Shown: one piece after another, positions 1-64,000 of the stretch
Layout of the letters: the number at the start of each line of letters is the position of its first letter
Position numbering within the stretch: position 1 is the stretch's first letter
Source of the DNA: a virus
Lineage: Duplodnaviria; Caudoviricetes
Direction: 5' to 3' (one strand)
DNA length: 64,000 nt
Virus record (IMG/VR): IMGVR_UViG_3300025362_000477
Position numbers and translations under genes: made by a program
Notes under the pieces: generated by a model
What the model was told of the DNA's origin: nothing
Database searches by the model: none
The model's input: the letters and a program-made list of their open reading frames with translations, nothing else

Positions 1-3000
1 CTAACTTCTCAGCTAACTTTGGATTATTCTTAAGAATATCTCTAGAGACATCATCCATAGTTCTTCTTTTTTTATCAGTTTGTTTTAGTTTAGATTTTTT
101 GCCAGTTATTTGTTCTTGATATTCTAAATCATCTATTGTATCAGATAAGCTATTGATATTTTTTCTCATCTCTTCACGTTTCTTCATTTCTTCAGGAGAT
201 GCAAATACTCCAGCTCTATCATCTTTAATAGCTTTCTGATATTCAGCCTTTTTCTTTTTCCTCTCAGCTCGAATCTCTTTCAAATTACCTTCAACAAATT
301 TTCCACTAAATAATCCTTTTTTAACTGATTTTGGTGGTTCAATATATGATAATTGTCTCTTCAATTCTTTAAGAGAAACATCCTTTTTAAGAAGAGTATA
401 ATATTTAGAAACTTTATCTGGATCATTCTTTATCTGATCAAATATCATTCCTAATTCTTTACTATTTCTGTTATCTTTTTTAGATGTCCATGAGAGAATA
501 CTTTTGATTTCTTTAGCTTCCATTCCTTTATTATAAAGAGCCATTACATCTTTTTTAGGATATTTTCTAAAGAGAGATGATAATACTTTATTATCTTTAT
601 TAATCTTCTTCGCTTCATTAAAGAGTTGCAAATCAGTAAGAGTCTTTTTAATCTTAGCTATTGGGACACCTTTAGATATAGATTTCATTACAAATGATAA
701 TTCGTCTTTAGTACCACCATTTTGCCGCACTGTTACCATGAGATTATTCAATGCATTAATATCAGACATATCAGCACCAGACTTTCTTCTTTTTGCGATT
801 GCGTCTTTAGCTGAATTTAAAAACTTATTAGTTTTACGTTGTTCGAATTTTCTTTTTATAGTATTCACATTTCTTTTCGTCACATCAATTCCAGTAGATG
901 CAGCTGTATATACGGCACCTGATGGATTCATAGCTCCTTTTGCTATTAAACTTCCAAGTGCTTTTGTTTTATTCCAACCTCCTTTTGCATTTCGATAATC
1001 TTTAGCAGCATTAGTAAATTCTTTTTTAGTATCACGTCTAGCTTTTTTACTCCAAAATAAAGTTAAAGCTTGGATTGAATTTATTATTAAACCTAGCGGA
1101 GCAATATATTTCCCTAATGTAACACTAAATTTTCCAAGTTTAAATGCTACTGATCCAACACCTTTAAATGCAGCTGCTGCAAGATGCAAACTCTTCATTG
1201 TTGCGTTCCATATTTGGGTTTTAAATAAAACTGCTAATATGGCAGTAGTTGGATGTTTCCATGCAAATTTAGCAACACCACCAAGAACACTACGACCAAG
1301 TTTAGTAGACACTGACATGATCGCTAATACTGCTGCTGCTGCCATTTTTGGATTTTTCTTAATCCAATTGAACAATCCAGTTACTTTTTCCCCTGTTTTA
1401 CTTTCTTTTATTCTTTCCCAGACAGATAAACGTTTCGCTTTTTTAGCTGCAGCCTTCTCTTGTCTCTCTTCTCGATTATCAATTCGTTTAGTTAGATTCA
1501 TTTGAGCCTTATTAATTTGAGCAGTAGATGCAGTATGTCTAGCAATATTAGTAAGTTGAACTAAAGTAGGATCCTTATCTTTTTTAACAGCAGATATAAC
1601 ATCATCTGTATGAGGGATTATGCTTTGACCTGCTTCTGTCACGATAGATGATACTTTCTCTTTTGCTGATGATTTCCAATCATTGACCTTTTTAGGTGGT
1701 TTGATGCGTCCCATTCCTTTTATACCAGCAGCACTAGCATTATGACGGGTATCCATTGTATATCTTTGAGATTCAGTTAATTTTTTATTTTTCCAAAACT
1801 CATACCATGATGGTTTAGAATCTGGATCATAATTCTCAGTTCTATCAGTTTGTTTTTTAATGAATCCTTCTTGCACATGTTTTAAAGCATCAGTTAATCT
1901 CTCCGAAAATATTTTTACTTGTGTTCCAGCTTCTTCGAAATCATCTCCCATATCAAACATAGTGAGTTTAGCTCGGCGAACACCACCCATAAAAGATTGT
2001 TCACCCTCTCCAAAAACGGCAGCATCCATCCCAGCTTGGAATTTCTCATGCGCTCTCTTACGCCATCTCTCTTCATCAAAGTTAACAAATGTCTCTGCAG
2101 AACTAATAAATCCCAGTAATTTCTTCACGGGACCAGCTTCCATTTCTTTAGCTTTCTTACTTATTTTCTTTCCACTTTTTCCAAACCATTCAAGAAGAGC
2201 ACCACGACGACCAGTAACTTCAAACTTAATATTTTTATTTTTGGATAATATCTGCAATAGGGCATTCATCTGATCTTTTTGAACTTCCCCATATAAACGC
2301 TGCCAGTTATACATTGTAGCAATACCATTAGCAGTCGTGACTAGAGGATTTTTATTACGAGGGATATCTTTACTATACCGACCACTAAATAAATGACCAG
2401 CAAACATTTCAAATCCACCAATGAGGGAAGCAAAGATTCCCCCCTTCTTAGATGCAGGATCCTCATACTGAGATAGGATTCCTTCCATTGTCTCGCTCTG
2501 ATTCTCTAACAACCCATAAATAGCACTCAATAACCGAACTTGCTTATCAACTTCTTTTTTCGGTTTAATAATCTCAGCCATATGAATTTCGGCCAATCCA
2601 CCTTTCTGTACTGTTCCACCTGTTGCAGCTTTAGGAGCTTGTCTTTTAATTTCTTTAATCTCTTTACTAGTAGGTGCAACAGTTTTCCCAGCCAATTGCT
2701 GATTGCTGATTCTTAGACGATCCACTGCCATGATAACATCACCGGATCTTTTCAAGTTTTGTGAATGACTCCATATGAATGAAGAGTATCTTCGTCCCAA
2801 TCCACCCTTATAATTAATCTCAGTTCCATTCTTATTTGGTGAGATAGTTGATGCTATAGTTGAAATACCACCAGATACTTTATGAGTACCACCAGTATCA
2901 GAACGTATTTTCCGACCATTAATCTTTTTTGCATTATATTTGGTTTTCTGATCGATTGCTTCTGATAGAGTTGAATTACTCATACTATTATTCTTATTTC

Positions 3001-3493
3001 TATTTTTGATCTTTGAGCCAGTATCCTTGATAGAACTCCATGTCTTAGAACCTGCAGAACTTAGTCCCTCTGAAACCTTTGCTTTTATTGCAGCACCTAT
3101 CCCAGAATCAGATATTGATTGAGCAATGACTGCCCCGATCAAACCACCAGCAGCTGAGGCTCCAGCTCTACCAGTTTGAGTTTCTTTATCTAGTGCAAAT
3201 TTACCAACAGTATTTTTTGCTGCTATAACGGAATAATGTCCAGTTGCCTTAACTGCTTCACCAGTTGAATGGGCTATTTTACTAGTACCCTCAGCAACAG
3301 CTCTCTGAAATCCCATTATTGCTTTTGTTAGACGTGTAGATTCTAGATTGCTATCTTTTACTATTGCTTTCATTTGATCCACACTATCAGATTGAGTCTC
3401 TTTATAGTCATTTCTCATCCCATCAATATTAGCATTGAGACTATCAAAATCATCTCTACTTGGCGGTGTTGGATCTGGTGGTTTATTTGGCAT
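1..3493 (-). CDS. Large tape-measure-like virion protein, partial (3' end runs off the window; over 1160 aa)
   Basis: Not in the ORF track. ATG at 3493 with AGGAG RBS (MPNKPPDPTPP...). Frame open at spots checked near 3373, 1320-1365 and 1-35. K/A-rich with amphipathic motifs (WIKKNPKMAAAAVLA, KFAWKHP). Function is inferred. Confidence 0.6.
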   Translation of the reverse strand, partial: MPNKPPDPTPPSRDDFDSLNANIDGMRNDYKETQSDSVDQMKAIVKDSNLESTRLTKAIMGFQRAVAEGTSKIAHSTGEAVKATGHYSVIAAKNTVGKFALDKETQTGRAGASAAGGLIGAVIAQSISDSGIGAAIKAKVSEGLSSAGSKTWSSIKDTGSKIKNRNKNNSMSNSTLSEAIDQKTKYNAKKINGRKIRSDTGGTHKVSGGISTIASTISPNKNGTEINYKGGLGRRYSSFIWSHSQNLKRSGDVIMAVDRLRISNQQLAGKTVAPTSKEIKEIKRQAPKAATGGTVQKGGLAEIHMAEIIKPKKEVDKQVRLLSAIYGLLENQSETMEGILSQYEDPASKKGGIFASLIGGFEMFAGHLFSGRYSKDIPRNKNPLVTTANGIATMYNWQRLYGEVQKDQMNALLQILSKNKNIKFEVTGRRGALLEWFGKSGKKISKKAKEMEAGPVKKLLGFISSAETFVNFDEERWRKRAHEKFQAGMDAAVFGEGEQSFMGGVRRAKLTMFDMGDDFEEAGTQVKIFSERLTDALKHVQEGFIKKQTDRTENYDPDSKPSWYEFWKNKKLTESQRYTMDTRHNASAAGIKGMGRIKPPKKVNDWKSSAKEKVSSIVTEAGQSIIPHTDDVISAVKKDKDPTLVQLTNIARHTASTAQINKAQMNLTKRIDNREERQEKAAAKKAKRLSVWERIKESKTGEKVTGLFNWIKKNPKMAAAAVLAIMSVSTKLGRSVLGGVAKFAWKHPTTAILAVLFKTQIWNATMKSLHLAAAAFKGVGSVAFKLGKFSVTLGKYIAPLGLIINSIQALTLFWSKKARRDTKKEFTNAAKDYRNAKGGWNKTKALGSLIAKGAMNPSGAVYTAASTGIDVTKRNVNTIKRKFEQRKTNKFLNSAKDAIAKRRKSGADMSDINALNNLMVTVRQNGGTKDELSFVMKSISKGVPIAKIKKTLTDLQLFNEAKKINKDNKVLSSLFRKYPKKDVMALYNKGMEAKEIKSILSWTSKKDNRNSKELGMIFDQIKNDPDKVSKYYTLLKKDVSLKELKRQLSYIEPPKSVKKGLFSGKFVEGNLKEIRAERKKKKAEYQKAIKDDRAGVFASPEEMKKREEMRKNINSLSDTIDDLEYQEQITGKKSKLKQTDKKRRTMDDVSRDILKNNPKLAEKL

Positions 3494-3532
3494 AGATATC
3501 TCCTACTAATTTCCTCTAAATTTTATGTTTGT

Positions 3533-5299
3533 TCATGGGTTTCCCCCAGTTTTTTTATTTTGCATATCTATTAACTTTAATACATCTATGGTTGAACCAT
3601 GCTCCTGGTCCATTAACTTTCCTAGATTTCCTCTGATATAATTACTCATTAGTTTATTCGATCTCTCTATTATCTCCATTCTATCATCTGATTTGAAACT
3701 TTTGAAATCAGACATTTCTGGTGCAACAACAGCAGAGCTTTCCGTATCATTCCAACTAGCTATATCAGCAAAATTTCCCATACTATTAGAATCAGTAAAT
3801 TTCATTGACATTCCCATAGGCGGATCATATAATTTCACATAACAACAGAATGCATAAGCTATAGCTAAATCGTCATGCTCCCCTTCATCAGCTTGAACTT
3901 TCCCCTTATTATCAATTAATCCAATCAATTCTAAAGCAAGTAATTCAGATTGAATGTTCTCTGGATCATCAACAACATATGTATATAGAGCATCAATAAT
4001 TAATGGTCGATTTTGTGGTCCAGTAAATATTCCATATTTGTACTTATGATTTTTCTTTTTAAATGAGCCATCAATAGTTGATGTTTTCTGTTCAGTTTTG
4101 TATAGATTATAAAATGAATCTCTTCTTGTTAAATATTCGCATACTTGATTTCCATATGAATTTGATTCGACAATCAATAAATTTTTTGGAAATACAGTAG
4201 CTACTTTAGCAATAACTTCACAAAAATCTTCTACTCGGATATTGGTTGCTTTAAATTCAGCTACTTGTTTCAAAGTTTTATAGTCAGCAACAACAATTGT
4301 ACTTGAGTCAGCACCACATTCAGAAGCAGTATCAACCGCAATCAAATAAAATTTATCTGGATCATATATTTCAAACATATTCAAATTATGTTTAAAGAAT
4401 GTCATTGTATTGATTGGTGGTATTCCAGATCCATTAAGAATCTTAATAGTACTCGCGGGGAAAAATGAGTTACTACTAGCAACAAATTGCATATCCAATT
4501 CCTGAGCAATTTTCCATGGTACATTATTGAGTAATTTGCATTGAGTTGAATACCATTCGGGATCATCTGCGAACTCTGGAATTTCTTTCCAATGTAATTT
4601 GAATGGTTTGAAGATGGAAGTACCAGCATGTGCAGACACCCAATTCTGATAATACCATTTACCACGACCAACAGTTTTGTTTGGTGTTGATATAATGATA
4701 GTACCGTATGGGATATTAGCTTGTCTGGCTAACTGTTGAGCTTTAAATAGTGTTGGTGCAACTGATGTATAAGCTTCATCAATTTTGGATATGAAAGCTC
4801 CTTCATCAATAATTAATAAGTTGATTGAGAAACCACGCAATGTTCCTTCTGGGTTTGCTTCATTTACCTGAGATGCATAAAATTTAGATCCGTTATCAAG
4901 TATGAATGACTGCTCGGTTCTCTTCACATATTGGGGACGAATCCAATCTGGTAAACTATCTATCATTCCTTGCGTTTTTCGACAAAAATCTGTACTTTCT
5001 TGACCAGATTTTGAAATTATTCCTACAACAACATTCTTATGGAATGCCATTGCATGACATATTAACATTTGGGTAATAGTAGATAAACCAGTCTGTCGAG
5101 TTTTTAATGTAATAACATGATGTTCTTTATAAACCTTATCAACAAAGTCTTTCTGTTTTTCATACAACTTCACTGATCTATCACCACCAGCCAATGCTAG
5201 TTTGATATAATTCTCAATAAAATAATGTGGATCATTCTTACATTTAAAATATTCCACTAATCGCTTTTTCTTCAGTGGAGACATATTCTTTGTATTCAT
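3533..5299 (-). CDS. terL: Terminase large subunit (T4 gp17-like)
   Basis: Walker A-like LKTRQTGLST, Walker B LLIIDEGAF, motif III IISTPN, RNase H-like nuclease YLIAVDTA...DDLAIA. Start moved to ATG 5299, just after the upstream stop. Confidence 0.92.
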   Translation of the reverse strand: MNTKNMSPLKKKRLVEYFKCKNDPHYFIENYIKLALAGGDRSVKLYEKQKDFVDKVYKEHHVITLKTRQTGLSTITQMLICHAMAFHKNVVVGIISKSGQESTDFCRKTQGMIDSLPDWIRPQYVKRTEQSFILDNGSKFYASQVNEANPEGTLRGFSINLLIIDEGAFISKIDEAYTSVAPTLFKAQQLARQANIPYGTIIISTPNKTVGRGKWYYQNWVSAHAGTSIFKPFKLHWKEIPEFADDPEWYSTQCKLLNNVPWKIAQELDMQFVASSNSFFPASTIKILNGSGIPPINTMTFFKHNLNMFEIYDPDKFYLIAVDTASECGADSSTIVVADYKTLKQVAEFKATNIRVEDFCEVIAKVATVFPKNLLIVESNSYGNQVCEYLTRRDSFYNLYKTEQKTSTIDGSFKKKNHKYKYGIFTGPQNRPLIIDALYTYVVDDPENIQSELLALELIGLIDNKGKVQADEGEHDDLAIAYAFCCYVKLYDPPMGMSMKFTDSNSMGNFADIASWNDTESSAVVAPEMSDFKSFKSDDRMEIIERSNKLMSNYIRGNLGKLMDQEHGSTIDVLKLIDMQNKKTGGNP

Positions 5300-5300
5300 A

Positions 5301-6644
5301 CTAATTCTTTGATTGTGCTGTACGACACCCGATAATCTTAGCAAAACACTCTAAGTTATCTTCTTGTGCACCCGTTGATTCCTTCGTTAAAACTATTTCA
5401 GTATCAGATATTAAATAAGCACCTTCGTAATTTGAACCAGGATACATTTCATGTTCAGCATAAGGTTTTAAATAACATACCTCGCCAACTCTTGAAATTA
5501 ATGAAATCTTAACTTTTCTATAAAGAGTGAACTTTAATGATGTCGCATCTTTAAATGAATCAGCTATAGCACTACTCATAGCATAATCATTAAATCCACC
5601 TCCATATCCAGAGCATGTTTCAAAACCTTTCCAATCAATATAATATTTTTTTCGAATCTTTGTTTCTGGATGAAATTTCATCTGAGGGTTATCATGCCAT
5701 AAACCTTGACTTTTAATTACATCATCAGATTTCATTTTATGATAATAAGCAATATCATCATGTGGGTGAGCAATGAATATATTATTGTATCCATTCTTTA
5801 TCATTGCTGAGTTACCATAATGTAATGTTTCAACATTATCGTAAGTAAGAAAATGATCAGGACGGTTACTAACTAAATCAACCACAGTGTTATATAACTC
5901 AGGACATTTTGCAAATGAAGGCATTTTATGAACTTTTGTAAACCCAGTTGCTTTTGTTTTTTCCCAATGCTGTTTTAAATCCCACATACAGAATTGACCA
6001 GCATAGTTAGCATATCTAAATAATGGTCCTTGAAATATTCCAAATTTCTCATTTAAATAATCCACTGCTGATTTCATAGTCATTGGAGGAATCACCAATT
6101 GAGGAATCTTTTTAGTATTGTGACCACAATCTTTAATATTTGCTTCTATTCCTTTCGATGTTAATAAATCTTTACATACACACAATGGAGTCTTCCCAGT
6201 ATTATCCCCTTCAATTAATTTATTAACCGATGTTGACATAGCAATAAATGCAGGTTTACTGAGACATGTAATAATCAATCTTCCCTTTTGAGTTTCTTCC
6301 TCATTCATCCACGGGCCATTTTGAATTGGTTTTTGTGACAAAGTTATATTAGATTCTAAATACATTAAATCCCAAATCATAGGTTTTGGAACTTTTTCTC
6401 CATCATCACCAACATCCCATATATAAACTTTTAGATCACTACTACCATAAATATCCTTTTCAATCATAGGCTGATTATCCATCATAAAATGTAATTCCAT
6501 TACAGGCCAACAAGATCGGATAGAATTAATAATACGCATAGTGGTAAATGAAGTTGATAAACATTGGTTCTGATCACCATCAGTAAATATTTCAACGACC
6601 GTTTGTGCGTTCATCACCTTGTTAGTTTTAGCTGAACATCCCAT
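5301..6644 (-). CDS. Hypothetical protein, possibly baseplate hub/tail-associated
   Basis: 447 aa ORF with AAGGAG RBS, directly upstream of terL. Structural role inferred from context only. Confidence 0.5.
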   Translation of the reverse strand: MGCSAKTNKVMNAQTVVEIFTDGDQNQCLSTSFTTMRIINSIRSCWPVMELHFMMDNQPMIEKDIYGSSDLKVYIWDVGDDGEKVPKPMIWDLMYLESNITLSQKPIQNGPWMNEEETQKGRLIITCLSKPAFIAMSTSVNKLIEGDNTGKTPLCVCKDLLTSKGIEANIKDCGHNTKKIPQLVIPPMTMKSAVDYLNEKFGIFQGPLFRYANYAGQFCMWDLKQHWEKTKATGFTKVHKMPSFAKCPELYNTVVDLVSNRPDHFLTYDNVETLHYGNSAMIKNGYNNIFIAHPHDDIAYYHKMKSDDVIKSQGLWHDNPQMKFHPETKIRKKYYIDWKGFETCSGYGGGFNDYAMSSAIADSFKDATSLKFTLYRKVKISLISRVGEVCYLKPYAEHEMYPGSNYEGAYLISDTEIVLTKESTGAQEDNLECFAKIIGCRTAQSKN

Positions 6645-6665
6645 GAAAACTCCTTATAATTTATT

Positions 6666-6675
6666 ATTTGTTCTA
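6666..6675 (-). promoter_or_regulatory. Candidate phage promoter motif TAGAACAAAT
   Basis: Matches recurring NNGAAYAAAT motif, about 20 nt upstream of the 6644 start. Confidence 0.4.
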
Positions 6676-6686
6676 AATACTAAGCA

Positions 6687-6713
6687 AAAAAGAAATAAGG
6701 GTCTTAAAGACCC
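6687..6713 (-). terminator. Probable intrinsic terminator
   Basis: GGGTCT-taa-AGACCC stem followed on the minus strand by a U-rich tract, downstream of 6731..6916. Confidence 0.55.
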
Positions 6714-6730
6714 CTATAACTTTTTTGCTT

Positions 6731-6916
6731 TTATAAATTACCTATCTTTCGACAAGTACTCACTAACGCCCATATTATACATCCGAAGATGATGTATGGA
6801 ATGAGTGGAATCAATAAGATTCCTATTATCGTAAATACTACTATCATCGCCACTAAAATAAACGGCGCAGCAATTGCTAATATAATCATTATTATGATTG
6901 TTAATAGAAGATTCAT
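6731..6916 (-). CDS. Small membrane protein
   Basis: 61 aa, almost entirely hydrophobic. Confidence 0.55.
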   Translation of the reverse strand: MNLLLTIIIMIILAIAAPFILVAMIVVFTIIGILLIPLIPYIIFGCIIWALVSTCRKIGNL

Positions 6917-6991
6917 AATGAACTCTTTCTAGATGCTTAGCATCCCATTATATAAGGCTATTCCGAATTAGAATAATTTCCTTATACGTAA

Positions 6992-7056
6992 GTATATATA
7001 TATAGTATATAAAAACCATCTTAATAAAATAGATCAAATTAATACATATATATAGC
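6992..7056 (-). promoter_or_regulatory. Two (TA)n-TAG motifs, candidate early-promoter elements
   Basis: gtatatatatatagt (6992-7006) and acatatatatagc (7044-7056) in the intergenic gap; similar motif at 7834-7849. Confidence 0.3.
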
Positions 7057-7086
7057 AATATAGTATATAGGTACATTATTCAAACC

Positions 7087-7106
7087 AAAAAAGGGCCGTA
7101 ACCCTT
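7087..7106 (-). terminator. Probable intrinsic terminator
   Basis: AAAGGG-ccgtaa-CCCTTT stem with a minus-strand U tract after 7114..7305. Confidence 0.55.
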
Positions 7107-7113
7107 TCCTTTA

Positions 7114-7305
7114 TTATGACTGTGATGAACCCCATGCAAGCCCAGCAACAATCGCTAATCCCATTGCTGTAACTCCAACAAGGAAACCAATCGACTGATG
7201 TTTAACTGCATATAGTTTTTTCTCAGTTGTTGTCATGTGTGGTTCATCCTTCGCCCACACGTGATCTTCTGCATCTTTTCTGATTTCATCATTCATACTT
7301 ATCAC
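7114..7305 (-). CDS. Small protein with C-terminal transmembrane helix
   Basis: 63 aa; C-terminal hydrophobic segment IGFLVGVTAMGLAIVAGLAW. Confidence 0.55.
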   Translation of the reverse strand: MISMNDEIRKDAEDHVWAKDEPHMTTTEKKLYAVKHQSIGFLVGVTAMGLAIVAGLAWGSSQS

Positions 7306-7321
7306 CTTTCCGTTGTATTAG

Positions 7322-7792
7322 TTAACCTGCAACATATTCTACAATCGTCACATCGAATCCGATTAACTCTTCTTCAATGATATTCTTGACAACACCCCAA
7401 TCACCGCCTGCCAGACCGCATCCGATCAATGGCAATCCAATACGGGTACCGCTATCACAAGTGTTATCAACGATAGTCTTTAGTACATTACGGATAGCAT
7501 CATAATCTACCTGGAGAATAGAACTATTATGGTCATACTGTGTGTATGCGTTAATCACAACAAGGTCTTCACCTTGTGTGCCAACAAGGCATTGTGAGTA
7601 AGTTCCCATTTTGCTGCGATCACCAGATTTAGTGCGGCAATCTGCCTGAAAAACCTCAGGCCACATCTGCTTAATCTGTAGAGCGATTCCGCCGCCCATA
7701 CAACAAAAACAGTTACATCCATGCACGATCAAATCGAAATTGCCTTCATCTGCTAACTTCAACAGATTCCCTTTTATTGTTCTTATAGCCAT
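7322..7792 (-). CDS. Macrodomain protein (ADP-ribose binding/hydrolase, T4 Tk.4-like)
   Basis: IKGNLL, IVHGCNCFCCMGGGIA, INAYTQY, IGLPLIGCGLAGGDW macrodomain motifs. Confidence 0.85.
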   Translation of the reverse strand: MAIRTIKGNLLKLADEGNFDLIVHGCNCFCCMGGGIALQIKQMWPEVFQADCRTKSGDRSKMGTYSQCLVGTQGEDLVVINAYTQYDHNSSILQVDYDAIRNVLKTIVDNTCDSGTRIGLPLIGCGLAGGDWGVVKNIIEEELIGFDVTIVEYVAG

Positions 7793-7833
7793 TTAATCTC
7801 CTTTGTATTGTTCAATAAGTTATCCTATTCATT

Positions 7834-7849
7834 AGTTAATATATATAGT
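7834..7849 (-). promoter_or_regulatory. ACTATATATATTAACT motif, candidate early promoter
   Basis: About 45 nt upstream of the macrodomain gene; overlaps an ACTAATGA motif (7829-7836). Confidence 0.3.
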
Positions 7850-7870
7850 AACCGCTTTAAAAATAAAGTA

Positions 7871-7893
7871 AAAAAGAAAGGGGCCGAAGCCCC
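7871..7893 (-). terminator. Intrinsic terminator with cUUCGg tetraloop
   Basis: Minus strand reads GGGGC-TTCG-GCCCC-TTTCTTTTT, right after the stop of 7902..8990. Confidence 0.8.
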
Positions 7894-7901
7894 CCCTCCT
7901 C

Positions 7902-8990
7902 TTATTGTACTGAGTCGAGACGGATGAGAGCCATATCCAACCTTTCGGTTATGAATGTTCTCAACTTGATCTCCAATCCAATTCTCTTTTCAGTTTCCAA
8001 TATAACACTAAACAAGTATGTGATATAATAGAAATTCTTCAATGTATCAGGGAGTGAATCATATAGGACAGCAAACCTGCGGCCAAATTTCTTGGGAAAT
8101 TTCTCAAGGAATTCATCCACATGTTCTCTAGTAAATGATACTCGTCGATAATCACGAATCTGATTCTGGACAGATCTTTGTACATTTGTCACATCTTCTA
8201 TATTAATAGAAAGATGATTATCATGAATTAATCTCTGAGTGAATCGATCTAATATGAAAATATTATTAACAGGGATAACCCTATCCACTTCTGGATCACC
8301 TTCTTCTGTTGGTAGAGTAATAGTCTTCAAAAGACCATAGTTCAACTGAAGTGCATGATTCCCTGAGAATCCATTAATAATATTAAAAGTTAGATTCGCA
8401 GTTGTTAATAAATCTAAATCAGGATTGATATTAGTTATGAGCTGGAATAGAACTTTATCCACATCCGGTTCATCCTCGATATCTATCTGATATCCATCTA
8501 AAGTGAAACTACTTCTCACTGATGGACCTGATCTATAATGCTTCTCGTTAGATATTTCTCCATCAAGATTCACACTTATTTGCCTAATAACTTCACGTGT
8601 TGCAATGGCAGTAAATGCAGTAGACAATAAAGTCTTACAAGTAATCCATTGTTCCTGACCAACTTCTTTATAATGCAATACAAAATAATTTGATAATGTA
8701 CCGCATGGTTGAACTACTCTAACATAATCAAATAGGTATTGGTCATCCCTCATTAACATTTCATCTTCTATATCCGATAGACGAACGATATCATGAGCTA
8801 GATCCTCATATACAGACCTATTAGTTTCTAGTTCACCCGTAGATGGTATCACAGGTGTTTGTTCAATTACAGTCATAGCAGGAACTTCCCTGGTTATTGT
8901 TGGGAATAATTCATCGCTTGTCATCGGGATCTCCACTTGATTGGAAGCAGGTGTCTCCGGCTCTAAGTCCGGAGTTATCATCAGTGTCAT
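7902..8990 (-). CDS. Hypothetical protein, possible DUF932-like domain
   Basis: 362 aa with AGGAG RBS. IINGFSGNHALQLNYGLL resembles the DUF932 core. Confidence 0.45.
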   Translation of the reverse strand: MTLMITPDLEPETPASNQVEIPMTSDELFPTITREVPAMTVIEQTPVIPSTGELETNRSVYEDLAHDIVRLSDIEDEMLMRDDQYLFDYVRVVQPCGTLSNYFVLHYKEVGQEQWITCKTLLSTAFTAIATREVIRQISVNLDGEISNEKHYRSGPSVRSSFTLDGYQIDIEDEPDVDKVLFQLITNINPDLDLLTTANLTFNIINGFSGNHALQLNYGLLKTITLPTEEGDPEVDRVIPVNNIFILDRFTQRLIHDNHLSINIEDVTNVQRSVQNQIRDYRRVSFTREHVDEFLEKFPKKFGRRFAVLYDSLPDTLKNFYYITYLFSVILETEKRIGLEIKLRTFITERLDMALIRLDSVQ

Positions 8991-9207
8991 TAGTTGTATC
9001 TCCTAAAATTAATTTAACTATATTGGTTTTTGATAATTTATCCTGGATTCCTTTTCTAATGATATCATCAATCTTAGTTCTATTAAGTGATGCATCTATC
9101 ATTGGTGTAAGGATGTTTTCTAATAATATTGGGTTCTCTCTATAAAATTCTTTTAGAAAATCCATTAATAATGTTTGACCTTCATTGTCAAATTGCAATC
9201 GAATCAT
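8911..9207 (-). CDS. Hypothetical protein
   Basis: 98 aa ORF coupled to the upstream stop; 3' end overlaps the next gene by 80 nt. Confidence 0.5.
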   Translation of the reverse strand: MIRLQFDNEGQTLLMDFLKEFYRENPILLENILTPMIDASLNRTKIDDIIRKGIQDKLSKTNIVKLILGDTTNDTDDNSGLRAGDTCFQSSGDPDDKR

Positions 9208-9806
9208 TACTTCTCCTTATTCGCAATATATATCTCTAAGTTTTGTTTTGTGAAAAATACGGGATATTCAGAATTAACTAAATCGAATAGTCTACCAATA
9301 AACTCATTTGTTGTTGGATGAACTACTGATTTATTGATTGTTGCAACCATATCAAAAATCTCTAAGAAATCAACATAAGCATCAAATGTCACAATAGAAG
9401 CCATTGGAAGAATATAAGTAATTTCCTTCTCCGGTAGGTCTTTTGATAAACTTTTGAGTGTTGAATTTACTTTCTTAAATAAACTTAACATGGCACTCTT
9501 ATCCTTATCTTTAAAATTATCAGGTATTGAAAATGATATATCATCAAGTTGATAATTAACATTCGAGAATTTGATTTTCTTCATATAATTTGTTAGATCA
9601 TTATATACGAATATTGGACACTTTATTCTTAACAGCATATGTACTGATTGTAATACAATATCTTTATTTCTAACAAACCGTCGAATCAATCTTCGAATAT
9701 CATTTTTATTAAGATTTTCTATACTAATATCTGGATAACATATTTTTGTCAAATCATATAATTTTTTCATATAATCTGGATCGATATGACTTATTTTGAT
9801 TGACAT
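9207..9806 (-). CDS. Hypothetical protein, possibly degenerate ThyX-fold
   Basis: IKCPIFV and TYILPMA echo ThyX motifs, but the RHRxxSxxxxSxR signature is absent. Confidence 0.35.
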   Translation of the reverse strand: MSIKISHIDPDYMKKLYDLTKICYPDISIENLNKNDIRRLIRRFVRNKDIVLQSVHMLLRIKCPIFVYNDLTNYMKKIKFSNVNYQLDDISFSIPDNFKDKDKSAMLSLFKKVNSTLKSLSKDLPEKEITYILPMASIVTFDAYVDFLEIFDMVATINKSVVHPTTNEFIGRLFDLVNSEYPVFFTKQNLEIYIANKEK

Positions 9807-9817
9807 TTATAACTCCT

Positions 9818-11038
9818 TTATCTAACTATCAATAATCTATTTTTTGCTCTGGTCACACAAGTATAAAGCCATCTTGCCCATTCATCACCTTCCCAATACT
9901 GACAAGGTTGTTCAATTACCATCACATTATCCCATTCAGATCCCTGACTCTTATGGGCAGTTAGACAATATCCATAATCAAAATAATCTAAATATTTTTT
10001 TCTCTTTTTTCTTTTATTTGTTGGATATTCCTCATAATCATTTCCGTCCCAATCTTCCATTATAAATTCATCCATTTTAGGAGAATCATTGTTGAATGCT
10101 CGCTTTGAGACTTTCCCTTTATAATATCGTCTCTCTCCATCGATCTTAATCATCATATCTAAATAACGTCCACTAATTCCACAACTAGAAACAGTACCCT
10201 GGACACCATTGAAAATCGGACAATTCTTAGCATCTTTATTATTTCGTAAACATATAACTCGTTCTCCTATTGATGGAAATTCAGTAGTGTAATTATGCAT
10301 TTTTCGAACTTTTTGATTTAAAATATTCCTTGTTTTATTGAATCCACATATAATTGCACTGTCTACAAAATCATCATCACTTTTTAGAAAATCATATATC
10401 ATACTATGTTTCTTTGGTACTTTATGAACAAAATCTCCATAAGTCCCATGAGGTATATAACCTTGTTCTCTAGCTAACATAGAGACTTTTGTAATAGGAT
10501 TATTCTCAGCGAACCTATGAACCTCATGCAAGCGAAAATCAATGTGCCCATCAAGTATATTGAATTTATCTGCTACTGGTGGTAGTTGAAAAGAATCTCC
10601 AACGAATAATATTTTCTTACCAAAACTCAGTAATTCTTTATAAATATATTCCGGGACCATTGATGCTTCATCAATAATAATAAAATCTGCCATCAATTCG
10701 CTAACTAATTTCCATATCAATACTTTAATTCCACTTTCATCAATCTTTTCTTCAACTTCATATATCAATGAATGGATTGTTGAAATTGTATCCGATGGAT
10801 AATTTGAAACTCCTGCAAGTGTTAACTTATCTTTTAATACTGATGCTGCCTTTCCAGTAAATGAAGCAAAAGATATCTTTGTACTAGATGGTAATCTACT
10901 CCGTAAATACGATATCAGTGTTGTTTTTCCACTTCCTGCAATTCCAGATAAAATAAATGTCTGGTTTGATCGAGAACCGGAAAGATACCAACTCATAATA
11001 TCATCCAGACATTGTTCTTGAAGTTTACTTAATTCCAT
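9818..11038 (-). CDS. SF1B helicase, RecD/Dda-like
   Basis: GIAGSGKTT, IIIDEASMV, VGDSFQLPPV, YCLTAHKSQGSEW, WLYTCVTRAK. Confidence 0.92.
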   Translation of the reverse strand: MELSKLQEQCLDDIMSWYLSGSRSNQTFILSGIAGSGKTTLISYLRSRLPSSTKISFASFTGKAASVLKDKLTLAGVSNYPSDTISTIHSLIYEVEEKIDESGIKVLIWKLVSELMADFIIIDEASMVPEYIYKELLSFGKKILFVGDSFQLPPVADKFNILDGHIDFRLHEVHRFAENNPITKVSMLAREQGYIPHGTYGDFVHKVPKKHSMIYDFLKSDDDFVDSAIICGFNKTRNILNQKVRKMHNYTTEFPSIGERVICLRNNKDAKNCPIFNGVQGTVSSCGISGRYLDMMIKIDGERRYYKGKVSKRAFNNDSPKMDEFIMEDWDGNDYEEYPTNKRKKRKKYLDYFDYGYCLTAHKSQGSEWDNVMVIEQPCQYWEGDEWARWLYTCVTRAKNRLLIVR

Positions 11039-11243
11039 ATTGTAACCTTTCTATATCATACATTTTAAAAAGTTCCTCTTTTGTAATTGAACATTTTGAT
11101 TGTTTCTTTAAATTCTCCTTATATGGGATTAATTCAATATTTGATACACTCCCAATGATAGCGGGTAAAATATATTTCTTAAACCCTTCACATATTGAAA
11201 ATTTATGATCAATATGTTTATCATAGAATCCCCATAATTTTTT
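11025..11243 (-). pseudogene. Start-less HNH endonuclease C-terminal remnant
   Basis: 72-codon open frame KKLWGFYDKHIDHKFSICEGFKKYILPAIIGSVSNIELIPYKENLKKQSKCSITKEEL..., typical of phage HNH (DH...N...N). No start codon. Confidence 0.7.
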
Positions 11244-11695
11244 TTATCTCAATTTCTACTGGTTCTTCAGAATCATCTAAAAATAAAACTCCTGTATCGG
11301 TAAGTTCAATTCGATTAGTTACCCATTCTTTCCAATCATCTATACCGACACAATCTTGTAACAATTCATAATGTTGCCGAATAGTAGATGAAGCAGCTTG
11401 TCGAATTAATTCTGGCCAATCAATACATTCCCAATCATCATAACATATATGTTCTAATTCAACTTCATATTTTTTATTTACTATAGCTTTAAATTTACAT
11501 AATTTTTTATCTTCTATCTTCTCTAATGGGCACCAATCAGGAAAAATCAACACCGATATGTTTTTTCGGTACATAAGTCAGTGTTGAATTTTCAGTTCTT
11601 GGTGCATCAACATGGCTACAATGATGTTCAATATAATAACAACAATCACATCCACAAGAATCTAATAATACAGTATATTTTCTTTTATCAGACAT
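11221..11695 (-). pseudogene. Cys-rich FPDWCPL-motif protein split by a +1 frameshift
   Basis: ATG 11695 has a strong RBS and reads MSDKRK...CGCDCC...C...KHIGVDFS* (stop 11537). Removing one T from the T5 run at 11542-46 gives ...VDFPDWCPLE and joins track ORF 11221..11574. Confidence 0.5.
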
Positions 11696-11927
11696 CTCCA
11701 TCTCCTAACAAATATGACTTCATCCATGATATGAATGGTCGTTCAAAATTCATAGTTGATAGAATCGTTACCTCTTCTTCATGATCTTTTAAAAACTTCT
11801 TAAGTGACTTATCAAAGAAATGAGCTGCATCAGTATCATCTCGAGTCTCATTAAATTGCTTTCTATATTCTACTACACATTCTTTTAATTTTTTTGTAAA
11901 TGCTAACGGGGTTTTCTGTTTAGGCAT
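11688..11927 (-). CDS. Hypothetical protein
   Basis: 79 aa, overlaps neighbouring genes in coupled fashion. Confidence 0.6.
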   Translation of the reverse strand: MPKQKTPLAFTKKLKECVVEYRKQFNETRDDTDAAHFFDKSLKKFLKDHEEEVTILSTMNFERPFISWMKSYLLGDGDV

Positions 11928-12216
11928 TCGGTATAGCTCCCACTGGTGTAATAAAACCTTTCATTAATTCCACATCAGCAATACCTTGAGCATCACCGGT
12001 CGAGCAACCCTTTTTTTCAAGTTCTAATACTCTTTCAGTATAGGTTAGTTTTTTATAACCATTCTTAATAACCGAAATGAGTTTCTCAACAATATCTGGA
12101 CATCTAACTTGATATTCTTCTTTTAGTTCTTTAATATACCACCCATCAATCATCCCTGTTTCTTTAATCTCTTCATTGATCCTATCAGCAACTTTCTCTT
12201 GTTCTTCATCTAACAT
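11920..12216 (-). CDS. Hypothetical protein
   Basis: 98 aa with AGGAG RBS. Confidence 0.6.
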   Translation of the reverse strand: MLDEEQEKVADRINEEIKETGMIDGWYIKELKEEYQVRCPDIVEKLISVIKNGYKKLTYTERVLELEKKGCSTGDAQGIADVELMKGFITPVGAIPNA

Positions 12217-12232
12217 AATATTCTCCTTTGAT

Positions 12233-12260
12233 GGGGGGTTTATACTTTTATAAACCCCCC
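12233..12260. repeat. Perfect 12-bp inverted repeat hairpin
   Basis: GGGGGGTTTATA-cttt-TATAAACCCCCC between co-directional genes. Confidence 0.75.
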
Positions 12261-12272
12261 GTTGTTTAATTA

Positions 12273-13354
12273 TTATCTTCCGGATTTTCTTCGATTACAT
12301 TCTTTGCATAGCATCTGGCAATTCATATCCAATGTTTTCCCACCTTCATGCCATGGTGTAATATGATCCGCTTCCATCCCTGATATTTCAAAATGTTCAC
12401 CACATATAGGACATTTACCTAATTGTCTCTCATATGCCTTCTGTCTGATTGATTCCGAGAAAGCCCGAATATTCAAGTATTTATCATTCCCAGTTAATAG
12501 ATATTGATATATTCCACTTTTCTTCGTTACATCATCATCAAGGATTAACCTTCGAGTTTCACTCTCTAGATTATTAGTATCATATGACACATCTTTATAT
12601 TGATTATAAAGGATACCCCATTCCACACTTTTCATATCATTTCGATTTTTGATAAAGGTAGTAATTACCCATGTTATCACGGCCTGATAATATCTCCACA
12701 ATGCACCTGCGTTTTGGTCGTTTTGATGATTTGCCATATAAGCTTCTATGTTATTTTCTGATATCCATTTTATTGCGGTTTCAAGATAGTCCTGCCGAAT
12801 AACTGAACCAGACATATAATTACTACCTATATTGTAGGCTACACATCCCTGCTTACTGAAGTATCGTTTAGCATCTGAACACCACGGACCAGAATAAACC
12901 GCATTTCGCAGTTCTTGATTTGTTAGTTTCTCACCCGCAATATTTATTGTCTTAAACCAATCCAGTTTTTCACTATCTGTCCCACTACATAAATAGATCA
13001 TAATAGTATAGTTTAGAATTTGTTCCTTCTCATCATCTTGTAGATTATCGAAGTATCGTTCGTTAAATGAGAAGTCTCCGTTAACATACTGGCAGATCGA
13101 TATTGTTCTTTGTTGTCCATCAATCACTTCAAACTTGCCATCACCTCTAACAGCCCAATACATAAGGCTCAAAGGAAAGCTTTGGTAATCGTATTTATTA
13201 CTGAAGCTCTTTGTTTATCCTTATAAATAAACTCCCGCTGATATGCAGGTCTGATGTCTAAATTTCCACCGTATCCAATTACTCCGTTTTCATATAAATT
13301 AGTATACCCAGCCGTCAATTCACGAACTGTAATTTCTTTAAATTCAACATTCAT
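12273..13354 (-). pseudogene. DUF262/GmrS-like plus HNH endonuclease, frameshifted
   Basis: RPAYQREFIY in 13169..13354; IDGQQR and C-terminal CPIC...ADH...GG...NCQMLCKECNRRK in 12273..13172. One added G at AAA G(G)C TTT CCT TTG restores TKGFPLSLMYW. Confidence 0.8.
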
Positions 13355-14307
13355 TCTGTCACCTTTCTTTTAATAAATAAACGAGTATAAAGTTTCTTTC
13401 CATTCAATACACAACTGTCCATTTTTTTAACAGTCAATCGTATAGCATCAATCTCAGGGATATTATCGCCGCCCCTATCAGAATTTCCCAAAATCTCAAA
13501 TTGATCAGGATTTAATTTAGCAACAGGAACACCCATGATACCATTATAATCACAAGGGATATCTTTTATCCTGTTAACGTTAATAGCATCATAGTTATCA
13601 TACTTTGGATAGTCTTCTGGTGTATATTTTCTAAATAGGATAAGTTCTTCATGTCTCTGAATATAATCTAAATTAGTAAACCATACCGTATTACATGCAA
13701 CAAATATTTTCTCTAATGTTTCATCATTATCTTCAAATGGACAAAACATGGGGGGTACTTCAAATTTCACAGGAATAGTGGCACCAAACCATATCTTTTT
13801 ATCTTTGATTGAATTAAATACCCCCTTATATGTAATAGCAGGTGCACTTCCAATGATTAAGAACTTCTTATCATATTCAATCAATTGAGCAAAGTATTCT
13901 CTAAACAAAGAGAATGGTGGATTAGTCACTACTATATCAGCTTGCTTCAATATCTCAATACATTCAGGGTTACGAAAGTCTCCATCACCTTCTAACGGAT
14001 GCACTTCAATCTCATCGATATCTGGCATATGATTTCCATTTTTATCACCAGTATATTCCGCCCATATTGCAGGTTGACTTTCTGATACGTAATGGATCGA
14101 GATCAGTTTCTTTAATCCTAAAGAATCAAATTTGAGAGAAAAGTATTTGAAGAAGTTGCTTATATAAAGATTATCGCAATTGCATAAGATAGTTTTTCCT
14201 CTAAAATGATTCTTGTAGTGCATCAACTCTTTCTCTATATCAGTTAATTGTGTATAAAATTCATCATTCTTTTTCTTTCTCGCTTTATGTAAATTAGTAT
14301 TTTTCAT
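13351..14307 (-). CDS. Adenine-specific DNA methyltransferase, EcoRI family
   Basis: DEFYTQL, LCNCD, ADIVVTNPPFSLFREY. Start moved to ATG 14307 after a GGAGGAGG RBS. Confidence 0.88.
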   Translation of the reverse strand: MKNTNLHKARKKKNDEFYTQLTDIEKELMHYKNHFRGKTILCNCDNLYISNFFKYFSLKFDSLGLKKLISIHYVSESQPAIWAEYTGDKNGNHMPDIDEIEVHPLEGDGDFRNPECIEILKQADIVVTNPPFSLFREYFAQLIEYDKKFLIIGSAPAITYKGVFNSIKDKKIWFGATIPVKFEVPPMFCPFEDNDETLEKIFVACNTVWFTNLDYIQRHEELILFRKYTPEDYPKYDNYDAINVNRIKDIPCDYNGIMGVPVAKLNPDQFEILGNSDRGGDNIPEIDAIRLTVKKMDSCVLNGKKLYTRLFIKRKVTE

Positions 14308-14331
14308 AGTCCTCCTCCCCACACCCAACTT

Positions 14332-14634
14332 CTAACGGGGTTTTCTGTTCTGCCATTCTTCGTTTCCTATTGCAATTTCAGTTTTTGATATTACACATTT
14401 TATATCTAAAGCTAATAACTTATTTCTATAACCTACTAATTCATCTACATTCCTACTTGAATACAATAATGATCGTGTTTTATCAATTGCTTCATAAACA
14501 AGTTTTACAGATAGAGGTACATTGAAACCGAACATGTTACATAGCACTTCTGCACAATAACCTTTGAATGCCTTATTATTATATGGATTCCATAAAAGAT
14601 AAAGACAGTATAAAGTTTCTAATTCTTTTGTCAT
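14332..14634 (-). CDS. Hypothetical protein, possible ClpS-like fold
   Basis: 100 aa; strand-helix-helix pattern (LYLLWNPYN...EVLCNMFG...VKLVYEA) loosely ClpS-like. Confidence 0.35.
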   Translation of the reverse strand: MTKELETLYCLYLLWNPYNNKAFKGYCAEVLCNMFGFNVPLSVKLVYEAIDKTRSLLYSSRNVDELVGYRNKLLALDIKCVISKTEIAIGNEEWQNRKPR

Positions 14635-15020
14635 TCAATCAAATCCCAAGTTACCAATACTTTAAATTCACCATCACCACCAGTATCACAAGTCATAATT
14701 TTTTCATCATTAATTTTAAAATATTGATATTTATGGAATATATCAATCCACTGACTATGATCCTCAAATCCATAACATGGATCCCCAATAACCATCAATC
14801 CACTAGGGATATTGATGTTTGATGTTTTATTAACTTCTCCGATCCAACAATCTTTACTATATAGACGAACCCGATATTTTCCAGGTTTCATTTCTATTAC
14901 TGAACCTAGTTTTTTATATTCATCTCTAACATATTGTTCATCTGGATAAAAATTTAAATCAGCGACACCTATGATTCCAGTATCAACTGAACATTTGCAT
15001 CCATGTTCTTTCTGTTCCAT
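14631..15020 (-). CDS. Hypothetical protein
   Basis: Start MEQKEHG at 15020 with AAGGA RBS. The upstream track extension lies inside the tRNA-like element. Confidence 0.6.
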   Translation of the reverse strand: MEQKEHGCKCSVDTGIIGVADLNFYPDEQYVRDEYKKLGSVIEMKPGKYRVRLYSKDCWIGEVNKTSNINIPSGLMVIGDPCYGFEDHSQWIDIFHKYQYFKINDEKIMTCDTGGDGEFKVLVTWDLIE

Positions 15021-15042
15021 TATATATTCCTTTTTTAATGAA

Positions 15043-15152
15043 GTTGGGGGCAGGATTCGAACCTGCAATTAATAAGCTAATAGCCTTGTACTTCGGCGTC
15101 TCACTAACATCAACCCTTCTAGAGGTATGTATGCCAATTCCATCACCCCAAC
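15043..15152 (-). tRNA. tRNA-like element (Leu-type D-arm) with aberrant, expanded anticodon region; isotype unresolved
   Basis: 7-bp acceptor GTTGGGG/CCCCAAC, D-arm ATG-GAATTGGCATA-CAT, perfect T-arm GCAGG-TTCGAAT-CCTGC. The 59 nt between D and T arms lack a clean 5-bp anticodon stem. Confidence 0.65.
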
Positions 15153-15159
15153 TGAAAAT

Positions 15160-15423
15160 TTAAATTTCATCCTTCAGATTATTTGTAATTACATCTTCAA
15201 TTGTTACGTCTTTTAAACATACAGCTTGAGACATATCAATAGTAGCCGTCATAGAAGATGATGCTTTCCAATCATCCCAATATGACATACTTGTTCTTAT
15301 CTTATTTATTTCATCAGATGAAGTAACCCAATTTCTCCAATATATAATTTTAATTGTAACTGGGTCACATAAAAATTGAAGCTTTGGATATCTATCATCT
15401 ATCATTAATTTAAAATCTACCAT
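15160..15423 (-). CDS. Hypothetical protein
   Basis: 87 aa, overlaps the QueC-like stop. Confidence 0.6.
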   Translation of the reverse strand: MVDFKLMIDDRYPKLQFLCDPVTIKIIYWRNWVTSSDEINKIRTSMSYWDDWKASSSMTATIDMSQAVCLKDVTIEDVITNNLKDEI

Positions 15424-16316
15424 CTTTTAACCTCTTTCAATTTCTGTTTAAGAATTTCAATTCGGTCAGGTGGTAACAATATCCGATCTATAATATTATT
15501 AATATCTGGTTTCTTCTCAAACCCATCTTTTAAGTGCTGTGGTATATGAGGTACGTAATCTGGATCATCGACTTCATAGAAGTTACGATTAGTTTTTAAA
15601 CCAAGCATCTTTTCCGACCAATGAGAAAGCAAACCACTACCACACGCAGGTATGCCATCTTTAGCACAATTGCATGGTATTCCATTTACTACCTTAGCTC
15701 GATCACATGATATACATAAATCGAAAAGATCAAGAAATTTAAAATGATTAGCTAATACATATTGTTCAGTTTTCATAAGATTAGCTAAACAATATAACAT
15801 CGAAAATCGATCCCCAACCAATGATGCATATTTAGCCATACCTATACATGCATCACTAAAATATTTTGTATTATCCGGGTAACACGCAGACTCTGTTAGT
15901 TGATTCCATCCAGCACAAAAATAAACCTTTTTATAATTATGTTTCATAACTTCTGATTCTGCAAAAACCATCATGATAGTTTGAAATAAACCATTGCGCA
16001 TAGGATGCCAGGCAGCAGTTGTCTTTAATCCCAATTTTGTACCTGTGACAATTTTTGCATTTTCATTAGCCAGCATAGAAATAGATTCGACTTCCATTTC
16101 ATTATATAGATTTCTGACATCAAAAACCTTTAATGGAATATTTAAATGATTGCATATATTAGTGATTGCTAAAAATTCAGCTTCATCACTTCTAGTTCCA
16201 TATCGAAAATGACAAACAACCAAATTTTCATATCCAGCTAATTGTAATATTTTTAAAGTACATGTTGAATCTAATCCTGAACTACATGATACTAATACTA
16301 ATTCATTTTCTAACAT
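15417..16316 (-). CDS. queC: QueC-like ATP pyrophosphatase (7-cyano-7-deazaguanine synthase family)
   Basis: PP-loop SSGLDS, PMRN, YPDN, LMKTE, C-terminal Cys cluster CISCD...C.C...CGSG. Confidence 0.78.
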   Translation of the reverse strand: MLENELVLVSCSSGLDSTCTLKILQLAGYENLVVCHFRYGTRSDEAEFLAITNICNHLNIPLKVFDVRNLYNEMEVESISMLANENAKIVTGTKLGLKTTAAWHPMRNGLFQTIMMVFAESEVMKHNYKKVYFCAGWNQLTESACYPDNTKYFSDACIGMAKYASLVGDRFSMLYCLANLMKTEQYVLANHFKFLDLFDLCISCDRAKVVNGIPCNCAKDGIPACGSGLLSHWSEKMLGLKTNRNFYEVDDPDYVPHIPQHLKDGFEKKPDINNIIDRILLPPDRIEILKQKLKEVKRW

Positions 16317-17476
16317 TCTAACTCCTTCATTAATTGTTTAAATTCATTTATAATTTGATTTGGATTTTCCATCCAATCACATTTTTTAATCCGAAATATC
16401 TGATACCCTTTATTCATCAAATCACAATCTTTCTGATTATCTTTAAATTTACACCATTTTTGATTATGATGATCTTCATCAAATTCAATAATTAGTTTCA
16501 ATTCTTCAATCCGACCATCTGGAATATATCCAATTAATTGAACATTTCTAAGGATTTCAAATTTGGAATGAATCTGGATCTCATTTAAACATGGTCTTTC
16601 CATATCACCAACTCGACCACATAAAGTCTCACCATTTAATTTTTCATTCTCAATCATACGGATGAAGTTTTCCCGGTACATTTGTCTAGCTTCAGAAGTT
16701 TGGGAAAAATGCATACCAAAATGATCTATATTAGTTTGATGAATTTTTCTTTGAATTTCCTCTGATTGCGACGCATGTTCAAATCCATATCTTTCTAAAC
16801 ATGTATGTTTAACTTTTTCATATAATTCATCTGATGCAAATCCGGTGCCACCATAACGAGATATGTTTGTTTCTCTGATTCGTCCTAATATCTCATCAGA
16901 ATAACTAGAATGTTCTACGCCATATTTTTCTAAACATGTATGTTTATATTTATCTTTAAATTCTTTAGTTTGAACATAAAAATCAACACCATATCTCTCA
17001 TTGAATGTTGTAGATAATTTATCAACGACTATCTTTGATTTCATAGGATTATCAACACCATAATGATTCATCAATGTATTGATTCGTTTCTCTTTAACAA
17101 TTTCAGATTTTGAAACACATTCATTTGAACAGTATTGATTATAACCATAAGGAATAGATATAAATTTCGTTAATTGTCCACATATTTTACATTCTCCATC
17201 ACCTTTTGTTTTTAAGTATCTATCATAGTATTCTTTTAAAGAAATATCTTTATGATTTTTTATGATATGGAAAGATAAACCTTTCGGACCACAGAAATAT
17301 CGTAAACATATTTGACATTGTGATACATCCTGGATATATTTAGACAATTCATCAATATTATTAATTTTATGAGCTCTTACTAAATGATTCAATAAATCAG
17401 CAGAATTGAATTTCATAGCATCGCATAAGGGACAAGAAATCTCTCTAACATATTTAACAGGTCTAATGCTTTTCAC
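16310..17476 (-). mobile_element. Putative homing endonuclease: C2H2 zinc fingers, KYG repeats, C-terminal PD-(D/E)xK/DUF559-like nuclease
   Basis: CPLC..H..H and CQIC..H..H fingers, repeated (E/R)(K/R)YGV motifs, GYIPDGRIEELKLIIEFDEDHH. Confidence 0.7.
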
Positions 17477-17479
17477 AAA

Positions 17480-17689
17480 TTATTGACATTTTTTACTACA
17501 ACTTTTATTATATCCAATATTCATATTGAGGAATGTAGTAACCTTGCCACAATGACACATTCCTTCATTTTCTGTTTTTATAAATTTATCATAATAATCT
17601 TTAGATGATAATCTATGTTTCTGAAATACATGACTTGCTAAACCAATATAATTTTTACATTTCATTCTGCAAATTTGACATTCAATCAT
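17480..17689 (-). CDS. C2H2 zinc-finger fragment, in frame with the downstream endonuclease
   Basis: MIECQIC...H..H...CHCG...CSKKCQ*. Separated from 17476 by a single TAA and one codon. Confidence 0.55.
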   Translation of the reverse strand: MIECQICRMKCKNYIGLASHVFQKHRLSSKDYYDKFIKTENEGMCHCGKVTTFLNMNIGYNKSCSKKCQ

Positions 17690-17810
17690 AATATTTCTCC
17701 TCAAGTCGAGAAATAGCTTCATTGACTAATTCATAAATTTTTTTCTCAGTTTTAGCAGATAATATTTTAATTCTTTTTTGTGTCTCATCTGGTACCCCAA
17801 TTGTTTTCAT
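17682..17810 (-). CDS. Ribbon-helix-helix (CopG/Arc-like) protein, 42 aa
   Basis: Not in track. MKTIGVPDETQKRIKILSAKTEKKIYELVNEAISRLEEKYYD; AGGGG RBS; stop overlaps the next ATG. Confidence 0.65.
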   Translation of the reverse strand: MKTIGVPDETQKRIKILSAKTEKKIYELVNEAISRLEEKYYD

Positions 17811-17838
17811 AATATCCCCTAGTAAATTAGATTTTTAG

Positions 17839-17857
17839 TATTTTATAATTTATTCGG
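17839..17857 (-). promoter_or_regulatory. Candidate promoter CCGAATAAATTATAAAATA
   Basis: Identical 19-mer at 63857-63875; both lie upstream of gene starts. Confidence 0.5.
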
Positions 17858-17879
17858 GAATATTATGAAAACATATACT

Positions 17880-18734
17880 TTAATCTAAACTATGAACAAT
17901 TCCATTTTTAGTATCAAACGTGGGGGTAATATATCGAGGAGTATATTTCTCCTTCCGCATAAATCCAGATTGAAGATCTATCTCTCTGATGGCGTGACCA
18001 TCTAGATAGTGATGATAAAAATTCTCCCAAATAAACATTCCATCCCGAGTTGCACCTAGATAATCATGGATGACTTCACCCAATACATCATTATCACTAT
18101 GTAGAAAAAATCCCAAACCTCGAATATATCCATGGCTAAGTTGCATATGATCATTAACCACATATAACATATCCTTATCTTCATCATACATGATAGCAGC
18201 AAAGCCACCACTTAGATATTCCATTGCATCCTTCATATTCCGACCTTTAGCAATATAAGCAGCGGCAATGGCTTCTGAATCAATATCAGTTTGAAAGACA
18301 TATTCTCTTTCTTCACATATCGAGTCTTCAGACCATTTCCGTAGATCGTTATATATCTTTTGAGATACAGCTCCATTATGAACTAATACTAATCCGGCTT
18401 CTTTATTAACTATTGGTTGCATAGTCCTAATAAGATCATCCTTATTAGTTGCTATTTCCGTTTCCGGTGCTGCTCTAGCAATAGCTATGACTAAATCCCC
18501 AATAGACATCTCTTCAAGAATATCTTGAACCTCGGCTGTAACCTCTGGATCAGAATATTTCTTTGATGTTCTAAATTGAGATCTAACCTTTCTAATACCT
18601 GTCTTTTTATCTTTTCTAATTAATGCTAGCCCGAAGCCATCCTGACCTCTTTTCTCGGCTCCCAAGAAAAGGGTATCAAGATGCTTATATTCAATTGTTG
18701 ATTCTCTAGCAAAGAATGCCGTTATCCCGCACAT
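17880..18734 (-). CDS. Class II (Ntn) glutamine amidotransferase
   Basis: N-terminal MCGI, RGQDGFG, VHNGAV, TDIDSE. Confidence 0.85.
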   Translation of the reverse strand: MCGITAFFARESTIEYKHLDTLFLGAEKRGQDGFGLALIRKDKKTGIRKVRSQFRTSKKYSDPEVTAEVQDILEEMSIGDLVIAIARAAPETEIATNKDDLIRTMQPIVNKEAGLVLVHNGAVSQKIYNDLRKWSEDSICEEREYVFQTDIDSEAIAAAYIAKGRNMKDAMEYLSGGFAAIMYDEDKDMLYVVNDHMQLSHGYIRGLGFFLHSDNDVLGEVIHDYLGATRDGMFIWENFYHHYLDGHAIREIDLQSGFMRKEKYTPRYITPTFDTKNGIVHSLD

Positions 18735-19126
18735 ATATTGCTCCTTATATTTACTTCATTTGTTGAATCTTCTCGTCGAAAACTATTCTCTAATATGTCA
18801 TAAAGTTCAGATCTCTCACCTTCAAGTTCATCTATTCTTTTATGACAATAATCTTGGATCTGCTCATCCGCTAAATCCCATGCTCCCTCTTCAGTTGAAC
18901 ACAATCTATCAGTAGTGTTAGTAACAAGATCATCAAATTTATCATATTTCAATCTACAATAGATTTTACCTTTATTATTTTTAGATAGAACTGATATTAT
19001 TGCAACTTTCAATACTAAATCATTATCTTTACCACCTAGATATCCTCTCATAGCCACCGAATCAGCAGCATAAAAGACATCACCTGGTTTAGGATTTAAC
19101 GGGTCTGGTAATTTTATATCATCCAT
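18722..19126 (-). CDS. Hypothetical protein
   Basis: 134 aa, coupled to neighbours. Confidence 0.6.
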   Translation of the reverse strand: MDDIKLPDPLNPKPGDVFYAADSVAMRGYLGGKDNDLVLKVAIISVLSKNNKGKIYCRLKYDKFDDLVTNTTDRLCSTEEGAWDLADEQIQDYCHKRIDELEGERSELYDILENSFRREDSTNEVNIRSNICAG

Positions 19127-19614
19127 TATGTACTCCCGTTCTTTCTTAGTTCAAATTCAGCTTTGTATTTTTCATTTAATGATATTTGTTCTTTCTCAAA
19201 ATCATATACTATTTTCATTTTCTCACTGTATGATGCATCCGGATCTATTACTGGTGATTCTCTAGTCGGTAGAGACCAGTGTGCATCTCCCCCATCACTG
19301 CAAAAAGTATATATTTCATATGTATCATCGAACATTTGATGAATGATATTTTCACGACCCTGTTCACTATAATCCCCACTCCAATGTGCCAATTTATAAG
19401 ATGGATACTCCTTCACAAATTCACGAAGCTGTTCCTCTTGATATTCCTCTAGATCAATATATGCTAAACCATCATCGATATTGGCATCTTCACTATCACA
19501 TAACAGACTAACTACCTTCTCAGTGAACTCTGGTTCTTTTTTAGAAGATGGATCATAAGCAATTATAAAAGATGCACTACTGCTATTACTAACAAAACTA
19601 TTCCTGGTCTTCAT
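19126..19614 (-). CDS. SNSSS-leader family protein 1
   Basis: Begins MKTRNSFVSNSSSASFII at ATG 19614 (GGAGGT RBS). Confidence 0.8.
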   Translation of the reverse strand: MKTRNSFVSNSSSASFIIAYDPSSKKEPEFTEKVVSLLCDSEDANIDDGLAYIDLEEYQEEQLREFVKEYPSYKLAHWSGDYSEQGRENIIHQMFDDTYEIYTFCSDGGDAHWSLPTRESPVIDPDASYSEKMKIVYDFEKEQISLNEKYKAEFELRKNGST

Positions 19615-20107
19615 TAACACCTCCATCTCTTGGAGGACCATCATGACCTATCATATAATCTTCAATTGAATTGAACACTTCATCTGCTGCTAATACTCTC
19701 TCAACTTCCACATGAATCATATTTAAAGTACTTATGGTCTTAAATTTAGATTTCTTATCTTCATCCATTGGAGTTAATGCCAATTCAGCAGTAATCTTAA
19801 CTAACACATCTTCAAACAATGGAATACTCATTCTTTTTGAATATACTTTTAAAGCTATCCGCTGAGATTCATTATCTTGAATTTCTGAGAAATCTGGAAT
19901 ATTGTGTTTATAATTAAACTCTCTCTCTAGCATAATCAAGCATGAATCACTATGTCTCTGAGCCCGTTCATGATCGAATATAACTTTCTTATTTTCATCT
20001 TTCAATTTCATAACAGCAAGAGTTGCTTCTCGTGCTATTTTAAAAGTTTCATGTTTTTTATCTAATGACATCTTGTATTCAATTAATCTTTTATCATAAT
20101 CAGTCAT
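19598..20107 (-). CDS. Hypothetical coiled-coil protein
   Basis: 169 aa with AAGGAG RBS; lacks the SNSSS leader. Confidence 0.65.
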   Translation of the reverse strand: MTDYDKRLIEYKMSLDKKHETFKIAREATLAVMKLKDENKKVIFDHERAQRHSDSCLIMLEREFNYKHNIPDFSEIQDNESQRIALKVYSKRMSIPLFEDVLVKITAELALTPMDEDKKSKFKTISTLNMIHVEVERVLAADEVFNSIEDYMIGHDGPPRDGGVNEDQE

Positions 20108-20142
20108 TATAACTCCTTTAATTTTTTTCGGGTTTTTAAAAA

Positions 20143-20200
20143 TGGTTGCCTACCTGAGATTACTCTCATCCACCTCTTCCCGTATAACACCTCGGCAACA
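20143..20200 (-). ncRNA. Candidate small structured RNA ending in CCA
   Basis: GC-richer 58-nt island: GTTGCC/GGCAAC closing stem, TGAGA-GTAA-TCTCA hairpin, 3' ...GGCAACCA. Confidence 0.3.
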
Positions 20201-20205
20201 TTTAT

Positions 20206-20622
20206 TTAACAATTATCGTTACTTACATATTGCATATAAGTCTGTGGCTCAATATCAGAAGCATCTTTTTTAAGAATCTCTGCTAGGGTTTCTCTAATTT
20301 CAATATTGGACTCTTCACTGAAATCAACACATTCCCATTGACCATCTTCTAGACCTGGGAATCGTCTACCGAGAACATACTCTTTCGGTTCATCATCGTC
20401 ATTATCAAAATAACAAATAAGATCCTGAAGTTTATATCCTTTACTATATGATGTATCGACACCCAAAGTTTTTAAAATGTTATGTACTTCAGTCTCGATC
20501 TCTTCCTCTGAATTAATCTCTTTACCAAATATCTCAATGAGTTGTTCTTTAGTCATCAAAATGCCTCTGATGATTGAACTACTTGAACTTGAGTTACTTA
20601 CCAATCCGTATCGAGTTTTCAA
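20206..20622 (-). CDS. SNSSS-leader family protein 2
   Basis: TTG start (TTGA overlap); MKTRYGLVSNSSSSSSII. Confidence 0.8.
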   Translation of the reverse strand: MKTRYGLVSNSSSSSSIIRGILMTKEQLIEIFGKEINSEEEIETEVHNILKTLGVDTSYSKGYKLQDLICYFDNDDDEPKEYVLGRRFPGLEDGQWECVDFSEESNIEIRETLAEILKKDASDIEPQTYMQYVSNDNC

Positions 20623-21017
20623 TAGTTTCCATCTCCTTCTATTACGTCAATAGTTTTATCTAATAATCCGTGCAAATCTGTGTTACATAGAAATGCTTCT
20701 TCTTCTTCATCTTCATCACTGAACGAACCACAGTATATAGTTTTACCTTCTTGTAAAGCTGCTATACATTTATCATATTCTTTTTTATAATAATCTTCTT
20801 GGGGATCATCATAATCATCGACTCCATAACGCTCTTCAAAATATTCCTTCAATTGTTTTGCATTGGTGATCTTTCCACTGACATCACCGCCATTATCAAC
20901 ATATTTATCGAGATCAACTTCAATCGTTATTTTACTTTTACCATTTAACTCTTTGGGAAGAGCTAAGATAAATGAACTACTTGAACTATTACTGACAAAT
21001 GATTCTCTAGTCTTCAT
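20619..21017 (-). CDS. SNSSS-leader family protein 3
   Basis: MKTRESFVSNSSSSSFIL. Confidence 0.82.
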   Translation of the reverse strand: MKTRESFVSNSSSSSFILALPKELNGKSKITIEVDLDKYVDNGGDVSGKITNAKQLKEYFEERYGVDDYDDPQEDYYKKEYDKCIAALQEGKTIYCGSFSDEDEEEEAFLCNTDLHGLLDKTIDVIEGDGNY

Positions 21018-21435
21018 TTTCAGCTTCCTTTTCTTTAGCTGTTTTAATCTTAACTACATGATCAAGGAATGCACTATATGTTGTATACTTATCTCTAATC
21101 TCATTGAGGATCTCACCATCATTCATACCATATTTCTCTTGCATGAATATTTTAGCATCCTCATCATCGAGTAGCTTCAATTGACAGAATGGACAGTATT
21201 TCGGATCCATTTCATATCCATTCTCTACCTCTAGAGCTTCATTAAATACTTCTATATCCTCTTCGTTCAGTTTATCAATACCAGCACATCCTTTATGCAA
21301 TATCCGACCGCAACATGAACATTCGAACATCTCTACCTCAAATAAGCCTTCATATACTGTTTCTGTTTCATTGCATATTGAACAGATAAAACTTGAACTT
21401 GAACTATTACTTACAAGTGATTTTCTTGTTTTCAT
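21007..21435 (-). CDS. SNSSS-leader family protein 4 (Cys-rich, zinc-finger-like body)
   Basis: ATG 21435 (ATGA overlap, GGAGG RBS); MKTRKSLVSNSSSSSFICSICNE...CSCCG..H..C...CPFC. Confidence 0.82.
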   Translation of the reverse strand: MKTRKSLVSNSSSSSFICSICNETETVYEGLFEVEMFECSCCGRILHKGCAGIDKLNEEDIEVFNEALEVENGYEMDPKYCPFCQLKLLDDEDAKIFMQEKYGMNDGEILNEIRDKYTTYSAFLDHVVKIKTAKEKEAENED

Positions 21436-21719
21436 GCTTTTCTTGCCTCCTGTTCTTTTTTCCATACTGCTGATTTATGATCTGAAAAATCTTTATATGT
21501 ACCATATTTAGATTTAATCTTTTCTAATATCTCTGCTTTAGTATGACCTTTCAGATCTTCAATTTGATCTAATAAGCAATTTATATTCTGACACCCCATT
21601 GATTTTTCATTATCATCTTCATCGCATAATAAATTAAAAATGTCATGGGGGAAAAATGCTTCTGCATCTCCAAAAGCATCAATGCATACTTTTTCACTTT
21701 CATTATAGAGATCTCTCAT
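21432..21719 (-). CDS. Leaderless paralogue of the family protein 4 C-terminus
   Basis: ATG 21719 (ATGA overlap). GHTKAEILEKIKSKYGTYKDFSDH aligns with GMNDGEILNEIRDKYTTYSAFLDH. Confidence 0.65.
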   Translation of the reverse strand: MRDLYNESEKVCIDAFGDAEAFFPHDIFNLLCDEDDNEKSMGCQNINCLLDQIEDLKGHTKAEILEKIKSKYGTYKDFSDHKSAVWKKEQEARKA

Positions 21720-22384
21720 GATCCAATAGACTCCCATTTTGTCAATATTCTATTATGATAAGTTTTCATATCCTCGATTGTATTATTTGGAAATAATTCC
21801 TTTATATGAAAGATGGCTTTATCATCAACGCTACCGATATGCCATTCTTTAATATCTTTAATTGGAATTCCATCTTTACAATTATAAATAGTAGCAATAG
21901 TACCATCTTTGAATTTCATTACCCATTGAGCATCAACTTTATATTGATCTGCGGTATCTGGTTCACCAAACCTCTCAACGATTTCCTGATATGAACAGTG
22001 GATATACGCCGTAAGACTAGTACCCATTGAAGAAATAGTTTCATCATCATTATGAGTAATATAATTTTTTTGAGAATCTACTCTTTTCTTATTATCAAAC
22101 AATCTAAACCATTGCATTCCATCAACATGAGGATCACAAAATATAAGTGTAATATCTTGTCCTTCATATATGTATTTTTGATAGAATCTCTGAGTATATA
22201 TCTCATCCTCATAAGTCCCAACGGAGAACTCTTGCTCACCATAAAGAATTATATCATCCACAACATCCCAATACATATCAGTTTTATCATCAAGAGGGCA
22301 GATAACCCAATCTTCAGTAAACCCAACATGATCATATATCGCCCGTAACGAAGACGTGTAATCATCAATTAATTTCATATTCAT
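21716..22384 (-). CDS. Hypothetical protein, apparently two fused phage domains
   Basis: 222 aa with AAGGA RBS; N- and C-terminal halves look like separate small domains. Confidence 0.6.
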   Translation of the reverse strand: MNMKLIDDYTSSLRAIYDHVGFTEDWVICPLDDKTDMYWDVVDDIILYGEQEFSVGTYEDEIYTQRFYQKYIYEGQDITLIFCDPHVDGMQWFRLFDNKKRVDSQKNYITHNDDETISSMGTSLTAYIHCSYQEIVERFGEPDTADQYKVDAQWVMKFKDGTIATIYNCKDGIPIKDIKEWHIGSVDDKAIFHIKELFPNNTIEDMKTYHNRILTKWESIGS

Positions 22385-22421
22385 TCCTTAAAGTTTGGTC
22401 ATTAGTATATTGTAAAGAACC

Positions 22422-22455
22422 CACTCATTAGCACATATTATATTACTAATGAGTG
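22422..22455. repeat. 10-bp inverted repeat downstream of the ligase
   Basis: CACTCATTAG...CTAATGAGTG. Confidence 0.6.
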
Positions 22456-22464
22456 AGTTAATGA

Positions 22465-24423
22465 TTATATTCCCATTAATTCATTTAATTTATCTTCATT
22501 GATAACTTCAATACCAAGTTTCTGAGCCTTGGTTAATTTACTTCCTGTAGAATCACCTGTAATAAGATAATCGAGTTCTTTTGAAACTCCTGATTTGATC
22601 TCACCACCAAGTGCTATTATATCTGCATATATCTCTTTACGCTTCCTAGTTAATGTTCCAGTAGCACAAAATGTTTTTCCTGCTAATATTCCACCCACGA
22701 CTACCTCCGGATATTCAATTGTTACACGTTTAAATATTTGTTCAACTATATTCCATCTCTTCTCGATACCATCTATTAACTGCTGTTCTCGTTTATCACC
22801 TAACTGATCCACATTTCTGATATAAGACAAATCATAATGTACACCGTCATCATTATAACAGGTAATATAATTAACCCATTGTTCTGGAGATACAGTTTTA
22901 TCCTTAAATAGAATCTCAAACATTCTACGACCCCATCCTATAATTCCCATACAGGCTAATAGGCATTGCGGTGTAGTTGTGATATTACTTACTGCTTCAA
23001 CCCATTTAGGGGATTCACCTTTACCGAATCCTTTCGATATAAGTGTATTCGTATCAATATCTAAAATATCCCACACATTCTCAAGTAGACCAGCATCTTC
23101 CATCTTAATCAGAGTCTTTTCATCCATTCCCTTGACGTCAAGGATTTGGAGGATTCGTCTAATATGTTTAATAAACTTCGCTGGGCAATTCTCATTGAGA
23201 CACATCAGATGAACAATCTCTCCAGTTTCATTTCGAGAAAATGTTGTTGGTCCACTACATGATGGACATACTTCTGGGATATCTCTATTCCGTTCAGAAA
23301 CTCGAGAAACAACCTCAGTTACATATGGAATAATTTCATTGGCTTTAGTGAATAAGATAGTATCACCATTAGCAATATCTTTATGTATGACCCAACTATA
23401 ATTATGAAGACTAGCTCTAGAAACCATAGTTCCATCAATTTCAGTTTCATCAAAATTGAGAGTAGGAACAATTGCTCCTGATCTATTAGCAACCCAATCA
23501 ATAGTTCTTGCTATTGTTTGAACCTGCTCGGTCTCATATTTATAAGCAATTGCACCTTTTGGACATTTAGCACCATGACCGGCATCATTAAATGCTTGAA
23601 TATCATTTAACATTATAACAACACCATCAATGTTATAATCAAAAACACTATTCTTTATATACTCAATTCTTTCTTCTAGCCATTCACGATTATCTTCACT
23701 AATAATTCCAATCCAACAATCTACTGTTTTAAACCCATTCATCATCAACCATCTAAGAACATCAAATTGTTTTTTAAATGGATGATTACCAACTATTTTA
23801 TATGTAACATATCTCAAATGTCTATTATGTACTTCTTGTGGGTTCTTCTGACGAAGAGCTCCAGCTGCAGCATTACGAGGATTTGCATAACCATCTTCTT
23901 TACCATCATATCCAGGTTGATCCATTACACCATAAAATGATGTTTTTGGTATATACGCTTCGCCTCGTATTTCAGAAACGTTAGTTTCGACTTTGAATGG
24001 GAAATCATGAATCCTAGCTGCGTTAGGTGTTACTAATTCTCCTTGTTTACCATTTCCTCTTGTTGCTGCCCAATCATAATAACCTAAATCATATCTACAT
24101 GCTAATGACAAACCATCAACCTTAGGCATGATACATACCTCTTTACCATTAAATTTTGATATGATCTCTTCTACAGTATGGACTTTATCTAATGATCCCA
24201 TAAAAATTGAATGATCAACTTTAGTTCCATATGTTGGATTTCCCATTTCATCTAATACTGAATCATTGGGACTCAATACTTTAAGTCTAATAACCAATCC
24301 GTCATATTCCAAATCAGTTATCTCGGGTGTATCTAAATCATAATATAAATGATTATGTTTTCTTATTTTTGATCTTAATTCTAATATTTCCACAGATATT
24401 AGATTAACCGTTATGTCTGACAT
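22465..24423 (-). CDS. ligA: NAD-dependent DNA ligase
   Basis: KVDG motif I, ATRGNG, EIRGEAY, NPRNAAAG, IDGVV, AIAYKY, zinc finger, C-terminal BRCT. Confidence 0.95.
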   Translation of the reverse strand: MSDITVNLISVEILELRSKIRKHNHLYYDLDTPEITDLEYDGLVIRLKVLSPNDSVLDEMGNPTYGTKVDHSIFMGSLDKVHTVEEIISKFNGKEVCIMPKVDGLSLACRYDLGYYDWAATRGNGKQGELVTPNAARIHDFPFKVETNVSEIRGEAYIPKTSFYGVMDQPGYDGKEDGYANPRNAAAGALRQKNPQEVHNRHLRYVTYKIVGNHPFKKQFDVLRWLMMNGFKTVDCWIGIISEDNREWLEERIEYIKNSVFDYNIDGVVIMLNDIQAFNDAGHGAKCPKGAIAYKYETEQVQTIARTIDWVANRSGAIVPTLNFDETEIDGTMVSRASLHNYSWVIHKDIANGDTILFTKANEIIPYVTEVVSRVSERNRDIPEVCPSCSGPTTFSRNETGEIVHLMCLNENCPAKFIKHIRRILQILDVKGMDEKTLIKMEDAGLLENVWDILDIDTNTLISKGFGKGESPKWVEAVSNITTTPQCLLACMGIIGWGRRMFEILFKDKTVSPEQWVNYITCYNDDGVHYDLSYIRNVDQLGDKREQQLIDGIEKRWNIVEQIFKRVTIEYPEVVVGGILAGKTFCATGTLTRKRKEIYADIIALGGEIKSGVSKELDYLITGDSTGSKLTKAQKLGIEVINEDKLNELMGI

Positions 24424-24442
24424 AAAAAGCTCCTATCAAGTT

Positions 24443-24589
24443 TTAGTAAGTATTACGTTCTTTTTGCTTCATTTTCTGAAGTTGACGATATTTATCTCTC
24501 CCTTTTGGAGTATGTTTTTTATCATGAGGTTTCTGTTTTTTAATTTTTTGGAATCCGCAATAATCGTCATTATCATCTGTATAATTCAT
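24443..24589 (-). CDS. Small basic protein, 48 aa
   Basis: Not in track. MNYTDDNDDYCGFQKIKKQKPHDKK...; fills the gap before ligA. Confidence 0.4.
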   Translation of the reverse strand: MNYTDDNDDYCGFQKIKKQKPHDKKHTPKGRDKYRQLQKMKQKERNTY

Positions 24590-24829
24590 TGTATTTAACT
24601 ATCTGCCTTTAATTTATCGTTATACTCAACTGAGTGTATTGTTTATACTTTTTATTCATTATAATTTATGAATTATTCTGTTACTTCAACTATATAAAAC
24701 CAGAGATTTGAATCCCATTTAAATATATGTTCTACTAAATCTTTAGTGATGTATTTTACATCACATAAATGATTATCGAAATCAAAAGATAAAAAGAAAT
24801 TAACTCCACGAATAACTGGATTGAAGAAA

Positions 24830-25165
24830 TTAAATCGGATACATGTAAAGTAATTGAATTAGATAATCTTCCCATTTATGTCTATTTTCATTATCCATAA
24901 TTTCATGGATAGTAACTCCATTTAGATATAACAAAATATCATGATCCAATCCCCTAATTCCGCCTGATGCAAAATCATCGATGGTTTCAGATGGAATCAC
25001 TTTTGGTGTCTGATTATTATCCACGATAGAACACAATGCTAGTCTAAAACTCTCAACTTGAGATTCCCATTCATCCTCGATATCACCATTAAAACAATCA
25101 CATGTTGTATTAACACACCTTCCCCATAAATCCGCTGCCTCTTTTTCTAATCTCTTCCCACTCAT
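24830..25165 (-). CDS. Hypothetical protein
   Basis: 111 aa with AAGGTG RBS. Confidence 0.55.
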   Translation of the reverse strand: MSGKRLEKEAADLWGRCVNTTCDCFNGDIEDEWESQVESFRLALCSIVDNNQTPKVIPSETIDDFASGGIRGLDHDILLYLNGVTIHEIMDNENRHKWEDYLIQLLYMYPI

Positions 25166-25180
25166 GATAAATCACCTTGT

Positions 25181-25218
25181 GAAGATCCTGTATCATAATA
25201 TTATGATACAGGATCTTC
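25181..25218. repeat. Perfect 38-bp palindrome
   Basis: GAAGATCCTGTATCATAAT|ATTATGATACAGGATCTTC, no spacer. Confidence 0.85.
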
Positions 25219-25228
25219 TAATTTAAAA

Positions 25229-25741
25229 TTACAGTTCAAGACCAGCTCTAAGAGTAGAGGTCTGTAACGATGCCTTGATTACTGGATCATCTGCCGCCAA
25301 AGCTAAACCGCTCTGAGCTCCAATACAAAATGATTGTACTATAGATACTGCCATAGTCTCATTCTCTGCCCATCCAGGATTGGCCGCAAACAGAATATCT
25401 ATACCACCAAGAATCGCCAATGCTCCAGCTTTAGCAACTGGCTGATCCTTTGGTTTAATATTATTGGTAATATACTCCAATGCTATAGGATATATAGCCT
25501 CAGTGTAAGTCTGACCATCTTCGATACTACCAGAATTTTCAGATATAATAGTAATGACTGCTGTCACCTGAGTTTTAGTTTCCACATCTGGATTATCAAT
25601 AGCGATCCATCCAATTGCAGAATAGAATCCAGCTTGCTGTGCCATAATTTTAACCTGACTCTCTGAGAGTTCACATCCTACAGTAGCGATCATCGAGATC
25701 CCAACTATTGCTGCGAACATAGACATTAGTATTTTCTTCAT
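25229..25741 (-). CDS. Putative lipoprotein
   Basis: MKKILMSMFAAIVGISMIATVG-C signal and lipobox; AAGGA RBS. Confidence 0.65.
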   Translation of the reverse strand: MKKILMSMFAAIVGISMIATVGCELSESQVKIMAQQAGFYSAIGWIAIDNPDVETKTQVTAVITIISENSGSIEDGQTYTEAIYPIALEYITNNIKPKDQPVAKAGALAILGGIDILFAANPGWAENETMAVSIVQSFCIGAQSGLALAADDPVIKASLQTSTLRAGLEL

Positions 25742-25751
25742 ACTTATTCCT

Positions 25752-26381
25752 TTATGTTTGTGTTTGTGGTTTATTGCATACAACTCGCATATAGATATCT
25801 CTACCTGCGAAGATTATTTTTGGCGCAATCGTTTCTACTTTCCAAGTACCTTCTGAATTAATATAAGATTTAGCTAAATTAGGATTCCAAGAACTACAAT
25901 GAGGATCTGCGCGAATATTGTTGAGCTCACTATTAATAATTAATTTCTGATTAGTTGCTTCTATTTCATCTATTGGTTCCTTACCAAAATTAGATGCAAT
26001 CTCTGTCACCAGATCAATATTCGGAACTACAATTTCCATCTTAGCATCAGGAGTTGTGATTCGGTTGATTCCTTCTAGGAGTCGGCCAATCTCTCCATTG
26101 ACATATTCCATATGCTCAAAGATTCTCTCAGCATAAATATAATTAAACTTATATGGGAAACATTCAATGAACTCAAATACATCGGCAGACACTCTATTAT
26201 GTATAGTTATAGAATCACCATTCATCATCTCTTCTTCAAACATACTGTCTATCTGACTTGATGTCAAACTAGACTCTTTCCTATAACATGCATCTAAATG
26301 AACAATAAATTTACAATCATCATATCGATCCATATCAATAGCACCAGCACCTATGTTAAGTGCAATTTTACCTTCTACCAT
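25752..26381 (-). CDS. Class I SAM-dependent methyltransferase-like protein
   Basis: LNIGAG, LDA, IYAERIFEHM, ITTPDAKMEIVVP. Confidence 0.65.
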   Translation of the reverse strand: MVEGKIALNIGAGAIDMDRYDDCKFIVHLDACYRKESSLTSSQIDSMFEEEMMNGDSITIHNRVSADVFEFIECFPYKFNYIYAERIFEHMEYVNGEIGRLLEGINRITTPDAKMEIVVPNIDLVTEIASNFGKEPIDEIEATNQKLIINSELNNIRADPHCSSWNPNLAKSYINSEGTWKVETIAPKIIFAGRDIYMRVVCNKPQTQT

Positions 26382-26864
26382 TTATTCTTCTCCTTTGAAA
26401 AATTCAGATGTTAGCCATCCATCCATTATTCCATTGAATAATATCTTATTTTTTAATTTAACAACTTCATCTTCGAAGACATCATCCTCACCAAGAACCG
26501 GAATCAATCTAATTTTGACATAGTTCTCAGTGATTTCATTGGGATGTCGTTCCTTTTTCATAGTCTCTATCAGGTCATCATATTTATCATCCAGGAATAC
26601 ATCAAATTGATCCATCTTCTTTTTGACTTCATCCGTCCAATCAGTTGCTGCCTGATCACATTCTGGACACTCTTCCATATCTATAGCATCCAAGTCATCA
26701 TCATCTTCAGCTAATTGCTGTAATACAAATTCACCATCATCACCAAATTTTTCTTTGATTATATCTACTAATTTTTCTTTAGCATCCTCTTCACATGCTA
26801 ATAGATATTCATTAATAAAATCAAGAATCTCTAATTGTTTTTCACTTATTTCAGTTTCTGACAT
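26382..26864 (-). CDS. Acidic hypothetical protein
   Basis: 160 aa, D/E-rich, contains CPEC. Confidence 0.6.
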   Translation of the reverse strand: MSETEISEKQLEILDFINEYLLACEEDAKEKLVDIIKEKFGDDGEFVLQQLAEDDDDLDAIDMEECPECDQAATDWTDEVKKKMDQFDVFLDDKYDDLIETMKKERHPNEITENYVKIRLIPVLGEDDVFEDEVVKLKNKILFNGIMDGWLTSEFFKGEE

Positions 26865-26876
26865 AACTATCCTTTG

Positions 26877-27599
26877 TTAATAACATTCCAAATATATAGA
26901 GCGTACAAACCCTCTAAAGAAATGATTAAAATATTTTGGGCGATCAATGCTTTTCGGATCTATATAATCCGGATCTTTAACTTGTACATTTCCTTTATAT
27001 GTAATAACCACAAATGAAGTTTCATCTCTCGGTATTAAGAATGGAGTGATATCTTCATAAGTCAAAACTGCCTTTTTAATTTGTTCTAATTGTTCAAATA
27101 ATGCCGATTTATTATAAAAATTTAATTTAGTAAATAACTTATAGAATACCAATAAACCATCATAAAAATATGGCATGCCCTTTACTATTATATCTTCACC
27201 TTCAGTATATAAGAACTTCTCTCTATCTACTGATATGACCATGAAATCTATAAACTCTCTTAATTTCATCTCAATATATTCATCATCATTATCTAATAAT
27301 TTTGTTACAATAAATCCATCTCTTTGAGTTGTTATAATTTCATCATCAGTTAAATTATTCTCTTCAAGATAAAACTTTACTAATGATTCAGCTGATTTAA
27401 TAAGGAATTGGGATAAACCTTGATTGTCCTTTTGTTGCTTCCCTAAGAAAATACTTCTTTCTTGTTTATTATCTAGATCTATTTCGCCGAAATCATAAAA
27501 CTGTTTTCCAAGTACTGTCGGGAAACAACTCACGACATCATAAGAATACAAATCATGCAAAACCAAAGAACATTTTTGATTGATCATTTTCTTTTTCAC
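26877..27599 (-). CDS. Small family-B DNA polymerase palm-like protein
   Basis: SYDVVSCFPTVL (motif A-like), TTQRDGFI (motif C-like), IVKG; only 240 aa. Confidence 0.5.
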   Translation of the reverse strand: MKKKMINQKCSLVLHDLYSYDVVSCFPTVLGKQFYDFGEIDLDNKQERSIFLGKQQKDNQGLSQFLIKSAESLVKFYLEENNLTDDEIITTQRDGFIVTKLLDNDDEYIEMKLREFIDFMVISVDREKFLYTEGEDIIVKGMPYFYDGLLVFYKLFTKLNFYNKSALFEQLEQIKKAVLTYEDITPFLIPRDETSFVVITYKGNVQVKDPDYIDPKSIDRPKYFNHFFRGFVRSIYLECY

Positions 27600-27759
27600 C
27601 TTCAGGAATATCTTTTATCTCGCGTAATAACTCTAATATTTTAAATATATTATCAGAAACAGAACCAATATTCTTATCAGTGCAACCCAATCCCACAATA
27701 TAACATATCGGATCTAATCTTCTTGATATCTCAGCAACAATTTCACTATTTTTTCTCAT
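27553..27759 (-). CDS. Hypothetical protein
   Basis: Start MRKNSEI at 27759 with AAGGA RBS. Confidence 0.5.
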   Translation of the reverse strand: MRKNSEIVAEISRRLDPICYIVGLGCTDKNIGSVSDNIFKILELLREIKDIPEGEKENDQSKMFFGFA

Positions 27760-27779
27760 TATATAATCCTTAGTGAAGA

Positions 27780-27802
27780 GGGGTGCCCGTAATGGACACC
27801 CC
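27780..27802 (-). terminator. GC-rich hairpin, probable terminator or processing site
   Basis: Minus strand GGGGTGTCC-attac-GGGCACCCC after 27816..28589. Confidence 0.5.
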
Positions 27803-27815
27803 ACACTTTAATGAA

Positions 27816-28589
27816 TTACAGTCCAAGAGAGAACAGGAGTTCTCTTTCAAGTTTAATCAAGTGATTCAGATCTGTGATTTTCACCATGAACTCATATATA
27901 GCGATTTTAATTTCATCGTGAGTTGTCAGATCCTTTATCTGATTATACAGACGAGGACTTATACGCTTAACATGAAGCTTAATAGTCTCAATTTCTGCAG
28001 TTGTCCGAACAGCATCAGTAACCACAACCTTCACTGAATCAATATTCTTTGCACGACTAATAGTATTAATGCTTGATACTTCATCACCAGTAAGGCTTAC
28101 CTGGACGATATTATTCTTACCAACATAAAAGCGAGAATCTACACTCTTGATCACCAATCCAGAACTATGGACCGTAATTGAAGTAGGAGTAATTCCACTA
28201 GGCATCCACAAAGTATTAGGACGCTCAAACAGAATCAGTTCTGCATTTTCTTCTGCTCGAGTGCAGAACATCACATATTTATCATTCGGGATTCTCTGGA
28301 ATCCAGTGATATCGCACATATCAGCATTAGTGATAACAGAAGCATTTGCAGATAAAAATGCAAACAGAGTAACCCACTCAGCTTCATCAACTTCACCAGC
28401 CATAGGAGCATCTTCAGCTACTTCAACTTCCGGTGTTTCAACTACTGCTTCATAAGCTTCATTAGCTTCAACAGGAGCATCTTCAGCTACTTCAACTTCC
28501 GGTGTCTCTACTGTCTGTACTGTTATATCTGTCTCTTCTACTACGGTGTCATCGTTCAGCATGTTATTCAAGTTTGTATCTTCGTTCAT
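27816..28589 (-). CDS. Hypothetical protein with acidic repeated N-terminal tail
   Basis: 257 aa; E/D/V/T/A-rich N-terminus with duplicated ETPEVEVAEDAP. Confidence 0.65.
   Translation of the reverse strand: MNEDTNLNNMLNDDTVVEETDITVQTVETPEVEVAEDAPVEANEAYEAVVETPEVEVAEDAPMAGEVDEAEWVTLFAFLSANASVITNADMCDITGFQRIPNDKYVMFCTRAEENAELILFERPNTLWMPSGITPTSITVHSSGLVIKSVDSRFYVGKNNIVQVSLTGDEVSSINTISRAKNIDSVKVVVTDAVRTTAEIETIKLHVKRISPRLYNQIKDLTTHDEIKIAIYEFMVKITDLNHLIKLERELLFSLGL
28404..28505. repeat. 33-bp perfect in-frame direct repeat
   Basis: aggagcatcttcagctacttcaacttccggtgt at 28404-28436 and 28473-28505 (69-nt period). Confidence 0.85.
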
Positions 28590-28638
28590 TTGTATTTCTC
28601 CATTTTCAGTTTATGAATTTGTTTTTGTTTAGTAAAAT

Positions 28639-28668
28639 AAGAGATATGGAATCATTTCCATATCTCTT
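28639..28668. repeat. 13-bp perfect hairpin after folE
   Basis: AAGAGATATGGAA-tcat-TTCCATATCTCTT. Confidence 0.75.
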
Positions 28669-28675
28669 TAAAATA

Positions 28676-29302
28676 TTAATCTTTAATCAAATTAAGGAAT
28701 TCAGCACGAGTTTGTGGCTGGGTGCGAAAACGACCACGCATCGCAGATGTTGCCATCTTAGATGTTTGATTTTTAACACCTCGAGCGGACATACACATAT
28801 GCTTTGCTTGGATGATCACACCAACTCCCAATGGAGCTAATTCATCCATTAAAGTATCAGCAATTTGGCTACACATCTTTTCCTGAATCTGGAATCGACG
28901 AGCAAACACCTCTACTAACCTAGCTAATTTTGATAAACCAACCACCTTCTTATCTGGAAGATATCCGATATCCACAGAACCAATAAACGGGATCATATGA
29001 TGTTCACAATGAGATACAAATGATATGTGTTTACATATCACAATCTCATCTGACTGATCACCAATATCATCTTCAAATACAGTTCCAAGAACTTTGGCTG
29101 GATCTTCTGTGTAACCACTAAAAAGTTCTAACCAGGACTTCACGACTCGATATGGAGTCTCAACCAAACCTTCTCGATCTGGATTTTCCCCAATCGTCAT
29201 TAATTGATTTCTAATAGATTGCATTGATCCAGGAAACATCTTTTCTAGTTCAATTTTTATTAATTTTTTATCTGTCATGGCTAATACTTCTTTATACGTC
29301 AT
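28676..29302 (-). CDS. folE: GTP cyclohydrolase I
   Basis: GLVETPYRV, SHCEHH, GLSKLARLV, RRFQIQE, HMCMSARG. Confidence 0.93.
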   Translation of the reverse strand: MTYKEVLAMTDKKLIKIELEKMFPGSMQSIRNQLMTIGENPDREGLVETPYRVVKSWLELFSGYTEDPAKVLGTVFEDDIGDQSDEIVICKHISFVSHCEHHMIPFIGSVDIGYLPDKKVVGLSKLARLVEVFARRFQIQEKMCSQIADTLMDELAPLGVGVIIQAKHMCMSARGVKNQTSKMATSAMRGRFRTQPQTRAEFLNLIKD

Positions 29303-32300
29303 CTTTATCTCCTTCTAATATATTATCATCCAAAACGATATCCATTACATCTGGCAATACACTTGGATCAGAAACTTTATATGTGATTTTTTGATCACCC
29401 CAATTACCTCCGCCGATAACTAATCCATCTGTGTGAATAGCAGCAGTTGACTTAATTGACTTTTTACTTTTTATAATAGTCTTCTTAGCGGGTTCGTTAA
29501 TCTGGAGTTTCTCAATATTTTCTATCAAAAGTTCTTCATCAGAAACAACATGAGTTGTCTCTTCAATAATCTGAACCTCTTCTACTCCTTCATCAATGGG
29601 TACATCAAATCCATCATTCAATTCATAATCCAAACCAATCGATGTCAAATTGGTTTGTAACAATCTCAGTGATTGTGGAACTATATCATCATCGGAATCC
29701 AATAATAGATCATCATTACACATCTCTTCTGAAATATATTTATTTCGTAACTGTATAGAATCAGATTTAGTGGATATAAATTCCTCTAAATTCAATTCAT
29801 CACCATGAGCAATCACTGCCCATATCTCCATTTCTCCAAGTCTCTGACCACCCTTTCGAGATTTCCCACCTAATGGTTGAGAAGTCTTTGCTGAGTATGG
29901 ACCAATTCCTCTGGCTGCAATTTTATCTTTAGCAATATGATTTAATTTAAACCAATATTGAAATCCACAAGCTACTGTATTCTCAATAAATTGATTTGAA
30001 ATAGGCTCAAATACCTTATACTCAAACTGGGTCCCAGTATATTCTAAAGCTTGTCCCAATTCCTTTCTTGTTACAGATTCAAATGGTGGCTGTATTAAGA
30101 AGAAATTATTCAGTCCAGATATAAAATCATCAACTGTAATTTTTTCAAATATCGCGGTCATCTGAGCATGATAATTAAAATCAGCAGTTCGATCAATAAT
30201 CTTAATATAATCTAATACGTGCTTAAATATTTTATCTTTATTACCATTCTCATACATTTCAAGAATCTGACTTTTCAAATCACATAATGACATAGATAAA
30301 TGAGCTTCATATACTTGACCAACATTCATTCGCGATGTAATTCCCAACGGGTTAATTACAATATCACAATGCCTCCCATCCGGAAGTTTTGGCATCTGTT
30401 CATGAGGAACAATCTTTGCAATGACACCTTTGTTACCATGACGGTTTCCAAGTTTATCACCAACAGAGATTTTTCTTTCATAGACAACAGTTATTTCAAC
30501 ACGAAGTCCATCAATGTAATCACCTTTGATCTTATAATTATTCTTTTCAGTTTGATTGATTTCTAATGTATCAACCATTCTATCTAATTCATCTTTAGTA
30601 AGATAATCCGAAAGCTTAGTAACTAGATCATCCTTTCTCCCTTTTTGTTTGGTAACCTTCTGTTTCACAAATTCATCAAACTGAGGAAAACATTTATTCC
30701 ATTTATTAGCATATACTTTTATACTAACAACTTTACATGTCTCATCTGCTTTATATTCTGATACAGGTTCGAATAATACATCATCAAATCCATCAGTATT
30801 GATAGATTTAATTTTTGCATATACATCACCAACATTCAATACTTGACCAACTTCAGGCAATGGCTTATAATCAGTATAATCATCCTTTAAATTCAGCAAG
30901 ACTTTATTTTTATTAACTTCAATTATCAAATCTTTATAATGAACTGATGTAAAACGATCGTCATTCACCATATTTTCAGATATAACAATTCCATCCTCGA
31001 AATTATATCCATACCAGGGAGTGATGCATGTTAACAAATTCTGACCCAATGTGATTCTACCATTCTTCATATAGTTTGTTTCAGCAATGATATCTCCAGC
31101 ACGGAATTCATCACCAATATTATAATACACCTTGTAAAAGTCAACTGCTGAAATATACAATTTTCTAAAACCAATATAAAAAGCATCACATACTTTATTA
31201 TCATACTGGATCATGATGACTTCATGGTCTATATATATTACTTTACCATTCCTTTTGGCTTTGAATATAAAAGATGTCTGATCACTATACATTCCTTCAA
31301 CACCAGTTTGAATCATAGGAGAATCAAATTTCTTAAGCATAATAGCATGTCTTTGCTGACTCGATGCCATTTGCAATCGAGTTGCATCATCATGTTCCAA
31401 AAATGGAACAAAACTCACAGCTATTGAATTTATATTATTATTTAATTGGGAATAGAAACTCCCATCTGGGTTTATATTAACATTAGGCACCAAATATTGC
31501 GTCGTACCACATCCCTCTCTATCAGCTGTATCAGCTGGATCACAAAGATGTTTCATTGTTGGATGAATCTCCCTCAATGATTGAGGTACATTCTGTTTTT
31601 CAAATCCACCCGGTCCAGATAATGAAGTCTTGGATAATAAAGCCAACTCAGATAAAGGATTTAAACTATTATCAAACTGTACAATATTTGAAACATTGAT
31701 ACTAGATGATATACTTTTAGAATTTATAGAAAATTTAACTTTCCGATTTTTCTTTACAGAATTGATCAGATTATAAAAATCCTTACATAAATTAACATAT
31801 ATAATCTGTTCAACAAATCGAACTCTCTTATTTACATAATCAGAATCATCATAAATCTCATTCTGAATCGCATATAAGAATTCTTCTACTATTGAATCCG
31901 TATAAAAATACCGAGCACTAAATAAATCAATATGCAACATCAATCTGAGATCATCTAAAATTTTCTCATCAGTCCGTCTCACAAAAATAGATTCAAGTAA
32001 CTTTGTCTTATCAATAGAAACATCATTCATAATAGATATGATATCTTTTGTCAGTTCATCTAATTCTTCTGATATAATCCCAGTTCCAATATATTCATTA
32101 TTTTCATCTAACTGGAATTTATCTCTAGTTCCCTCTACTCCATAATAAGCAATAACCAATCTAGCAAACGGGAATTTCTTTCCGAATAGACTAATCTGAT
32201 AATTAAATTTCCTACGAGTGGTAACTTTTTTCTCCACCATAATTGATTGGATATTAGTCCTCACCTTTATGATATTCTTTCTTTTTATCACTGGTTTATC

Positions 32301-32669
32301 AAATAATTGATATATAGCAACTTTATAATTACCACCGATATAAAAATGATTATTCAAAAGCCAAGGGATATCATAAGATAAATTAATATCTTCTGAACCA
32401 TCCTCATTAGTATAGACCATATCAATATCTAAAATCTTACTCTTAGTTTTCTTTATCTCAGATAAATCTTTTTCTTCTTTATTTTTAATACTAACAGACT
32501 TAACTCTTAGTCCAAACGGCTCTCCGCAAGATAGCATCTGAGTGACAGTTTCTACTATTTTATCTTCATCCCATTCATGATCACGGAAATTGAAAACATT
32601 TACATCTCTTAACCGGTAACTCGGTACGTCTAACATACTATTAATCTCTCCTTTAATTACGACTTTCAT
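29292..32669 (-). CDS. Phage multi-subunit RNA polymerase beta subunit (RpoB-like)
   Basis: DDATRLQMASSQQRHA, GYNFEDGI, GDKLGNRHGNKGVI, DIVINPLGITSRMNVGQ, GGQRLGEMEIWA; long acidic C-terminal tail. Confidence 0.93.
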   Translation of the reverse strand: MKVVIKGEINSMLDVPSYRLRDVNVFNFRDHEWDEDKIVETVTQMLSCGEPFGLRVKSVSIKNKEEKDLSEIKKTKSKILDIDMVYTNEDGSEDINLSYDIPWLLNNHFYIGGNYKVAIYQLFDKPVIKRKNIIKVRTNIQSIMVEKKVTTRRKFNYQISLFGKKFPFARLVIAYYGVEGTRDKFQLDENNEYIGTGIISEELDELTKDIISIMNDVSIDKTKLLESIFVRRTDEKILDDLRLMLHIDLFSARYFYTDSIVEEFLYAIQNEIYDDSDYVNKRVRFVEQIIYVNLCKDFYNLINSVKKNRKVKFSINSKSISSSINVSNIVQFDNSLNPLSELALLSKTSLSGPGGFEKQNVPQSLREIHPTMKHLCDPADTADREGCGTTQYLVPNVNINPDGSFYSQLNNNINSIAVSFVPFLEHDDATRLQMASSQQRHAIMLKKFDSPMIQTGVEGMYSDQTSFIFKAKRNGKVIYIDHEVIMIQYDNKVCDAFYIGFRKLYISAVDFYKVYYNIGDEFRAGDIIAETNYMKNGRITLGQNLLTCITPWYGYNFEDGIVISENMVNDDRFTSVHYKDLIIEVNKNKVLLNLKDDYTDYKPLPEVGQVLNVGDVYAKIKSINTDGFDDVLFEPVSEYKADETCKVVSIKVYANKWNKCFPQFDEFVKQKVTKQKGRKDDLVTKLSDYLTKDELDRMVDTLEINQTEKNNYKIKGDYIDGLRVEITVVYERKISVGDKLGNRHGNKGVIAKIVPHEQMPKLPDGRHCDIVINPLGITSRMNVGQVYEAHLSMSLCDLKSQILEMYENGNKDKIFKHVLDYIKIIDRTADFNYHAQMTAIFEKITVDDFISGLNNFFLIQPPFESVTRKELGQALEYTGTQFEYKVFEPISNQFIENTVACGFQYWFKLNHIAKDKIAARGIGPYSAKTSQPLGGKSRKGGQRLGEMEIWAVIAHGDELNLEEFISTKSDSIQLRNKYISEEMCNDDLLLDSDDDIVPQSLRLLQTNLTSIGLDYELNDGFDVPIDEGVEEVQIIEETTHVVSDEELLIENIEKLQINEPAKKTIIKSKKSIKSTAAIHTDGLVIGGGNWGDQKITYKVSDPSVLPDVMDIVLDDNILEGDKDDV

Positions 32670-33363
32670 CTAAAATTGAAATAAAATCTTTAAATCGTTG
32701 AATTTCCATTCTAGGATTTGATAAAAATGAACTTTCTGGGATATAATAAATCATACACGACAATCTAGAGGAAATCAATAATTCTCTATCTTTATCATAA
32801 TCGCTCAAAGTCCCATCAATATTAAAATGATGAGATTCTAAAATTTCCACATCTAAATTATATTTTGGAATGTATGCATCCATAAACTTACCTATTTTCA
32901 ATGCTAACTCATAATCATTTTTCAAAAACTCCAAATTCACAGCCTGTTCTAACCGTTCAATTATTTGATTTTCATTTCTCCCATTCCGAGGATATGCTGG
33001 TCCTCCATTAAATACCGTGTCAGATATATATTTGATGGTAGAAATACTCATTTTCTTTTTAGTTTCATCGGATACATGATGACCCATGAGGGCTTTAGAA
33101 ATTTTCCTTCTAGTTTCTAATGATCGTTTTTGACCTCTCATTTTCTTCAATGTTTCTTCGGAATGTTTAGATCCAATTCGAGATTTAGACATTTTCAATT
33201 TAGTTTCATCTGAAAGTTTTCGACCTTGTCTATTATTAGAAATTTTAATCTTATGATCCTGTGAAAGATGTTTTCCAATCCATGGTCGATTATGACCATT
33301 GATATATCTATTTCCAACTTTCACCTTTTGACCACAACCACAAGCACATAGTTTATTTTTCAT
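32653..33363 (-). mobile_element. Putative homing endonuclease (NUMOD3 repeats plus PD-(D/E)xK/DUF559-like nuclease) between the RNAP genes
   Basis: CACGCG, repeated H/K-S-xETKxKxS, GKFMDAYIPKYNLDVEILESHH. Confidence 0.72.
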
Positions 33364-33517
33364 AATACTCCTTCAGATTCAATGGTACATCCTTACCATA
33401 TTTCTTCAATAGGAGTATAACAGATTCACAAAATAAATCTTTAATACTAGTTTTATTTTCAGCAGCTAATATTTTTAATAAAACATGAATATCTTCGTCT
33501 ACTAATAATGATTTCAT
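33353..33517 (-). CDS. Ribbon-helix-helix-like protein, 54 aa
   Basis: Not in track. MKSLLVDEDIHVLLKILAAENKTSIKDLFCESVILLLKKYGK...; AAGGA RBS; stop overlaps the endonuclease ATG. Confidence 0.62.
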   Translation of the reverse strand: MKSLLVDEDIHVLLKILAAENKTSIKDLFCESVILLLKKYGKDVPLNLKEYYEK

Positions 33518-33544
33518 AATGATTCCTTTAAGATATAATTTTAT

Positions 33545-33554
33545 ATTTATTCAT
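33545..33554 (-). promoter_or_regulatory. Candidate promoter motif ATGAATAAAT
   Basis: Same GAAYAAAT motif, about 28 nt upstream of the RHH start. Confidence 0.4.
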
Positions 33555-33571
33555 ATTTTTTAAAGAATCAT

Positions 33572-33601
33572 AGTGGGAGTTGTAAAATTACAACTCCCAC
33601 T
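33572..33601. repeat. 14-bp perfect hairpin after the RNAP beta-prime gene
   Basis: AGTGGGAGTTGTAA-aa-TTACAACTCCCACT. Confidence 0.78.
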
Positions 33602-33609
33602 CAATACAA

Positions 33610-36489
33610 TTATATACTATTCGTTAACATCTTCTCTAATATCCCATCTGTTGTAATTGCATCCCCAATTATACCATTTACGATATATGCATGGGGTTTA
33701 CTAAACGCCAAAGCAAGAAGGAATGATTCTTTAGAAGGTACATTTTCAATTGATATAATTTGATGATCTTCTTTATGTCGTTCGGGCATCAACCTCCATC
33801 GACTATCACCGCATCTCATCATTTGTGATATAACACATTCAAAATGAACTAACAACAATGTCTTATGTTGAACATATATAGTAAACAAACGTTTTAACAA
33901 TTCTAACGCGTCAATCTTCATTGTTCCATGAAGAAGTTTATTTACAACAGTTAAATCACTTATGATATCCTTCTGATTTTCATCTTCTTGTTCTCTTGAC
34001 ATTACCGCAATTCCACCAGTGTGAAATGTTCGAAGTGTTAATTGAGTTGCAACTTCGCCAAGTGCTTGAGCTGCAATTACACCTATATATTTTGAATGAC
34101 AAGATTTGCTACTTTCTCCATAACATTTCTTGCATATTCGTGAAGATTTACAATATATTGGAGATCTCAATTTTAATGTTTTTCCACATAAATCCAAATA
34201 ATTACTATCAGTTATTAACGTCAAGTCACCATTCTCATCATAATGCCATCTCCCAACTAAACTACGAGCTAATTTAATTGCATCCAATTCATTCTTTTCA
34301 TTTAATAGAATATTCTTTTGAATTTTTTTCTCATTTTCATCCTCAATATGAGATACCATTGATTCAATTTCTTCATCACTAATGTTTCTTGGAATCTTCA
34401 AAGTCAAATAATCCGTAGTACCACAATCATCCAACTCTTCCTCTAATTCAAGATTGGCACTACAATATACTAATTTTCGTGTCAAGTATCCAGATACAGC
34501 TGTATTTAATGCCACATCCAACAAAGCTTTCCGTGATCCATAACAAGAGATAAAATATTCATCCCTCGTTAAACCAGATACTAAATTATGTTTAATTGGT
34601 GTTGGAACAACTTCACCCTTAGAATTTGACATATATCCACGACAGAATATTAACTGATTAGCTTGATCCCATGAACCTCGAGATCCCGATTTAATAAAAT
34701 CAGAATATGGAAATATTTCCTGTACATGTTTCTTATAGGGACTATCGTTTAACTCATGAAATTTATCTACTATACTTTTATCGGGATCATCAACAATTGC
34801 TGATACAACATCATAAGAACCTTCATCATCCAAATCTTTCAATGAAAAGGTAACCCCTCGTAATGTAGTCTCCCGCAATCCAAGTTTCTTAATTTTATCA
34901 ACAACTAATTTCACTACTTCTGGGTCATATCTATGAACAACCTCATTCAGAAGAATATTGATTTCTTTCTTATCAATTATTTTATTGATAAATGGGAAAT
35001 CATCTGGAAACACTTCATTGAATGTAATTCTACTTTTTGTAGTCTGTTTATCAACTTCAATCCCATCAGGTCCTATTTTTATATTACTCCCATCATAATC
35101 ACACACTGTAGATGCATCATCTTTAGTCATTAAATATAAACCAAGCAATATATCCTGATTGATACCAAGAATCATCTTCCCAGTTGAGGGAGAAATCAAA
35201 TTCTTTAAAATAAATATTTTATCATAATTTGATTGTAACGTTTTATCATACAATGAAATATATGCTGCCATCTGATCTCCATCAAAATCAGCATTGTATG
35301 GTTCACATATACATGGATGAATTTTAATAACATCATCAGTATTAATTTTTATTTTAAAAGATAACAATCCCATTCTGTGAAGAGTGGGTTGACGATTTAA
35401 AATAATCAATTGATCTTTCGTAATTTCTTGAACAATCTCCATCAACGAATAATCTTTCATTGCTATACAGGTATTAACATAATCAATAGTCGGGTCATAT
35501 CGCACAAATCGATGTTCCCCAACATGCTTTATTTCAAGTAATCTATTAACAACCTTTAATTTATATAACTCCAATGCCATAGTATATGGGATAGAAGCTT
35601 GGTCTAATTCTAATTCTGGACCAGGACATATCACAGCGCGTGCGGAAAAATCAATTCTTTTACCAAGTATTGATCCTCGAATCAATCCAGACTTTTTAGA
35701 AAATTTTGAAAAGACATAATCATAAAAATTAAATACATATCTCTGCAAATTCTTAAAATTAATCATTTGAATTTCAGAATTCTCATATGTTGAAACATCG
35801 TTTTCTAACATTAAAGCAAAATTCAAAATAGTCATATAGAATTCATTCATTTTATCCCGCATCTGGGCATCTTTAGTTTTTGATACTGGTCGAAACTCAG
35901 GCGGACATATAATAACATTCTTCATGAAGAATTTATGAAGATTTTCATTCACAAACTTCCATGTTGGATTGGTATCCATAAGTCTTTCAGATTCAAATTT
36001 AATCAAATCATATATACCATTAGATCCTGTATATAATATTACACCTTCAGGCAATTCAACTGCTTCATCTTCAATAGTTGGAACATTCACTTTAATATAT
36101 CGTTTCGATTTAACATTAAAATAAAACCCCATTACAGAATCATCATTAATCATTGCATCAACAACTTTACTAATAGTTACTTTACCAGCTCGAGTTATAA
36201 GATATGTCATAATTGGATTGATAACTGGAAAGGGTAACACGATTTTCCCAAACTTTTTTCTACGAAGACTCGAATTTCCAATCTCGACACCGCAAATACT
36301 ACAAGTTTCACCAATCTTTGATCGTCCCCAATATATACCACACCCACAAGTACATGTTCTTACTGGGCCAAAAATTTTTTCTGAAAATAACCCATTGGGG
36401 TGAAACCCTTTTTTAGAATATATCTTATTCGTGGTAACGGCAGGTAGATCAACACAGAAAGCATCCACGTCAAAAAAATCTATTTTCAT
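33610..36489 (-). CDS. Phage multi-subunit RNA polymerase beta-prime subunit (RpoC-like)
   Basis: GLFSEKIFGP plus zinc finger, LGKRIDFSARAVI, NRQPTLHR, catalytic NADFDGD, QLTLRTFHTGG. Confidence 0.95.
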   Translation of the reverse strand: MKIDFFDVDAFCVDLPAVTTNKIYSKKGFHPNGLFSEKIFGPVRTCTCGCGIYWGRSKIGETCSICGVEIGNSSLRRKKFGKIVLPFPVINPIMTYLITRAGKVTISKVVDAMINDDSVMGFYFNVKSKRYIKVNVPTIEDEAVELPEGVILYTGSNGIYDLIKFESERLMDTNPTWKFVNENLHKFFMKNVIICPPEFRPVSKTKDAQMRDKMNEFYMTILNFALMLENDVSTYENSEIQMINFKNLQRYVFNFYDYVFSKFSKKSGLIRGSILGKRIDFSARAVICPGPELELDQASIPYTMALELYKLKVVNRLLEIKHVGEHRFVRYDPTIDYVNTCIAMKDYSLMEIVQEITKDQLIILNRQPTLHRMGLLSFKIKINTDDVIKIHPCICEPYNADFDGDQMAAYISLYDKTLQSNYDKIFILKNLISPSTGKMILGINQDILLGLYLMTKDDASTVCDYDGSNIKIGPDGIEVDKQTTKSRITFNEVFPDDFPFINKIIDKKEINILLNEVVHRYDPEVVKLVVDKIKKLGLRETTLRGVTFSLKDLDDEGSYDVVSAIVDDPDKSIVDKFHELNDSPYKKHVQEIFPYSDFIKSGSRGSWDQANQLIFCRGYMSNSKGEVVPTPIKHNLVSGLTRDEYFISCYGSRKALLDVALNTAVSGYLTRKLVYCSANLELEEELDDCGTTDYLTLKIPRNISDEEIESMVSHIEDENEKKIQKNILLNEKNELDAIKLARSLVGRWHYDENGDLTLITDSNYLDLCGKTLKLRSPIYCKSSRICKKCYGESSKSCHSKYIGVIAAQALGEVATQLTLRTFHTGGIAVMSREQEDENQKDIISDLTVVNKLLHGTMKIDALELLKRLFTIYVQHKTLLLVHFECVISQMMRCGDSRWRLMPERHKEDHQIISIENVPSKESFLLALAFSKPHAYIVNGIIGDAITTDGILEKMLTNSI

Positions 36490-36492
36490 TCA

Positions 36493-37008
36493 TTAACCTC
36501 TATTAATTTTAATTGTATCGGAAAATATCTCGAGCAGTAATTCTTTCATTTTATCCTTAGATAATTCTATTCGTTCATTTATAGAATTATCAATAGCAGG
36601 TATAACTTCATTCTTTAATTCTATTCTTAATTGATCTTCCACTATTTCTTGAATTTTATCTACTAAATTAGTAGATAGCCATTCATCCAGAGCTTTTATA
36701 TTCTGTTTTTGAACGCTATCAAGGATAACAGCTGCTATTCGACGAGTATCATCACTTTCAGTAATTGCTTCATTCTTCTCTGGATCATATTCAATTGTCA
36801 GACCATATAACTTAGTACGACATGGTAGATATTCAGTATCTACTTTCCCTTCTGTTTTCGCAGATTCATTCCTTAGACATGTTGCAATTTTTGATAGTTT
36901 CTTATCTCCGAATACTCTTTTATAATTTTCTTTTATAACTGATAATGGATATAATGCACCGACCATCATCAAACTACATATTTGATCTATTAATTTAATT
37001 TCACTCAT
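36493..37008 (-). CDS. Hypothetical protein
   Basis: 171 aa directly upstream of RNAP beta-prime. Confidence 0.6.
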   Translation of the reverse strand: MSEIKLIDQICSLMMVGALYPLSVIKENYKRVFGDKKLSKIATCLRNESAKTEGKVDTEYLPCRTKLYGLTIEYDPEKNEAITESDDTRRIAAVILDSVQKQNIKALDEWLSTNLVDKIQEIVEDQLRIELKNEVIPAIDNSINERIELSKDKMKELLLEIFSDTIKINRG

Positions 37009-37612
37009 CGATAATCTCCATTAGAGGTTGTAATTCATCACGATTTAAATATGATTGAGAAATATTGAATTGTGATAACATCACTTCTAAAAGTAATATA
37101 TTTTCATAATTCAATGGTAAATCTAAAAAGCGAGAATCTAAACAGAATTGGTTACTAACATTATTTAAATTTGGATGGCAACCTTCACAATATACTTCTT
37201 GAATATTCAAGTTTTTCAAAATCCTATATTTTGAAATTCCATATCCTAAATCTTTAATTTTTTTTTGTCGAATATCATTTAAAATAGAAACTCTATTATT
37301 ATTTTGAATCATCGAGCATGATATTAATTTATCACATACTAAAAAATCATCTTCAATATAATAATGATCCTTATCTAAAATTTCTCTTAAACCTTCATTA
37401 AATGATGTAGTTGATTCCAATTTCTTTAATTCATAAGAACATTCTATCCTCCATAATTCTGCCATTAACCATCTAGGATTTTCATGATATATTCCATCAT
37501 ATAAAATTGCATCTTCTATATTTGATATAATATCAGGAACTTCTTTATTCAAATCAATAGAATCAAGTGATACTTTAAATTTTTTACATATTCTTATAAT
37601 ATCCAATTTCAT
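37001..37612 (-). CDS. E2 (UBC)-like domain protein, candidate
   Basis: CHPNLNNVSNQFCLD...SQFNISQSY parallels HPNVSGSDVCMG...MINYDSSY in 45354..47222. Confidence 0.5.
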   Translation of the reverse strand: MKLDIIRICKKFKVSLDSIDLNKEVPDIISNIEDAILYDGIYHENPRWLMAELWRIECSYELKKLESTTSFNEGLREILDKDHYYIEDDFLVCDKLISCSMIQNNNRVSILNDIRQKKIKDLGYGISKYRILKNLNIQEVYCEGCHPNLNNVSNQFCLDSRFLDLPLNYENILLLEVMLSQFNISQSYLNRDELQPLMEIIDE

Positions 37613-37863
37613 GCAGCACCTGTCACTGGATGGATCTCCATTTTTATATCTTTTAATGATGGATCATACGTTACAGCAACTCTAGAATGAGGAAACTCTT
37701 TTGCCATTTTCAAAATTGTATCTTTTAATTTATCCATATCTACAAAATCAATCTCCTTTTGAATATTTAATATAGGAATTTCTGCTATAATATGCTTCTC
37801 CTTAAAAACCTCCAAATCTCTTTCTAATAATTCATAATTCAAAATGCTTTTTTGACTTGTCAT
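37609..37863 (-). CDS. Small protein, candidate ubiquitin-like (ends VTGAA)
   Basis: 84 aa between the E1-like and E2-like genes; terminal beta-strand followed by small residues. Confidence 0.4.
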   Translation of the reverse strand: MTSQKSILNYELLERDLEVFKEKHIIAEIPILNIQKEIDFVDMDKLKDTILKMAKEFPHSRVAVTYDPSLKDIKMEIHPVTGAA

Positions 37864-38404
37864 ATAAATTTTCCCTTTTCAATATATGTATGTTATTTGT
37901 TTTCAAATTATAAAATCTAAAATCTTTATATAGATATTGATCATTCTTTAGATATTCCAAAACTTTAAATGCCGCAGATTCAATATAATATGGATTCTTT
38001 GATATAATATAACGATGATAATCTAATGCATCTTGTTTCGACATACTATCGATGTATAACATATAACCATCTAACGATATTCTAATATCAGCATTTATAT
38101 CGGGACTTTTACAATCACGACAATCAATAACAAAACCATTTCCTTCTATTGGACGTTCAATCTTTTCCATGAATACTTCTACTTCCATTGAAGGATTTTC
38201 ATATTTACATTGAAATCTCACTATTTTTATTTTTGGGATGCTACCCTCTTCTTTAAGAAAAGGATATGATGGATTTTCTGTGAACCGACTAACTACATCA
38301 AAATCATATATTTTTAATTGACTAATCAATTTTGATTTTGCTAATGATATAGCTAGTACTGATCCAACAGTTCCACAACCCACAATTAAAGGTTGATCTA
38401 TCAT
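37832..38404 (-). CDS. ThiF/E1-like protein, divergent
   Basis: IVGCGTVG, IYDFDVV, PKIK, VIDCRD; the SNLxR motif is degenerate. Confidence 0.65.
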   Translation of the reverse strand: MIDQPLIVGCGTVGSVLAISLAKSKLISQLKIYDFDVVSRFTENPSYPFLKEEGSIPKIKIVRFQCKYENPSMEVEVFMEKIERPIEGNGFVIDCRDCKSPDINADIRISLDGYMLYIDSMSKQDALDYHRYIISKNPYYIESAAFKVLEYLKNDQYLYKDFRFYNLKTNNIHILKRENLYDKSKKHFEL

Positions 38405-38406
38405 AA

Positions 38407-38784
38407 TTATTGAATTTTAGATGGTCTAAATAAAAATCTATGAACTTTACAATTTTGATCTAAAGTATAATTCTTGTCATTGATTAACAAATAATCACGC
38501 ATCAATAAAAATTGATCTCTCATTTCTTCTATTTTTTCATTATTCAACTCTTTGGTCTTTGCATCTAATAATATTTCCAAACATAAATGCTCTCCTTTAG
38601 GTGCGATTTTAAATAACTTCCTAACTGATAAATCACTATGCGCGGGAATAACCTTTCGAAATCTAAGTCCAGATTCCTTTAATATCTTCGCTACTTCATA
38701 TCCCTTCCTTGCTGCTTGTCGAGAGTCTTCATCTGCATTCATATCGAATTTTAAATTTTTCCTTGATTTTACTACTTCATCCAT
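38407..38784 (-). CDS. Hypothetical protein
   Basis: 125 aa with GGAGG RBS. Confidence 0.6.
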   Translation of the reverse strand: MDEVVKSRKNLKFDMNADEDSRQAARKGYEVAKILKESGLRFRKVIPAHSDLSVRKLFKIAPKGEHLCLEILLDAKTKELNNEKIEEMRDQFLLMRDYLLINDKNYTLDQNCKVHRFLFRPSKIQ

Positions 38785-39281
38785 TATCTTCCTCCTGCTA
38801 GTAATTGTAAATAATCTCTATGAACGAAATCGGCAACGGACATAGCTAAATACCTATAATCCTCTTTCAATTCATTCATTTCTTTATTCATTATATAATT
38901 ATTATCTATATAACATACTTTAGTGATTTTCCTATCAGTGTAACCAATATTGAAAGATCCTTCTAAGATAGATTTTATAAGACCTGCTTTAAAAGCAGCT
39001 TCTTGCTTCACATTTTTAAAGTACCAAAACCATGTTGGACTTGTAATAATTTTCTCTGGATTTAGATGGTGATACCCACAAACAGCCTTAATTAACATTC
39101 TGTCAATTCTAGGTCGTGATGTCAATATACACCATCTAATATCAAACTGCCCAGGATCACAGTGCAGTTGCTTGAAGGATATTTGGAAATTTTTAACAAA
39201 CCCTAACCAATCATCACTCCCAGCAACCGTACCATCAAAATCAAACAGATATAATAAACTAGCTGTTTTCAGAATCATCAT
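38784..39281 (-). CDS. HAD-superfamily phosphatase-like protein
   Basis: LFDFDGT motif I, ILTSRP motif II, K, YIDNN motif IV. Confidence 0.7.
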   Translation of the reverse strand: MMILKTASLLYLFDFDGTVAGSDDWLGFVKNFQISFKQLHCDPGQFDIRWCILTSRPRIDRMLIKAVCGYHHLNPEKIITSPTWFWYFKNVKQEAAFKAGLIKSILEGSFNIGYTDRKITKVCYIDNNYIMNKEMNELKEDYRYLAMSVADFVHRDYLQLLAGGR

Positions 39282-39498
39282 TTTCCTTCTTAATAAGGAT
39301 TTTATGTTTCACCGATAATGTATTATCAGCATATCCAATCGTAGTTTTTCCATCCTTTTGTTCAATTTCCACACCCATAGAATCAATACCTTTTGTTAAG
39401 GTTCCACTACATTCAGGAGTGCCTAGAGTTAACTTAATTTCTGTATCTCTACAAAAACTAGCAACTGTTTTAGCTCCACGTTTTATATATTTTTTCAT
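39259..39498 (-). CDS. Small protein, possible Sm/Hfq-like fold
   Basis: 79 aa; IKLTLG..ECSGTLTKGID..VEI pattern only. Confidence 0.35.
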   Translation of the reverse strand: MKKYIKRGAKTVASFCRDTEIKLTLGTPECSGTLTKGIDSMGVEIEQKDGKTTIGYADNTLSVKHKILIKKENDDSENS

Positions 39499-42107
39499 AT
39501 TTTAAATATCCTATCAGGTTCCATATCTTCAGCTGTATTGTGAGTGATAAGTGTGACATTTTTATCTCTAGATATTAATTTTGATAGTTGACAAAATATC
39601 TGTCTATTATCTGCATCTAAAGAATCCAATACTTCATCATAAAATAGATTATGTATTCTCTTATTATATAATCTCTCTGTTAATGATCTTAATGCTTCCA
39701 TACATGCCAAATCAACCATTCTCTTTTCACCACCGGAAAGCATCTTGTGACTATCTGTTCCTTTAATATTATGTAAAACTTTAACTTTAAACTTATCTCG
39801 AATATCCCCACTCTTAGTCTCACTGAGAGTATCAAATGAAACCGTGAATATACCAGGTGCAATTTTCTCTAAAGCTTCTGCCACTGATTCATTCATATGA
39901 GGAATTGCCATATCTATCAACATACTCTTAATTCCAGTATCTGAAAATGACTTTTTCCAAAATAATAAGATTTCTAGTTCCCTTTCGATCAAACCCCTTT
40001 TCGCTATTTCATCTATATGTTTTTGTTCAATAAGTAGTTTCTCAGATTTCTCCACTTCAATTCGAGTATCATCAATATCTTCTTCATTTTCAATGTTGAT
40101 TATATTCGTTTTGACATTATCTAATTCGTACCCCTTACCATTTTTTGAATCAACTAAGATATCATATTGAATTTTTGCATCTGATTCGATCTTAATTTGA
40201 GATTCAACTACACTGAATCTAGCAGAATCGACTTCAGATTTAGATTTTGAAGAATTAGTAATATCAGTCTGAAGTTGTATATACTTTTTATTATGTTCGG
40301 ATTGTTTATTTTGTCTTTCTAAATCAAACCTATTAGCTATTTCAGTTTCATCTATATCACATTTAGATTGAATGTCAGCTGATCTAGTATCAATATCAAG
40401 CTGCCTAGTTCTATAAACTTCAGTCTCGTTATCCATATTAGATTTGAGTTCATTAATCTTAACTTCACTGATCCTTCTATATTCAACAATCTCGTTATTA
40501 AGTAATTCGAGTTTTCTCTGAAATTCTTCAGCTCTCTTATTTTTCTTAATTTTGACATCATTAATTTTATCATCATAATCAGATCGGGCTTTATCCTTCA
40601 CCTCAGTACATTCTTTAAATTCAGCTTTCAGAACAACCATCTTATCTTCAATAGACTTAAATTGAACATTAAGGTCTATTATGATAGCTTTACCTTTAGA
40701 TATATCTTTCTTAATGATCTCAATATCTTCATCACTTGTAAATGGTCTCAAACATTTACTACATGTTGGAGATTCACCTAATAAAGATTCTTCATCTTTT
40801 GTCACTGATAACTGTTTTTCATCAATGTTAGTTTTTATAGATGCAGCATCACTTTTTAATTCAGATGCATTATCTCTTAGATCCTGAGCATTCTTCTCAA
40901 TGATGCCAAGTCTAGTCTCTTTCTCATGCTCAAGTGTAGATGTTGAAAATTCAACTTCTAATTGATTGATAGAGAAATTAACTTGTTGTATCTCTTTCTG
41001 TTTCTCTCTTTCAAAGTCAGAACAATCTTTGGTTATTGGAGTAGTATCATATTTTTTTGATATCTCCGAAATCTTCAAATAATTATCAGCCTTGTCATTT
41101 CTGAGCTTTTCTAATTTAACTTCACATGAATCTTTGACTACCTGTATCTCTTCTCGGCATCTATTAATAAAGTCATTATTTATTACTACTATCTCAGCCG
41201 ACTTTTTATTATCTGATTTATCCAAATCATCAAATAATGTTTTAGAGACCTGATCTAATTTTTGCCGCAATATAATAATTTCAGTTTTCAATTGATCTAA
41301 TTTGTTGGAATCAAATCCCATTTCATTAATCTGAATGGCAATCAATTGTATTTCATTTTCTAATCGTGTTTTAGTTAGTTTATGACTATCTAAACTATCT
41401 TGTTTCTTCTTCTCAGCTAATTCTTTATCAGATATTAATCGTTCAATACTTTGAGATTTCCATTCAATTTCTTGCTTAATTTTATCAATAGAAATAGTCA
41501 CATCTTGAATATCTTTCTTCAATACACCTTCTACTTCAAAAGCATTCTTATAATAAGTATTGTACACCTTAGTCTGTAATACTGAATCAAAAATCTCTTT
41601 CTGTTGAGTATTAGTCAGGGAGGTGAAGAAGTTCTTAACTTGTTGGCTAAAGTTAATCACGTTATGATAAATGTCTTTTGGATAAAGAATCTTTTCAATT
41701 AATTTATATGTGTCAGCTTTTGTTTTCCCGGTTATCGGAATATCATTCTTGAATAAGAAGAATTGATTATGAAATTTCTTATGTTCATAATACAGTTCAG
41801 TTCTATATTCATCAGTGGTATTGGTATCTGAATCAACTACTCGGAAATAAGTTTTAATCTCTAAATCTTTTCCCGTCTTTCGATTTACCATATCTGCAAT
41901 TGTAATTTTATCACCAGGAGGAGCACCATCATCCCCATATAACCCCATCGAAACGGCTTTTGGGATAGTAGATTTTCCTGCTCCATTCTTACCTTGGATC
42001 ACAGTAAAACTATCTATCGGGAAGTCCATTTCCATTTCATAATGGCAACGACAATTCTTCATCGTGATATTGTATATATAAATATCTTGCATTTTATATC
42101 CTCTCAA
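39495..42107 (-). CDS. sbcC: SbcC/Rad50 (T4 gp46-like) ATPase
   Basis: GKNGAGKS, Q-loop, coiled coil with CSKC zinc hook, LSGGE, YDEVLDSLD, ITHN. Confidence 0.92.
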   Translation of the reverse strand: MRGYKMQDIYIYNITMKNCRCHYEMEMDFPIDSFTVIQGKNGAGKSTIPKAVSMGLYGDDGAPPGDKITIADMVNRKTGKDLEIKTYFRVVDSDTNTTDEYRTELYYEHKKFHNQFFLFKNDIPITGKTKADTYKLIEKILYPKDIYHNVINFSQQVKNFFTSLTNTQQKEIFDSVLQTKVYNTYYKNAFEVEGVLKKDIQDVTISIDKIKQEIEWKSQSIERLISDKELAEKKKQDSLDSHKLTKTRLENEIQLIAIQINEMGFDSNKLDQLKTEIIILRQKLDQVSKTLFDDLDKSDNKKSAEIVVINNDFINRCREEIQVVKDSCEVKLEKLRNDKADNYLKISEISKKYDTTPITKDCSDFEREKQKEIQQVNFSINQLEVEFSTSTLEHEKETRLGIIEKNAQDLRDNASELKSDAASIKTNIDEKQLSVTKDEESLLGESPTCSKCLRPFTSDEDIEIIKKDISKGKAIIIDLNVQFKSIEDKMVVLKAEFKECTEVKDKARSDYDDKINDVKIKKNKRAEEFQRKLELLNNEIVEYRRISEVKINELKSNMDNETEVYRTRQLDIDTRSADIQSKCDIDETEIANRFDLERQNKQSEHNKKYIQLQTDITNSSKSKSEVDSARFSVVESQIKIESDAKIQYDILVDSKNGKGYELDNVKTNIINIENEEDIDDTRIEVEKSEKLLIEQKHIDEIAKRGLIERELEILLFWKKSFSDTGIKSMLIDMAIPHMNESVAEALEKIAPGIFTVSFDTLSETKSGDIRDKFKVKVLHNIKGTDSHKMLSGGEKRMVDLACMEALRSLTERLYNKRIHNLFYDEVLDSLDADNRQIFCQLSKLISRDKNVTLITHNTAEDMEPDRIFKI

Positions 42108-42508
42108 TCAACTAGTTTACACTCAAATTCATACCCATCATCATCAACATAAGTAATCTTCAATTTTTCAACAACACCTATATTTTTACCATGACCATCA
42201 ATAATATCATTAGGAATCAATCGAATAACATCATCTCTTAAAGTCAGTCCATTTGTAGGTTCCCAATATCTTCGAGCAACAACCTCATCTATAAAATCTC
42301 CCAGATTTGTCGAACCACATGTCAACTCTTCTATATTAGATATAAAGTTAAGGAATCCTTCAGGATAGTATTCATCTCCATCACGCTGGATAGAAGCTTT
42401 CCATTCGAAATAATATTCTCTATAACCATGATACCCAGAAAGTATTATAAAATAAGAATCTCGGGATCTTTCAATAACCCTTTCTCTTGTGATGCTAATC
42501 TTTTTCAT
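42104..42508 (-). CDS. Hypothetical protein between sbcD and sbcC
   Basis: 134 aa, ATGA-coupled. Confidence 0.6.
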   Translation of the reverse strand: MKKISITRERVIERSRDSYFIILSGYHGYREYYFEWKASIQRDGDEYYPEGFLNFISNIEELTCGSTNLGDFIDEVVARRYWEPTNGLTLRDDVIRLIPNDIIDGHGKNIGVVEKLKITYVDDDGYEFECKLVD

Positions 42509-43539
42509 TCAGTAACCCCCTTAGTAAGAATATCATATTTAGCCAGAAAGTCTAAATACTCAACACGATTTTCTTCTGGAATTTCTTTGATTTCCATATA
42601 CTTCTTTAATTGCTCCTCTCGAGTCTGAGTGATTTCAATACCTCGATTGGTAATATCAATCTCAACTGTCTCAACAACAAGTACCCCATCAGAAACTTCA
42701 TCTTTCAATTTCACACCAGACTTATTCTTGATCCGAACTAGATGTCCCTTATTTCTGGCAATTTCAGCCTTCTGTAGAATATCAGCTTTCTGTTCTATGG
42801 TTTCAATAGTATATTCTTTAAATTCTCGGAATCCAGTAATTGGAATCTGCTCAACCTCTAAAGTTTCAGTATCATAGATAAGAAACATCTTATGTTCATT
42901 TTTATCTCCCCAATCTCGATGATATATACTTCCAGCATAATAAATTCTCACATTATCATTTTTTAAATATTGAGGTGAATGATAATGCCCCAGAAGAGCA
43001 AGTTTGAATTTTTTCGATATATCATTCATTGTTATTTTATCAACACCACTCAATCCGGAAGCTAAATGAGCTTCATTCAATCCTAGATGAGAAATCAATA
43101 TATCAGTCGGTTCACAATCAATAATCTCATCCATAAAATTTTTAGTATGTGGGATATAAGTAATATTCCCAATAACCAATGGGCGATATGGAATACATTG
43201 CACATTTGGATATGCATCAAAAACAGAAATCGCGCTCTTCTGATTTTCTCCAACTGATGAATTATCATGATTTCCCGATATTATAGTAAAATTGATATCT
43301 GCATGTCTAATTAAAAATTCAGAAAATTGATTTTGTGCTACTGTATAAATAATAGACTTATCATTAATCAAATCACCCAAAATATCAATATCAATTATAT
43401 GTCTTTTCCGACATTCGCTAATTATAAATTCAAGGGTTTTCATGATCAGCCCCAACCGAATAGGTAAATTCAAATCATCTAACAAATCCGATTCAAATCC
43501 ACTAAGGTGGATATCACCCACTGCAGCTCTCTTTTTCAT
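42505..43539 (-). CDS. sbcD: SbcD/Mre11 (T4 gp47-like) nuclease
   Basis: GDIH, GD, GNHD, SH, GHYH phosphoesterase motifs. Confidence 0.92.
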   Translation of the reverse strand: MKKRAAVGDIHLSGFESDLLDDLNLPIRLGLIMKTLEFIISECRKRHIIDIDILGDLINDKSIIYTVAQNQFSEFLIRHADINFTIISGNHDNSSVGENQKSAISVFDAYPNVQCIPYRPLVIGNITYIPHTKNFMDEIIDCEPTDILISHLGLNEAHLASGLSGVDKITMNDISKKFKLALLGHYHSPQYLKNDNVRIYYAGSIYHRDWGDKNEHKMFLIYDTETLEVEQIPITGFREFKEYTIETIEQKADILQKAEIARNKGHLVRIKNKSGVKLKDEVSDGVLVVETVEIDITNRGIEITQTREEQLKKYMEIKEIPEENRVEYLDFLAKYDILTKGVTE

Positions 43540-43598
43540 TAAGTTATTCCTTTTTGTGACGAATGAAATAAATATAATTAGAATTAAATCCTATCCCA

Positions 43599-43635
43599 CC
43601 ATACACCAAAACCTAATATTAGATCTGGTGTATGG
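43599..43635. repeat. Hairpin at the end of the Ubl operon
   Basis: CCATACACCA...TGGTGTATGG enclosing the palindrome CTAATATTAG. Confidence 0.65.
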
Positions 43636-43648
43636 ATTACGGATAAAT

Positions 43649-44599
43649 TTATTCCTCTTCTACTTCTATTTCTTTTTGTTTTCTCGATTCAAGTTTTTCA
43701 ACAACTTCTTCTTGGTCACATGATTCTAATTCACCTATATCAAAAATCTCCTCTACATCATCATCTGTAAGAATCATATTACATGAATCACATGCATAGG
43801 GGAATGTATCAATAATATTAGCTCCACCACAATGACGGCAAAGGAATATTCTATCTTCATCATCTTCTCGATCAAACCCAAAAGAATCTTGGGTGACATC
43901 TCGATCTTCAAAAGTTAGAATCCCATCTTCATCTCTGTCTCCTTCTGTGAGAAGTTTACCAAGACGATAATCTTTAGCTGTTGAAGAACTTCCACCCATA
44001 CTCTTTTTCTTAATCTTCATTAAGATAGTATCTGCATCTTCAATATTAAATACCGGATATTGAACATTGATAGTGAGAGGTAATTGAATTCTGATATCAC
44101 CGCAAGTAACGTTAATAATACCTAATATGATATTATTCCCTTCATACAAAATAGAAAATTCAAAATTTCTATTTATATGCATTGCATCAACACCACTGAA
44201 TTGTCTACATCCAGTTGGATGTCGATGTACTACTCCATTATAATCATCACCTGGAGGATCTTCCTCAAAATCAATTGCTCCTCCAGATACTTTCTGTTGA
44301 GGGATAAAATGTGAATCCGGATCTACATTTAATACTCCTCCCTCAAATTTCCCCTTTAGAAAAACACCAAACTCCAATCCACTCATTCCTTGTAATGCCA
44401 TATGTCGTTCAATGCTTCTCATAAAGATAACAATTCTCTGTGGCACATTACATACAATAGGAAGAGTAATTGGAACTAATGAATCTAAAGTCCAATGATC
44501 ACTCCCAGTAGTTGAAGAACTTTGAAGTGATTCTTCAGACACATCTTTCAGTTCAACATCTCCATCATCATCTACGTCAAAACCTAATTCTTTTATCAT
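43649..44599 (-). CDS. JAB/JAMM metalloprotease with C-terminal zinc ribbon
   Basis: LEFG...HRHPTGCRQFSGVD matches E...HxHx7Sx2D; CRHC...CDSC. Confidence 0.82.
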   Translation of the reverse strand: MIKELGFDVDDDGDVELKDVSEESLQSSSTTGSDHWTLDSLVPITLPIVCNVPQRIVIFMRSIERHMALQGMSGLEFGVFLKGKFEGGVLNVDPDSHFIPQQKVSGGAIDFEEDPPGDDYNGVVHRHPTGCRQFSGVDAMHINRNFEFSILYEGNNIILGIINVTCGDIRIQLPLTINVQYPVFNIEDADTILMKIKKKSMGGSSSTAKDYRLGKLLTEGDRDEDGILTFEDRDVTQDSFGFDREDDEDRIFLCRHCGGANIIDTFPYACDSCNMILTDDDVEEIFDIGELESCDQEEVVEKLESRKQKEIEVEEE

Positions 44600-45357
44600 T
44601 CGGATGCATTCCCTTCTAAATATTCTCGGTACAATGTAGCCACTATATCTCGAGTGTCTACTGTGAATGTTTTATTAATTCGACCTCTTAGATCGAAAGA
44701 TTCAATATTAGATATGTTATCCATACCAGGACGATTAAAATCCTCATCTAAGTCCTTCATAGCAACTGCATCAGTAACAACAATAGATGCAATCATTTGA
44801 GATGGTGCTATGAAAGAAGGAGTAAATGTGTAATTATTCGCTTCCCCCCACACAGCAGTATGTCTCGGATTCCCATCAATAGTCACTGATAAGCCATCAT
44901 AACCTACTTTATAATATTTACAATTAAACTGGTATAAATCTTCGTATACATCATCTCGACAATCTATGATTAACAGTTCATCTATTATCTCACCAATAGC
45001 ATGTCTATCAAAATTAATATCATTTTCTATACGAGATTTCATCATAGCTATTTGATTAGTACAAGTCTTATCTTTATATGTTATAACATCTACATTAGCC
45101 CTTCGTTCAAGAATCAGATATTTCAAAGCATCAACCTTTGGAAATCCAACATCACATAATCTGAATGGAGTCCTGTTAAGATTACTACTTTCTACTGAAT
45201 CTGGATCTATTAAATGAATTGTCTTAACTGTCCCACTCAATGCGAGATCTAAAGCAACCCAACTACCAATACCACCAACTCCAGCAATAACAGCATGTTG
45301 ATATGAATGAGTTCTAATATCTTCTTGCCGATTTTGAATTTCTGAATTTAAATTCAT
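44596..45357 (-). CDS. ThiF/E1-like adenylyltransferase
   Basis: IAGVGGIG, LIDPDSVESSNLNR, PKVDAL, IIDCRDD. Confidence 0.88.
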   Translation of the reverse strand: MNLNSEIQNRQEDIRTHSYQHAVIAGVGGIGSWVALDLALSGTVKTIHLIDPDSVESSNLNRTPFRLCDVGFPKVDALKYLILERRANVDVITYKDKTCTNQIAMMKSRIENDINFDRHAIGEIIDELLIIDCRDDVYEDLYQFNCKYYKVGYDGLSVTIDGNPRHTAVWGEANNYTFTPSFIAPSQMIASIVVTDAVAMKDLDEDFNRPGMDNISNIESFDLRGRINKTFTVDTRDIVATLYREYLEGNASE

Positions 45358-47222
45358 TGTGTACCTCCAACTAAGTTAGTATCCCCTAACGAAAATGTCA
45401 TAGGAGCATATACTGGTGGTGGCGGAGGTGGAGTAAACACTAACTGCCGCTGTTCACCATTTTCATTAATTGTACTCAGATCATTAATTGATACTGATTC
45501 ATCCAATTCATATACAGAATCACCAAGAATAGCATCATCTTCCATATCATTAACCATATCATCAACAATATCATTCATTGAATAATTATCTCCTCTTAAT
45601 GGTTCCGTATTATTATGTGATGGGGATGTTTGAATCTCAGCTATGCTATCTCCATTATTATCATTTATTGTCACTATTCCCATTAGTTCGTTAACTTCTT
45701 CATCACTAATCTCTTCATCTTCATCATCATCTTCATCATCTCCAAGTTCTCTAATACTAGATGCATCACGGACTCGTTCAGCAATAGTTCGATCGTCAGT
45801 AGAAAATAATGACTCTTGGATTTCCGAAACGTCAAGTAAATGATCTCTTTTTTCGTTATGATAAGATGAATCATAATTGATCATGTCAAGCAACTCTTCT
45901 ACTCTAACTAATGATTCACCAAAATCAATATCAGCCTTTGTGAAATCAACAGATAGATTTCCCATACATACATCACTACCACTAACATTAGGATGGTCAC
46001 CCGTTGCTCTCATTTCCCCCTCTTGATTGATATATAATTTAGTTACGAGATAAGTTCTTTCTAATTCAGGAATTAGATATCTCTGATTCTTCCATACTAA
46101 ACTATCTGGTCTTATCTCAACTTCTTTACTCCACCACATTGAACTATCATCCCTACCATCGGCAAAACTAGGATCGCATGGCTCCCATCCAAACATTTCA
46201 AATTTTAAACCTATACGCATCCCTTTTGCGAATCCTCGTTTGAAAACATTTTTTTCTCGTTTACGTCTACTCGATATGAACGTAGATAAGATTCTGGAAT
46301 ATGAGTACTGATCATCAATACCAAATACAGTACCCTTAAATGCTGATTTTATTGATTCATCAATATATGAATCTACTCTAGCTTTAAATTCATCTAAGTC
46401 AGCATTCTCAGATGCATATCTATAAAATTGTCGATTATAACTATTATTATTAATCATTCGATTCATAGCTGATTGTTTTAATCGACCCCCTAGATCATTC
46501 TGGACTTCTCGTATATTCATATTAATAAATTGATCTAAAAATTTATGAAAACACATCAACAAATTTCTGAAACATTTTTTTACATCTTGATCATTATTCT
46601 GATTTAATATTTTTATTACTGCCTGCATCCTAAACATTAAAATTCCATTTGTTGTTGATACACCCAATAGGTAATTCTTATCGGAATAATAATAAAATTC
46701 ATTTATGCTATCTAAAATATTTGTCCGGTTTGATATACTCTCTTCTATCAATTTACGAACATCATTAAAATTTAACATATAGCCTTTAGCAGTTATCTTT
46801 CTTAAAACATTAATTCCATATTTTTTAGAAGCTATTCCATCAGTCCAATTTTTATTATATGAATTTGTCCAAAAATTTTCACTAGTATATTGACTATCTC
46901 GACTGCTATATAAACTATTATTAGATAAATTTCGAGGTGTGAAATCTGTAAATCGGATTGAAGAATAATGCCGTTCTTCATTGTTATCAACTAATGCTGA
47001 ATTAGTACCATTTCCTGAATCTGAAAATATTAATTTAGCTATCGGATTTATGGCTCCGTTACTGCTCATCTTATCAAAAGATATATTTGATTTCAAATCT
47101 TCAATTACTGGGTTTTCATCAAATATTTCTTTTAGTAATCTAATTAATCTATTCTGTGATTCAAATGATAATTTAGGGATTAATGAACATTGTGTAATAC
47201 GAAATCTATTTCTGTTAGACAT
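45354..47222 (-). CDS. Large protein with E2 (UBC)-like domain and acidic/poly-Pro tail
   Basis: GDHPNVSGSDVCMG (HPN plus Cys) near residue 420; D/E-rich tail with PPPPPP. Confidence 0.6.
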   Translation of the reverse strand: MSNRNRFRITQCSLIPKLSFESQNRLIRLLKEIFDENPVIEDLKSNISFDKMSSNGAINPIAKLIFSDSGNGTNSALVDNNEERHYSSIRFTDFTPRNLSNNSLYSSRDSQYTSENFWTNSYNKNWTDGIASKKYGINVLRKITAKGYMLNFNDVRKLIEESISNRTNILDSINEFYYYSDKNYLLGVSTTNGILMFRMQAVIKILNQNNDQDVKKCFRNLLMCFHKFLDQFINMNIREVQNDLGGRLKQSAMNRMINNNSYNRQFYRYASENADLDEFKARVDSYIDESIKSAFKGTVFGIDDQYSYSRILSTFISSRRKREKNVFKRGFAKGMRIGLKFEMFGWEPCDPSFADGRDDSSMWWSKEVEIRPDSLVWKNQRYLIPELERTYLVTKLYINQEGEMRATGDHPNVSGSDVCMGNLSVDFTKADIDFGESLVRVEELLDMINYDSSYHNEKRDHLLDVSEIQESLFSTDDRTIAERVRDASSIRELGDDEDDDEDEEISDEEVNELMGIVTINDNNGDSIAEIQTSPSHNNTEPLRGDNYSMNDIVDDMVNDMEDDAILGDSVYELDESVSINDLSTINENGEQRQLVFTPPPPPPVYAPMTFSLGDTNLVGGTQ

Positions 47223-47247
47223 TACAACTCCAATTTAGTTTTAGGAA

Positions 47248-47280
47248 AATAGGGTGATAACGATATGCTATCACCCTATT
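47248..47280. repeat. 12-bp hairpin between the Ubl and E2-like genes
   Basis: AATAGGGTGATA...TATCACCCTATT. Confidence 0.7.
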
Positions 47281-47284
47281 GTAA

Positions 47285-47893
47285 TTAGGCAGCTTTGTTA
47301 TGCTTACGAATACTCAGAAACATCAGATGACCATCTTTAATCTCGACGTCTTTATCATTCGTTACTTTCTTATTCATTTTGATGTCATTCACTGTGAATG
47401 TTGTCATCTTATTATCAACTGCATATTTACGAATACATTTGATTACATCCTGTGATGTTTTAACCACATATTTCGGAGAGCCATTAATAACCATTAACTG
47501 CTCATCATTCTCAATGCGGATCTTACGACCATCAGGAGTTGTTACTTTCTTCATTGCCTTTTTCTTATGGCGAATATTAGAAACCCGATATCCAGCCATC
47601 TCTTTTTTAGATGCCTCTGGAAGTTCTCCCTTAGGTTTCTCGCCCTCGACAATAGTTGTCTTTGATTTATCATCTGCTTTCTTAACAGCTGTTTTGGCTT
47701 CACCCTTTGAATATAATGGGAATCTGCCAGATGAATTAACAATAACACTACCCGCTTTAACTGCTTCAGTTAGATCACTCATGATCTGTGCAGCTTTAGT
47801 ATATCCAATTGATTTAGCAAGTGCTGTTGCGCTCATACCATCTTTCTTTACGCCAGCTATGATCTTTTCCAACAATGTTTTCTTTGATGCCAT
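47285..47893 (-). CDS. Winged-helix plus candidate ubiquitin-like (beta-grasp) fusion ending HNKAA
   Basis: N-terminal wHTH pattern, K-rich linker, about 75 aa C-terminal beta-alpha-beta domain; heads the E2-E1-JAB operon. Confidence 0.5.
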   Translation of the reverse strand: MASKKTLLEKIIAGVKKDGMSATALAKSIGYTKAAQIMSDLTEAVKAGSVIVNSSGRFPLYSKGEAKTAVKKADDKSKTTIVEGEKPKGELPEASKKEMAGYRVSNIRHKKKAMKKVTTPDGRKIRIENDEQLMVINGSPKYVVKTSQDVIKCIRKYAVDNKMTTFTVNDIKMNKKVTNDKDVEIKDGHLMFLSIRKHNKAA

Positions 47894-47894
47894 T

Positions 47895-48755
47895 TTAATG
47901 TTCCTCAACTTGTTTGTTTAATTTAAGTGGGATTATTTCTCCCGCTTCAGTTCCTAGTATATATGAATTACTATCGACTTTTGAAGTTGTGCTAGATGAT
48001 TGTTCATCTTCAACTTCTTTATCATTTATATAATCTGAAATTCTTTGATATTTAGCATCTCTATACTGACCAAATAATACTAAGGCAGTTTCATCATGCA
48101 ATAAATCATCAAATTCATCATCATCTATAATATCATATTCGTCGTCGTCATCTAACTCAAAATTTGAAATATCTAAATCATCCGTACTCGACTCAAATAT
48201 CTTATCTAACCCTTTATCTATTTTATCATCTATAGCTCTTGATCTTGTTAGGAGTGTATCTGAACACCCTTCTGCAAAAGATCTCCATTGTTTAAATTTT
48301 CCACCTGATTCTTTCTGATGTTTGGACGATAATTTAGTAATTGATTTTCTTAGGAAATTAAATAATTCAGATGCAGTTAATACATCTAAAGGATCCCCTA
48401 TAAAAATAATCTTCAATTCCGAATAAACATTTCCTTCTCTAGGTGTTCTCTTTATCAATGTCTTTGTTTGTGTTATTCTATTCACTGCCTTGATGAGATC
48501 CATCATCCACAGAGGAACAACATTTGCCTTAAATGATACACTTTCATATTCTTTAACTTCTAATAGATCAGAACTTCCTTCATTACCAGAATCCAATGCC
48601 AATACTTGACTCATTGATAGATGATGCTTTCTTAAAAGTTTCTGAGCCAATGCCATTGCATTAGCAGTTTCACCTATTGCCGCATTCGAACTTTCGTCAG
48701 CAACAGATAATAACTTCTGAATTTTCTGCAACACCGTATTATTTACATCGGTCAT
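47895..48755 (-). CDS. DUF2786-family protein
   Basis: LQKIQKLLSVA...EtanAMALAQKLLRKHHL signature. Confidence 0.75.
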   Translation of the reverse strand: MTDVNNTVLQKIQKLLSVADESSNAAIGETANAMALAQKLLRKHHLSMSQVLALDSGNEGSSDLLEVKEYESVSFKANVVPLWMMDLIKAVNRITQTKTLIKRTPREGNVYSELKIIFIGDPLDVLTASELFNFLRKSITKLSSKHQKESGGKFKQWRSFAEGCSDTLLTRSRAIDDKIDKGLDKIFESSTDDLDISNFELDDDDEYDIIDDDEFDDLLHDETALVLFGQYRDAKYQRISDYINDKEVEDEQSSSTTSKVDSNSYILGTEAGEIIPLKLNKQVEEH

Positions 48756-48970
48756 ATTTCGGCCTTATATAATAATGAATCCCGAACACTTGAACTTTGC
48801 ATTAAATGCTTCTGGAACTTTCGTCCTTCATCAAATGCAGCTTGAAACTTTATCTGTAATAAATTATATACTTCTGATTCTTCTTTATTTAAATTAACGC
48901 TATCTTCAACTGCTTTTATTATAGTTTCAGTATCATCAGATACGTCATAGACAATTTGGAGTTTTGCCAT
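48752..48970 (-). CDS. Hypothetical protein
   Basis: 72 aa with AGGAG RBS. Confidence 0.6.
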   Translation of the reverse strand: MAKLQIVYDVSDDTETIIKAVEDSVNLNKEESEVYNLLQIKFQAAFDEGRKFQKHLMQSSSVRDSLLYKAEI

Positions 48971-48992
48971 ATAATCTCCTGTATAAAACTAT

Positions 48993-49667
48993 TTAACTTA
49001 TAACCATTCCATATATAAATTGTTGTGTAACTTTATTCCATGGTATGATGGCAAACCCATGAATCCCCCAACCACTTCCCCAACTATTCTGAATATAAAC
49101 TCCAATTGAATCATATCCACAAACCAATACAGCATGACCGCCGAGTTGTGCTGGAAATTCTATATCACCAATTCTTCCTTTTTTATCAACTCGATTCCAT
49201 TCATCAGTAATCATAAATCCAGCAACAAATGTTGTATGGGTATGAATGCAGAACTTAATAGAATCAATACTCTTCTTAACAAACTGTAAATTCCCCTTTA
49301 TCAACTTTAGATTTATAGCAGCTGTTCCAGTATACTCCAAACTAGTACCTGGGTTATCATTCCCTTCTATTTTCTTTGCTTCTTTATATATTGCATCACC
49401 ATCCAATTGTTCTGGATAATGTTTTTCTTTCCAATTCTTCACCTCAATCATCCCAGCAGTCGAGAATCCAGCACAATGAGGTGTTGATAATTGATTACTT
49501 GTTTTTATACACATATCTCTAAAATCTAATTTTATTGGTGCTATAAAATTAGATGGACTAGTAAAACTATTTTTCGCTGTTGCTAATGGACGATTTAATA
49601 TTAATCCCCCACCCGAAAAATTAGATGATTTAATCGGTATGAATTTTTTAATTATGAATCCGAACAC
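48993..49667 (-). CDS. Papain-like (C1) cysteine peptidase
   Basis: NQ..TPHCAGFS, GGHAVLVCGYD, QNSWGSGWG. Probable GTG start at 49667 after AGGAG. Confidence 0.82.
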   Translation of the reverse strand: MFGFIIKKFIPIKSSNFSGGGLILNRPLATAKNSFTSPSNFIAPIKLDFRDMCIKTSNQLSTPHCAGFSTAGMIEVKNWKEKHYPEQLDGDAIYKEAKKIEGNDNPGTSLEYTGTAAINLKLIKGNLQFVKKSIDSIKFCIHTHTTFVAGFMITDEWNRVDKKGRIGDIEFPAQLGGHAVLVCGYDSIGVYIQNSWGSGWGIHGFAIIPWNKVTQQFIYGMVIS

Positions 49668-49824
49668 TGCAATCTCCTGTAAATATTTTGTTTGTTTTCC
49701 ACCATGGATTATAATCTTCAAAATTATCATCGTTCAATTGAGGATTAATATTATCTAATGGTGGTGTTGGTGTAAATTGACATGATGAACATACCAATAA
49801 TAAACTTAATATAATTATTTTCAT
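49648..49824 (-). CDS. Small secreted or lipoprotein-like peptide, 58 aa
   Basis: Not in track. MKIIILSLLLVCSSCQFTPTPP...; AGGAG RBS. Confidence 0.5.
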   Translation of the reverse strand: MKIIILSLLLVCSSCQFTPTPPLDNINPQLNDDNFEDYNPWWKTNKIFTGDCSVRIHN

Positions 49825-49927
49825 ATAGATCTCCTTTTAATTTTTTCCGATGAAAAAAGATTAAATGTAAATATAATCGTTTTGGAATTCCTCAAGTTCT
49901 CATCTATAGAATAGGGAACTAAATAAT

Positions 49928-50641
49928 ATGAAAGCTATACATAATTTTTTAAACGAGTCGTTTCCAAATAATCCTTTTGATGTAATCATCAAAAATAAAT
50001 ACTATCCCCAAGGTTTGCGAGAGATTGATGTTTATGATTATTATATCCATAATAAAGATAACATCTTGAAATGGATCGGAAATCGTCAAGTCGCATTTAG
50101 AATCAGAGTCAATGAATCAAGTTCAGTCATAAGACGTAAAATTAATGGGAAACCAATTTATCTTACTAAATCTAATTTTGAACAAATCATACATGGTCGA
50201 GTTAATTCAATATATGTTGAACAACCAAAAATGACAAATTACTTTGTAATTGATATTGATCTGGGATCTAATCTAACAATGAAACATGCTATTGAAACTT
50301 CAAAAATTCTAATGTCAGAGTTCCATGGAAAATATGAATTGATCATGTCTAGTGATAAAGGTTTACATTATATTGGCCAAGTAAATAAAACTCAAAATAT
50401 AAACATTCTCCGATTAAAGATCCAACTTCTCTTAGAAGATAAAGTTGAATCTTTAAACGGAGAATCTAAAATAATATATACAGTCAATCGAAAAAATCGA
50501 AAGGTAAATACAATAAATTTTGATTTATCACCAATGTATGATAGATCTTTACATATAGCAAAGTATTCATTGACCAAGGAATTTTTAATTTCTGATGATC
50601 CTAAAAATGGACTTAAAAGGGTGAAAAGGAACAAGTCTTAG
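49928..50641 (+). CDS. Stand-alone LigD polymerase/primase (AEP)-like protein
   Basis: DVYDYY..ILKWIGNRQVAFR, FVIDIDLG, SSDKGLH, KYSL match the LigD-Pol layout. Only convincing plus-strand gene. Confidence 0.65.
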   Translation: MKAIHNFLNESFPNNPFDVIIKNKYYPQGLREIDVYDYYIHNKDNILKWIGNRQVAFRIRVNESSSVIRRKINGKPIYLTKSNFEQIIHGRVNSIYVEQPKMTNYFVIDIDLGSNLTMKHAIETSKILMSEFHGKYELIMSSDKGLHYIGQVNKTQNINILRLKIQLLLEDKVESLNGESKIIYTVNRKNRKVNTINFDLSPMYDRSLHIAKYSLTKEFLISDDPKNGLKRVKRNKS

Positions 50642-50685
50642 TATTTAGCCTTATCCACATTCCACCCTCTTTAAAGAACCATAAA

Positions 50686-51291
50686 CTATTCTTTTTCTAT
50701 CTCTACAGTAACCTCTTCCATAACTACATGGTGCCAAGGACAATATTTTTTACCATCAGCTCCAGCTACATAATAATTGAATAACCATGGTTTATCTCTT
50801 GGTCTATCATTACATTTAGGGCATTTATAATTAATACCTGGTTCTGCCTTGATATGACCTTTCTTGATTAATGGTTCATCGCCTCTCAAACTATGAAAGT
50901 CACCATCACTCATTCGTCCAATACATGAATCATCGTCACCATAATCTTCACCTCCACCCTGATGGATAACATATGTATATTTTGGCCAACATGAATCCCA
51001 ATCATGATTCCATGATGTTGAAATTAATATGTCATCACCATCAATACAGATATAAGTATCATAGTTACATGATGGGAATACAACTCCAGCTTCGCCAGAT
51101 TGTACATCTGCTAAATTACATAATATTTTTAATCTATCATTTTTCTTCTGTGCCTCATCTGTCATCTTACCAGTTTCGTCATCAGACATAACCAGTTTAT
51201 GCATAGCTAATGCTACTGCTTCAATAGAGCTCCCTCTGATAATGAAGCTACTAGATGAGCTATTACTCACAAAACCTCTCCTATCTTTCAT
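50686..51291 (-). CDS. SNSSS-leader family protein 5 (C-terminal zinc ribbon)
   Basis: MKDRRGFVSNSSSSSFII; CPKC...CPWH; GGAGG RBS. Confidence 0.82.
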   Translation of the reverse strand: MKDRRGFVSNSSSSSFIIRGSSIEAVALAMHKLVMSDDETGKMTDEAQKKNDRLKILCNLADVQSGEAGVVFPSCNYDTYICIDGDDILISTSWNHDWDSCWPKYTYVIHQGGGEDYGDDDSCIGRMSDGDFHSLRGDEPLIKKGHIKAEPGINYKCPKCNDRPRDKPWLFNYYVAGADGKKYCPWHHVVMEEVTVEIEKE

Positions 51292-51300
51292 TTTTCCTCC

Positions 51301-51978
51301 TTAATGATGGCTAATTTGTATATGTTCTAATCGATTAAATATACCACCATGTTCTAATAGAGTTTGACAATCATCACTATATTCAACTATGCCATACCAC
51401 CAATCTTTATGCTCGTCGATAAATTCCTGAGCTTTAATCTCTGCAACTTTGTCAACTTCGATCTGAATGATATCCATCATAGGCCATGTTTCAGCGTATT
51501 CAGCCTGCTCTAATATTTTCAATTCCTTTTGTATATCAGGGTCATCAATATCCCACCTGCGAGATATCCCTTTTGATTTTAAGAATTTTCCGATTTTCTT
51601 TTTGTGTTTTATTTCACTTTCAGCTTTGGCTTTAATAGCATCAATCATACCTTCACTGATGCTAAGAAAATCAATATCATTATTGGTATTATGATCACAT
51701 ATAAATTGCTTTTCTAATTTATATGCAGTCCAACCAATCTCAGTTGATAATAGTTTTGCTAATCTTTTTTTGGTAGTTTTGCAAACCCCTTTAAAGTCGC
51801 GATATACAGTATCTGAAATTTCATCATGAGACATTGATTTTTGATAACATTCTAATATTCCATCTTTACCATTAAACAATCTCTTTTTCATTTCTTTTAC
51901 TGATTGAGGCTTTTTTGGGAAAACTACTATAAATGAGCTACTTGAACTATTACTTACAAATCCTTCTCTATGTTTCAT
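51301..51978 (-). CDS. SNSSS-leader family protein 6
   Basis: MKHREGFVSNSSSSSFIV. Confidence 0.82.
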   Translation of the reverse strand: MKHREGFVSNSSSSSFIVVFPKKPQSVKEMKKRLFNGKDGILECYQKSMSHDEISDTVYRDFKGVCKTTKKRLAKLLSTEIGWTAYKLEKQFICDHNTNNDIDFLSISEGMIDAIKAKAESEIKHKKKIGKFLKSKGISRRWDIDDPDIQKELKILEQAEYAETWPMMDIIQIEVDKVAEIKAQEFIDEHKDWWYGIVEYSDDCQTLLEHGGIFNRLEHIQISHH

Positions 51979-51980
51979 TA

Positions 51981-52298
51981 TTAATGATCCATTTTAAAAC
52001 TGATTAATTTTTCATCATTACTCACTTGTAATGCGGTTAATAGATACGCCATAGATTCTGGAATATCACGGATATCATTATACATTGATGTCCACATCTG
52101 AGTAAGATATACTCCTGGTGCTCCATCCTTGGAGGTTTTAGATATAAGTTTATTTATCATACTTTGGGTTTCGCCATCGCCCCAAGAATCAAACATCTTG
52201 GTTAAAGTACTTTTAAGATCATTATTTTCATCCCCATACCAATAACATATAAAACTAGCACTACTTGAATTACTTACGAAACCATTTCTCTGTTTCAT
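51981..52298 (-). CDS. SNSSS-leader family protein 7
   Basis: ATG 52298 (ATGA overlap); MKQRNGFVSNSSSASFIC. Confidence 0.82.
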   Translation of the reverse strand: MKQRNGFVSNSSSASFICYWYGDENNDLKSTLTKMFDSWGDGETQSMINKLISKTSKDGAPGVYLTQMWTSMYNDIRDIPESMAYLLTALQVSNDEKLISFKMDH

Positions 52299-52651
52299 CT
52301 CAGACTCTCCTTGAATTCCCATTCCCAGTTCTTTGATTTTCCACCAGATCGTAGTATATAATCATATACCATACCGATAAAATCACCATCCTCATCTCCG
52401 AAAGAAATAGTTTTTTTACTATTCTTTGGAAATGTATAGTAGCATCCACGACCACCATTATTGATTCGTTCCTCTGCCGAAATCAATATCTGACCAAGAG
52501 TATAATCAGCATTATACTCTTGATTAAAATCTTTAACTAATTGTGGATTTTCTATTACAAAATCCGCAATAGTTAAAGGTCCATCAGATGTATTTTTGAT
52601 GACGAAGCTACTTGAACTTGAATTACTTACAAATCCATGTCTACTTTTCAT
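52295..52651 (-). CDS. SNSSS-leader family protein 8
   Basis: MKSRHGFVSNSSSSSFVI. Confidence 0.82.
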   Translation of the reverse strand: MKSRHGFVSNSSSSSFVIKNTSDGPLTIADFVIENPQLVKDFNQEYNADYTLGQILISAEERINNGGRGCYYTFPKNSKKTISFGDEDGDFIGMVYDYILRSGGKSKNWEWEFKESLR

Positions 52652-53083
52652 TTAACATCCTTCTTCTCGAATAATAATCAATCTGTTTTCTTTCTGCATG
52701 GAATCGATTACGTTAACTAACATATCATTATAGTTATCAACATAACATTTTACAAAAATCCAATTAGGATGATTATCCGAAACTTTTGTAATATCGTCTA
52801 TAAGTTTCTGTTTTTCATCAATTATAACTTTTGCTCTTTCTGTATTCCCTGAATCAATTGCCCATCTAGTATCATAAGTCTCATCAAGTTTTCGTATAAC
52901 TTCCGGAATACCTTCACAGTCTAATTCAGTATTATTAAATGTCCTTTCACACCGTTCAATGAATTCGAGTAAGTCAGGATCTTTTCTCCCACACGCAGGA
53001 CAAGCATCGGACTCATTAGATTCAAAAGCAATAATAAAACTACTTGAGCTTGAATTACTTACTAATGATTTTCGTATTTTCAT
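52652..53083 (-). CDS. SNSSS-leader family protein 9
   Basis: MKIRKSLVSNSSSSSFII; internal CPACG. Confidence 0.82.
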   Translation of the reverse strand: MKIRKSLVSNSSSSSFIIAFESNESDACPACGRKDPDLLEFIERCERTFNNTELDCEGIPEVIRKLDETYDTRWAIDSGNTERAKVIIDEKQKLIDDITKVSDNHPNWIFVKCYVDNYNDMLVNVIDSMQKENRLIIIREEGC

Positions 53084-53199
53084 CTATATCATACCCTTTA
53101 TTATTTCGTTTACATGTACTCTTATATCATATGAAGAATTAATCATTAGTACCAAGAGTCAAATAATATTTTTTTGATTTTTTGCTAACATTCTATATC

Positions 53200-54411
53200 C
53201 TATTCATTAATTACGGGAAATGTCGGACATTTTCTACACCCGTCAATCATCCCAGAAATCAATTCATTTCGAAAATTAGAAACAGTATCTGAATACCATA
53301 ATTCTTTAAGAAAATCATCAATAGCTAATACATCAACACATTCTTTATTAGGTTCACCTTCTGTAAAAGAACAATGCCAATATTCACCATAAACATTAAT
53401 ATAGGATGAGAAAATATCCGATTCACAAGATTCACTTGCTTCTATAAACTTTTTTGATACCTCTTTTGGGAGATCCATTCCTTTAACTGCTGCTTCAAAC
53501 TTTGGAGCACTACAACTATCAAAACCAAAATTAAATCCTTTATCCAAACAATATTTAACTAATTCAGCATATTGTGTTTTAGTAAGAGAATGAAAATGAC
53601 CGGCAGCTCTACCTTTCGGTTTCACTCCTAAAAATACAATTGCATGCATATCTTTTAGACGTTCATCATTCATCCGATCTTCAAGAACTTCATATACAAA
53701 TTTAAGAGTTTCTTGACTAACCATCAAATGAATATTTACTTGATCCATACCAAGAGAAGTAAACTTCTTAATAGCATTATAACATACATTTTTATCAGAT
53801 TCATACGCCGACACGGCTAGGGCCCCAGAAATTTTCGCAACCTTCTCAGCAATAGCATCAGTAAGATCAGCACCAGACAATGTGAAATTAGGAACAATCC
53901 CAATTTCACGGCAATATTCCATCATAGGAATGAAATCAGGATTCGTTTGAATCCCAGTAATACCAAATGCCACCTGAGTCAAAGTCCTTGGTATTTTATT
54001 AATAATTGTCTTAAAAGTTTCAAGAGTCATATTAGTTGCTGGGGCATTCGTATTATTTTTATAACAAAATTTACAATTTTCTCCTTTAATTTTAGGACAT
54101 CCATTAATTGAGATTTCAATATCAAGAATTTCTGGACCAATAGGTGAATACAATGGATCATCATCAATTGTCTTACCCCAACGTTGAAAATATCCAGTCT
54201 CTTTGATAAATATGTAATTGTAATCATATCCAATTACTAATTTAGCTCGACTTGAATCAACCATGATATACCATTGATCATTAATTAAAAATCGACGTCG
54301 ATCTACGAAAGCACCATTTTCTTTTTCATCTTTAGTAATTTGAGCCAATAAATTCAACTGCGGCTCATAGCTAATATTTTCTAACATTCTCTTCAAATCA
54401 AAGTGTGGCAT
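53200..54411 (-). CDS. Radical SAM enzyme with SPASM/twitch-like C-terminus
   Basis: CPKIKGENCKFC (CX7CX2C), VAFGITG, C-X12-G-X4-C (CESD...GEYWHC) and terminal CRKC. Confidence 0.85.
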   Translation of the reverse strand: MPHFDLKRMLENISYEPQLNLLAQITKDEKENGAFVDRRRFLINDQWYIMVDSSRAKLVIGYDYNYIFIKETGYFQRWGKTIDDDPLYSPIGPEILDIEISINGCPKIKGENCKFCYKNNTNAPATNMTLETFKTIINKIPRTLTQVAFGITGIQTNPDFIPMMEYCREIGIVPNFTLSGADLTDAIAEKVAKISGALAVSAYESDKNVCYNAIKKFTSLGMDQVNIHLMVSQETLKFVYEVLEDRMNDERLKDMHAIVFLGVKPKGRAAGHFHSLTKTQYAELVKYCLDKGFNFGFDSCSAPKFEAAVKGMDLPKEVSKKFIEASESCESDIFSSYINVYGEYWHCSFTEGEPNKECVDVLAIDDFLKELWYSDTVSNFRNELISGMIDGCRKCPTFPVINE

Positions 54412-54458
54412 AAATTTCTCCTAAAAGAAAAAAGATTTTTATTAAGTGAGAGGCGTGA

Positions 54459-54506
54459 AAAAACCCAAACCGCATCATCTAGTAGAATAATACGATTTGG
54501 GTTTTT
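54459..54506. repeat. Inverted repeat upstream of the radical SAM gene
   Basis: AAAAACCCAAA...TTTGGGTTTTT. Confidence 0.5.
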
Positions 54507-54526
54507 ATAAACTAAACAATCAATTC

Positions 54527-55561
54527 TTATTTAGCAATTGTAATTGGGATGATCGGCATTGCTCCACCGCCACCACCAGACTGAACCATAGGAACGTCAC
54601 CATTCCATTTTCCAATCTTCATTTTTTCAACTTCCAGCTCCAGCAATTTAAGATACCCCTCACCACCAGCAGAAATGGCTTTTGCTTTTGAGGTTATCTC
54701 ATATGCTTCGGCATCAGCTTTTAGTTGGCGTTTGGCAGCGTCATTAGCCTCGATACTCAGATCCAGTTGATTCTGTTTGATCTGTGCAAGGGCGGCAGCT
54801 TCAGTTTTCGCTTCCAATGTCTGACTAATAAAGACTTCATCGATAGCTTTCTGAATATCCGGATTATCATAAACCAATCCACCAATCAAACCGAGTGTAG
54901 GATCAATAGTAATTCCCAACAGTTTAAACTGTGGAATAATCGATGCCCGTATCGCTTCACTGATTTCCGGTTTATGATGCCTCAAATCCTGAACATCCCA
55001 CTCAGAACACTTAGTAGCGTATATTGCCTGACATGCATTAAAGATCTGATTATCAACTATCTCAGATAATCCCATAGAAGAAGATGCCGCAGTAGGGAAC
55101 CAATATAGATATGTTGCCGTATCTTCTTCAGTAACATATGATGTGATGGCAAAGCCAGAACTCACACCAACTGAATCCTTTGATTCGGCTTCCAAATCCT
55201 GAGCGATCGTTGATGTTCCAGAATCAGCAGAAGCAGTCCAACGCCTTGCTACCGGAGTACGACTAACTTTAATAAGTCGAGCATTCGGAATATAGATTCC
55301 AGAATTATATAACCGACCTGTCTTAAGCCATGTAACCGGGATAGTCACTCGTTTGGTTGCCACCTTTAATTTGTCCAGATGTTCAACGCTATCAAACTTA
55401 ACCTGTTTGGACGTATCACCTTCCAACGGGACCAAGAACGCGGTCTCGTTATTGTTTACCTCTTCAACTATAGGTTTCGGAAATGGCCTCCAGCATCCTG
55501 TGGTCATAAGCATGGTCATAAATAATATAATTAGAATTGAGAATTTTGAATAATTATTCAT
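54527..55561 (-). CDS. SPFH/band-7-like lipoprotein
   Basis: Signal and lipobox TTG-C, Ala/Glu coiled coil, KWNGDVP tail typical of phage SPFH proteins. Confidence 0.72.
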   Translation of the reverse strand: MNNYSKFSILIILFMTMLMTTGCWRPFPKPIVEEVNNNETAFLVPLEGDTSKQVKFDSVEHLDKLKVATKRVTIPVTWLKTGRLYNSGIYIPNARLIKVSRTPVARRWTASADSGTSTIAQDLEAESKDSVGVSSGFAITSYVTEEDTATYLYWFPTAASSSMGLSEIVDNQIFNACQAIYATKCSEWDVQDLRHHKPEISEAIRASIIPQFKLLGITIDPTLGLIGGLVYDNPDIQKAIDEVFISQTLEAKTEAAALAQIKQNQLDLSIEANDAAKRQLKADAEAYEITSKAKAISAGGEGYLKLLELEVEKMKIGKWNGDVPMVQSGGGGGAMPIIPITIAK

Positions 55562-55600
55562 ATTTTTTGTGTAGCCTTTGTTTTTAAAAAGAGATGACAA

Positions 55601-55924
55601 TTAATCTTCTTTTGGGTTTTTGTTTTGGTTTGTGGTTTTTTCTTCTTCTGTAAAAAATTTAAATGCTCGCACACCTTCACACGCGAAAATGATAAAGCAT
55701 AAAAATAAAGATGTTGGCCAAATATAATCCCTGACACTCGTCAAGAAACTATTTGTGCTATGCATGGCTACCATCTCAATGTCACCGCCATTCATTTGAG
55801 CTAGAGTAGTGTCATTTTGTAATGGCACTGTCCATTTGTCCCCCACGTGACTCATAGCAGAGGCCGCTATAACTATTATAATAATAATAAATAGCTTGGC
55901 CCAACTTGGTCTGAATTTCTTCAT
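55601..55924 (-). CDS. Two-TM membrane protein
   Basis: 107 aa, two hydrophobic segments, AAGGAG RBS. Confidence 0.65.
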   Translation of the reverse strand: MKKFRPSWAKLFIIIIIVIAASAMSHVGDKWTVPLQNDTTLAQMNGGDIEMVAMHSTNSFLTSVRDYIWPTSLFLCFIIFACEGVRAFKFFTEEEKTTNQNKNPKED

Positions 55925-56008
55925 CGTTTCATTTTACTCCTTTCGTAGTTTTAAGCAAAATTTCCTATTCACAATTTAATATATTTAATAAATATAATCC
56001 ATTCAAAC

Positions 56009-56716
56009 TTAAATTATTTGTTGAATGTCATCGTATAATAGGTGATATTTGCCCTGTGTTTTGTCATCATGAAAATGGCCAAAATACCATTCCTTGAATT
56101 TAAGATTTAATGCGATATGGTTCAAGTATTTAGCAACAGGACATGAGTTGATATTTTTATAATTTTTCATACCAAATCCAAATACAGGAATCACATCTTC
56201 TGGCATTGTGTGAGATATCACATAATCAACTTCCCATTTACATTTATCTAAATTTTCAATACCATAATCAAATTGAGCATAACTAGGGATTTCTTCTTCC
56301 CACCAACTAATTCCAGTTATTCGATATGCCCTATCCCAACTAGTTGCACCACCCATAACAAAGAATTTCTTGCCATGGATAGTGTAAACCTCACCGCGAC
56401 GTAAATGATAAATATTATCGTAAACCTTCCCAACTAACCCACCAAACATATGTTCAGTTGGAAGATTGTTTAAACGAGTATGACATTCATGATTTCCATC
56501 CACAAATAAAGTTGTCCATGGTTTCTTTTTACCATACCATTGTTTTAAATGTTTTTCATGAGAATCTTCAACATTAGACCATAATATACCCATATCACCG
56601 GCTACAATCAAATAATCATCACGGTCCAATTTTTTACCTTCGGGCCATTGCTTAGATGATAATTTTCTAATATCATGATCCCCATGTACATCCCCTGTCA
56701 CAAATACCTTATTCAT
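56009..56716 (-). CDS. Calcineurin-like metallophosphoesterase
   Basis: GDVHG, AGDMG, DGNHE, SH, GHFH. Confidence 0.9.
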   Translation of the reverse strand: MNKVFVTGDVHGDHDIRKLSSKQWPEGKKLDRDDYLIVAGDMGILWSNVEDSHEKHLKQWYGKKKPWTTLFVDGNHECHTRLNNLPTEHMFGGLVGKVYDNIYHLRRGEVYTIHGKKFFVMGGATSWDRAYRITGISWWEEEIPSYAQFDYGIENLDKCKWEVDYVISHTMPEDVIPVFGFGMKNYKNINSCPVAKYLNHIALNLKFKEWYFGHFHDDKTQGKYHLLYDDIQQII

Positions 56717-56732
56717 ATATCCACCACCTTTA

Positions 56733-57536
56733 TTAAAATGATTTACTTTCTAATAAACACCATCCATGATTTTTAAATTTCAATGGTATCGGGTGTCCAA
56801 TATATTTTGTTAATAAATCCATCCTAAGATCATGATCTATACAAAATTTCATTTTATTCTCTATAACGTCAAAAATAATCCCATATGGATCAGATAAGAT
56901 CCATCTTTTCCTATTTGGGTTTTTTAATCCATTAAAATCTGAATGATTATTTTTAATTCTTTCTCTAGTTTCTCTAGTTCTATGCTTCCCATATAATGGA
57001 TGATTTTCCCCTTTTAAAAGACCATACTTTTTAATAGTATGTGCTGCTTTTTTTGCTTTGTCCAATCTTTGTTCTTTTGTCATATTCGAGGAAGATCCGG
57101 GATTATTTTGACCACTACTCAATATTCTCTGACGATCCCGTCGCTCATCTGTCCATTTCCAACCGGATACACCATCACCGCCATCAGTCAAATTCACCAA
57201 TGGTCCTGTTTTTAAATCACACCGACCGATCATTCTAATAAATAATTTTTCAAGTTTAAAAGATTCAACTTCTGTTAAATTATCATATATGATGATATTA
57301 ATAATATTTAATTTATTTTTTTTGATTTTATTTATTTTTCTAACTTTATGTAAATTCGGATCTGATCGTAAATACCAATCCCTCATATGATCCTTAAATC
57401 TCCATCCTTGACCCTTCCCGATATAAAATGGCTCAAAATTAAAATTAATATCATCAACTATATCAACTACAGGCTTAGTTGGATCACATAACGCATAAAT
57501 GTAAAATCTTTCATGCGAAATTTTTGATCTACTCAT
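56733..57536 (-). mobile_element. GIY-YIG (LEM-3-like) homing endonuclease with NUMOD3
   Basis: FYIYALCDP...FYIGKG...R...H, ESFKLE, GPLVNLTDGGDG, HPLYGKHRTRETRERI. Confidence 0.8.
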
Positions 57537-57560
57537 TTTATTATCTTTTTAAATTAACAA

Positions 57561-58295
57561 TCAATCACCACGTATAACTGGCGAACTTATCTTAAATTTA
57601 GATACTTCCAATCCCATTTCTACTTCATCAACTATACTTTTAATTTTAAAAATCCTTGAAATTTTAGGTGGTCTAAATAAATAACATAACCTTACAGATG
57701 CAAATGTCCAAATATTTGTGTCTCTTCCACACTGAGGACAACATCTATAAAATTCCTTCGAATCAACACACTTATCTTGTTTATCATCCCACAGGTGTCT
57801 CTTAAAAAATATATCACACGGACAAGCATATCTTACATGCCAATCCCCATGTCGAATTTTATAACCCTGTGATATATATTCAAGATGTTCAATGATAACC
57901 TTAATAGCAAGTAATGACCAATTTTTCAACCATCCAGTTTTCTGTAATCTACTTTTATTAATGAAGTGATATATAACAGCATTTTCATCATTGATAGAAC
58001 GAGTATACGCTAAAATTATATCAGAACGCTCTTGATACTTTTCTGGTTCAGTTGAATGTTTATACAATGACTTCATCATAGCATCATAAGTATCTCTAAG
58101 AATCCCAGAATCATTAAAGATCCTTTGTTGAAGGTTATCGTTCTCAAAGTTGAGTAGAAATTCCTCATAATCAATATTCTGGAGATGCAATAATTCATCG
58201 AATGTAAAAGAATCAATCACATCATAATAGTAATCATTAATATCATTCTTAATCGTTTTTTCGTCTTTCTGTTCTTCGGTTTTTAATTCGCTCAT
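57561..58295 (-). CDS. Hypothetical protein with C-terminal Cys motif
   Basis: 244 aa; CPC...CCPQC. Confidence 0.6.
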   Translation of the reverse strand: MSELKTEEQKDEKTIKNDINDYYYDVIDSFTFDELLHLQNIDYEEFLLNFENDNLQQRIFNDSGILRDTYDAMMKSLYKHSTEPEKYQERSDIILAYTRSINDENAVIYHFINKSRLQKTGWLKNWSLLAIKVIIEHLEYISQGYKIRHGDWHVRYACPCDIFFKRHLWDDKQDKCVDSKEFYRCCPQCGRDTNIWTFASVRLCYLFRPPKISRIFKIKSIVDEVEMGLEVSKFKISSPVIRGD

Positions 58296-59079
58296 TTGAG
58301 TCTAATACCTCTTGTAAAAGTTTTGATTCATATCCATGGTTCCGAGCAAATTCATTAAGGGCCGAAACATCTTTGGGTAAACACTTACCCGAGAATGGAT
58401 AATCATTTTCTTTGAATACTGAAGTATGCATCGGATTCAATCTCGGATCCAATAACCATAACTCTCTCACAGTATTCCAATCAATTCCTATAGTTTCACA
58501 TATTTCATTAATTTCATAGCAAAAAGCTATCTTCATAGCATAAAAACTATTCTCCATATATTTAGTAAGCTCTGCCTCTTCAAATGTACACTGGACATAT
58601 TTCTTTACAGGTCCAGCTACTGGCATGAAAATATCAACCATTTTTGAAGTATCTTCCGAATCTCCACCAAATATGAAGAATGGAGTTTCAACTACATCCG
58701 AATGAAAGCTATAAGGAGTCCAATAAGTACTCTCACCACAATATTCAGGAGAAAATACAATTCTTTTATTATTCATTTCTGATAATTGTCGAGTAGTACC
58801 AATCTCTATTGTTGATTTTAATAAAACTAAATCAGTTTCTAACCAATTAAATACATCATAAATATATGATAAGTCACATTTCCCATCATCACTTCTCGGA
58901 GTTGGAACACACACTACACCTAAATCACAACTATTAGTTTCTTCTTTATCGACTAATGCAATATCAGGAAATTCATCAGTCCCAATAAATGGGTCATGAA
59001 CAACAACCTCATAATGATGTTTGAAAAACTCATACATCGCCTTGCCTACATATCCATACCCAATAATTGCAATTTTCAT
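58249..59079 (-). CDS. UDP-glucose/GDP-mannose dehydrogenase family protein (short, no C-terminal domain)
   Basis: IIGYGYVG, CVPTP, KST, FSPE, AELTKYMEN, FSGKCLPKD; start ATG 59079. Confidence 0.85.
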   Translation of the reverse strand: MKIAIIGYGYVGKAMYEFFKHHYEVVVHDPFIGTDEFPDIALVDKEETNSCDLGVVCVPTPRSDDGKCDLSYIYDVFNWLETDLVLLKSTIEIGTTRQLSEMNNKRIVFSPEYCGESTYWTPYSFHSDVVETPFFIFGGDSEDTSKMVDIFMPVAGPVKKYVQCTFEEAELTKYMENSFYAMKIAFCYEINEICETIGIDWNTVRELWLLDPRLNPMHTSVFKENDYPFSGKCLPKDVSALNEFARNHGYESKLLQEVLDSNERIKNRRTERRKND

Positions 59080-59108
59080 ATCTATTCCTCTAATTTTAAT
59101 TAATAAAA

Positions 59109-59138
59109 ATCCCATATAGTTTTTGTTCTATAGGGGAT
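59109..59138 (-). promoter_or_regulatory. Hairpin enclosing the promoter-like motif TAGAACAAAA
   Basis: ATCCC-a-TATAG/CTATA-g-GGGAT stem; the motif spans the loop. Confidence 0.35.
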
Positions 59139-59150
59139 CAGAGGAATTCT

Positions 59151-60653
59151 CTACATTATCATTGTATTTTCTCGGCATTGAGTAAATGTCATATCTCTCA
59201 TTATATCACCATTATAAAATACATCTTCCAATATATCATCACCAGGTGTATCAAATGGGACAGTCATAAACTTATTACCAGACATATTATTTCGAATCAA
59301 CTTGAAACGACCACGTTTAGATGCTTTACTAATATCCAAAGGTTTCTTCCATACATCCTTCCATGTATCTTCTCCGATTTGACGGGCACTACATTTAAAC
59401 GCAAATCGCTGATCATCTCGATTAACTTTCTGTAACAGTCCACCACCACAACCGAATCCAGTATTCTGAGCTGCATATTCATTCATGGTAATTGTATTGT
59501 GGATTCCTCGCATACCATTATAATCAATACCATCACCCCATATTGATCCAACCTTTGGATTCAATACAAGATAATTCTTTGAGTTTCGACTAGTGCCAAA
59601 TACAGATTCAAGCATCTGATTAACTTCTAATGATACACTATCAGGATCTCCACTATCAGGACGAAAAACTAACTTTCCATCTCTAGCTAAAATTTCATCT
59701 TTAAGTTCACGAGCATACTGAAGAATGAATCTCTGATAATTATAACTATCAATCACACATGCTACAACACCAGTTGGATTTTCTCGAACCAAATTATGAA
59801 AAATATCCTTTTCACCTGATTCTCCATTCGCAGTCATGATACTATGTTCAGTAGCAATGATTGAATATCCAAGTCCGTCATATGAAGGCATGTTGTAATA
59901 TTTTCTGATATGCTTAAGAGCCGATACAGTATCAGTACCTAAGAAATTCAGAAGATGCCCAGAACCCTGATGAACGGATGATTCATAACTTGAAACACCC
60001 CTAGCGCCAAAATCATGTAACATATATGGTAATACAGCATCTATCATATTATCATCACAAGTTTTATCAAGGTAATGACGAATCATTTTCTTAATCTCGT
60101 AACTCAATGTTGCTGTAGTTGATGATGCCCATACTCGAGTTAATAATGTTTCAACATAATTAGTAAGAGAAGCACATATCGGACCACCATTATTCTTAAC
60201 AGTCATTAAGACATTTGACTTCTCAACTGGAAGACCTTCAGGGACAGCCCGAATAGTTAAAGGAAGCTTTCCACCCCACTCTTTAAGAATATGTTGCCAC
60301 ATTTCTTTATTGAATGTAGTGTGATTTCCAAAATGAGAAAAGAATAACTCATCAGCATCATCAATCAATTCTTGAGTAACAACTATACCAGTCAAGTATT
60401 TCTTAACGATATACTGCAGACCATAGAATATAGTGTTATTATATTTCGCTCCATTTCTAGATTCAAAATATGAATAAATTGATATCGTATCTCTTGGATA
60501 TAAAGGCCAATGCCCTACCTTGTAACTATCAACATCAGTAATAATACTATATGTATCCATCCCTCGATCAGTTACTATTTTATTGATTTCATCCAGTGAA
60601 AAATAATCACGCTTTCCATATAAATTAAACAATTCTTGTTTACAATCTATCAT
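59151..60653 (-). CDS. nadV: Nicotinamide phosphoribosyltransferase (NAMPT)
   Basis: DSYKVGH, HDFGARG, ATEHS, DSY, RPDSGD, GDG, FGCGGGLLQK, FAFK. Confidence 0.93.
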   Translation of the reverse strand: MIDCKQELFNLYGKRDYFSLDEINKIVTDRGMDTYSIITDVDSYKVGHWPLYPRDTISIYSYFESRNGAKYNNTIFYGLQYIVKKYLTGIVVTQELIDDADELFFSHFGNHTTFNKEMWQHILKEWGGKLPLTIRAVPEGLPVEKSNVLMTVKNNGGPICASLTNYVETLLTRVWASSTTATLSYEIKKMIRHYLDKTCDDNMIDAVLPYMLHDFGARGVSSYESSVHQGSGHLLNFLGTDTVSALKHIRKYYNMPSYDGLGYSIIATEHSIMTANGESGEKDIFHNLVRENPTGVVACVIDSYNYQRFILQYARELKDEILARDGKLVFRPDSGDPDSVSLEVNQMLESVFGTSRNSKNYLVLNPKVGSIWGDGIDYNGMRGIHNTITMNEYAAQNTGFGCGGGLLQKVNRDDQRFAFKCSARQIGEDTWKDVWKKPLDISKASKRGRFKLIRNNMSGNKFMTVPFDTPGDDILEDVFYNGDIMRDMTFTQCRENTMIM

Positions 60654-61590
60654 TGATATTTCCTTTCTTTAATTCAATAGCAGTCCACCCTTTGGACTTA
60701 CCTCTTGTAACTTTTCGATTTTCTAATCCTGCATTTACTAACCCATTAAATGAACCCAAATTATTATCTCTACAAAAATTACCCAATCCAGCCATTACAA
60801 TAAATTCCGTATTATTTGGATCCAAAACTTTCCATTTTTTAGATTTTCCATTTTTGGAACCTTTATTACACCCATTTTTTAATAACGATTCTGAAATTTT
60901 TTTCTTTTCAACTTCAGATAACTTATGTCCAAACCTAGGATTTCTATCACCAGTTAAACTATTTCTAATTTTCTGTTTAGTTTCATTACTACAAATTCTA
61001 TTTTTATATTTTTTATTAAATTCTTCCACTGTCCATGATCTTATAGTATTCTTTAATTTTTTTGATTGTCTATCTCTTTGTTCTTTAGGAACAGTTTTTC
61101 CAGTCATCCAATTCTTGGATCCTTTATGAGAATCTGATTGTCGTTTTAAATATTCAGGCGATCTCACCCAATCAGATGCTGGATGATTTTTTCCTTTTAA
61201 TCCAAACATTGCATTTTTAGCACCACGATTATCAGGAGCAGTATCACCACCAGATGTCATATTTGTTAATGGGCCTGTTTTCAAATCAGACCTACCTATT
61301 TTTAATATAAGATCAATTTCTAGGTTTTTAGCATCATCTTTAAAGACATTTGTTACAATCTTAAATATAATTGGAGATTTCCCATTTTTCCAGATTTTTT
61401 GAATAGTATTTATTTTATGTTTATTTCCTTTAATAGTTGGGTATTTCCTAGCTTCATTTAGGTGGTCTAGATGTCTCTTGTTTTGACCATAACCAACATA
61501 AAATGGTTCATACTCATATTCTAAATCATAATATTTAAACGGACCCTTCTTCAGTGGATTTAAATAAATGTACGTAAAAAATTTCTTCAT
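60640..61590 (-). mobile_element. GIY-YIG (LEM-3-like) homing endonuclease with NUMOD3
   Basis: FTYIYLNP...FYVGYG...RHLDH, GPLTNMTSGGD, NPRFGHKLSEVEKKKIS. Confidence 0.8.
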
Positions 61591-61609
61591 TTTATCTACC
61601 TCACTTTTA

Positions 61610-61619
61610 ATTTATTCTA
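61610..61619 (-). promoter_or_regulatory. Candidate promoter motif TAGAATAAAT
   Basis: 20 nt upstream of the endonuclease ATG. Confidence 0.4.
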
Positions 61620-61642
61620 ACGAAGTAGATAAAAGAATTAAC

Positions 61643-62587
61643 TTATATTTTACATTTTTTATTTTTTAAATGATGAATTAAATCATCCATCAAAACATGA
61701 TGTTCATCCACAAGATCTTTATGTGATATATTATCATAATCATCATCACAAAAATCACTAATTGAAAACCATCGGACTTCACATATATCATCACCGGGTT
61801 CCACTGGTCCATGCATATATGTACAAGTGAAAAATGTAGTCAATAGTTTGTCAATTTCTCCTTCATATCTCCAATCATCAACTCTATGACTACTAACATA
61901 TGTAATATCACCTATCGATATGCCACCAGCTTCTTCACGAACTTCGCGGGCTACAGTATGTTCCAAACACTTATCAGTTGGATCAACAAATCCACCAATG
62001 AATCGATATTTCTTTTCATGCGGTTTTCTTCCAAGAAGCAACTTCTTCCTATCATCCTTCAGAATAGCCGCATCAATAGTTGGCCATACTTTGGGGTATT
62101 GATTTGAAGCAGCCCATATCACACCTTCTCTGAATTGTGGTGAACATCTCACCTTTCTTGAGGCAGACCTTCTGAGTTCAGTTCCAGATATAGTCCGATC
62201 AGGAATCAATTCTACAGTTTCATGTTTCCCATCATAATGACTGATGAATGAATCACGGCTACCATACAATACAGCTGTCTGGTTTGGACTTACTATATCA
62301 TTAATCGAAGAATCAAGTATCTTAGACCATGCACTATCATCAACCATATCTTTAATATATAGAACAATTGCTTCTGGATATTCATCCAATATCATTTGTT
62401 TGCGTGCTTCAAAATCCAGTGGGTTCTTAAATGTAACCCGTGTTGGACTCAAACCCAAGAATATGATAACTTTATCATGTTCTTTCATGACTGTATCAAT
62501 CAAGTCAGTATGTGCTTCATGCAGATATGGTACTTGAAACCTAGCCACTATAACTCCTACGTCTCCCGTCGTCTTTGTTCTTTCCAT
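61643..62587 (-). CDS. Bifunctional NMN adenylyltransferase / NUDIX hydrolase (NadM-Nudix, KVP40 NatV-like)
   Basis: ARFQVPYLHEAH (HxxH), SGTELR, NUDIX box GGFVD...LE..VAREVREEAG. Confidence 0.92.
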   Translation of the reverse strand: MERTKTTGDVGVIVARFQVPYLHEAHTDLIDTVMKEHDKVIIFLGLSPTRVTFKNPLDFEARKQMILDEYPEAIVLYIKDMVDDSAWSKILDSSINDIVSPNQTAVLYGSRDSFISHYDGKHETVELIPDRTISGTELRRSASRKVRCSPQFREGVIWAASNQYPKVWPTIDAAILKDDRKKLLLGRKPHEKKYRFIGGFVDPTDKCLEHTVAREVREEAGGISIGDITYVSSHRVDDWRYEGEIDKLLTTFFTCTYMHGPVEPGDDICEVRWFSISDFCDDDYDNISHKDLVDEHHVLMDDLIHHLKNKKCKI

Positions 62588-62652
62588 GTTACCCTCCTTA
62601 GTATCTATGGAATTATATTGATCTTGTACTTAACAATTAACAGTACTCTTAT

Positions 62653-62778
62653 TTATTTAAAACAGAAAAATACTCCACACTTATTACAAACACCACCAGC
62701 ACCCACACATCCCGTAAAATCATGTTCGCATTCTTCATTATCCAAACATTCATTGGATAGTTTCAATCCATCATCCAT
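62653..62778 (-). CDS. Cys-rich 41-aa peptide
   Basis: Not in track. MDDGLKLSNECLDNEECEHDFTGCVGAGGVCNKCGVFFCFK; GAGG RBS. Confidence 0.45.
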   Translation of the reverse strand: MDDGLKLSNECLDNEECEHDFTGCVGAGGVCNKCGVFFCFK

Positions 62779-62798
62779 TCTAACTTCCTCTATTTAAC

Positions 62799-63344
62799 TT
62801 AACCCCAAGGCCAAGGAACTTTTCCCATGAGAGCCAATATAAAATATATTATCGATGCAACTGTAATAAATATCATCATTGGAATAACCATGATAGCAAT
62901 AGCATTTGCAGCTTTTCCATATAATTTAAATCTACCAAATTGAACTACGTTCCCTTCTAATAAAGTTTTGAAATTTTCACTAGCTTTGAATGATGTTTCA
63001 GATACTGACTTGGCAGTATTTGCGATCTCTAAAGTATTAGAAGATATCTTTTTTATATCTTCAATTTCTTTTCTCAGGGTGCTACATTCTACCACTAATG
63101 TATCAGCAATAGTAACAAGACTATTTTGCCTATTTCCGTTACCATATAATGTTTTGGAATAATCTTGTATTGAATGATCCAAATTCTGAAGTAGTGCAGT
63201 CAGTTCAATACCGGCAGCTCGAGTAATAGATACTGACTCAATTAATTTAGAAACATCAGATTCATTTCGATCAACACGAGCTTTCATCATTGCCACTTGA
63301 GCATCTAATTCCATAACATTATCCCTCAAACTGTTCATTTGCAT
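62799..63344 (-). CDS. Coiled-coil protein with C-terminal membrane anchor
   Basis: 181 aa; heptad N-terminus and long hydrophobic C-terminus. Confidence 0.65.
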   Translation of the reverse strand: MQMNSLRDNVMELDAQVAMMKARVDRNESDVSKLIESVSITRAAGIELTALLQNLDHSIQDYSKTLYGNGNRQNSLVTIADTLVVECSTLRKEIEDIKKISSNTLEIANTAKSVSETSFKASENFKTLLEGNVVQFGRFKLYGKAANAIAIMVIPMMIFITVASIIYFILALMGKVPWPWG

Positions 63345-63822
63345 CCGGATAATCAGGATCAGCCGGAATAGTCACACATAATAATACACCAGTTTCTATA
63401 CATTCAACAGAATGCGGTTCTCCTGGTGGAATTACTAATAAATCTTTATGATGAATTTCATAATTTTCTAATTCTCCATTTTTATTTTTCATTCTTACAA
63501 TCGCACAACCAGCAAGGCCATAAACAATCTCATAACAACCCGCTGCATGATTATTATGAAAATGACTAGATATAACAGAACCCCTATCAATATATGCTAA
63601 ACATGCTCCCAGATATCGATTTTTAAAAAAGCCCTCTAAACAAATATTACTACCCTCAAGTGACCTCAATACAGTAGCCTCAGTCTCAGTATCTCGTAAT
63701 TTTTTCAATCTAACAGGAATCAAATTTGACGCTAACCGTAATTTATGAAGAACAGAATCATAATCTAGATCATCTTTTTGTAAATGATTCTTACTAGGAA
63801 TATAAATTTTGTTAGTCGCCAT
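63319..63822 (-). CDS. Cupin-domain protein
   Basis: HFH...E..Y...G and LVIPPGEPHSV cupin motifs. Confidence 0.7.
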   Translation of the reverse strand: MATNKIYIPSKNHLQKDDLDYDSVLHKLRLASNLIPVRLKKLRDTETEATVLRSLEGSNICLEGFFKNRYLGACLAYIDRGSVISSHFHNNHAAGCYEIVYGLAGCAIVRMKNKNGELENYEIHHKDLLVIPPGEPHSVECIETGVLLCVTIPADPDYPDANEQFEG

Positions 63823-63856
63823 TTCTCTTTCACCTCTCGAATAAATTAAAGGATAA

Positions 63857-63875
63857 TATTTTATAATTTATTCGG
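63857..63875 (-). promoter_or_regulatory. Candidate promoter CCGAATAAATTATAAAATA
   Basis: Identical to 17839-17857; part of the inverted repeat GAATAAATTA...TAATTTATTC (63839-63873). Confidence 0.5.
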
Positions 63876-64000
63876 AAAAGAATTAATATAATGGGGTTCT
63901 TTTGATGGATTAAAAATTCCTATTAAACTGTAAGTGAATATTCACTATTCATAGTTTTAAATTTAATTTCCTTATTAGTGGCTGAAATAATCTCAATTAC

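What the first reader, a model, noticed from the sequence alone, without database searches (positions are those of the whole stretch)
19126..21435. Second array of four SNSSS-leader proteins, 30 kb away, running into the GATase/QueC-like genes
Seen: four more copies (starts 21435, 21017, 20622 with TTG, 19614), nine in total. All are translationally coupled, and two upstream genes end in NED*/NEDQE* because ATGAAGAC of the leader is embedded in their last codons. Several bodies end with a beta-strand plus acidic turn (GSFSDED, ISFGDED, EYSDD, TFCSDGGD), hinting at remote paralogy. The genes continue co-directionally into a class II GATase and a QueC-like PP-loop enzyme. Established: QueC-family proteins in type IV CBASS and QatABCD have been reported to conjugate a deazaguanine to protein N-termini. 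Inference: each array sits beside a different candidate modifying enzyme, and the expansion suggests a diversifying effector or decoy family.
Basis: partly seen in the sequence, partly recalled or inferred. Interest (0 to 1): 0.78.

Follow-up and report, generated by a model that had tools for sequence, protein, structure and literature searches.

The report
Serine-tagged phage proteins, radical-SAM clients
Four small phage genes near a QueC/amidotransferase pair carry a serine-rich 16-18-residue start found on thousands of phage proteins, and the evidence ties that tag to a radical-SAM enzyme encoded 30 kb away, not to the neighbouring QueC.

Summary
Four genes (starts 21435, 21017, 20622 TTG, 19614) begin MKTRx[S/G][L/F]VSNSSS[S/A]S. 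With five at 50686-53083 they make nine copies, all in this window.

The tag is not special to this phage. A profile of it hits 21,436 protein clusters, almost always at residue 1, with no Pfam family and no paper found. This scan had already seen the family in other genomes.

- **Radical-SAM link supported.** The conserved partner is the 403-aa radical-SAM/SPASM-type enzyme at 53200-54411. It lies within 8 kb of tag genes in 42 of 76 viral loci and elsewhere in the record in 5 of 5 others. A complex model puts residues 1-19 of an array-2 protein into its barrel (ipSAE 0.92, best control 0.02).
- **QueC link not supported as function.** GATase and QueC-like genes are absent from all 76 loci and from three complete tag-bearing genomes. 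They are always adjacent to each other, once fused. They fit a split Gat-QueC 7-deazaguanine enzyme. Tag genes lie near them in 7 of 10 lineage relatives, which I read as synteny.
- **Remote paralogy not supported.** Two bodies fall in subfamilies that recur across phages, and a third matches one by profile comparison. Different subfamilies show no detectable homology.

The chemistry is untested.

The parts
21007..21435 (-). Tagged protein 1 (142 aa): tag, then a Cys-rich cross-brace zinc finger (weakly PHD/C1-like), then a helical C-terminal module
   Evidence: Tag seen. The body belongs to a 27-32-member subfamily with invariant C18, C39, C81-P-x-C84. Pfam C1_1 9e-5 and PHD_4 2e-4 are both below cut-off. 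AF2 mean pLDDT is 84 with residues 1-9 under 50. Foldseek best hits are PHD fingers, E 0.02, prob 0.95.
20619..21017 (-). Tagged protein 2 (132 aa), acidic and mostly helical body
   Evidence: Tag seen. The subfamily has 12-26 members across phages. AF2 mean pLDDT is 71.7 with tag residues 1-9 and 13-15 under 50. No fold match in the PDB. Its residues 1-19 dock in the radical-SAM barrel in the complex model.
20206..20622 (-). Tagged protein 3 (138 aa), TTG start in a TTGA overlap
   Evidence: The tag-trimmed body matches a 6-member subfamily at 97.8% hhalign probability.
19126..19614 (-). Tagged protein 4 (162 aa), body without detected relatives
   Evidence: It is a singleton by blastp, and hhalign probability is 6.4% or less to any subfamily.
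19598..20107 (-). Untagged 169-aa gene that interrupts the array
   Evidence: No family hit. No similarity to any tag subfamily.
21432..21737 (-). Untagged 101-aa gene upstream; paralogue of the C-terminal module of tagged protein 1
   Evidence: BLASTP 4e-6 against tagged protein 1. hhalign probability 91.8% to the zinc-finger subfamily.
18722..19126 (-). Untagged 134-aa gene between the array and the GATase
   Evidence: No family hit.
17880..18734 (-). Class II (Ntn) glutamine amidotransferase, stand-alone
   Evidence: PF13537 4e-12 with an MCGI start. It is paired with the QueC-like gene in all 10 contexts examined: directly adjacent in L087, L099 and L100, with one to three small or DUF7487 genes between in the others.
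16310..17476 (-). DUF7487 + DUF559 endonuclease-like gene between GATase and QueC
   Evidence: PF24308 5e-26 and PF04480 2.5e-7. A similar gene sits at the same place in L093, L094, L095 and L097, and is absent there in L087, L098, L100 and L101.
15417..16316 (-). QueC-family PP-loop enzyme (299 aa)
   Evidence: PF06508 2e-17 and TIGR00364 1e-15, the latter below cut-off. It carries SSGLDS, HPMRN, YPDN and a Cys-rich C-terminus, read from the sequence against the signature in PMC13329287. One relative is fused to a GATase domain (P0216).
53200..54411 (-). Radical-SAM/SPASM-type enzyme, the proposed partner of all nine tags; single copy in the record
   Evidence: Invariant C105, C113, C116 (CX7CX2C) plus C300, C329, C347, C395. 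Weak NCBIfam hits to rSAM-SPASM maturases. Atlas structural TM 0.66-0.74 to Radical_SAM/SPASM clusters. Synteny. Complex model. Single copy by tblastn.
50686..53083 (-). Array 1: five tagged genes directly downstream of the radical-SAM gene
28685..29221 (-). FolE (GTP cyclohydrolase I), first step of 7-deazaguanine synthesis
   Evidence: PF01227 1e-72. QueD lies outside the window at genome positions 37955-38365.

Best explanation
The four genes belong to a very large, unannotated family of phage proteins. The family is defined only by an N-terminal tag, M-K-x-R-x-G/S-F/L-V-S-N-S-S-S-S/A-S-F.

The tag is the handle by which one phage enzyme recognises many otherwise unrelated proteins. That enzyme is the radical-SAM/SPASM-type protein at 53200-54411. 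It would act in trans on this second array 30 kb away: the flexible N-terminus threads into the enzyme's barrel, where a residue of the Ser run is probably modified by radical chemistry.

The adjacent GATase and QueC-like genes are a separate unit. I read them as a split Gat-QueC-type amidotransferase of 7-deazaguanine metabolism. They sit in the ligase/helicase replication module and lie next to tag genes through lineage synteny.

- **Shown:** the tag, its family size, its genomic linkage to the enzyme, the lack of general linkage to QueC/GATase, and a passing complex prediction.
- **Inferred:** physical binding in vivo, any covalent modification, its chemistry, and the role of the bodies.
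For: **The family is large and the tag sits at residue 1.**
- A tag profile finds 21,436 cluster representatives at E <= 1e-3, nearly all matching from residue 1.
- Seventy-seven viral loci carry tandem arrays of up to 11 copies.

**Linkage to the radical-SAM enzyme.**
- The enzyme is the only window gene widely shared with those loci. It is present within 8 kb, on the same strand, in 42 of 76.
- It is present elsewhere in the record in 5 of 5 loci checked that lacked it nearby, including RB16 at about 20 kb.
- One relative, G001, repeats the two-site layout of this phage.

**Complex model.**
- The model used the enzyme, 4Fe-4S, SAM and residues 1-45 of the 20619-21017 protein.
- ipSAE was 0.92 against a best control of 0.02. 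That mark was reached by 58 of 80 solved complexes and 2 of 110 mismatched pairs, and holds only roughly here because my own alignments and ligands were used.
- Only residues 1-19 of the partner touch the enzyme.
- Of the enzyme family's 36 invariant residues, 23 lie in the predicted interface. About 5.4 would be expected by chance (p about 9e-13).
- AF2 leaves the first 9-15 residues of two array-2 proteins unstructured, as expected of a tail that is bound by something else.

**QueC/GATase as a separate unit.**
- They are paired in all 10 contexts examined and fused in P0216.
- FolE and QueD are present in the genome.
- They are absent from all 76 tag loci, and QueC is absent from three complete tag-bearing genomes.
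Against: - No experiment shows binding or modification, and the complex score is a model's own confidence.
- The model may favour the conserved cavity for any flexible peptide that has an alignment, although both unrelated partner controls failed to dock.
- An earlier check in this scan found that part of the claim fell for a sister form of the tag (note e1-127136).
- Tag genes do cluster with GATase-QueC in 7 of 10 relatives, so a lineage-specific functional tie is not excluded.
- QueE and a DpdA/TGT were not found in this 44%-complete record, so the target of the QueC pathway is unproven.
- In the zinc-finger subfamily, residues 13-17 of the tag are modelled as the first strand of the finger. 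Part of the tag can therefore be structural.
Confidence: 0.6

Rival explanations
1. One reading: the adjacent QueC-like enzyme, supplied by GATase, FolE and QueD, conjugates a 7-deazaguanine to the N-termini of the array-2 proteins, as Cap9 and QatC do in bacterial defence systems.
For: - QueC-family enzymes are known to modify protein N-termini (10.1101/2025.04.06.647259; PMC13279940; PMC13329287).
- In this lineage tag genes lie within 10 kb of GATase-QueC in 7 of 10 loci.
- A tag gene follows QueC within about 20 nt or overlaps its end in L087, L095 and L097, and one lies between GATase and QueC in L098.
Against: - None of 76 tag loci elsewhere has either gene.
- Three complete genomes have tags and the radical SAM but no QueC family gene.
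- GATase-QueC occurs without tags in L093, L094 and L101.
- The tags start M-K-x-R, and three of the four array-2 tags have no Gly at all. Known substrates need an N-terminal glycine motif (PMC13279940).
- No TGT/Cap10-like gene was found in the record. PADLOC gives only a generic QueC hit and no Qat or CBASS parts.
- A dedicated GATase partner, once fused, fits amide or amidine formation on a deazaguanine base as in phage 9g Gat-QueC (PMC6884629).
- The short tagged gene next to QueC in L087 and L095 is the orthologue of an array-1 gene here (51981-52298). Tag genes therefore move between the two sites.
Confidence: 0.06
2. The tag binds the radical-SAM enzyme, but the tagged proteins are adaptors rather than substrates. 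Each variable body would bring a different target (protein, nucleic acid or metabolite) to one shared catalytic subunit.
For: - One enzyme gene serves many bodies per genome.
- The bodies include ligand-binding-type modules such as a PHD-like zinc finger.
- The interface prediction shows binding only, not chemistry.
Against: - The tag is placed inside the barrel, against invariant residues and next to the cluster and auxiliary-Cys region. That is where radical-SAM enzymes hold substrates; I take this from general knowledge of SPASM enzymes.
- An occupied active site would block any other substrate.
Confidence: 0.14
3. The tag has nothing to do with the enzyme's chemistry. It would be a sorting, degradation or assembly signal (for example capsid targeting or a degron) or a shared structural strand, and the gene linkage would reflect co-regulation in an early-gene region.
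For: - Conserved N-terminal peptides on unrelated phage proteins are known as capsid-targeting sequences in T4 (my knowledge).
- Residues 13-17 form a strand in one model.
- The whole region has no terminators and looks like one long early transcription unit.
Against: - Genome-level co-occurrence with one enzyme family is very tight (42 of 76 nearby, plus 5 of 5 elsewhere in the record).
- The docking prediction is specific, with a control of 0.01 when the enzyme was replaced.
- The enzyme's invariant residues coincide with the tag contact surface.
Confidence: 0.15

Closest known systems
RiPP systems with one radical-SAM/SPASM or twitch maturase and several precursors that share a recognition sequence (SkfB, AlbA, SuiB, CteB, PqqE, MftC)
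   Same: An Fe-S radical-SAM enzyme with auxiliary-cluster cysteines is encoded beside several genes that share one short conserved peptide. The peptide is predicted to enter the barrel.
   Different: - The clients are 105-225-aa proteins with folded bodies, not short peptides.
- The conserved piece is the extreme N-terminus, and it probably contains the target itself.
- No leader protease or exporter is present.
- The cluster motif is CX7CX2C.
- Arrays can lie 20-35 kb from the enzyme.
- The system is viral.
Anaerobic sulfatase-maturating enzymes (anSME/AtsB) and BtrN, radical-SAM dehydrogenases with auxiliary clusters
   Same: - These radical-SAM enzymes act on a Ser or Cys of a full-length protein (anSME; my knowledge).
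- BtrN is the best genuine solved-structure sequence hit (E 5e-4), above SkfB (0.015). Higher-scoring PPR-repeat hits are spurious sums of sub-threshold repeats.
   Different: - The BtrN match covers only the cluster-binding region.
- The sulfatase motif C/S-x-P-x-R is absent from the tag.
- No sulfatase-like bodies are present.
- Formylglycine formation here is only a conjecture.
FxSxx-COOH peptide systems with a radical-SAM/SPASM enzyme in vWA-MoxR (VMAP) conflict systems (Kaur, Burroughs, Iyer, Aravind 2020, PMC7159879)
   Same: A radical-SAM/SPASM gene lies beside rapidly varying proteins that keep one short conserved Phe/Ser-containing peptide. In RB16-type phages the tagged genes flank a vWA protein.
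   Different: - There the conserved peptide is C-terminal and is released by a metallopeptidase.
- Those systems are bacterial and include AP-ATPase and TIR parts, none of which is present here.
- NCBIfam gave no FxsB hit for the window enzyme.
QueC-family protein deazaguanylation (Cap9/Cap10 of type IV CBASS; QatB-QatC)
   Same: A PF06508 enzyme is encoded next to proteins that have a flexible N-terminus.
   Different: - No Cap10/TGT, CD-NTase or QatA/B/D genes are present.
- The substrate's N-terminal glycine motif is absent.
- The enzyme is paired with a GATase.
- There is no general co-occurrence with the tag.
Phage Gat-QueC of the 7-deazaguanine DNA-modification pathway (phage 9g; Hutinet et al. 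2019, PMC6884629)
   Same: A class II GATase and a QueC-family enzyme work as one unit (paired in all 10 contexts, fused in one relative), with FolE and QueD in the genome.
   Different: - Here they are two genes, often separated by an endonuclease-like gene.
- QueE and DpdA were not found in the incomplete record.
- Several canonical QueC motif residues are substituted (SSGLDS, YGT..., YPDN).

Membership tests
Serine-tag phage protein family (N-terminus as in phrog_7397; no Pfam family) | Tag at residue 1 with K2, R4, V8, S9-N10-S11-S12-S13, S15 and an aromatic at 16 | tested here: met
   All four genes match. F16 is S in the 20622 copy. The profile scores the 20619-21017 protein (P0001) at 55 bits against the 1.84-billion-protein library.
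Serine-tag phage protein family (N-terminus as in phrog_7397; no Pfam family) | The same genome encodes the CX7CX2C radical-SAM/SPASM-type enzyme | tested here: met
   A single copy lies at 53200-54411. The same co-occurrence holds in 42 of 76 loci nearby and in 5 of 5 other records.
Serine-tag phage protein family (N-terminus as in phrog_7397; no Pfam family) | The body belongs to one of the recurrent subfamilies | tested here: inconclusive
   Three of four do: zinc finger, the 20619-type, and cluster 11 by hhalign at 97.8%. The 19126-19614 body is an orphan.
RiPP-type radical-SAM/SPASM maturase system | A radical-SAM core with a three-Cys cluster motif and a SPASM/twitch auxiliary Cys domain | tested here: met
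   Invariant C105, C113, C116 and C300, C329, C347, C395. Hits to TIGR04317, NirJ2 and MftC are all far below cut-off. PF13186 scores 0.073. Atlas TM is 0.66-0.74 to Radical_SAM/SPASM clusters. The motif spacing is CX7CX2C, not CX3CX2C.
RiPP-type radical-SAM/SPASM maturase system | Short precursor peptides with a leader that is removed and a modified core | tested here: not met
   The clients are 132-162 aa here, with modelled folded bodies. No protease or exporter gene is conserved beside the arrays.
RiPP-type radical-SAM/SPASM maturase system | The enzyme binds the conserved peptide | tested here: met
   In silico only: ipSAE 0.92 against a best control of 0.02, with partner residues 1-19 in contact.
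RiPP-type radical-SAM/SPASM maturase system | A covalent modification of the peptide | not testable with these tools
   This needs mass spectrometry after co-expression.
QueC-family protein deazaguanylation systems (Cap9/Cap10, QatABCD) | A QueC-family ATP-dependent enzyme | tested here: met
   PF06508 2e-17.
QueC-family protein deazaguanylation systems (Cap9/Cap10, QatABCD) | Partner genes: TGT-like Cap10 plus CD-NTase, or QatA, QatB and QatD | tested here: not met
   PF01702 gives no hit in the record. PADLOC gives only a generic QueC hit and nothing for the neighbouring genes. The record is 44% complete.
QueC-family protein deazaguanylation systems (Cap9/Cap10, QatABCD) | A substrate with an unstructured N-terminus bearing an N-terminal glycine motif | tested here: not met
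   The tail is unstructured in the models. It begins M-K-T-R, and the only Gly position (6) is Ser in three of the four. The criterion comes from PMC13279940 and PMC13329287.
QueC-family protein deazaguanylation systems (Cap9/Cap10, QatABCD) | Enzyme and substrate genes co-occur across genomes | tested here: not met
   None of 76 tag loci has the enzyme. Three of four complete tag-bearing genomes lack any QueC, and the fourth has only a weak N-terminal PP-loop-type match. Co-occurrence is 7 of 10 within this one lineage only.
Phage 7-deazaguanine (Gat-QueC type) pathway | A GATase and a QueC acting as one unit | tested here: met
   Paired in all 10 contexts. A fused form is P0216.
Phage 7-deazaguanine (Gat-QueC type) pathway | FolE, QueD and QueE present to make the CDG/preQ0 precursor | tested here: inconclusive
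   FolE and QueD are found. No PF04055-type QueE is found in the 44%-complete record.
Phage 7-deazaguanine (Gat-QueC type) pathway | A DpdA transglycosylase to insert the base into DNA | tested here: inconclusive
   There is no PF01702 hit in this record or in relative G001, and both are fragments. The 230-kb contig that carries the same genes could not be searched.

The most novel reading that the evidence does not exclude
Large phages encode a protein-scale analogue of RiPP maturation. One radical-SAM/SPASM enzyme would recognise an invariant serine-rich N-terminal tag and covalently alter it, for example by oxidising, epimerising or cross-linking a Ser. It would do this on many unrelated proteins, including genes dispersed 30 kb away such as this array. 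That would make a viral post-translational 'tag and modify' system acting on thousands of protein families.
Probability: 0.4. Interest if true: 0.85.

Novelty: new variant of a known kind. Interest (0 to 1): 0.6.

Why it matters
If the tag is a radical-SAM modification site, more than 21,000 clusters of 'hypothetical' phage proteins share one undescribed post-translational step. The step could be tested directly in E. coli and Klebsiella phages of the RB16, RB43 and KP27 types.

This array adds two points. The enzyme's clients need not be adjacent to it. And neighbourhood alone can suggest the wrong enzyme, here QueC.

Separately, the GATase/QueC pair looks like a split Gat-QueC. That predicts a 7-deazaguanine base in this salt-lake phage's nucleic acid.

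Tried and rejected
- **Close DNA or protein matches in GenBank phages.** Searches for the region and for two tagged proteins found none. The low-complexity filter and the divergence of the bodies explain this.
- **Word-index homologue search** for the 20619-21017 protein returned only itself.
- **Family libraries.** Pfam, NCBIfam and PADLOC gave nothing for the tagged bodies beyond weak zinc-finger hits.
- **Literature.** A search for the tag string found nothing relevant.
- **Shared fold (HAD-, Toprim- or vWA-like strand plus acidic loop).** I rejected this. hhalign between tag-trimmed subfamilies gave at most 40% for zinc-ribbon pieces and mostly under 7%, against a reversed-control maximum of 2.7%. 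The motif HMM reached at most 8.6 bits. AF2 models show the first 9 or more tag residues disordered rather than forming a core strand.
- **Fold searches.** Foldseek of the 132-aa model found nothing, and the Atlas look-up was uninformative.
- **Acidic bodies as a DNA-mimic signal.** I rejected this because untagged neighbours are also acidic, pI 4.6-5.3.
- **Radical SAM as a missing QueE.** I rejected this because the enzyme occurs in phages that have no QueC gene.
- **Single-protein searches of viral contigs** with QueC and GATase found zero and one locus. Contexts were obtained through the look-up of encoding contigs instead.
- **Promoter and terminator scan** was at chance level.


Full report
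**What is there**

On the minus strand, four genes start at 21435, 21017, 20622 (TTG) and 19614 with M-K-T-R-x-[S/G]-[L/F]-V-S-N-S-S-S-[S/A]-S. Five more copies lie at 50686-53083. A six-frame scan of the whole 141.5-kb record finds no others.

Ser codons at tag positions 11, 12, 13 and 15 switch between AGY and TCN, so the constraint is on the peptide.

The 'array' is interrupted by an untagged 169-aa gene (19598-20107). It is preceded by an untagged 101-aa gene that is a paralogue of the C-terminal module of the first tagged protein.

Downstream, still co-directional, lie:
- a 134-aa gene;
- a class II GATase (17880-18734);
- two small ORFs;
- a DUF7487/DUF559 endonuclease-like gene (16310-17476);
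- a QueC-family gene (15417-16316).

**The tag marks a very large family**

A 32-column profile of the nine N-termini hits 21,436 representatives of 50%-identity clusters at E <= 1e-3. Almost all match from residue 1.

In IMG/VR the pattern gave 77 loci with tandem arrays of up to 11 copies. They include isolates of the RB16, RB43 and KP27 type, where the proteins are annotated 'hypothetical'.

There is no Pfam or NCBIfam family, and PHROG 7397 is 'unknown function'. I found no paper that holds the motif.

Earlier follow-ups of this same scan had already met the family in other genomes and reached the radical-SAM reading. I reached the linkage independently, before reading those notes. It is still a repeat within the scan, not independent evidence.

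**The bodies**

After trimming the tag, the bodies fall into subfamilies that recur across phages:
- 21007-21435 belongs to a zinc-finger subfamily with invariant C18, C39 and C81-P-x-C84. AF2 pLDDT is 84. Its best structural neighbours are PHD fingers, at weak significance, which agrees with sub-threshold Pfam C1/PHD hits.
- 20619-21017 belongs to a helical acidic subfamily with no fold match.
- 20206-20622 joins a six-member subfamily at 97.8% hhalign probability.
- 19126-19614 is an orphan.

Between subfamilies, profile-profile probabilities are mostly under 7% against a reversed-control maximum of 2.7%. The 'strand plus acidic turn' motif gives only a faint enrichment. I therefore do not accept remote paralogy of the bodies.

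Their acidity (pI 4.2-4.3) is shared by untagged neighbours and carries no signal.

**Which enzyme goes with the tag**

I ran tblastn of every window ORF against the 76 tag loci. One gene stood out, the 403-aa protein at 53200-54411. It is present in 42 loci at up to 62% identity, on the same strand and usually just upstream of the array.

Five records that lacked it within 8 kb all have it elsewhere. RB16 has it about 20 kb away. Relative G001 has tag genes both beside the enzyme and, about 35 kb away, around GATase-QueC, the same two-site layout as here.

The enzyme family has these features:
- invariant C105, C113 and C116 (CX7CX2C), plus four more invariant Cys;
- weak matches to rSAM-SPASM maturases;
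- BtrN and SkfB as the best genuine solved-structure hits by sequence;
- Atlas structural neighbours that are Radical_SAM/SPASM clusters, at TM 0.66-0.74.

It is single-copy in this record.

**Docking test**

I modelled the enzyme with 4Fe-4S, SAM and residues 1-45 of the array-2 protein 20619-21017. The score was ipSAE 0.92 (three runs: 0.90-0.93) against 0.02 for the best of three controls.

That mark was reached by 58 of 80 solved complexes and 2 of 110 mismatched pairs. The counts hold only roughly here, because I used my own alignments and ligands rode along.

Only residues 1-19 of the partner touch the enzyme. Of the enzyme family's 36 invariant residues, 23 lie among the 60 interface residues, where 5.4 would be expected (p about 9e-13). 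This supports binding of an array-2 tag by the distant enzyme. It does not show binding, and it says nothing about chemistry.

**GATase and QueC**

Neither gene has a homologue in any of the 76 tag loci. Of four complete tag-bearing genomes, three have no QueC-family gene.

The QueC-like protein belongs to a clade of 295-325-aa metagenomic proteins. One member is fused to a GATase domain and three contain inteins. In ten contexts GATase and QueC always travel together, within a ligase-to-PIF1-helicase module.

FolE and QueD are in the genome. This fits a split Gat-QueC of 7-deazaguanine metabolism, as in phage 9g, where Gat-QueC with DpdA puts dG+ into DNA (PMC6884629). QueE and DpdA were not found in this 44%-complete record, so the final target (DNA, tRNA or something else) is open.

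Against a Cap9/QatC-like role:
- known substrates need an N-terminal glycine motif, and CBASS also needs the TGT-like Cap10;
- the tags start M-K-T-R;
- no such partner genes are seen.

Within this lineage, tag genes lie within 10 kb of GATase-QueC in 7 of 10 loci. In some they follow QueC's stop closely, and in one a tag gene lies between the two genes.

Roughly a third of this genome lies within 10 kb of a tag gene, and the loci are phylogenetically related, so the excess is modest. Three further observations argue for synteny:
- In L097, the closest relative, the order is GATase, endonuclease-like gene, QueC, tag, tag, a small gene, then the radical-SAM enzyme.
- The short tagged gene beside QueC in L087 and L095 is the orthologue of an array-1 gene here.
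- Tag genes thus shuffle around a conserved replication module in which the radical-SAM unit once sat, or in some relatives still sits, next to QueC.

I read the adjacency as synteny, and give about 6% to a real QueC-tag link.

**Verdict**

- The QueC/GATase interpretation is not supported, but the general idea of a leader served by a neighbouring modifying enzyme is supported, with the radical SAM as that enzyme for both arrays.
- The family appears undescribed in print but is already known to this scan.
- Binding is supported in silico. Modification, its chemistry and the function of the bodies remain inference.

Noticed in passing
window 16310-17722; L093, L094, L095, L097, L099: An endonuclease-like gene (DUF7487 + DUF559), preceded by a small zinc-finger ORF, sits between GATase and QueC. 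A similar gene sits there in four relatives and upstream of the pair in L099; it is absent there in L087, L098, L100 and L101. The clade also has one fused GATase-QueC (P0216) and three intein-bearing QueC-likes (P0186, P0192, P0209). The pair looks like a hot spot for selfish elements, possibly a fractured Gat-QueC.
   Followed up: partly
window 12273-14328; L093 11224-13265; L094 8439-10480: The EcoRI-type adenine methyltransferase and the following GmrSD-N/HNH-like gene are 78-79% identical to L093 and L094. The adjacent QueC and GATase are only 53-61% identical. This suggests a recently exchanged DNA-modification/nuclease cassette.
   Followed up: no
window 21432-21737: This untagged 101-aa gene is a paralogue of the C-terminal helical module of the zinc-finger tagged protein (BLASTP 4e-6; hhalign 91.8%). 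It is a tag-less relative sitting at the head of the array.
   Followed up: yes
L020, L048, L051; G005 (L092) 10033-10539 and 11530-12042: In several phages the tag-associated radical-SAM gene matches in two pieces about 1 kb or more apart. This suggests an inserted intron, intein or endonuclease gene.
   Followed up: no
L097 about 3540-3600: A tag-bearing reading frame is broken by in-frame stops right after the start and after the tag. It looks like a decaying family member.
   Followed up: no
L095 11337-12326: A canonical CX3CX2C radical-SAM gene (329 aa, with a Cys/His-rich C-terminus) follows the QueC-adjacent tag gene. It is unrelated to the tag-type enzyme and has no counterpart in the window's genome.
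   Followed up: no
L049 (phage RB16) 8001-12391: Two tagged genes flank a 739-aa vWA/MIDAS protein. In bacteria, FxSxx-peptide radical-SAM/SPASM units are tied to vWA-MoxR systems (PMC7159879). I did not examine whether there is an evolutionary link.
   Followed up: no
window tags at 21435, 21017, 19614; L087, L095, L099: Tags of this phage lineage often have Ser or Ala instead of the otherwise 98%-conserved Gly at position 6, and Leu instead of Phe at position 7. This is a lineage-specific variant of the tag.
   Followed up: partly

Follow-up and report, generated by a model that had tools for sequence, protein, structure and literature searches.

The window analysed here, a stretch of 64,000 nucleotides of phage DNA, contains an operon at positions 43649-47893 which probably encodes a conjugation cascade of the ubiquitin type, lacking an E3 and with a winged-helix protein as its modifier. 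We read it as a new, phage-borne variant of the Bil-like conjugation systems. The phage and its relatives thus seem to carry an activating enzyme, an E2, a de-tagging protease and an Ala-Ala-tailed protein of DNA-binding type; machinery of this kind has until now been described from cells, not from phages.

The window is part of an IMG/VR virus contig of 141.5 kb (estimated completeness 44%), on which a large terminase and a multisubunit RNA polymerase are present. Its source is a large uncultured salt-lake phage. The operon consists of four genes, all on the minus strand and in the same direction. Its features and neighbours, in order of transcription, are as follows:

47895-48755, minus strand, DUF2786/DUF7168 gene, its stop 1 nt away from the modifier start
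47285-47893, minus strand, gene for the proposed modifier/substrate (202 aa from the ATG; end SIRKHNKAA)
47248-47280, minus strand, hairpin in the modifier/E2 gap (14-bp stem, then UUUU)
45354-47222, minus strand, E2 protein gene (622 aa; HPNVSGSDVC at residues 410-419)
45783-46250, minus strand, UBC-like E2 domain (residues 325-480; HPN at 410-412)
45966-45968, minus strand, codon of the predicted catalytic Cys419, in the UBC-like E2 domain
44596-45357, minus strand, ThiF-type E1 gene (253 aa)
43649-44599, minus strand, JAB/JAMM metallopeptidase gene (316 aa)
39495-43539, minus strand, SbcD, a 134-aa ORF and SbcC, the operon's conserved downstream neighbours
37001-38404, minus strand, paralogous second triad (ThiF-like protein, small protein, E2-like protein)

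The preliminary description of this DNA had noted four co-directional genes, the last three with overlapping stop and start codons, directly upstream of sbcD-sbcC. The open reading frames lie where it placed them, and Pfam matches to Metallophos (1e-6), AAA_23 (2e-13) and SbcC_Walker_B identify the neighbours. The E2/E1 and E1/JAB junctions are 4-nt ATGA overlaps and these three genes are thus coupled, while a 62-nt gap containing the hairpin separates the modifier gene from the E2 gene. The DUF2786/DUF7168 gene (Pfam DUF7168, 3.7e-9; DUF2786, 1.5e-7) lies upstream of the modifier gene in 11 loci and is a conserved neighbour within the closer clade, while other genes take its place in the most distant loci; it is possibly a fifth component of the operon.

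Among the operon components, PADLOC, PHROGs and NCBIfam recognised the E1 alone. On its motifs the 253-aa protein is a minimal ThiF-type adenylating E1 with a complete predicted nucleotide site. It matches Pfam ThiF at 7e-18 and contains GVGGIGS, D51, SNLNR and K74, which bears out the intact GxGxxG/D/SNLNR/K series reported earlier, as well as DCRDD, which was not part of that series. Residues R10, GxGGxG, D51, D53, NLNR, K74 and DCRD are invariant in 21/21 E1 sequences, and S58, in SNLNR, is kept in at least 90% of them. The E1 family profile matched PaaA (1e-15), MccB, TcdA, UBA3, UBA5, ThiF and 7tsq in the PDB. No conserved catalytic cysteine and no CYS domain were found in the alignment of 21 sequences, the sole conserved cysteine being C133 within DCRD. 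The preliminary description passes over this feature, as it does over the winged helix of the modifier and the second triad. In the C-terminal half, the hydroxyl residues Y153, T159, Y176 and S181 are invariant or nearly so. The JAB protein carries E76 followed by H125-x-H127-x7-S135-x2-D138, the E...HxHx7Sx2D motif given in the preliminary description, and all five JAMM residues are invariant across 16 homologues. Its match to Pfam Prok-JAB is 0.008, and 9 of the 16 family members match (best 5e-4). The protein also has a linker rich in acidic residues and, at its C-terminus, a zinc ribbon of the form CxxC...CxxC.

In the 622-aa protein, an N-terminal region of ~325 aa precedes the UBC-like domain, which is followed by a disordered, acidic tail; the protein ends in an LGDxNL-type motif, and an LSLGDxNLL-like form of it recurs among the closer homologues. 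Clustering at 50% left 66 family representatives, and conservation was counted over 64. It is highest over residues 334-454, with two near-invariant motifs, HPN-x6-C and LLxxxNxDS: H410, P411, N412, C419 and LL..N.DS are kept in 62-64 of the 64. A profile of the family, searched against PDB sequences, retrieved only eukaryotic E2s (E ~0.012), in which HPN, Cys and LL..N.DS line up with those of the family. The protein had been called an E2 on the strength of HPNVSGSDVC, and the cysteine of that motif does align to the E2 cysteine. A structural check of the region had also been proposed. The AF2 model of residues 325-480 (pLDDT 92.8, pTM 0.84) is UBC-like, and E2 and UEV chains dominate its weak matches: the top 50 Foldseek matches in the PDB were almost only E2s (E 0.13 or weaker), and VIA-align matched UEV and E2 chains at Z 5-6.6, the top being the VPS37A UEV at 6.6. 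Together, the assignment of residues 325-480 as a UBC-like E2 domain is strongly supported.

Across ~20 metagenomic loci the genes keep the order modifier-E2-E1-JAB-SbcD-SbcC, although identity between the E2 proteins falls as low as 22%. SbcD/SbcC follow the JAB gene, as far as the contig extends, in nearly every locus long enough to show it; in the exception, locus L008, SbcC lies upstream. A pattern scan of 185,579 species genomes did not, within its limits, find the operon family, which was found on viral or metagenomic contigs only. The motif invariance spans families of 16-64 homologues. Taken with the ThiF match of the E1 and the order kept in ~20 independent loci, it puts the motifs and gene order, as read from sequence, beyond chance.

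The first gene product has an N-terminal winged helix (residues 1-65), which a Lys-rich linker connects to a C-terminal domain of ~105 aa ending in KHNKAA. In fold searches the winged helix matched TtgV, MarR/ArsR and Z-alpha chains (Z up to 8.7). The Ala-Ala end SIRKHNKAA noted earlier is the true end of the reading frame, and none of 26+7 homologues departs from KHNKA[A/G], the last residue being Gly in some lineages and otherwise Ala; the rest of the domain falls to ~33% identity while the tail stays fixed. At least 7 homologues extend 1-21 aa past the tail, and these non-conserved extensions look precursor-like, resembling those of Ubl precursors. The invariant tail, the extensions and the constant adjacency to the enzyme genes suggest that the protein behaves like an E1 substrate. 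The preliminary description had gone further and taken it for a Ubl, whose C-terminal domain should then be a beta-grasp; the substrate-like behaviour stands, but the beta-grasp fold was not confirmed, the full-length model having a pLDDT of only 64 and intein hits competing. From residue 132 onward the model runs strand-strand-helix-strand-strand-tail, an order which would fit a beta-grasp. Fold searches gave no match to the C-terminal domain, the winged helix dominating every search, and its profile had zero matches in the PDB. The E1-modifier co-fold scored 0.30, the mark being 0.32.

The hairpin behind the modifier gene (dG -21.9 kcal/mol; z -5.75 vs shuffles) has counterparts in the same gap of 15/17 related loci, strong but unrelated in sequence. 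It is likely to be a partial terminator or attenuator which sets the modifier:enzyme ratio.

The second triad consists of a 190-aa ThiF-like protein, an 84-aa protein ending in HPVTGAA and a 203-aa E2-like protein with HPN-x8-C; a JAB gene is absent from it. The ThiF-like protein matches Pfam ThiF (1e-7) and the main E1 (BLASTP, 4e-6), and is without the SNLxR arginine. Aligned with the 203-aa protein by hhalign, the E2 family profile gave an E of 5.5e-5 across HPN, Cys and helix. In three relatives the 84-aa protein has the tail HPVTG[AS]A, and a distant relative has an SA end. Among the related loci, the complete triad was found only in L003 and L015, and parts of it in L017, L008 and L024. 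We count this paralogous E1/small-protein/E2 set with its G-A-A end in favour of a conjugation cascade, and the Ala-Ala instead of Gly-Gly terminus of the modifier against it.

The cascade may operate as follows. With a terminator or attenuator behind its gene, the modifier would probably outnumber the enzymes. The JAMM peptidase would trim residues beyond KHNKA[A/G] in the relatives with extensions, and would probably also undo conjugates; in Bil, the JAB pre-processes a Ubl bearing one extra residue (PMC10557695). The E1, probably a homodimer, would bind the extended tail and adenylate the C-terminal Ala/Gly carboxylate with ATP-Mg. Since DCRD contains the only conserved cysteine of the E1, either Cys419 of the E2 domain would attack the acyl-adenylate directly, or an oxyester would form on Y153, T159, Y176 or S181 of the E1, as in Bub systems, where a Cys-less E1 passes the modifier on through other nucleophiles (PMC11601596). 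The HPN-type E2 would then pass the modifier to a target lysine, its ~325-aa N-terminal region, acidic tail and LGDxNL motif perhaps serving to recognise targets or partners. As the outcome, a nucleic-acid-binding winged helix would be placed covalently on phage or host proteins, or on the modifier's own Lys-rich linker. The fixed location next to SbcCD and the phage RNA polymerase suggests that this happens during the replication, recombination and transcription phase.

Four other explanations were weighed. Two of them grant the enzymes a different chemistry. In one, a degenerate domain of the Hint/intein type forms the C-terminal region of the first protein; its terminal His-Asn cyclises and releases KAA (plus any extension), and the ThiF protein then carries out Asn/succinimide chemistry instead of Ubl-type activation. 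Pfam Intein_splicing does weakly match 22/26 sequences in the alignment of this domain (1.6e-4 at best), in one of them over profile positions 21-86, but every score is far below the Pfam cut-off (11-21 bits vs 35.8). By eye, the tail ...DVEIKDGH.MF.SI.KHN, with its H-N, is like blocks F and G of inteins, and TTPDGRKIRIENDEQLMVING is like their block B; yet the domain has no N-terminal nucleophile, has E..E at the TxxH positions, is short for a Hint domain at ~105 aa, and contains a 14-residue helix in the model. The domain profile yields no intein in the PDB, and when hhalign compares it with the genuine intein that the phage itself carries, the probability is 2%. PaaA and MccB, the closest solved relatives of the E1 profile, would suit such chemistry, but the scheme leaves the invariant HPN-Cys E2 and the JAMM peptidase without a role. 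Moreover, the three residues past H-N match it in invariance, and it is right after them that most genes end; self-cleavage fails to explain this, whereas recognition by E1, E2 and JAB does. We consider this explanation highly unlikely. The chance is almost negligible that the operon specifies a ThiS/MoaD-ThiF/MoeB-type sulfur carrier, in which a thiocarboxylated small domain gives sulfur, for example to DNA or tRNA, with the JAB acting as in CysO/Mec+ and QbsE/QbsD. The E1 is single-domain and Cys-less, as are ThiF and MoeB, and QueC or PTPS genes lie nearby in some related loci; but the operon has no conserved rhodanese, cysteine desulfurase or sulfur-acceptor enzyme, the Gly-Gly terminus is absent, a winged helix is fused to the carrier, and no known sulfur relay includes an invariant HPN-Cys E2 domain. 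The IHPVTGAA end of the second small protein comes near FFPPVTGG of E. coli MoaD, a likeness of six tail residues only (hhalign E 0.19).

That the proteins form a non-catalytic assembly, with the UBC-like domain as a UEV-like binder and ThiF as a nucleotide-binding scaffold in complex with the winged-helix protein (e.g. a transcription or replication factor), and without covalent transfer, strikes us as very improbable indeed. It would agree with the UEV domain of VPS37A as the best VIA-align match, with the arginine lost from SNLxR in the paralogue, and with the lack of both an E3 and an E1 cysteine. UEVs, however, are without the catalytic Cys and HPN that are kept here in 62-64/64 representatives, and the ATP/Mg ligands of the E1 and the metal ligands of the JAMM protein are all invariant, a pattern which argues for catalysis in E2, E1 and JAB. 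The remaining explanation concerns biological role and is compatible with the conjugation cascade: the enzymes would mainly disrupt host Ubl immunity (Bil, type II CBASS, Bub), the JAB perhaps removing host conjugates from proteins of the phage, or the E1/E2 trapping or mis-conjugating the host modifier. Host Bil systems attach Ubl to phage tail proteins (PMC10557695), CBASS employs Cap2/Cap3 (see PMC10097602), and the restriction of the family to viral or metagenomic contigs, as far as the pattern scan could reach, would be in keeping with such a function. It nevertheless appears rather unlikely, given a dedicated phage-encoded substrate with a co-conserved non-Gly tail, a location in a conserved replication/recombination block and not in a variable anti-defence region, and no PADLOC similarity to Bil or Cap3 peptidases. 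Order and content are also fixed across very divergent relatives, unlike those of fast-turnover counter-defence genes.

Among known systems, the proposed cascade shares parts with several. The TAPI (Ubl) and TAPK (JAB-NlpC/P60) proteins of lambda and T1 are the sole Ubl and JAB pair previously described in phages (PMC1779556); they form a structural-assembly module of the tail cluster, without E1 or E2 and unrelated in sequence to the operon. PRTRC cassettes, carried by mobile elements, bring together a ThiF-family protein, an E2-like one and a small Ubl-like one, but the phage E1 scores 17.8 bits with PRTRC_ThiF (cut-off 144.75), the models for PRTRC A, B and C give no match, and ParB is absent. 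ThiF/MoeB and MccB/PaaA resemble the phage E1 as single-domain enzymes adenylating a C-terminal carboxylate, and the PVTG tail of the second small protein recalls that of MoaD; in contrast, the phage system has no Gly-Gly, sulfur-transfer partner or peptide-clamp domain and does have E2 and JAB. With eukaryotic and archaeal E2s the phage E2 shares an HPN 6-8 residues ahead of the catalytic Cys, the LLxxxNxD(S/P) helix motif that follows, and the classical UBC topology (alpha1, four strands, active-site loop, alpha2). Its UBC domain, however, is one part of a 622-aa protein and resembles theirs only marginally in sequence (E ~0.01), TM-scores are ~0.4, and no partner E3 is known.

Type II CBASS also directs E1/E2 chemistry to the C-terminus of a functional protein and not of a dedicated small Ubl, and its Cap3 is a JAB that reverses the modification, as the phage JAB may. 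Conjugation in type II CBASS tolerates a terminal Gly or Ala. The phage E1 matches Cap2 models (PADLOC E1-E2, 7e-13; PDB 7tsq) over the Rossmann region only. In Cap2 the E2 is fused to the E1 and each half has cysteines, whereas the phage E1 and E2 are separate proteins, and the CBASS substrate is a CD-NTase, whereas the operon has no nucleotidyltransferase. The E1 of Bub (6E/DUF6527) systems is homodimer-type, single-domain and without a catalytic cysteine, as is, with a probable homodimer, the phage E1; Bub modifiers have varied N-terminal domains, and type I includes a JAB (PMC11601596). Bub uses Tyr/Ser oxyesters and a Ser/His E2, whereas the phage E2 has the invariant Cys and HPN, and the DUF6527 serine protease, E2-Ubl fusions and JAB-E1 fusions of Bub are absent from the operon. 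BilABCD, like the phage operon, combines a modifier, a stand-alone Cys E2, a JAB/JAMM and an E1 with no E3, and its JAB pre-processes modifiers with extra C-terminal residues (PMC10557695). No PADLOC Bil model matches the operon. The Bil modifier has beta-grasp domains and a Gly end, whereas that of the phage is a winged-helix fusion ending in Ala-Ala or Ala-Gly; unlike the Bil E2, the phage E2 has a 325-aa N-terminal region, a long acidic tail and a classical HPN. Bil belongs to bacterial defence islands, whereas the phage operon lies in a phage core block.

The record that carries the window is 141.5 kb long (CheckV completeness estimate 44%), with a GC content of ~32% and nearly all of its genes on the minus strand. 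Among these are genes coding for a T4-type large terminase, an NAD-dependent ligase, a Dda-like helicase, NAMPT, and both the beta and beta' subunits of RNA polymerase, which are unsplit. The large terminase shows only ~30% identity to that of any GenBank phage, its closest homologs being in Flavobacterium phages, and near-identical DNA is contained in several salt-lake metagenomes; RNA runs gave no match to the region. Based upon the gene set, the distant terminase and the occurrence in salt-lake metagenomes, the source is an uncultured large or jumbo phage. GenBank phages gave no DNA matches, no matches to the E2-like protein, and few ThiF matches, all distant (crAss-like phages, Dulem virus).

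The preliminary description had claimed an operon of four open reading frames directly upstream of sbcD-sbcC. All four are present as described, and the two downstream genes are indeed those that it named:

47285-47893, minus strand: modifier gene, 202 aa counted from ATG
47248-47280, minus strand: hairpin between the modifier and E2 genes, 14 bp followed by a U-tract, dG -21.9, z -5.75
45354-47222, minus strand: gene for the E2-like protein, 622 aa
44596-45357, minus strand: E1 gene, 253 aa
43649-44599, minus strand: JAB gene, 316 aa
downstream of JAB: SbcD (Pfam Metallophos), then SbcC (AAA_23 and SbcC Walker B)

ATGA overlaps are found at both the E2/E1 and E1/JAB junctions. E1 is the sole operon component recognised by PHROGs, NCBIfam and PADLOC, the last of which returned nothing for E2, JAB or the modifier.

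The 622 amino acid protein has no match in the family libraries (Pfam, PHROGs, NCBIfam, PADLOC), and an exhaustive HMMER search revealed 66 cluster representatives. Conservation in this family is at its maximum across residues 334-454, where H410, P411, N412, V418, C419, G421, L444, L445, N449, D451 and S452 are each retained by 59-64 of 64 sequences. Its assignment as an E2, made earlier from the HPN..C motif, was upheld when the structure of the region was predicted. The AF2 model of the E2 domain (residues 325-480, 59-sequence alignment) has a pLDDT of 92.8 and a pTM of 0.84, and its elements follow in the order alpha1, strands, loop, alpha2. Submitted to Foldseek against PDB, the model gave E-values of 0.13 or weaker and TM values of ~0.4, with almost all of the top 50 being E2 enzymes; VIA-align returned UEV or E2 chains almost throughout, at Z 5-6.6. 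The family profile matched only eukaryotic E2s among PDB sequences (UBE2C, UBE2A/B, UBC9, UBE2N; E ~0.012), pairing HPN with HPN, Cys419 with the catalytic cysteine, and LLxxINYDS with LLxxPNxxSP. Both the alpha/beta core fold and the HPN/Cys/LL..N.D residues of the UBC/E2 superfamily are therefore present. The scores are singly weak but jointly coherent and, since model, fold searches and sequence profile converge, this domain is most probably a divergent UBC-type E2 with a classical HPN. The histidine of that motif has been lost in several bacterial E2-like families (Iyer et al. 2006, PMC1779556).

For the N-terminal region of the same protein (325 aa) no relative was detected and the profile search of PDB sequences was empty; ESM Atlas models for this region and for the modifier C-domain had pLDDT values of 0.38-0.55, and the look-ups were uninformative. 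Acidic, disordered sequence makes up the C-terminal third, which in closer relatives ends in an LGDxNL-type motif. At the extreme C-terminus, after the acidic disordered stretch (45354-45420, and homologs P0025-P0051), many family members have a short conserved motif of the L-S-L-G-D-x-N-L-L type, which looks like a candidate partner-docking peptide. A GG near the end of the protein (…LVGGTQ) was considered as a second E1 substrate and ruled out, as the GG is not conserved and the LGDxNL-type motif is.

E1 matches Pfam ThiF at 65 bits (cut-off 28.1; E 7e-18). Across 21 homologs the invariant residues are R10, G26-x-G28-G29-x-G31, D51, D53, N59-L-N-R62, K74 and D132-C-R-D135, so that the whole ThiF/MoeB/E1 site set (Rossmann GxGxxG, acidic end of beta2, arginine of NLxR, lysine and DxxD Mg site) is in place, in agreement with the intact motifs reported in the preliminary description. 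Profile comparison with solved structures identified PaaA (1e-15), MccB, TcdA, UBA3, UBA5 and ThiF, the matches running through the Rossmann half every time. The catalytic cysteine of canonical Ub/Ubl E1s (UBA1, UBA3, BilD type) was not found in the 21 sequences. Because C133, within DCRD, is the sole conserved cysteine and the 253 amino acid protein has no inserted CYS domain, E1 is predicted to be a minimal adenylating enzyme. Y153, T159, Y176 and S181 provide invariant or near-invariant hydroxyls at the expected place of the crossover loop. The predicted complex of E1 with the modifier C-domain (alignments A4 and A6, respectively) had an ipSAE of 0.30 against a mark of 0.32, as scored without controls, and counts neither for nor against their interaction.

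The JAB protein had been credited with a perfect JAMM motif, E...HxHx7Sx2D, and its five residues (E76, H125, H127, S135 and D138) proved invariant in 16 homologs. Against Pfam Prok-JAB it scores 16.5 bits (cut-off 25), and 9 of the 16 members match, with a best E-value of 5e-4; the family profile found no match among PDB sequences. In most members an acidic linker is followed by a CxxC...CxxC ribbon.

The N-terminal 65 residues of the modifier form a winged helix (Z <=8.7 to TtgV, with MarR, ArsR and Z-alpha domains scoring equally), followed by a Lys-rich linker and a domain of ~105 aa. The terminal pentapeptide, H-N-K-A-[A/G], is invariant in 26 distinct sequences with identity down to ~33%. 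Most homologs terminate in K-A-A and a few lineages in K-A-G, some of the latter with one residue more; the C-terminal Gly-Gly of Ubl modifiers was not found among the homologs, and the Ala-Ala tail originally noted in its stead thus holds for most of the family. The majority of modifier genes end directly after the tail, and at least seven homologs carry unrelated C-terminal extensions of 1-21 residues. An invariant tail combined with precursor forms having variable extensions is what is expected of a Ubl-type modifier; judged from sequence, the pattern appears to be the signature of a C-terminus that is threaded through enzymes and sometimes needs unmasking. One homolog, P0095 (107 aa, 19.7-kb ENA contig), consists of the C-domain without the winged helix and retains the terminus KHNKAA; it may be a genuine short form or have a mis-called start.

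The full-length modifier model has a pLDDT of 64. Residues 132-197 are modelled as strand-strand-helix-strand-strand (pLDDT 40-78) and are followed by the tail; this order of elements is that of the beta-grasp, which makes the region a candidate for that fold only. A wide VIA-align PDB search with the full-length model, Foldseek against PDB, and the Atlas returned winged-helix matches alone, and were uninformative for the C-domain because the winged helix captured them all. The C-domain profile found no match among PDB sequences, and hhalign of this domain gave nothing significant against either E. coli MoaD or the 84 amino acid protein of a second gene set discussed below.

A weak case can be made that the C-terminal region is instead an intein or Hint-type domain, since Pfam Intein_splicing matches 22 of the 26 members (best E 1.6e-4; scores of 11-21 bits, cut-off 35.8) and the tail contains an invariant H-N. 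The domain, however, has no N-terminal Cys/Ser nucleophile, has E..E at the block-B-like positions in place of TxxH, is short, and includes a long helix; moreover, the residues C-terminal to H-N in the tail are as fixed as H-N itself. The phage has a genuine intein of its own, and hhalign between the domain and this intein gave a probability of 2%. The intein lies outside the window in a gyrB-like (gyrase/topoisomerase B-like) gene (G000:C1:31925-32230, locus L030; Pfam Intein_splicing 2e-7), starts with Cys straight after ...ADADG, and is followed by a separate homing-endonuclease-like ORF. We prefer to regard the region as the C-terminal domain of a putative conjugated modifier.

Downstream of sbcC are three further genes (37001-38404, minus strand). 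The first product, a ThiF-like protein of 190 aa (Pfam 1e-7; BLASTP 4e-6 to E1), retains the G-loop, Asp, Lys and DCRD and is missing the SNLxR arginine. The gene for the 84 amino acid protein overlaps it; this protein ends in IHPVTGAA, and its relatives in GSA, GAA or SA. Its tail is similar to the C-terminus of E. coli MoaD (FFPPVTGG), hhalign finding no alignment with MoaD past the PVTG tail, and a word-based homolog search with it recovered itself alone. The third, of 203 aa, contains HPN-x8-C-L-D, and hhalign aligns it with the E2 family profile at E 5.5e-5. The triad, found in some relatives only, is paralogous to genes of the main operon. Between SbcC and the triad, most relatives keep genes for a 165 amino acid protein with a HAD-like LFDFDGT start (38784-39281, minus strand) and a 125 amino acid protein (38407-38784, minus strand), neither with a Pfam match.

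Related loci were gathered with a 19-sequence alignment, plus look-ups and scans. In ~20 independent loci the order modifier-E2-E1-JAB was found wherever the locus was of sufficient length, with SbcD and SbcC after JAB in nearly all, and it holds at identities down to 22% for E2 and 26% for the modifier. A pattern-based scan of one-per-species prokaryotic genomes revealed no relatives of the E2 domain, and IMG/VR just one further contig. In the closer clade a DUF2786/DUF7168 gene is conserved as well, its stop being 1 nt from the modifier start. Two genes upstream of the modifier, a 245 amino acid protein (48993-49730, minus strand) shows a weak papain-family match (Peptidase_C1, 1e-4) and is possibly a second peptidase of the neighbourhood.

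In 15 of 17 loci the space separating the modifier gene from the E2 gene contains a hairpin, and the sequences of these hairpins are unrelated. Strong GC-rich examples of 11-19 bp occur in the window and in L003, L006-L009, L012, L016, L018, L019, L023, L024 and L026, several with a U-tract after them; position and structure are kept and sequence is not. Such an arrangement would fit a modifier made at a high level and enzymes made at a lower one. In one relative the same gap holds an insert of ~1.2 kb with a homing-endonuclease-like ORF (L022, 5859-7055), and in another the sequence upstream of the operon contains an IS605-type Y1 transposase plus an OrfB/TnpB pair (L004, 5708-7321); both are mobile elements within the conserved block. 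Distant relatives have PTPS (QueD-like) or QueC/GATase genes near the operon (L006 1301-1774, L007 1931-2380, L008 10394-12073), a hint that phages of this clade have DNA modification of the 7-deazaguanine type.

From these data we propose the following pathway. JAB would expose the modifier tail where an extension exists, and E1 would adenylate the C-terminal Ala or Gly. Since E1 is without a catalytic cysteine, the adenylate would be handed to Cys419 of E2 either directly or via an E1 oxyester, and E2 would pass the modifier on to a lysine of the target; in place of an E3 it would use its acidic tail and large N-terminal region. JAB would also reverse conjugation. The winged-helix payload and the gene neighbourhood point to DNA-associated protein targets. 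At a little under even chances in our estimation, large lytic phages of one clade would possess a complete ubiquitin-type cascade, some members two, in which a minimal Cys-less E1 would give an Ala-terminated modifier directly to a classical HPN-type E2, and the winged-helix cargo would be joined covalently to proteins of replication, recombination or transcription, whether of phage or host, or be polymerised on DNA via its own Lys-rich linker.

Prokaryotic ubiquitin-type conjugation is currently seen as a cellular anti-phage weapon (Bil, Bub, CBASS Cap2/Cap3), and among viruses it is chiefly those of eukaryotes that are known to use such systems. A conserved operon of this kind in phages would give them this same chemistry. 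If the proposal is true, this is, within the literature searched, the first full E1-E2-deconjugase-modifier set in a phage, and the counterpart, in a virus of bacteria, of SUMO- or ubiquitin-like signalling in chromatin and repair. A link between conjugation and DNA transactions is suggested by the winged-helix payload together with the operon's constant location next to SbcCD and the phage RNA polymerase. With a 253 amino acid E1 having no catalytic cysteine and a eukaryote-like HPN E2, it would also offer a very compact cascade for mechanistic work and add Ala-Ala to the accepted termini of modifiers, and a viral HPN-type E2 bears on the origin of classical E2s.

Full-text literature searches yielded no description of a complete phage E1-E2-JAB-modifier set. 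None is mentioned in a comparative review covering 224 jumbo phages (PMC7824862), the phage Ubl-JAB pairing in Iyer et al. 2006 is that of TAPI/TAPK only (PMC1779556), and an Asgard-virus preprint has E1-like genes only. The operon belongs to none of Bil, Bub/ThiF, CBASS Cap2/Cap3 or PRTRC. With a cut-off of 144.75 bits, PRTRC_ThiF gave 17.8 on the phage operon, and the NCBIfam models for PRTRC A, B and C, and ParB, found no match. CBASS Cap2/Cap3 is nearest in using the tail of a functional protein. By E1 architecture the nearest are Bub and ThiF, a cysteine-less E1 being common to BubCD (PMC11601596) and the phage. By component inventory the nearest is BilABCD; however, the BilD E1 has an IAD-AAD-CYS architecture (PMC10557695), whereas the E1 here is single-domain and PADLOC matches just the CBASS 'E1-E2' models via its Rossmann half, and the operon resides in a conserved phage block by SbcCD and RNA polymerase rather than in a bacterial defence context.
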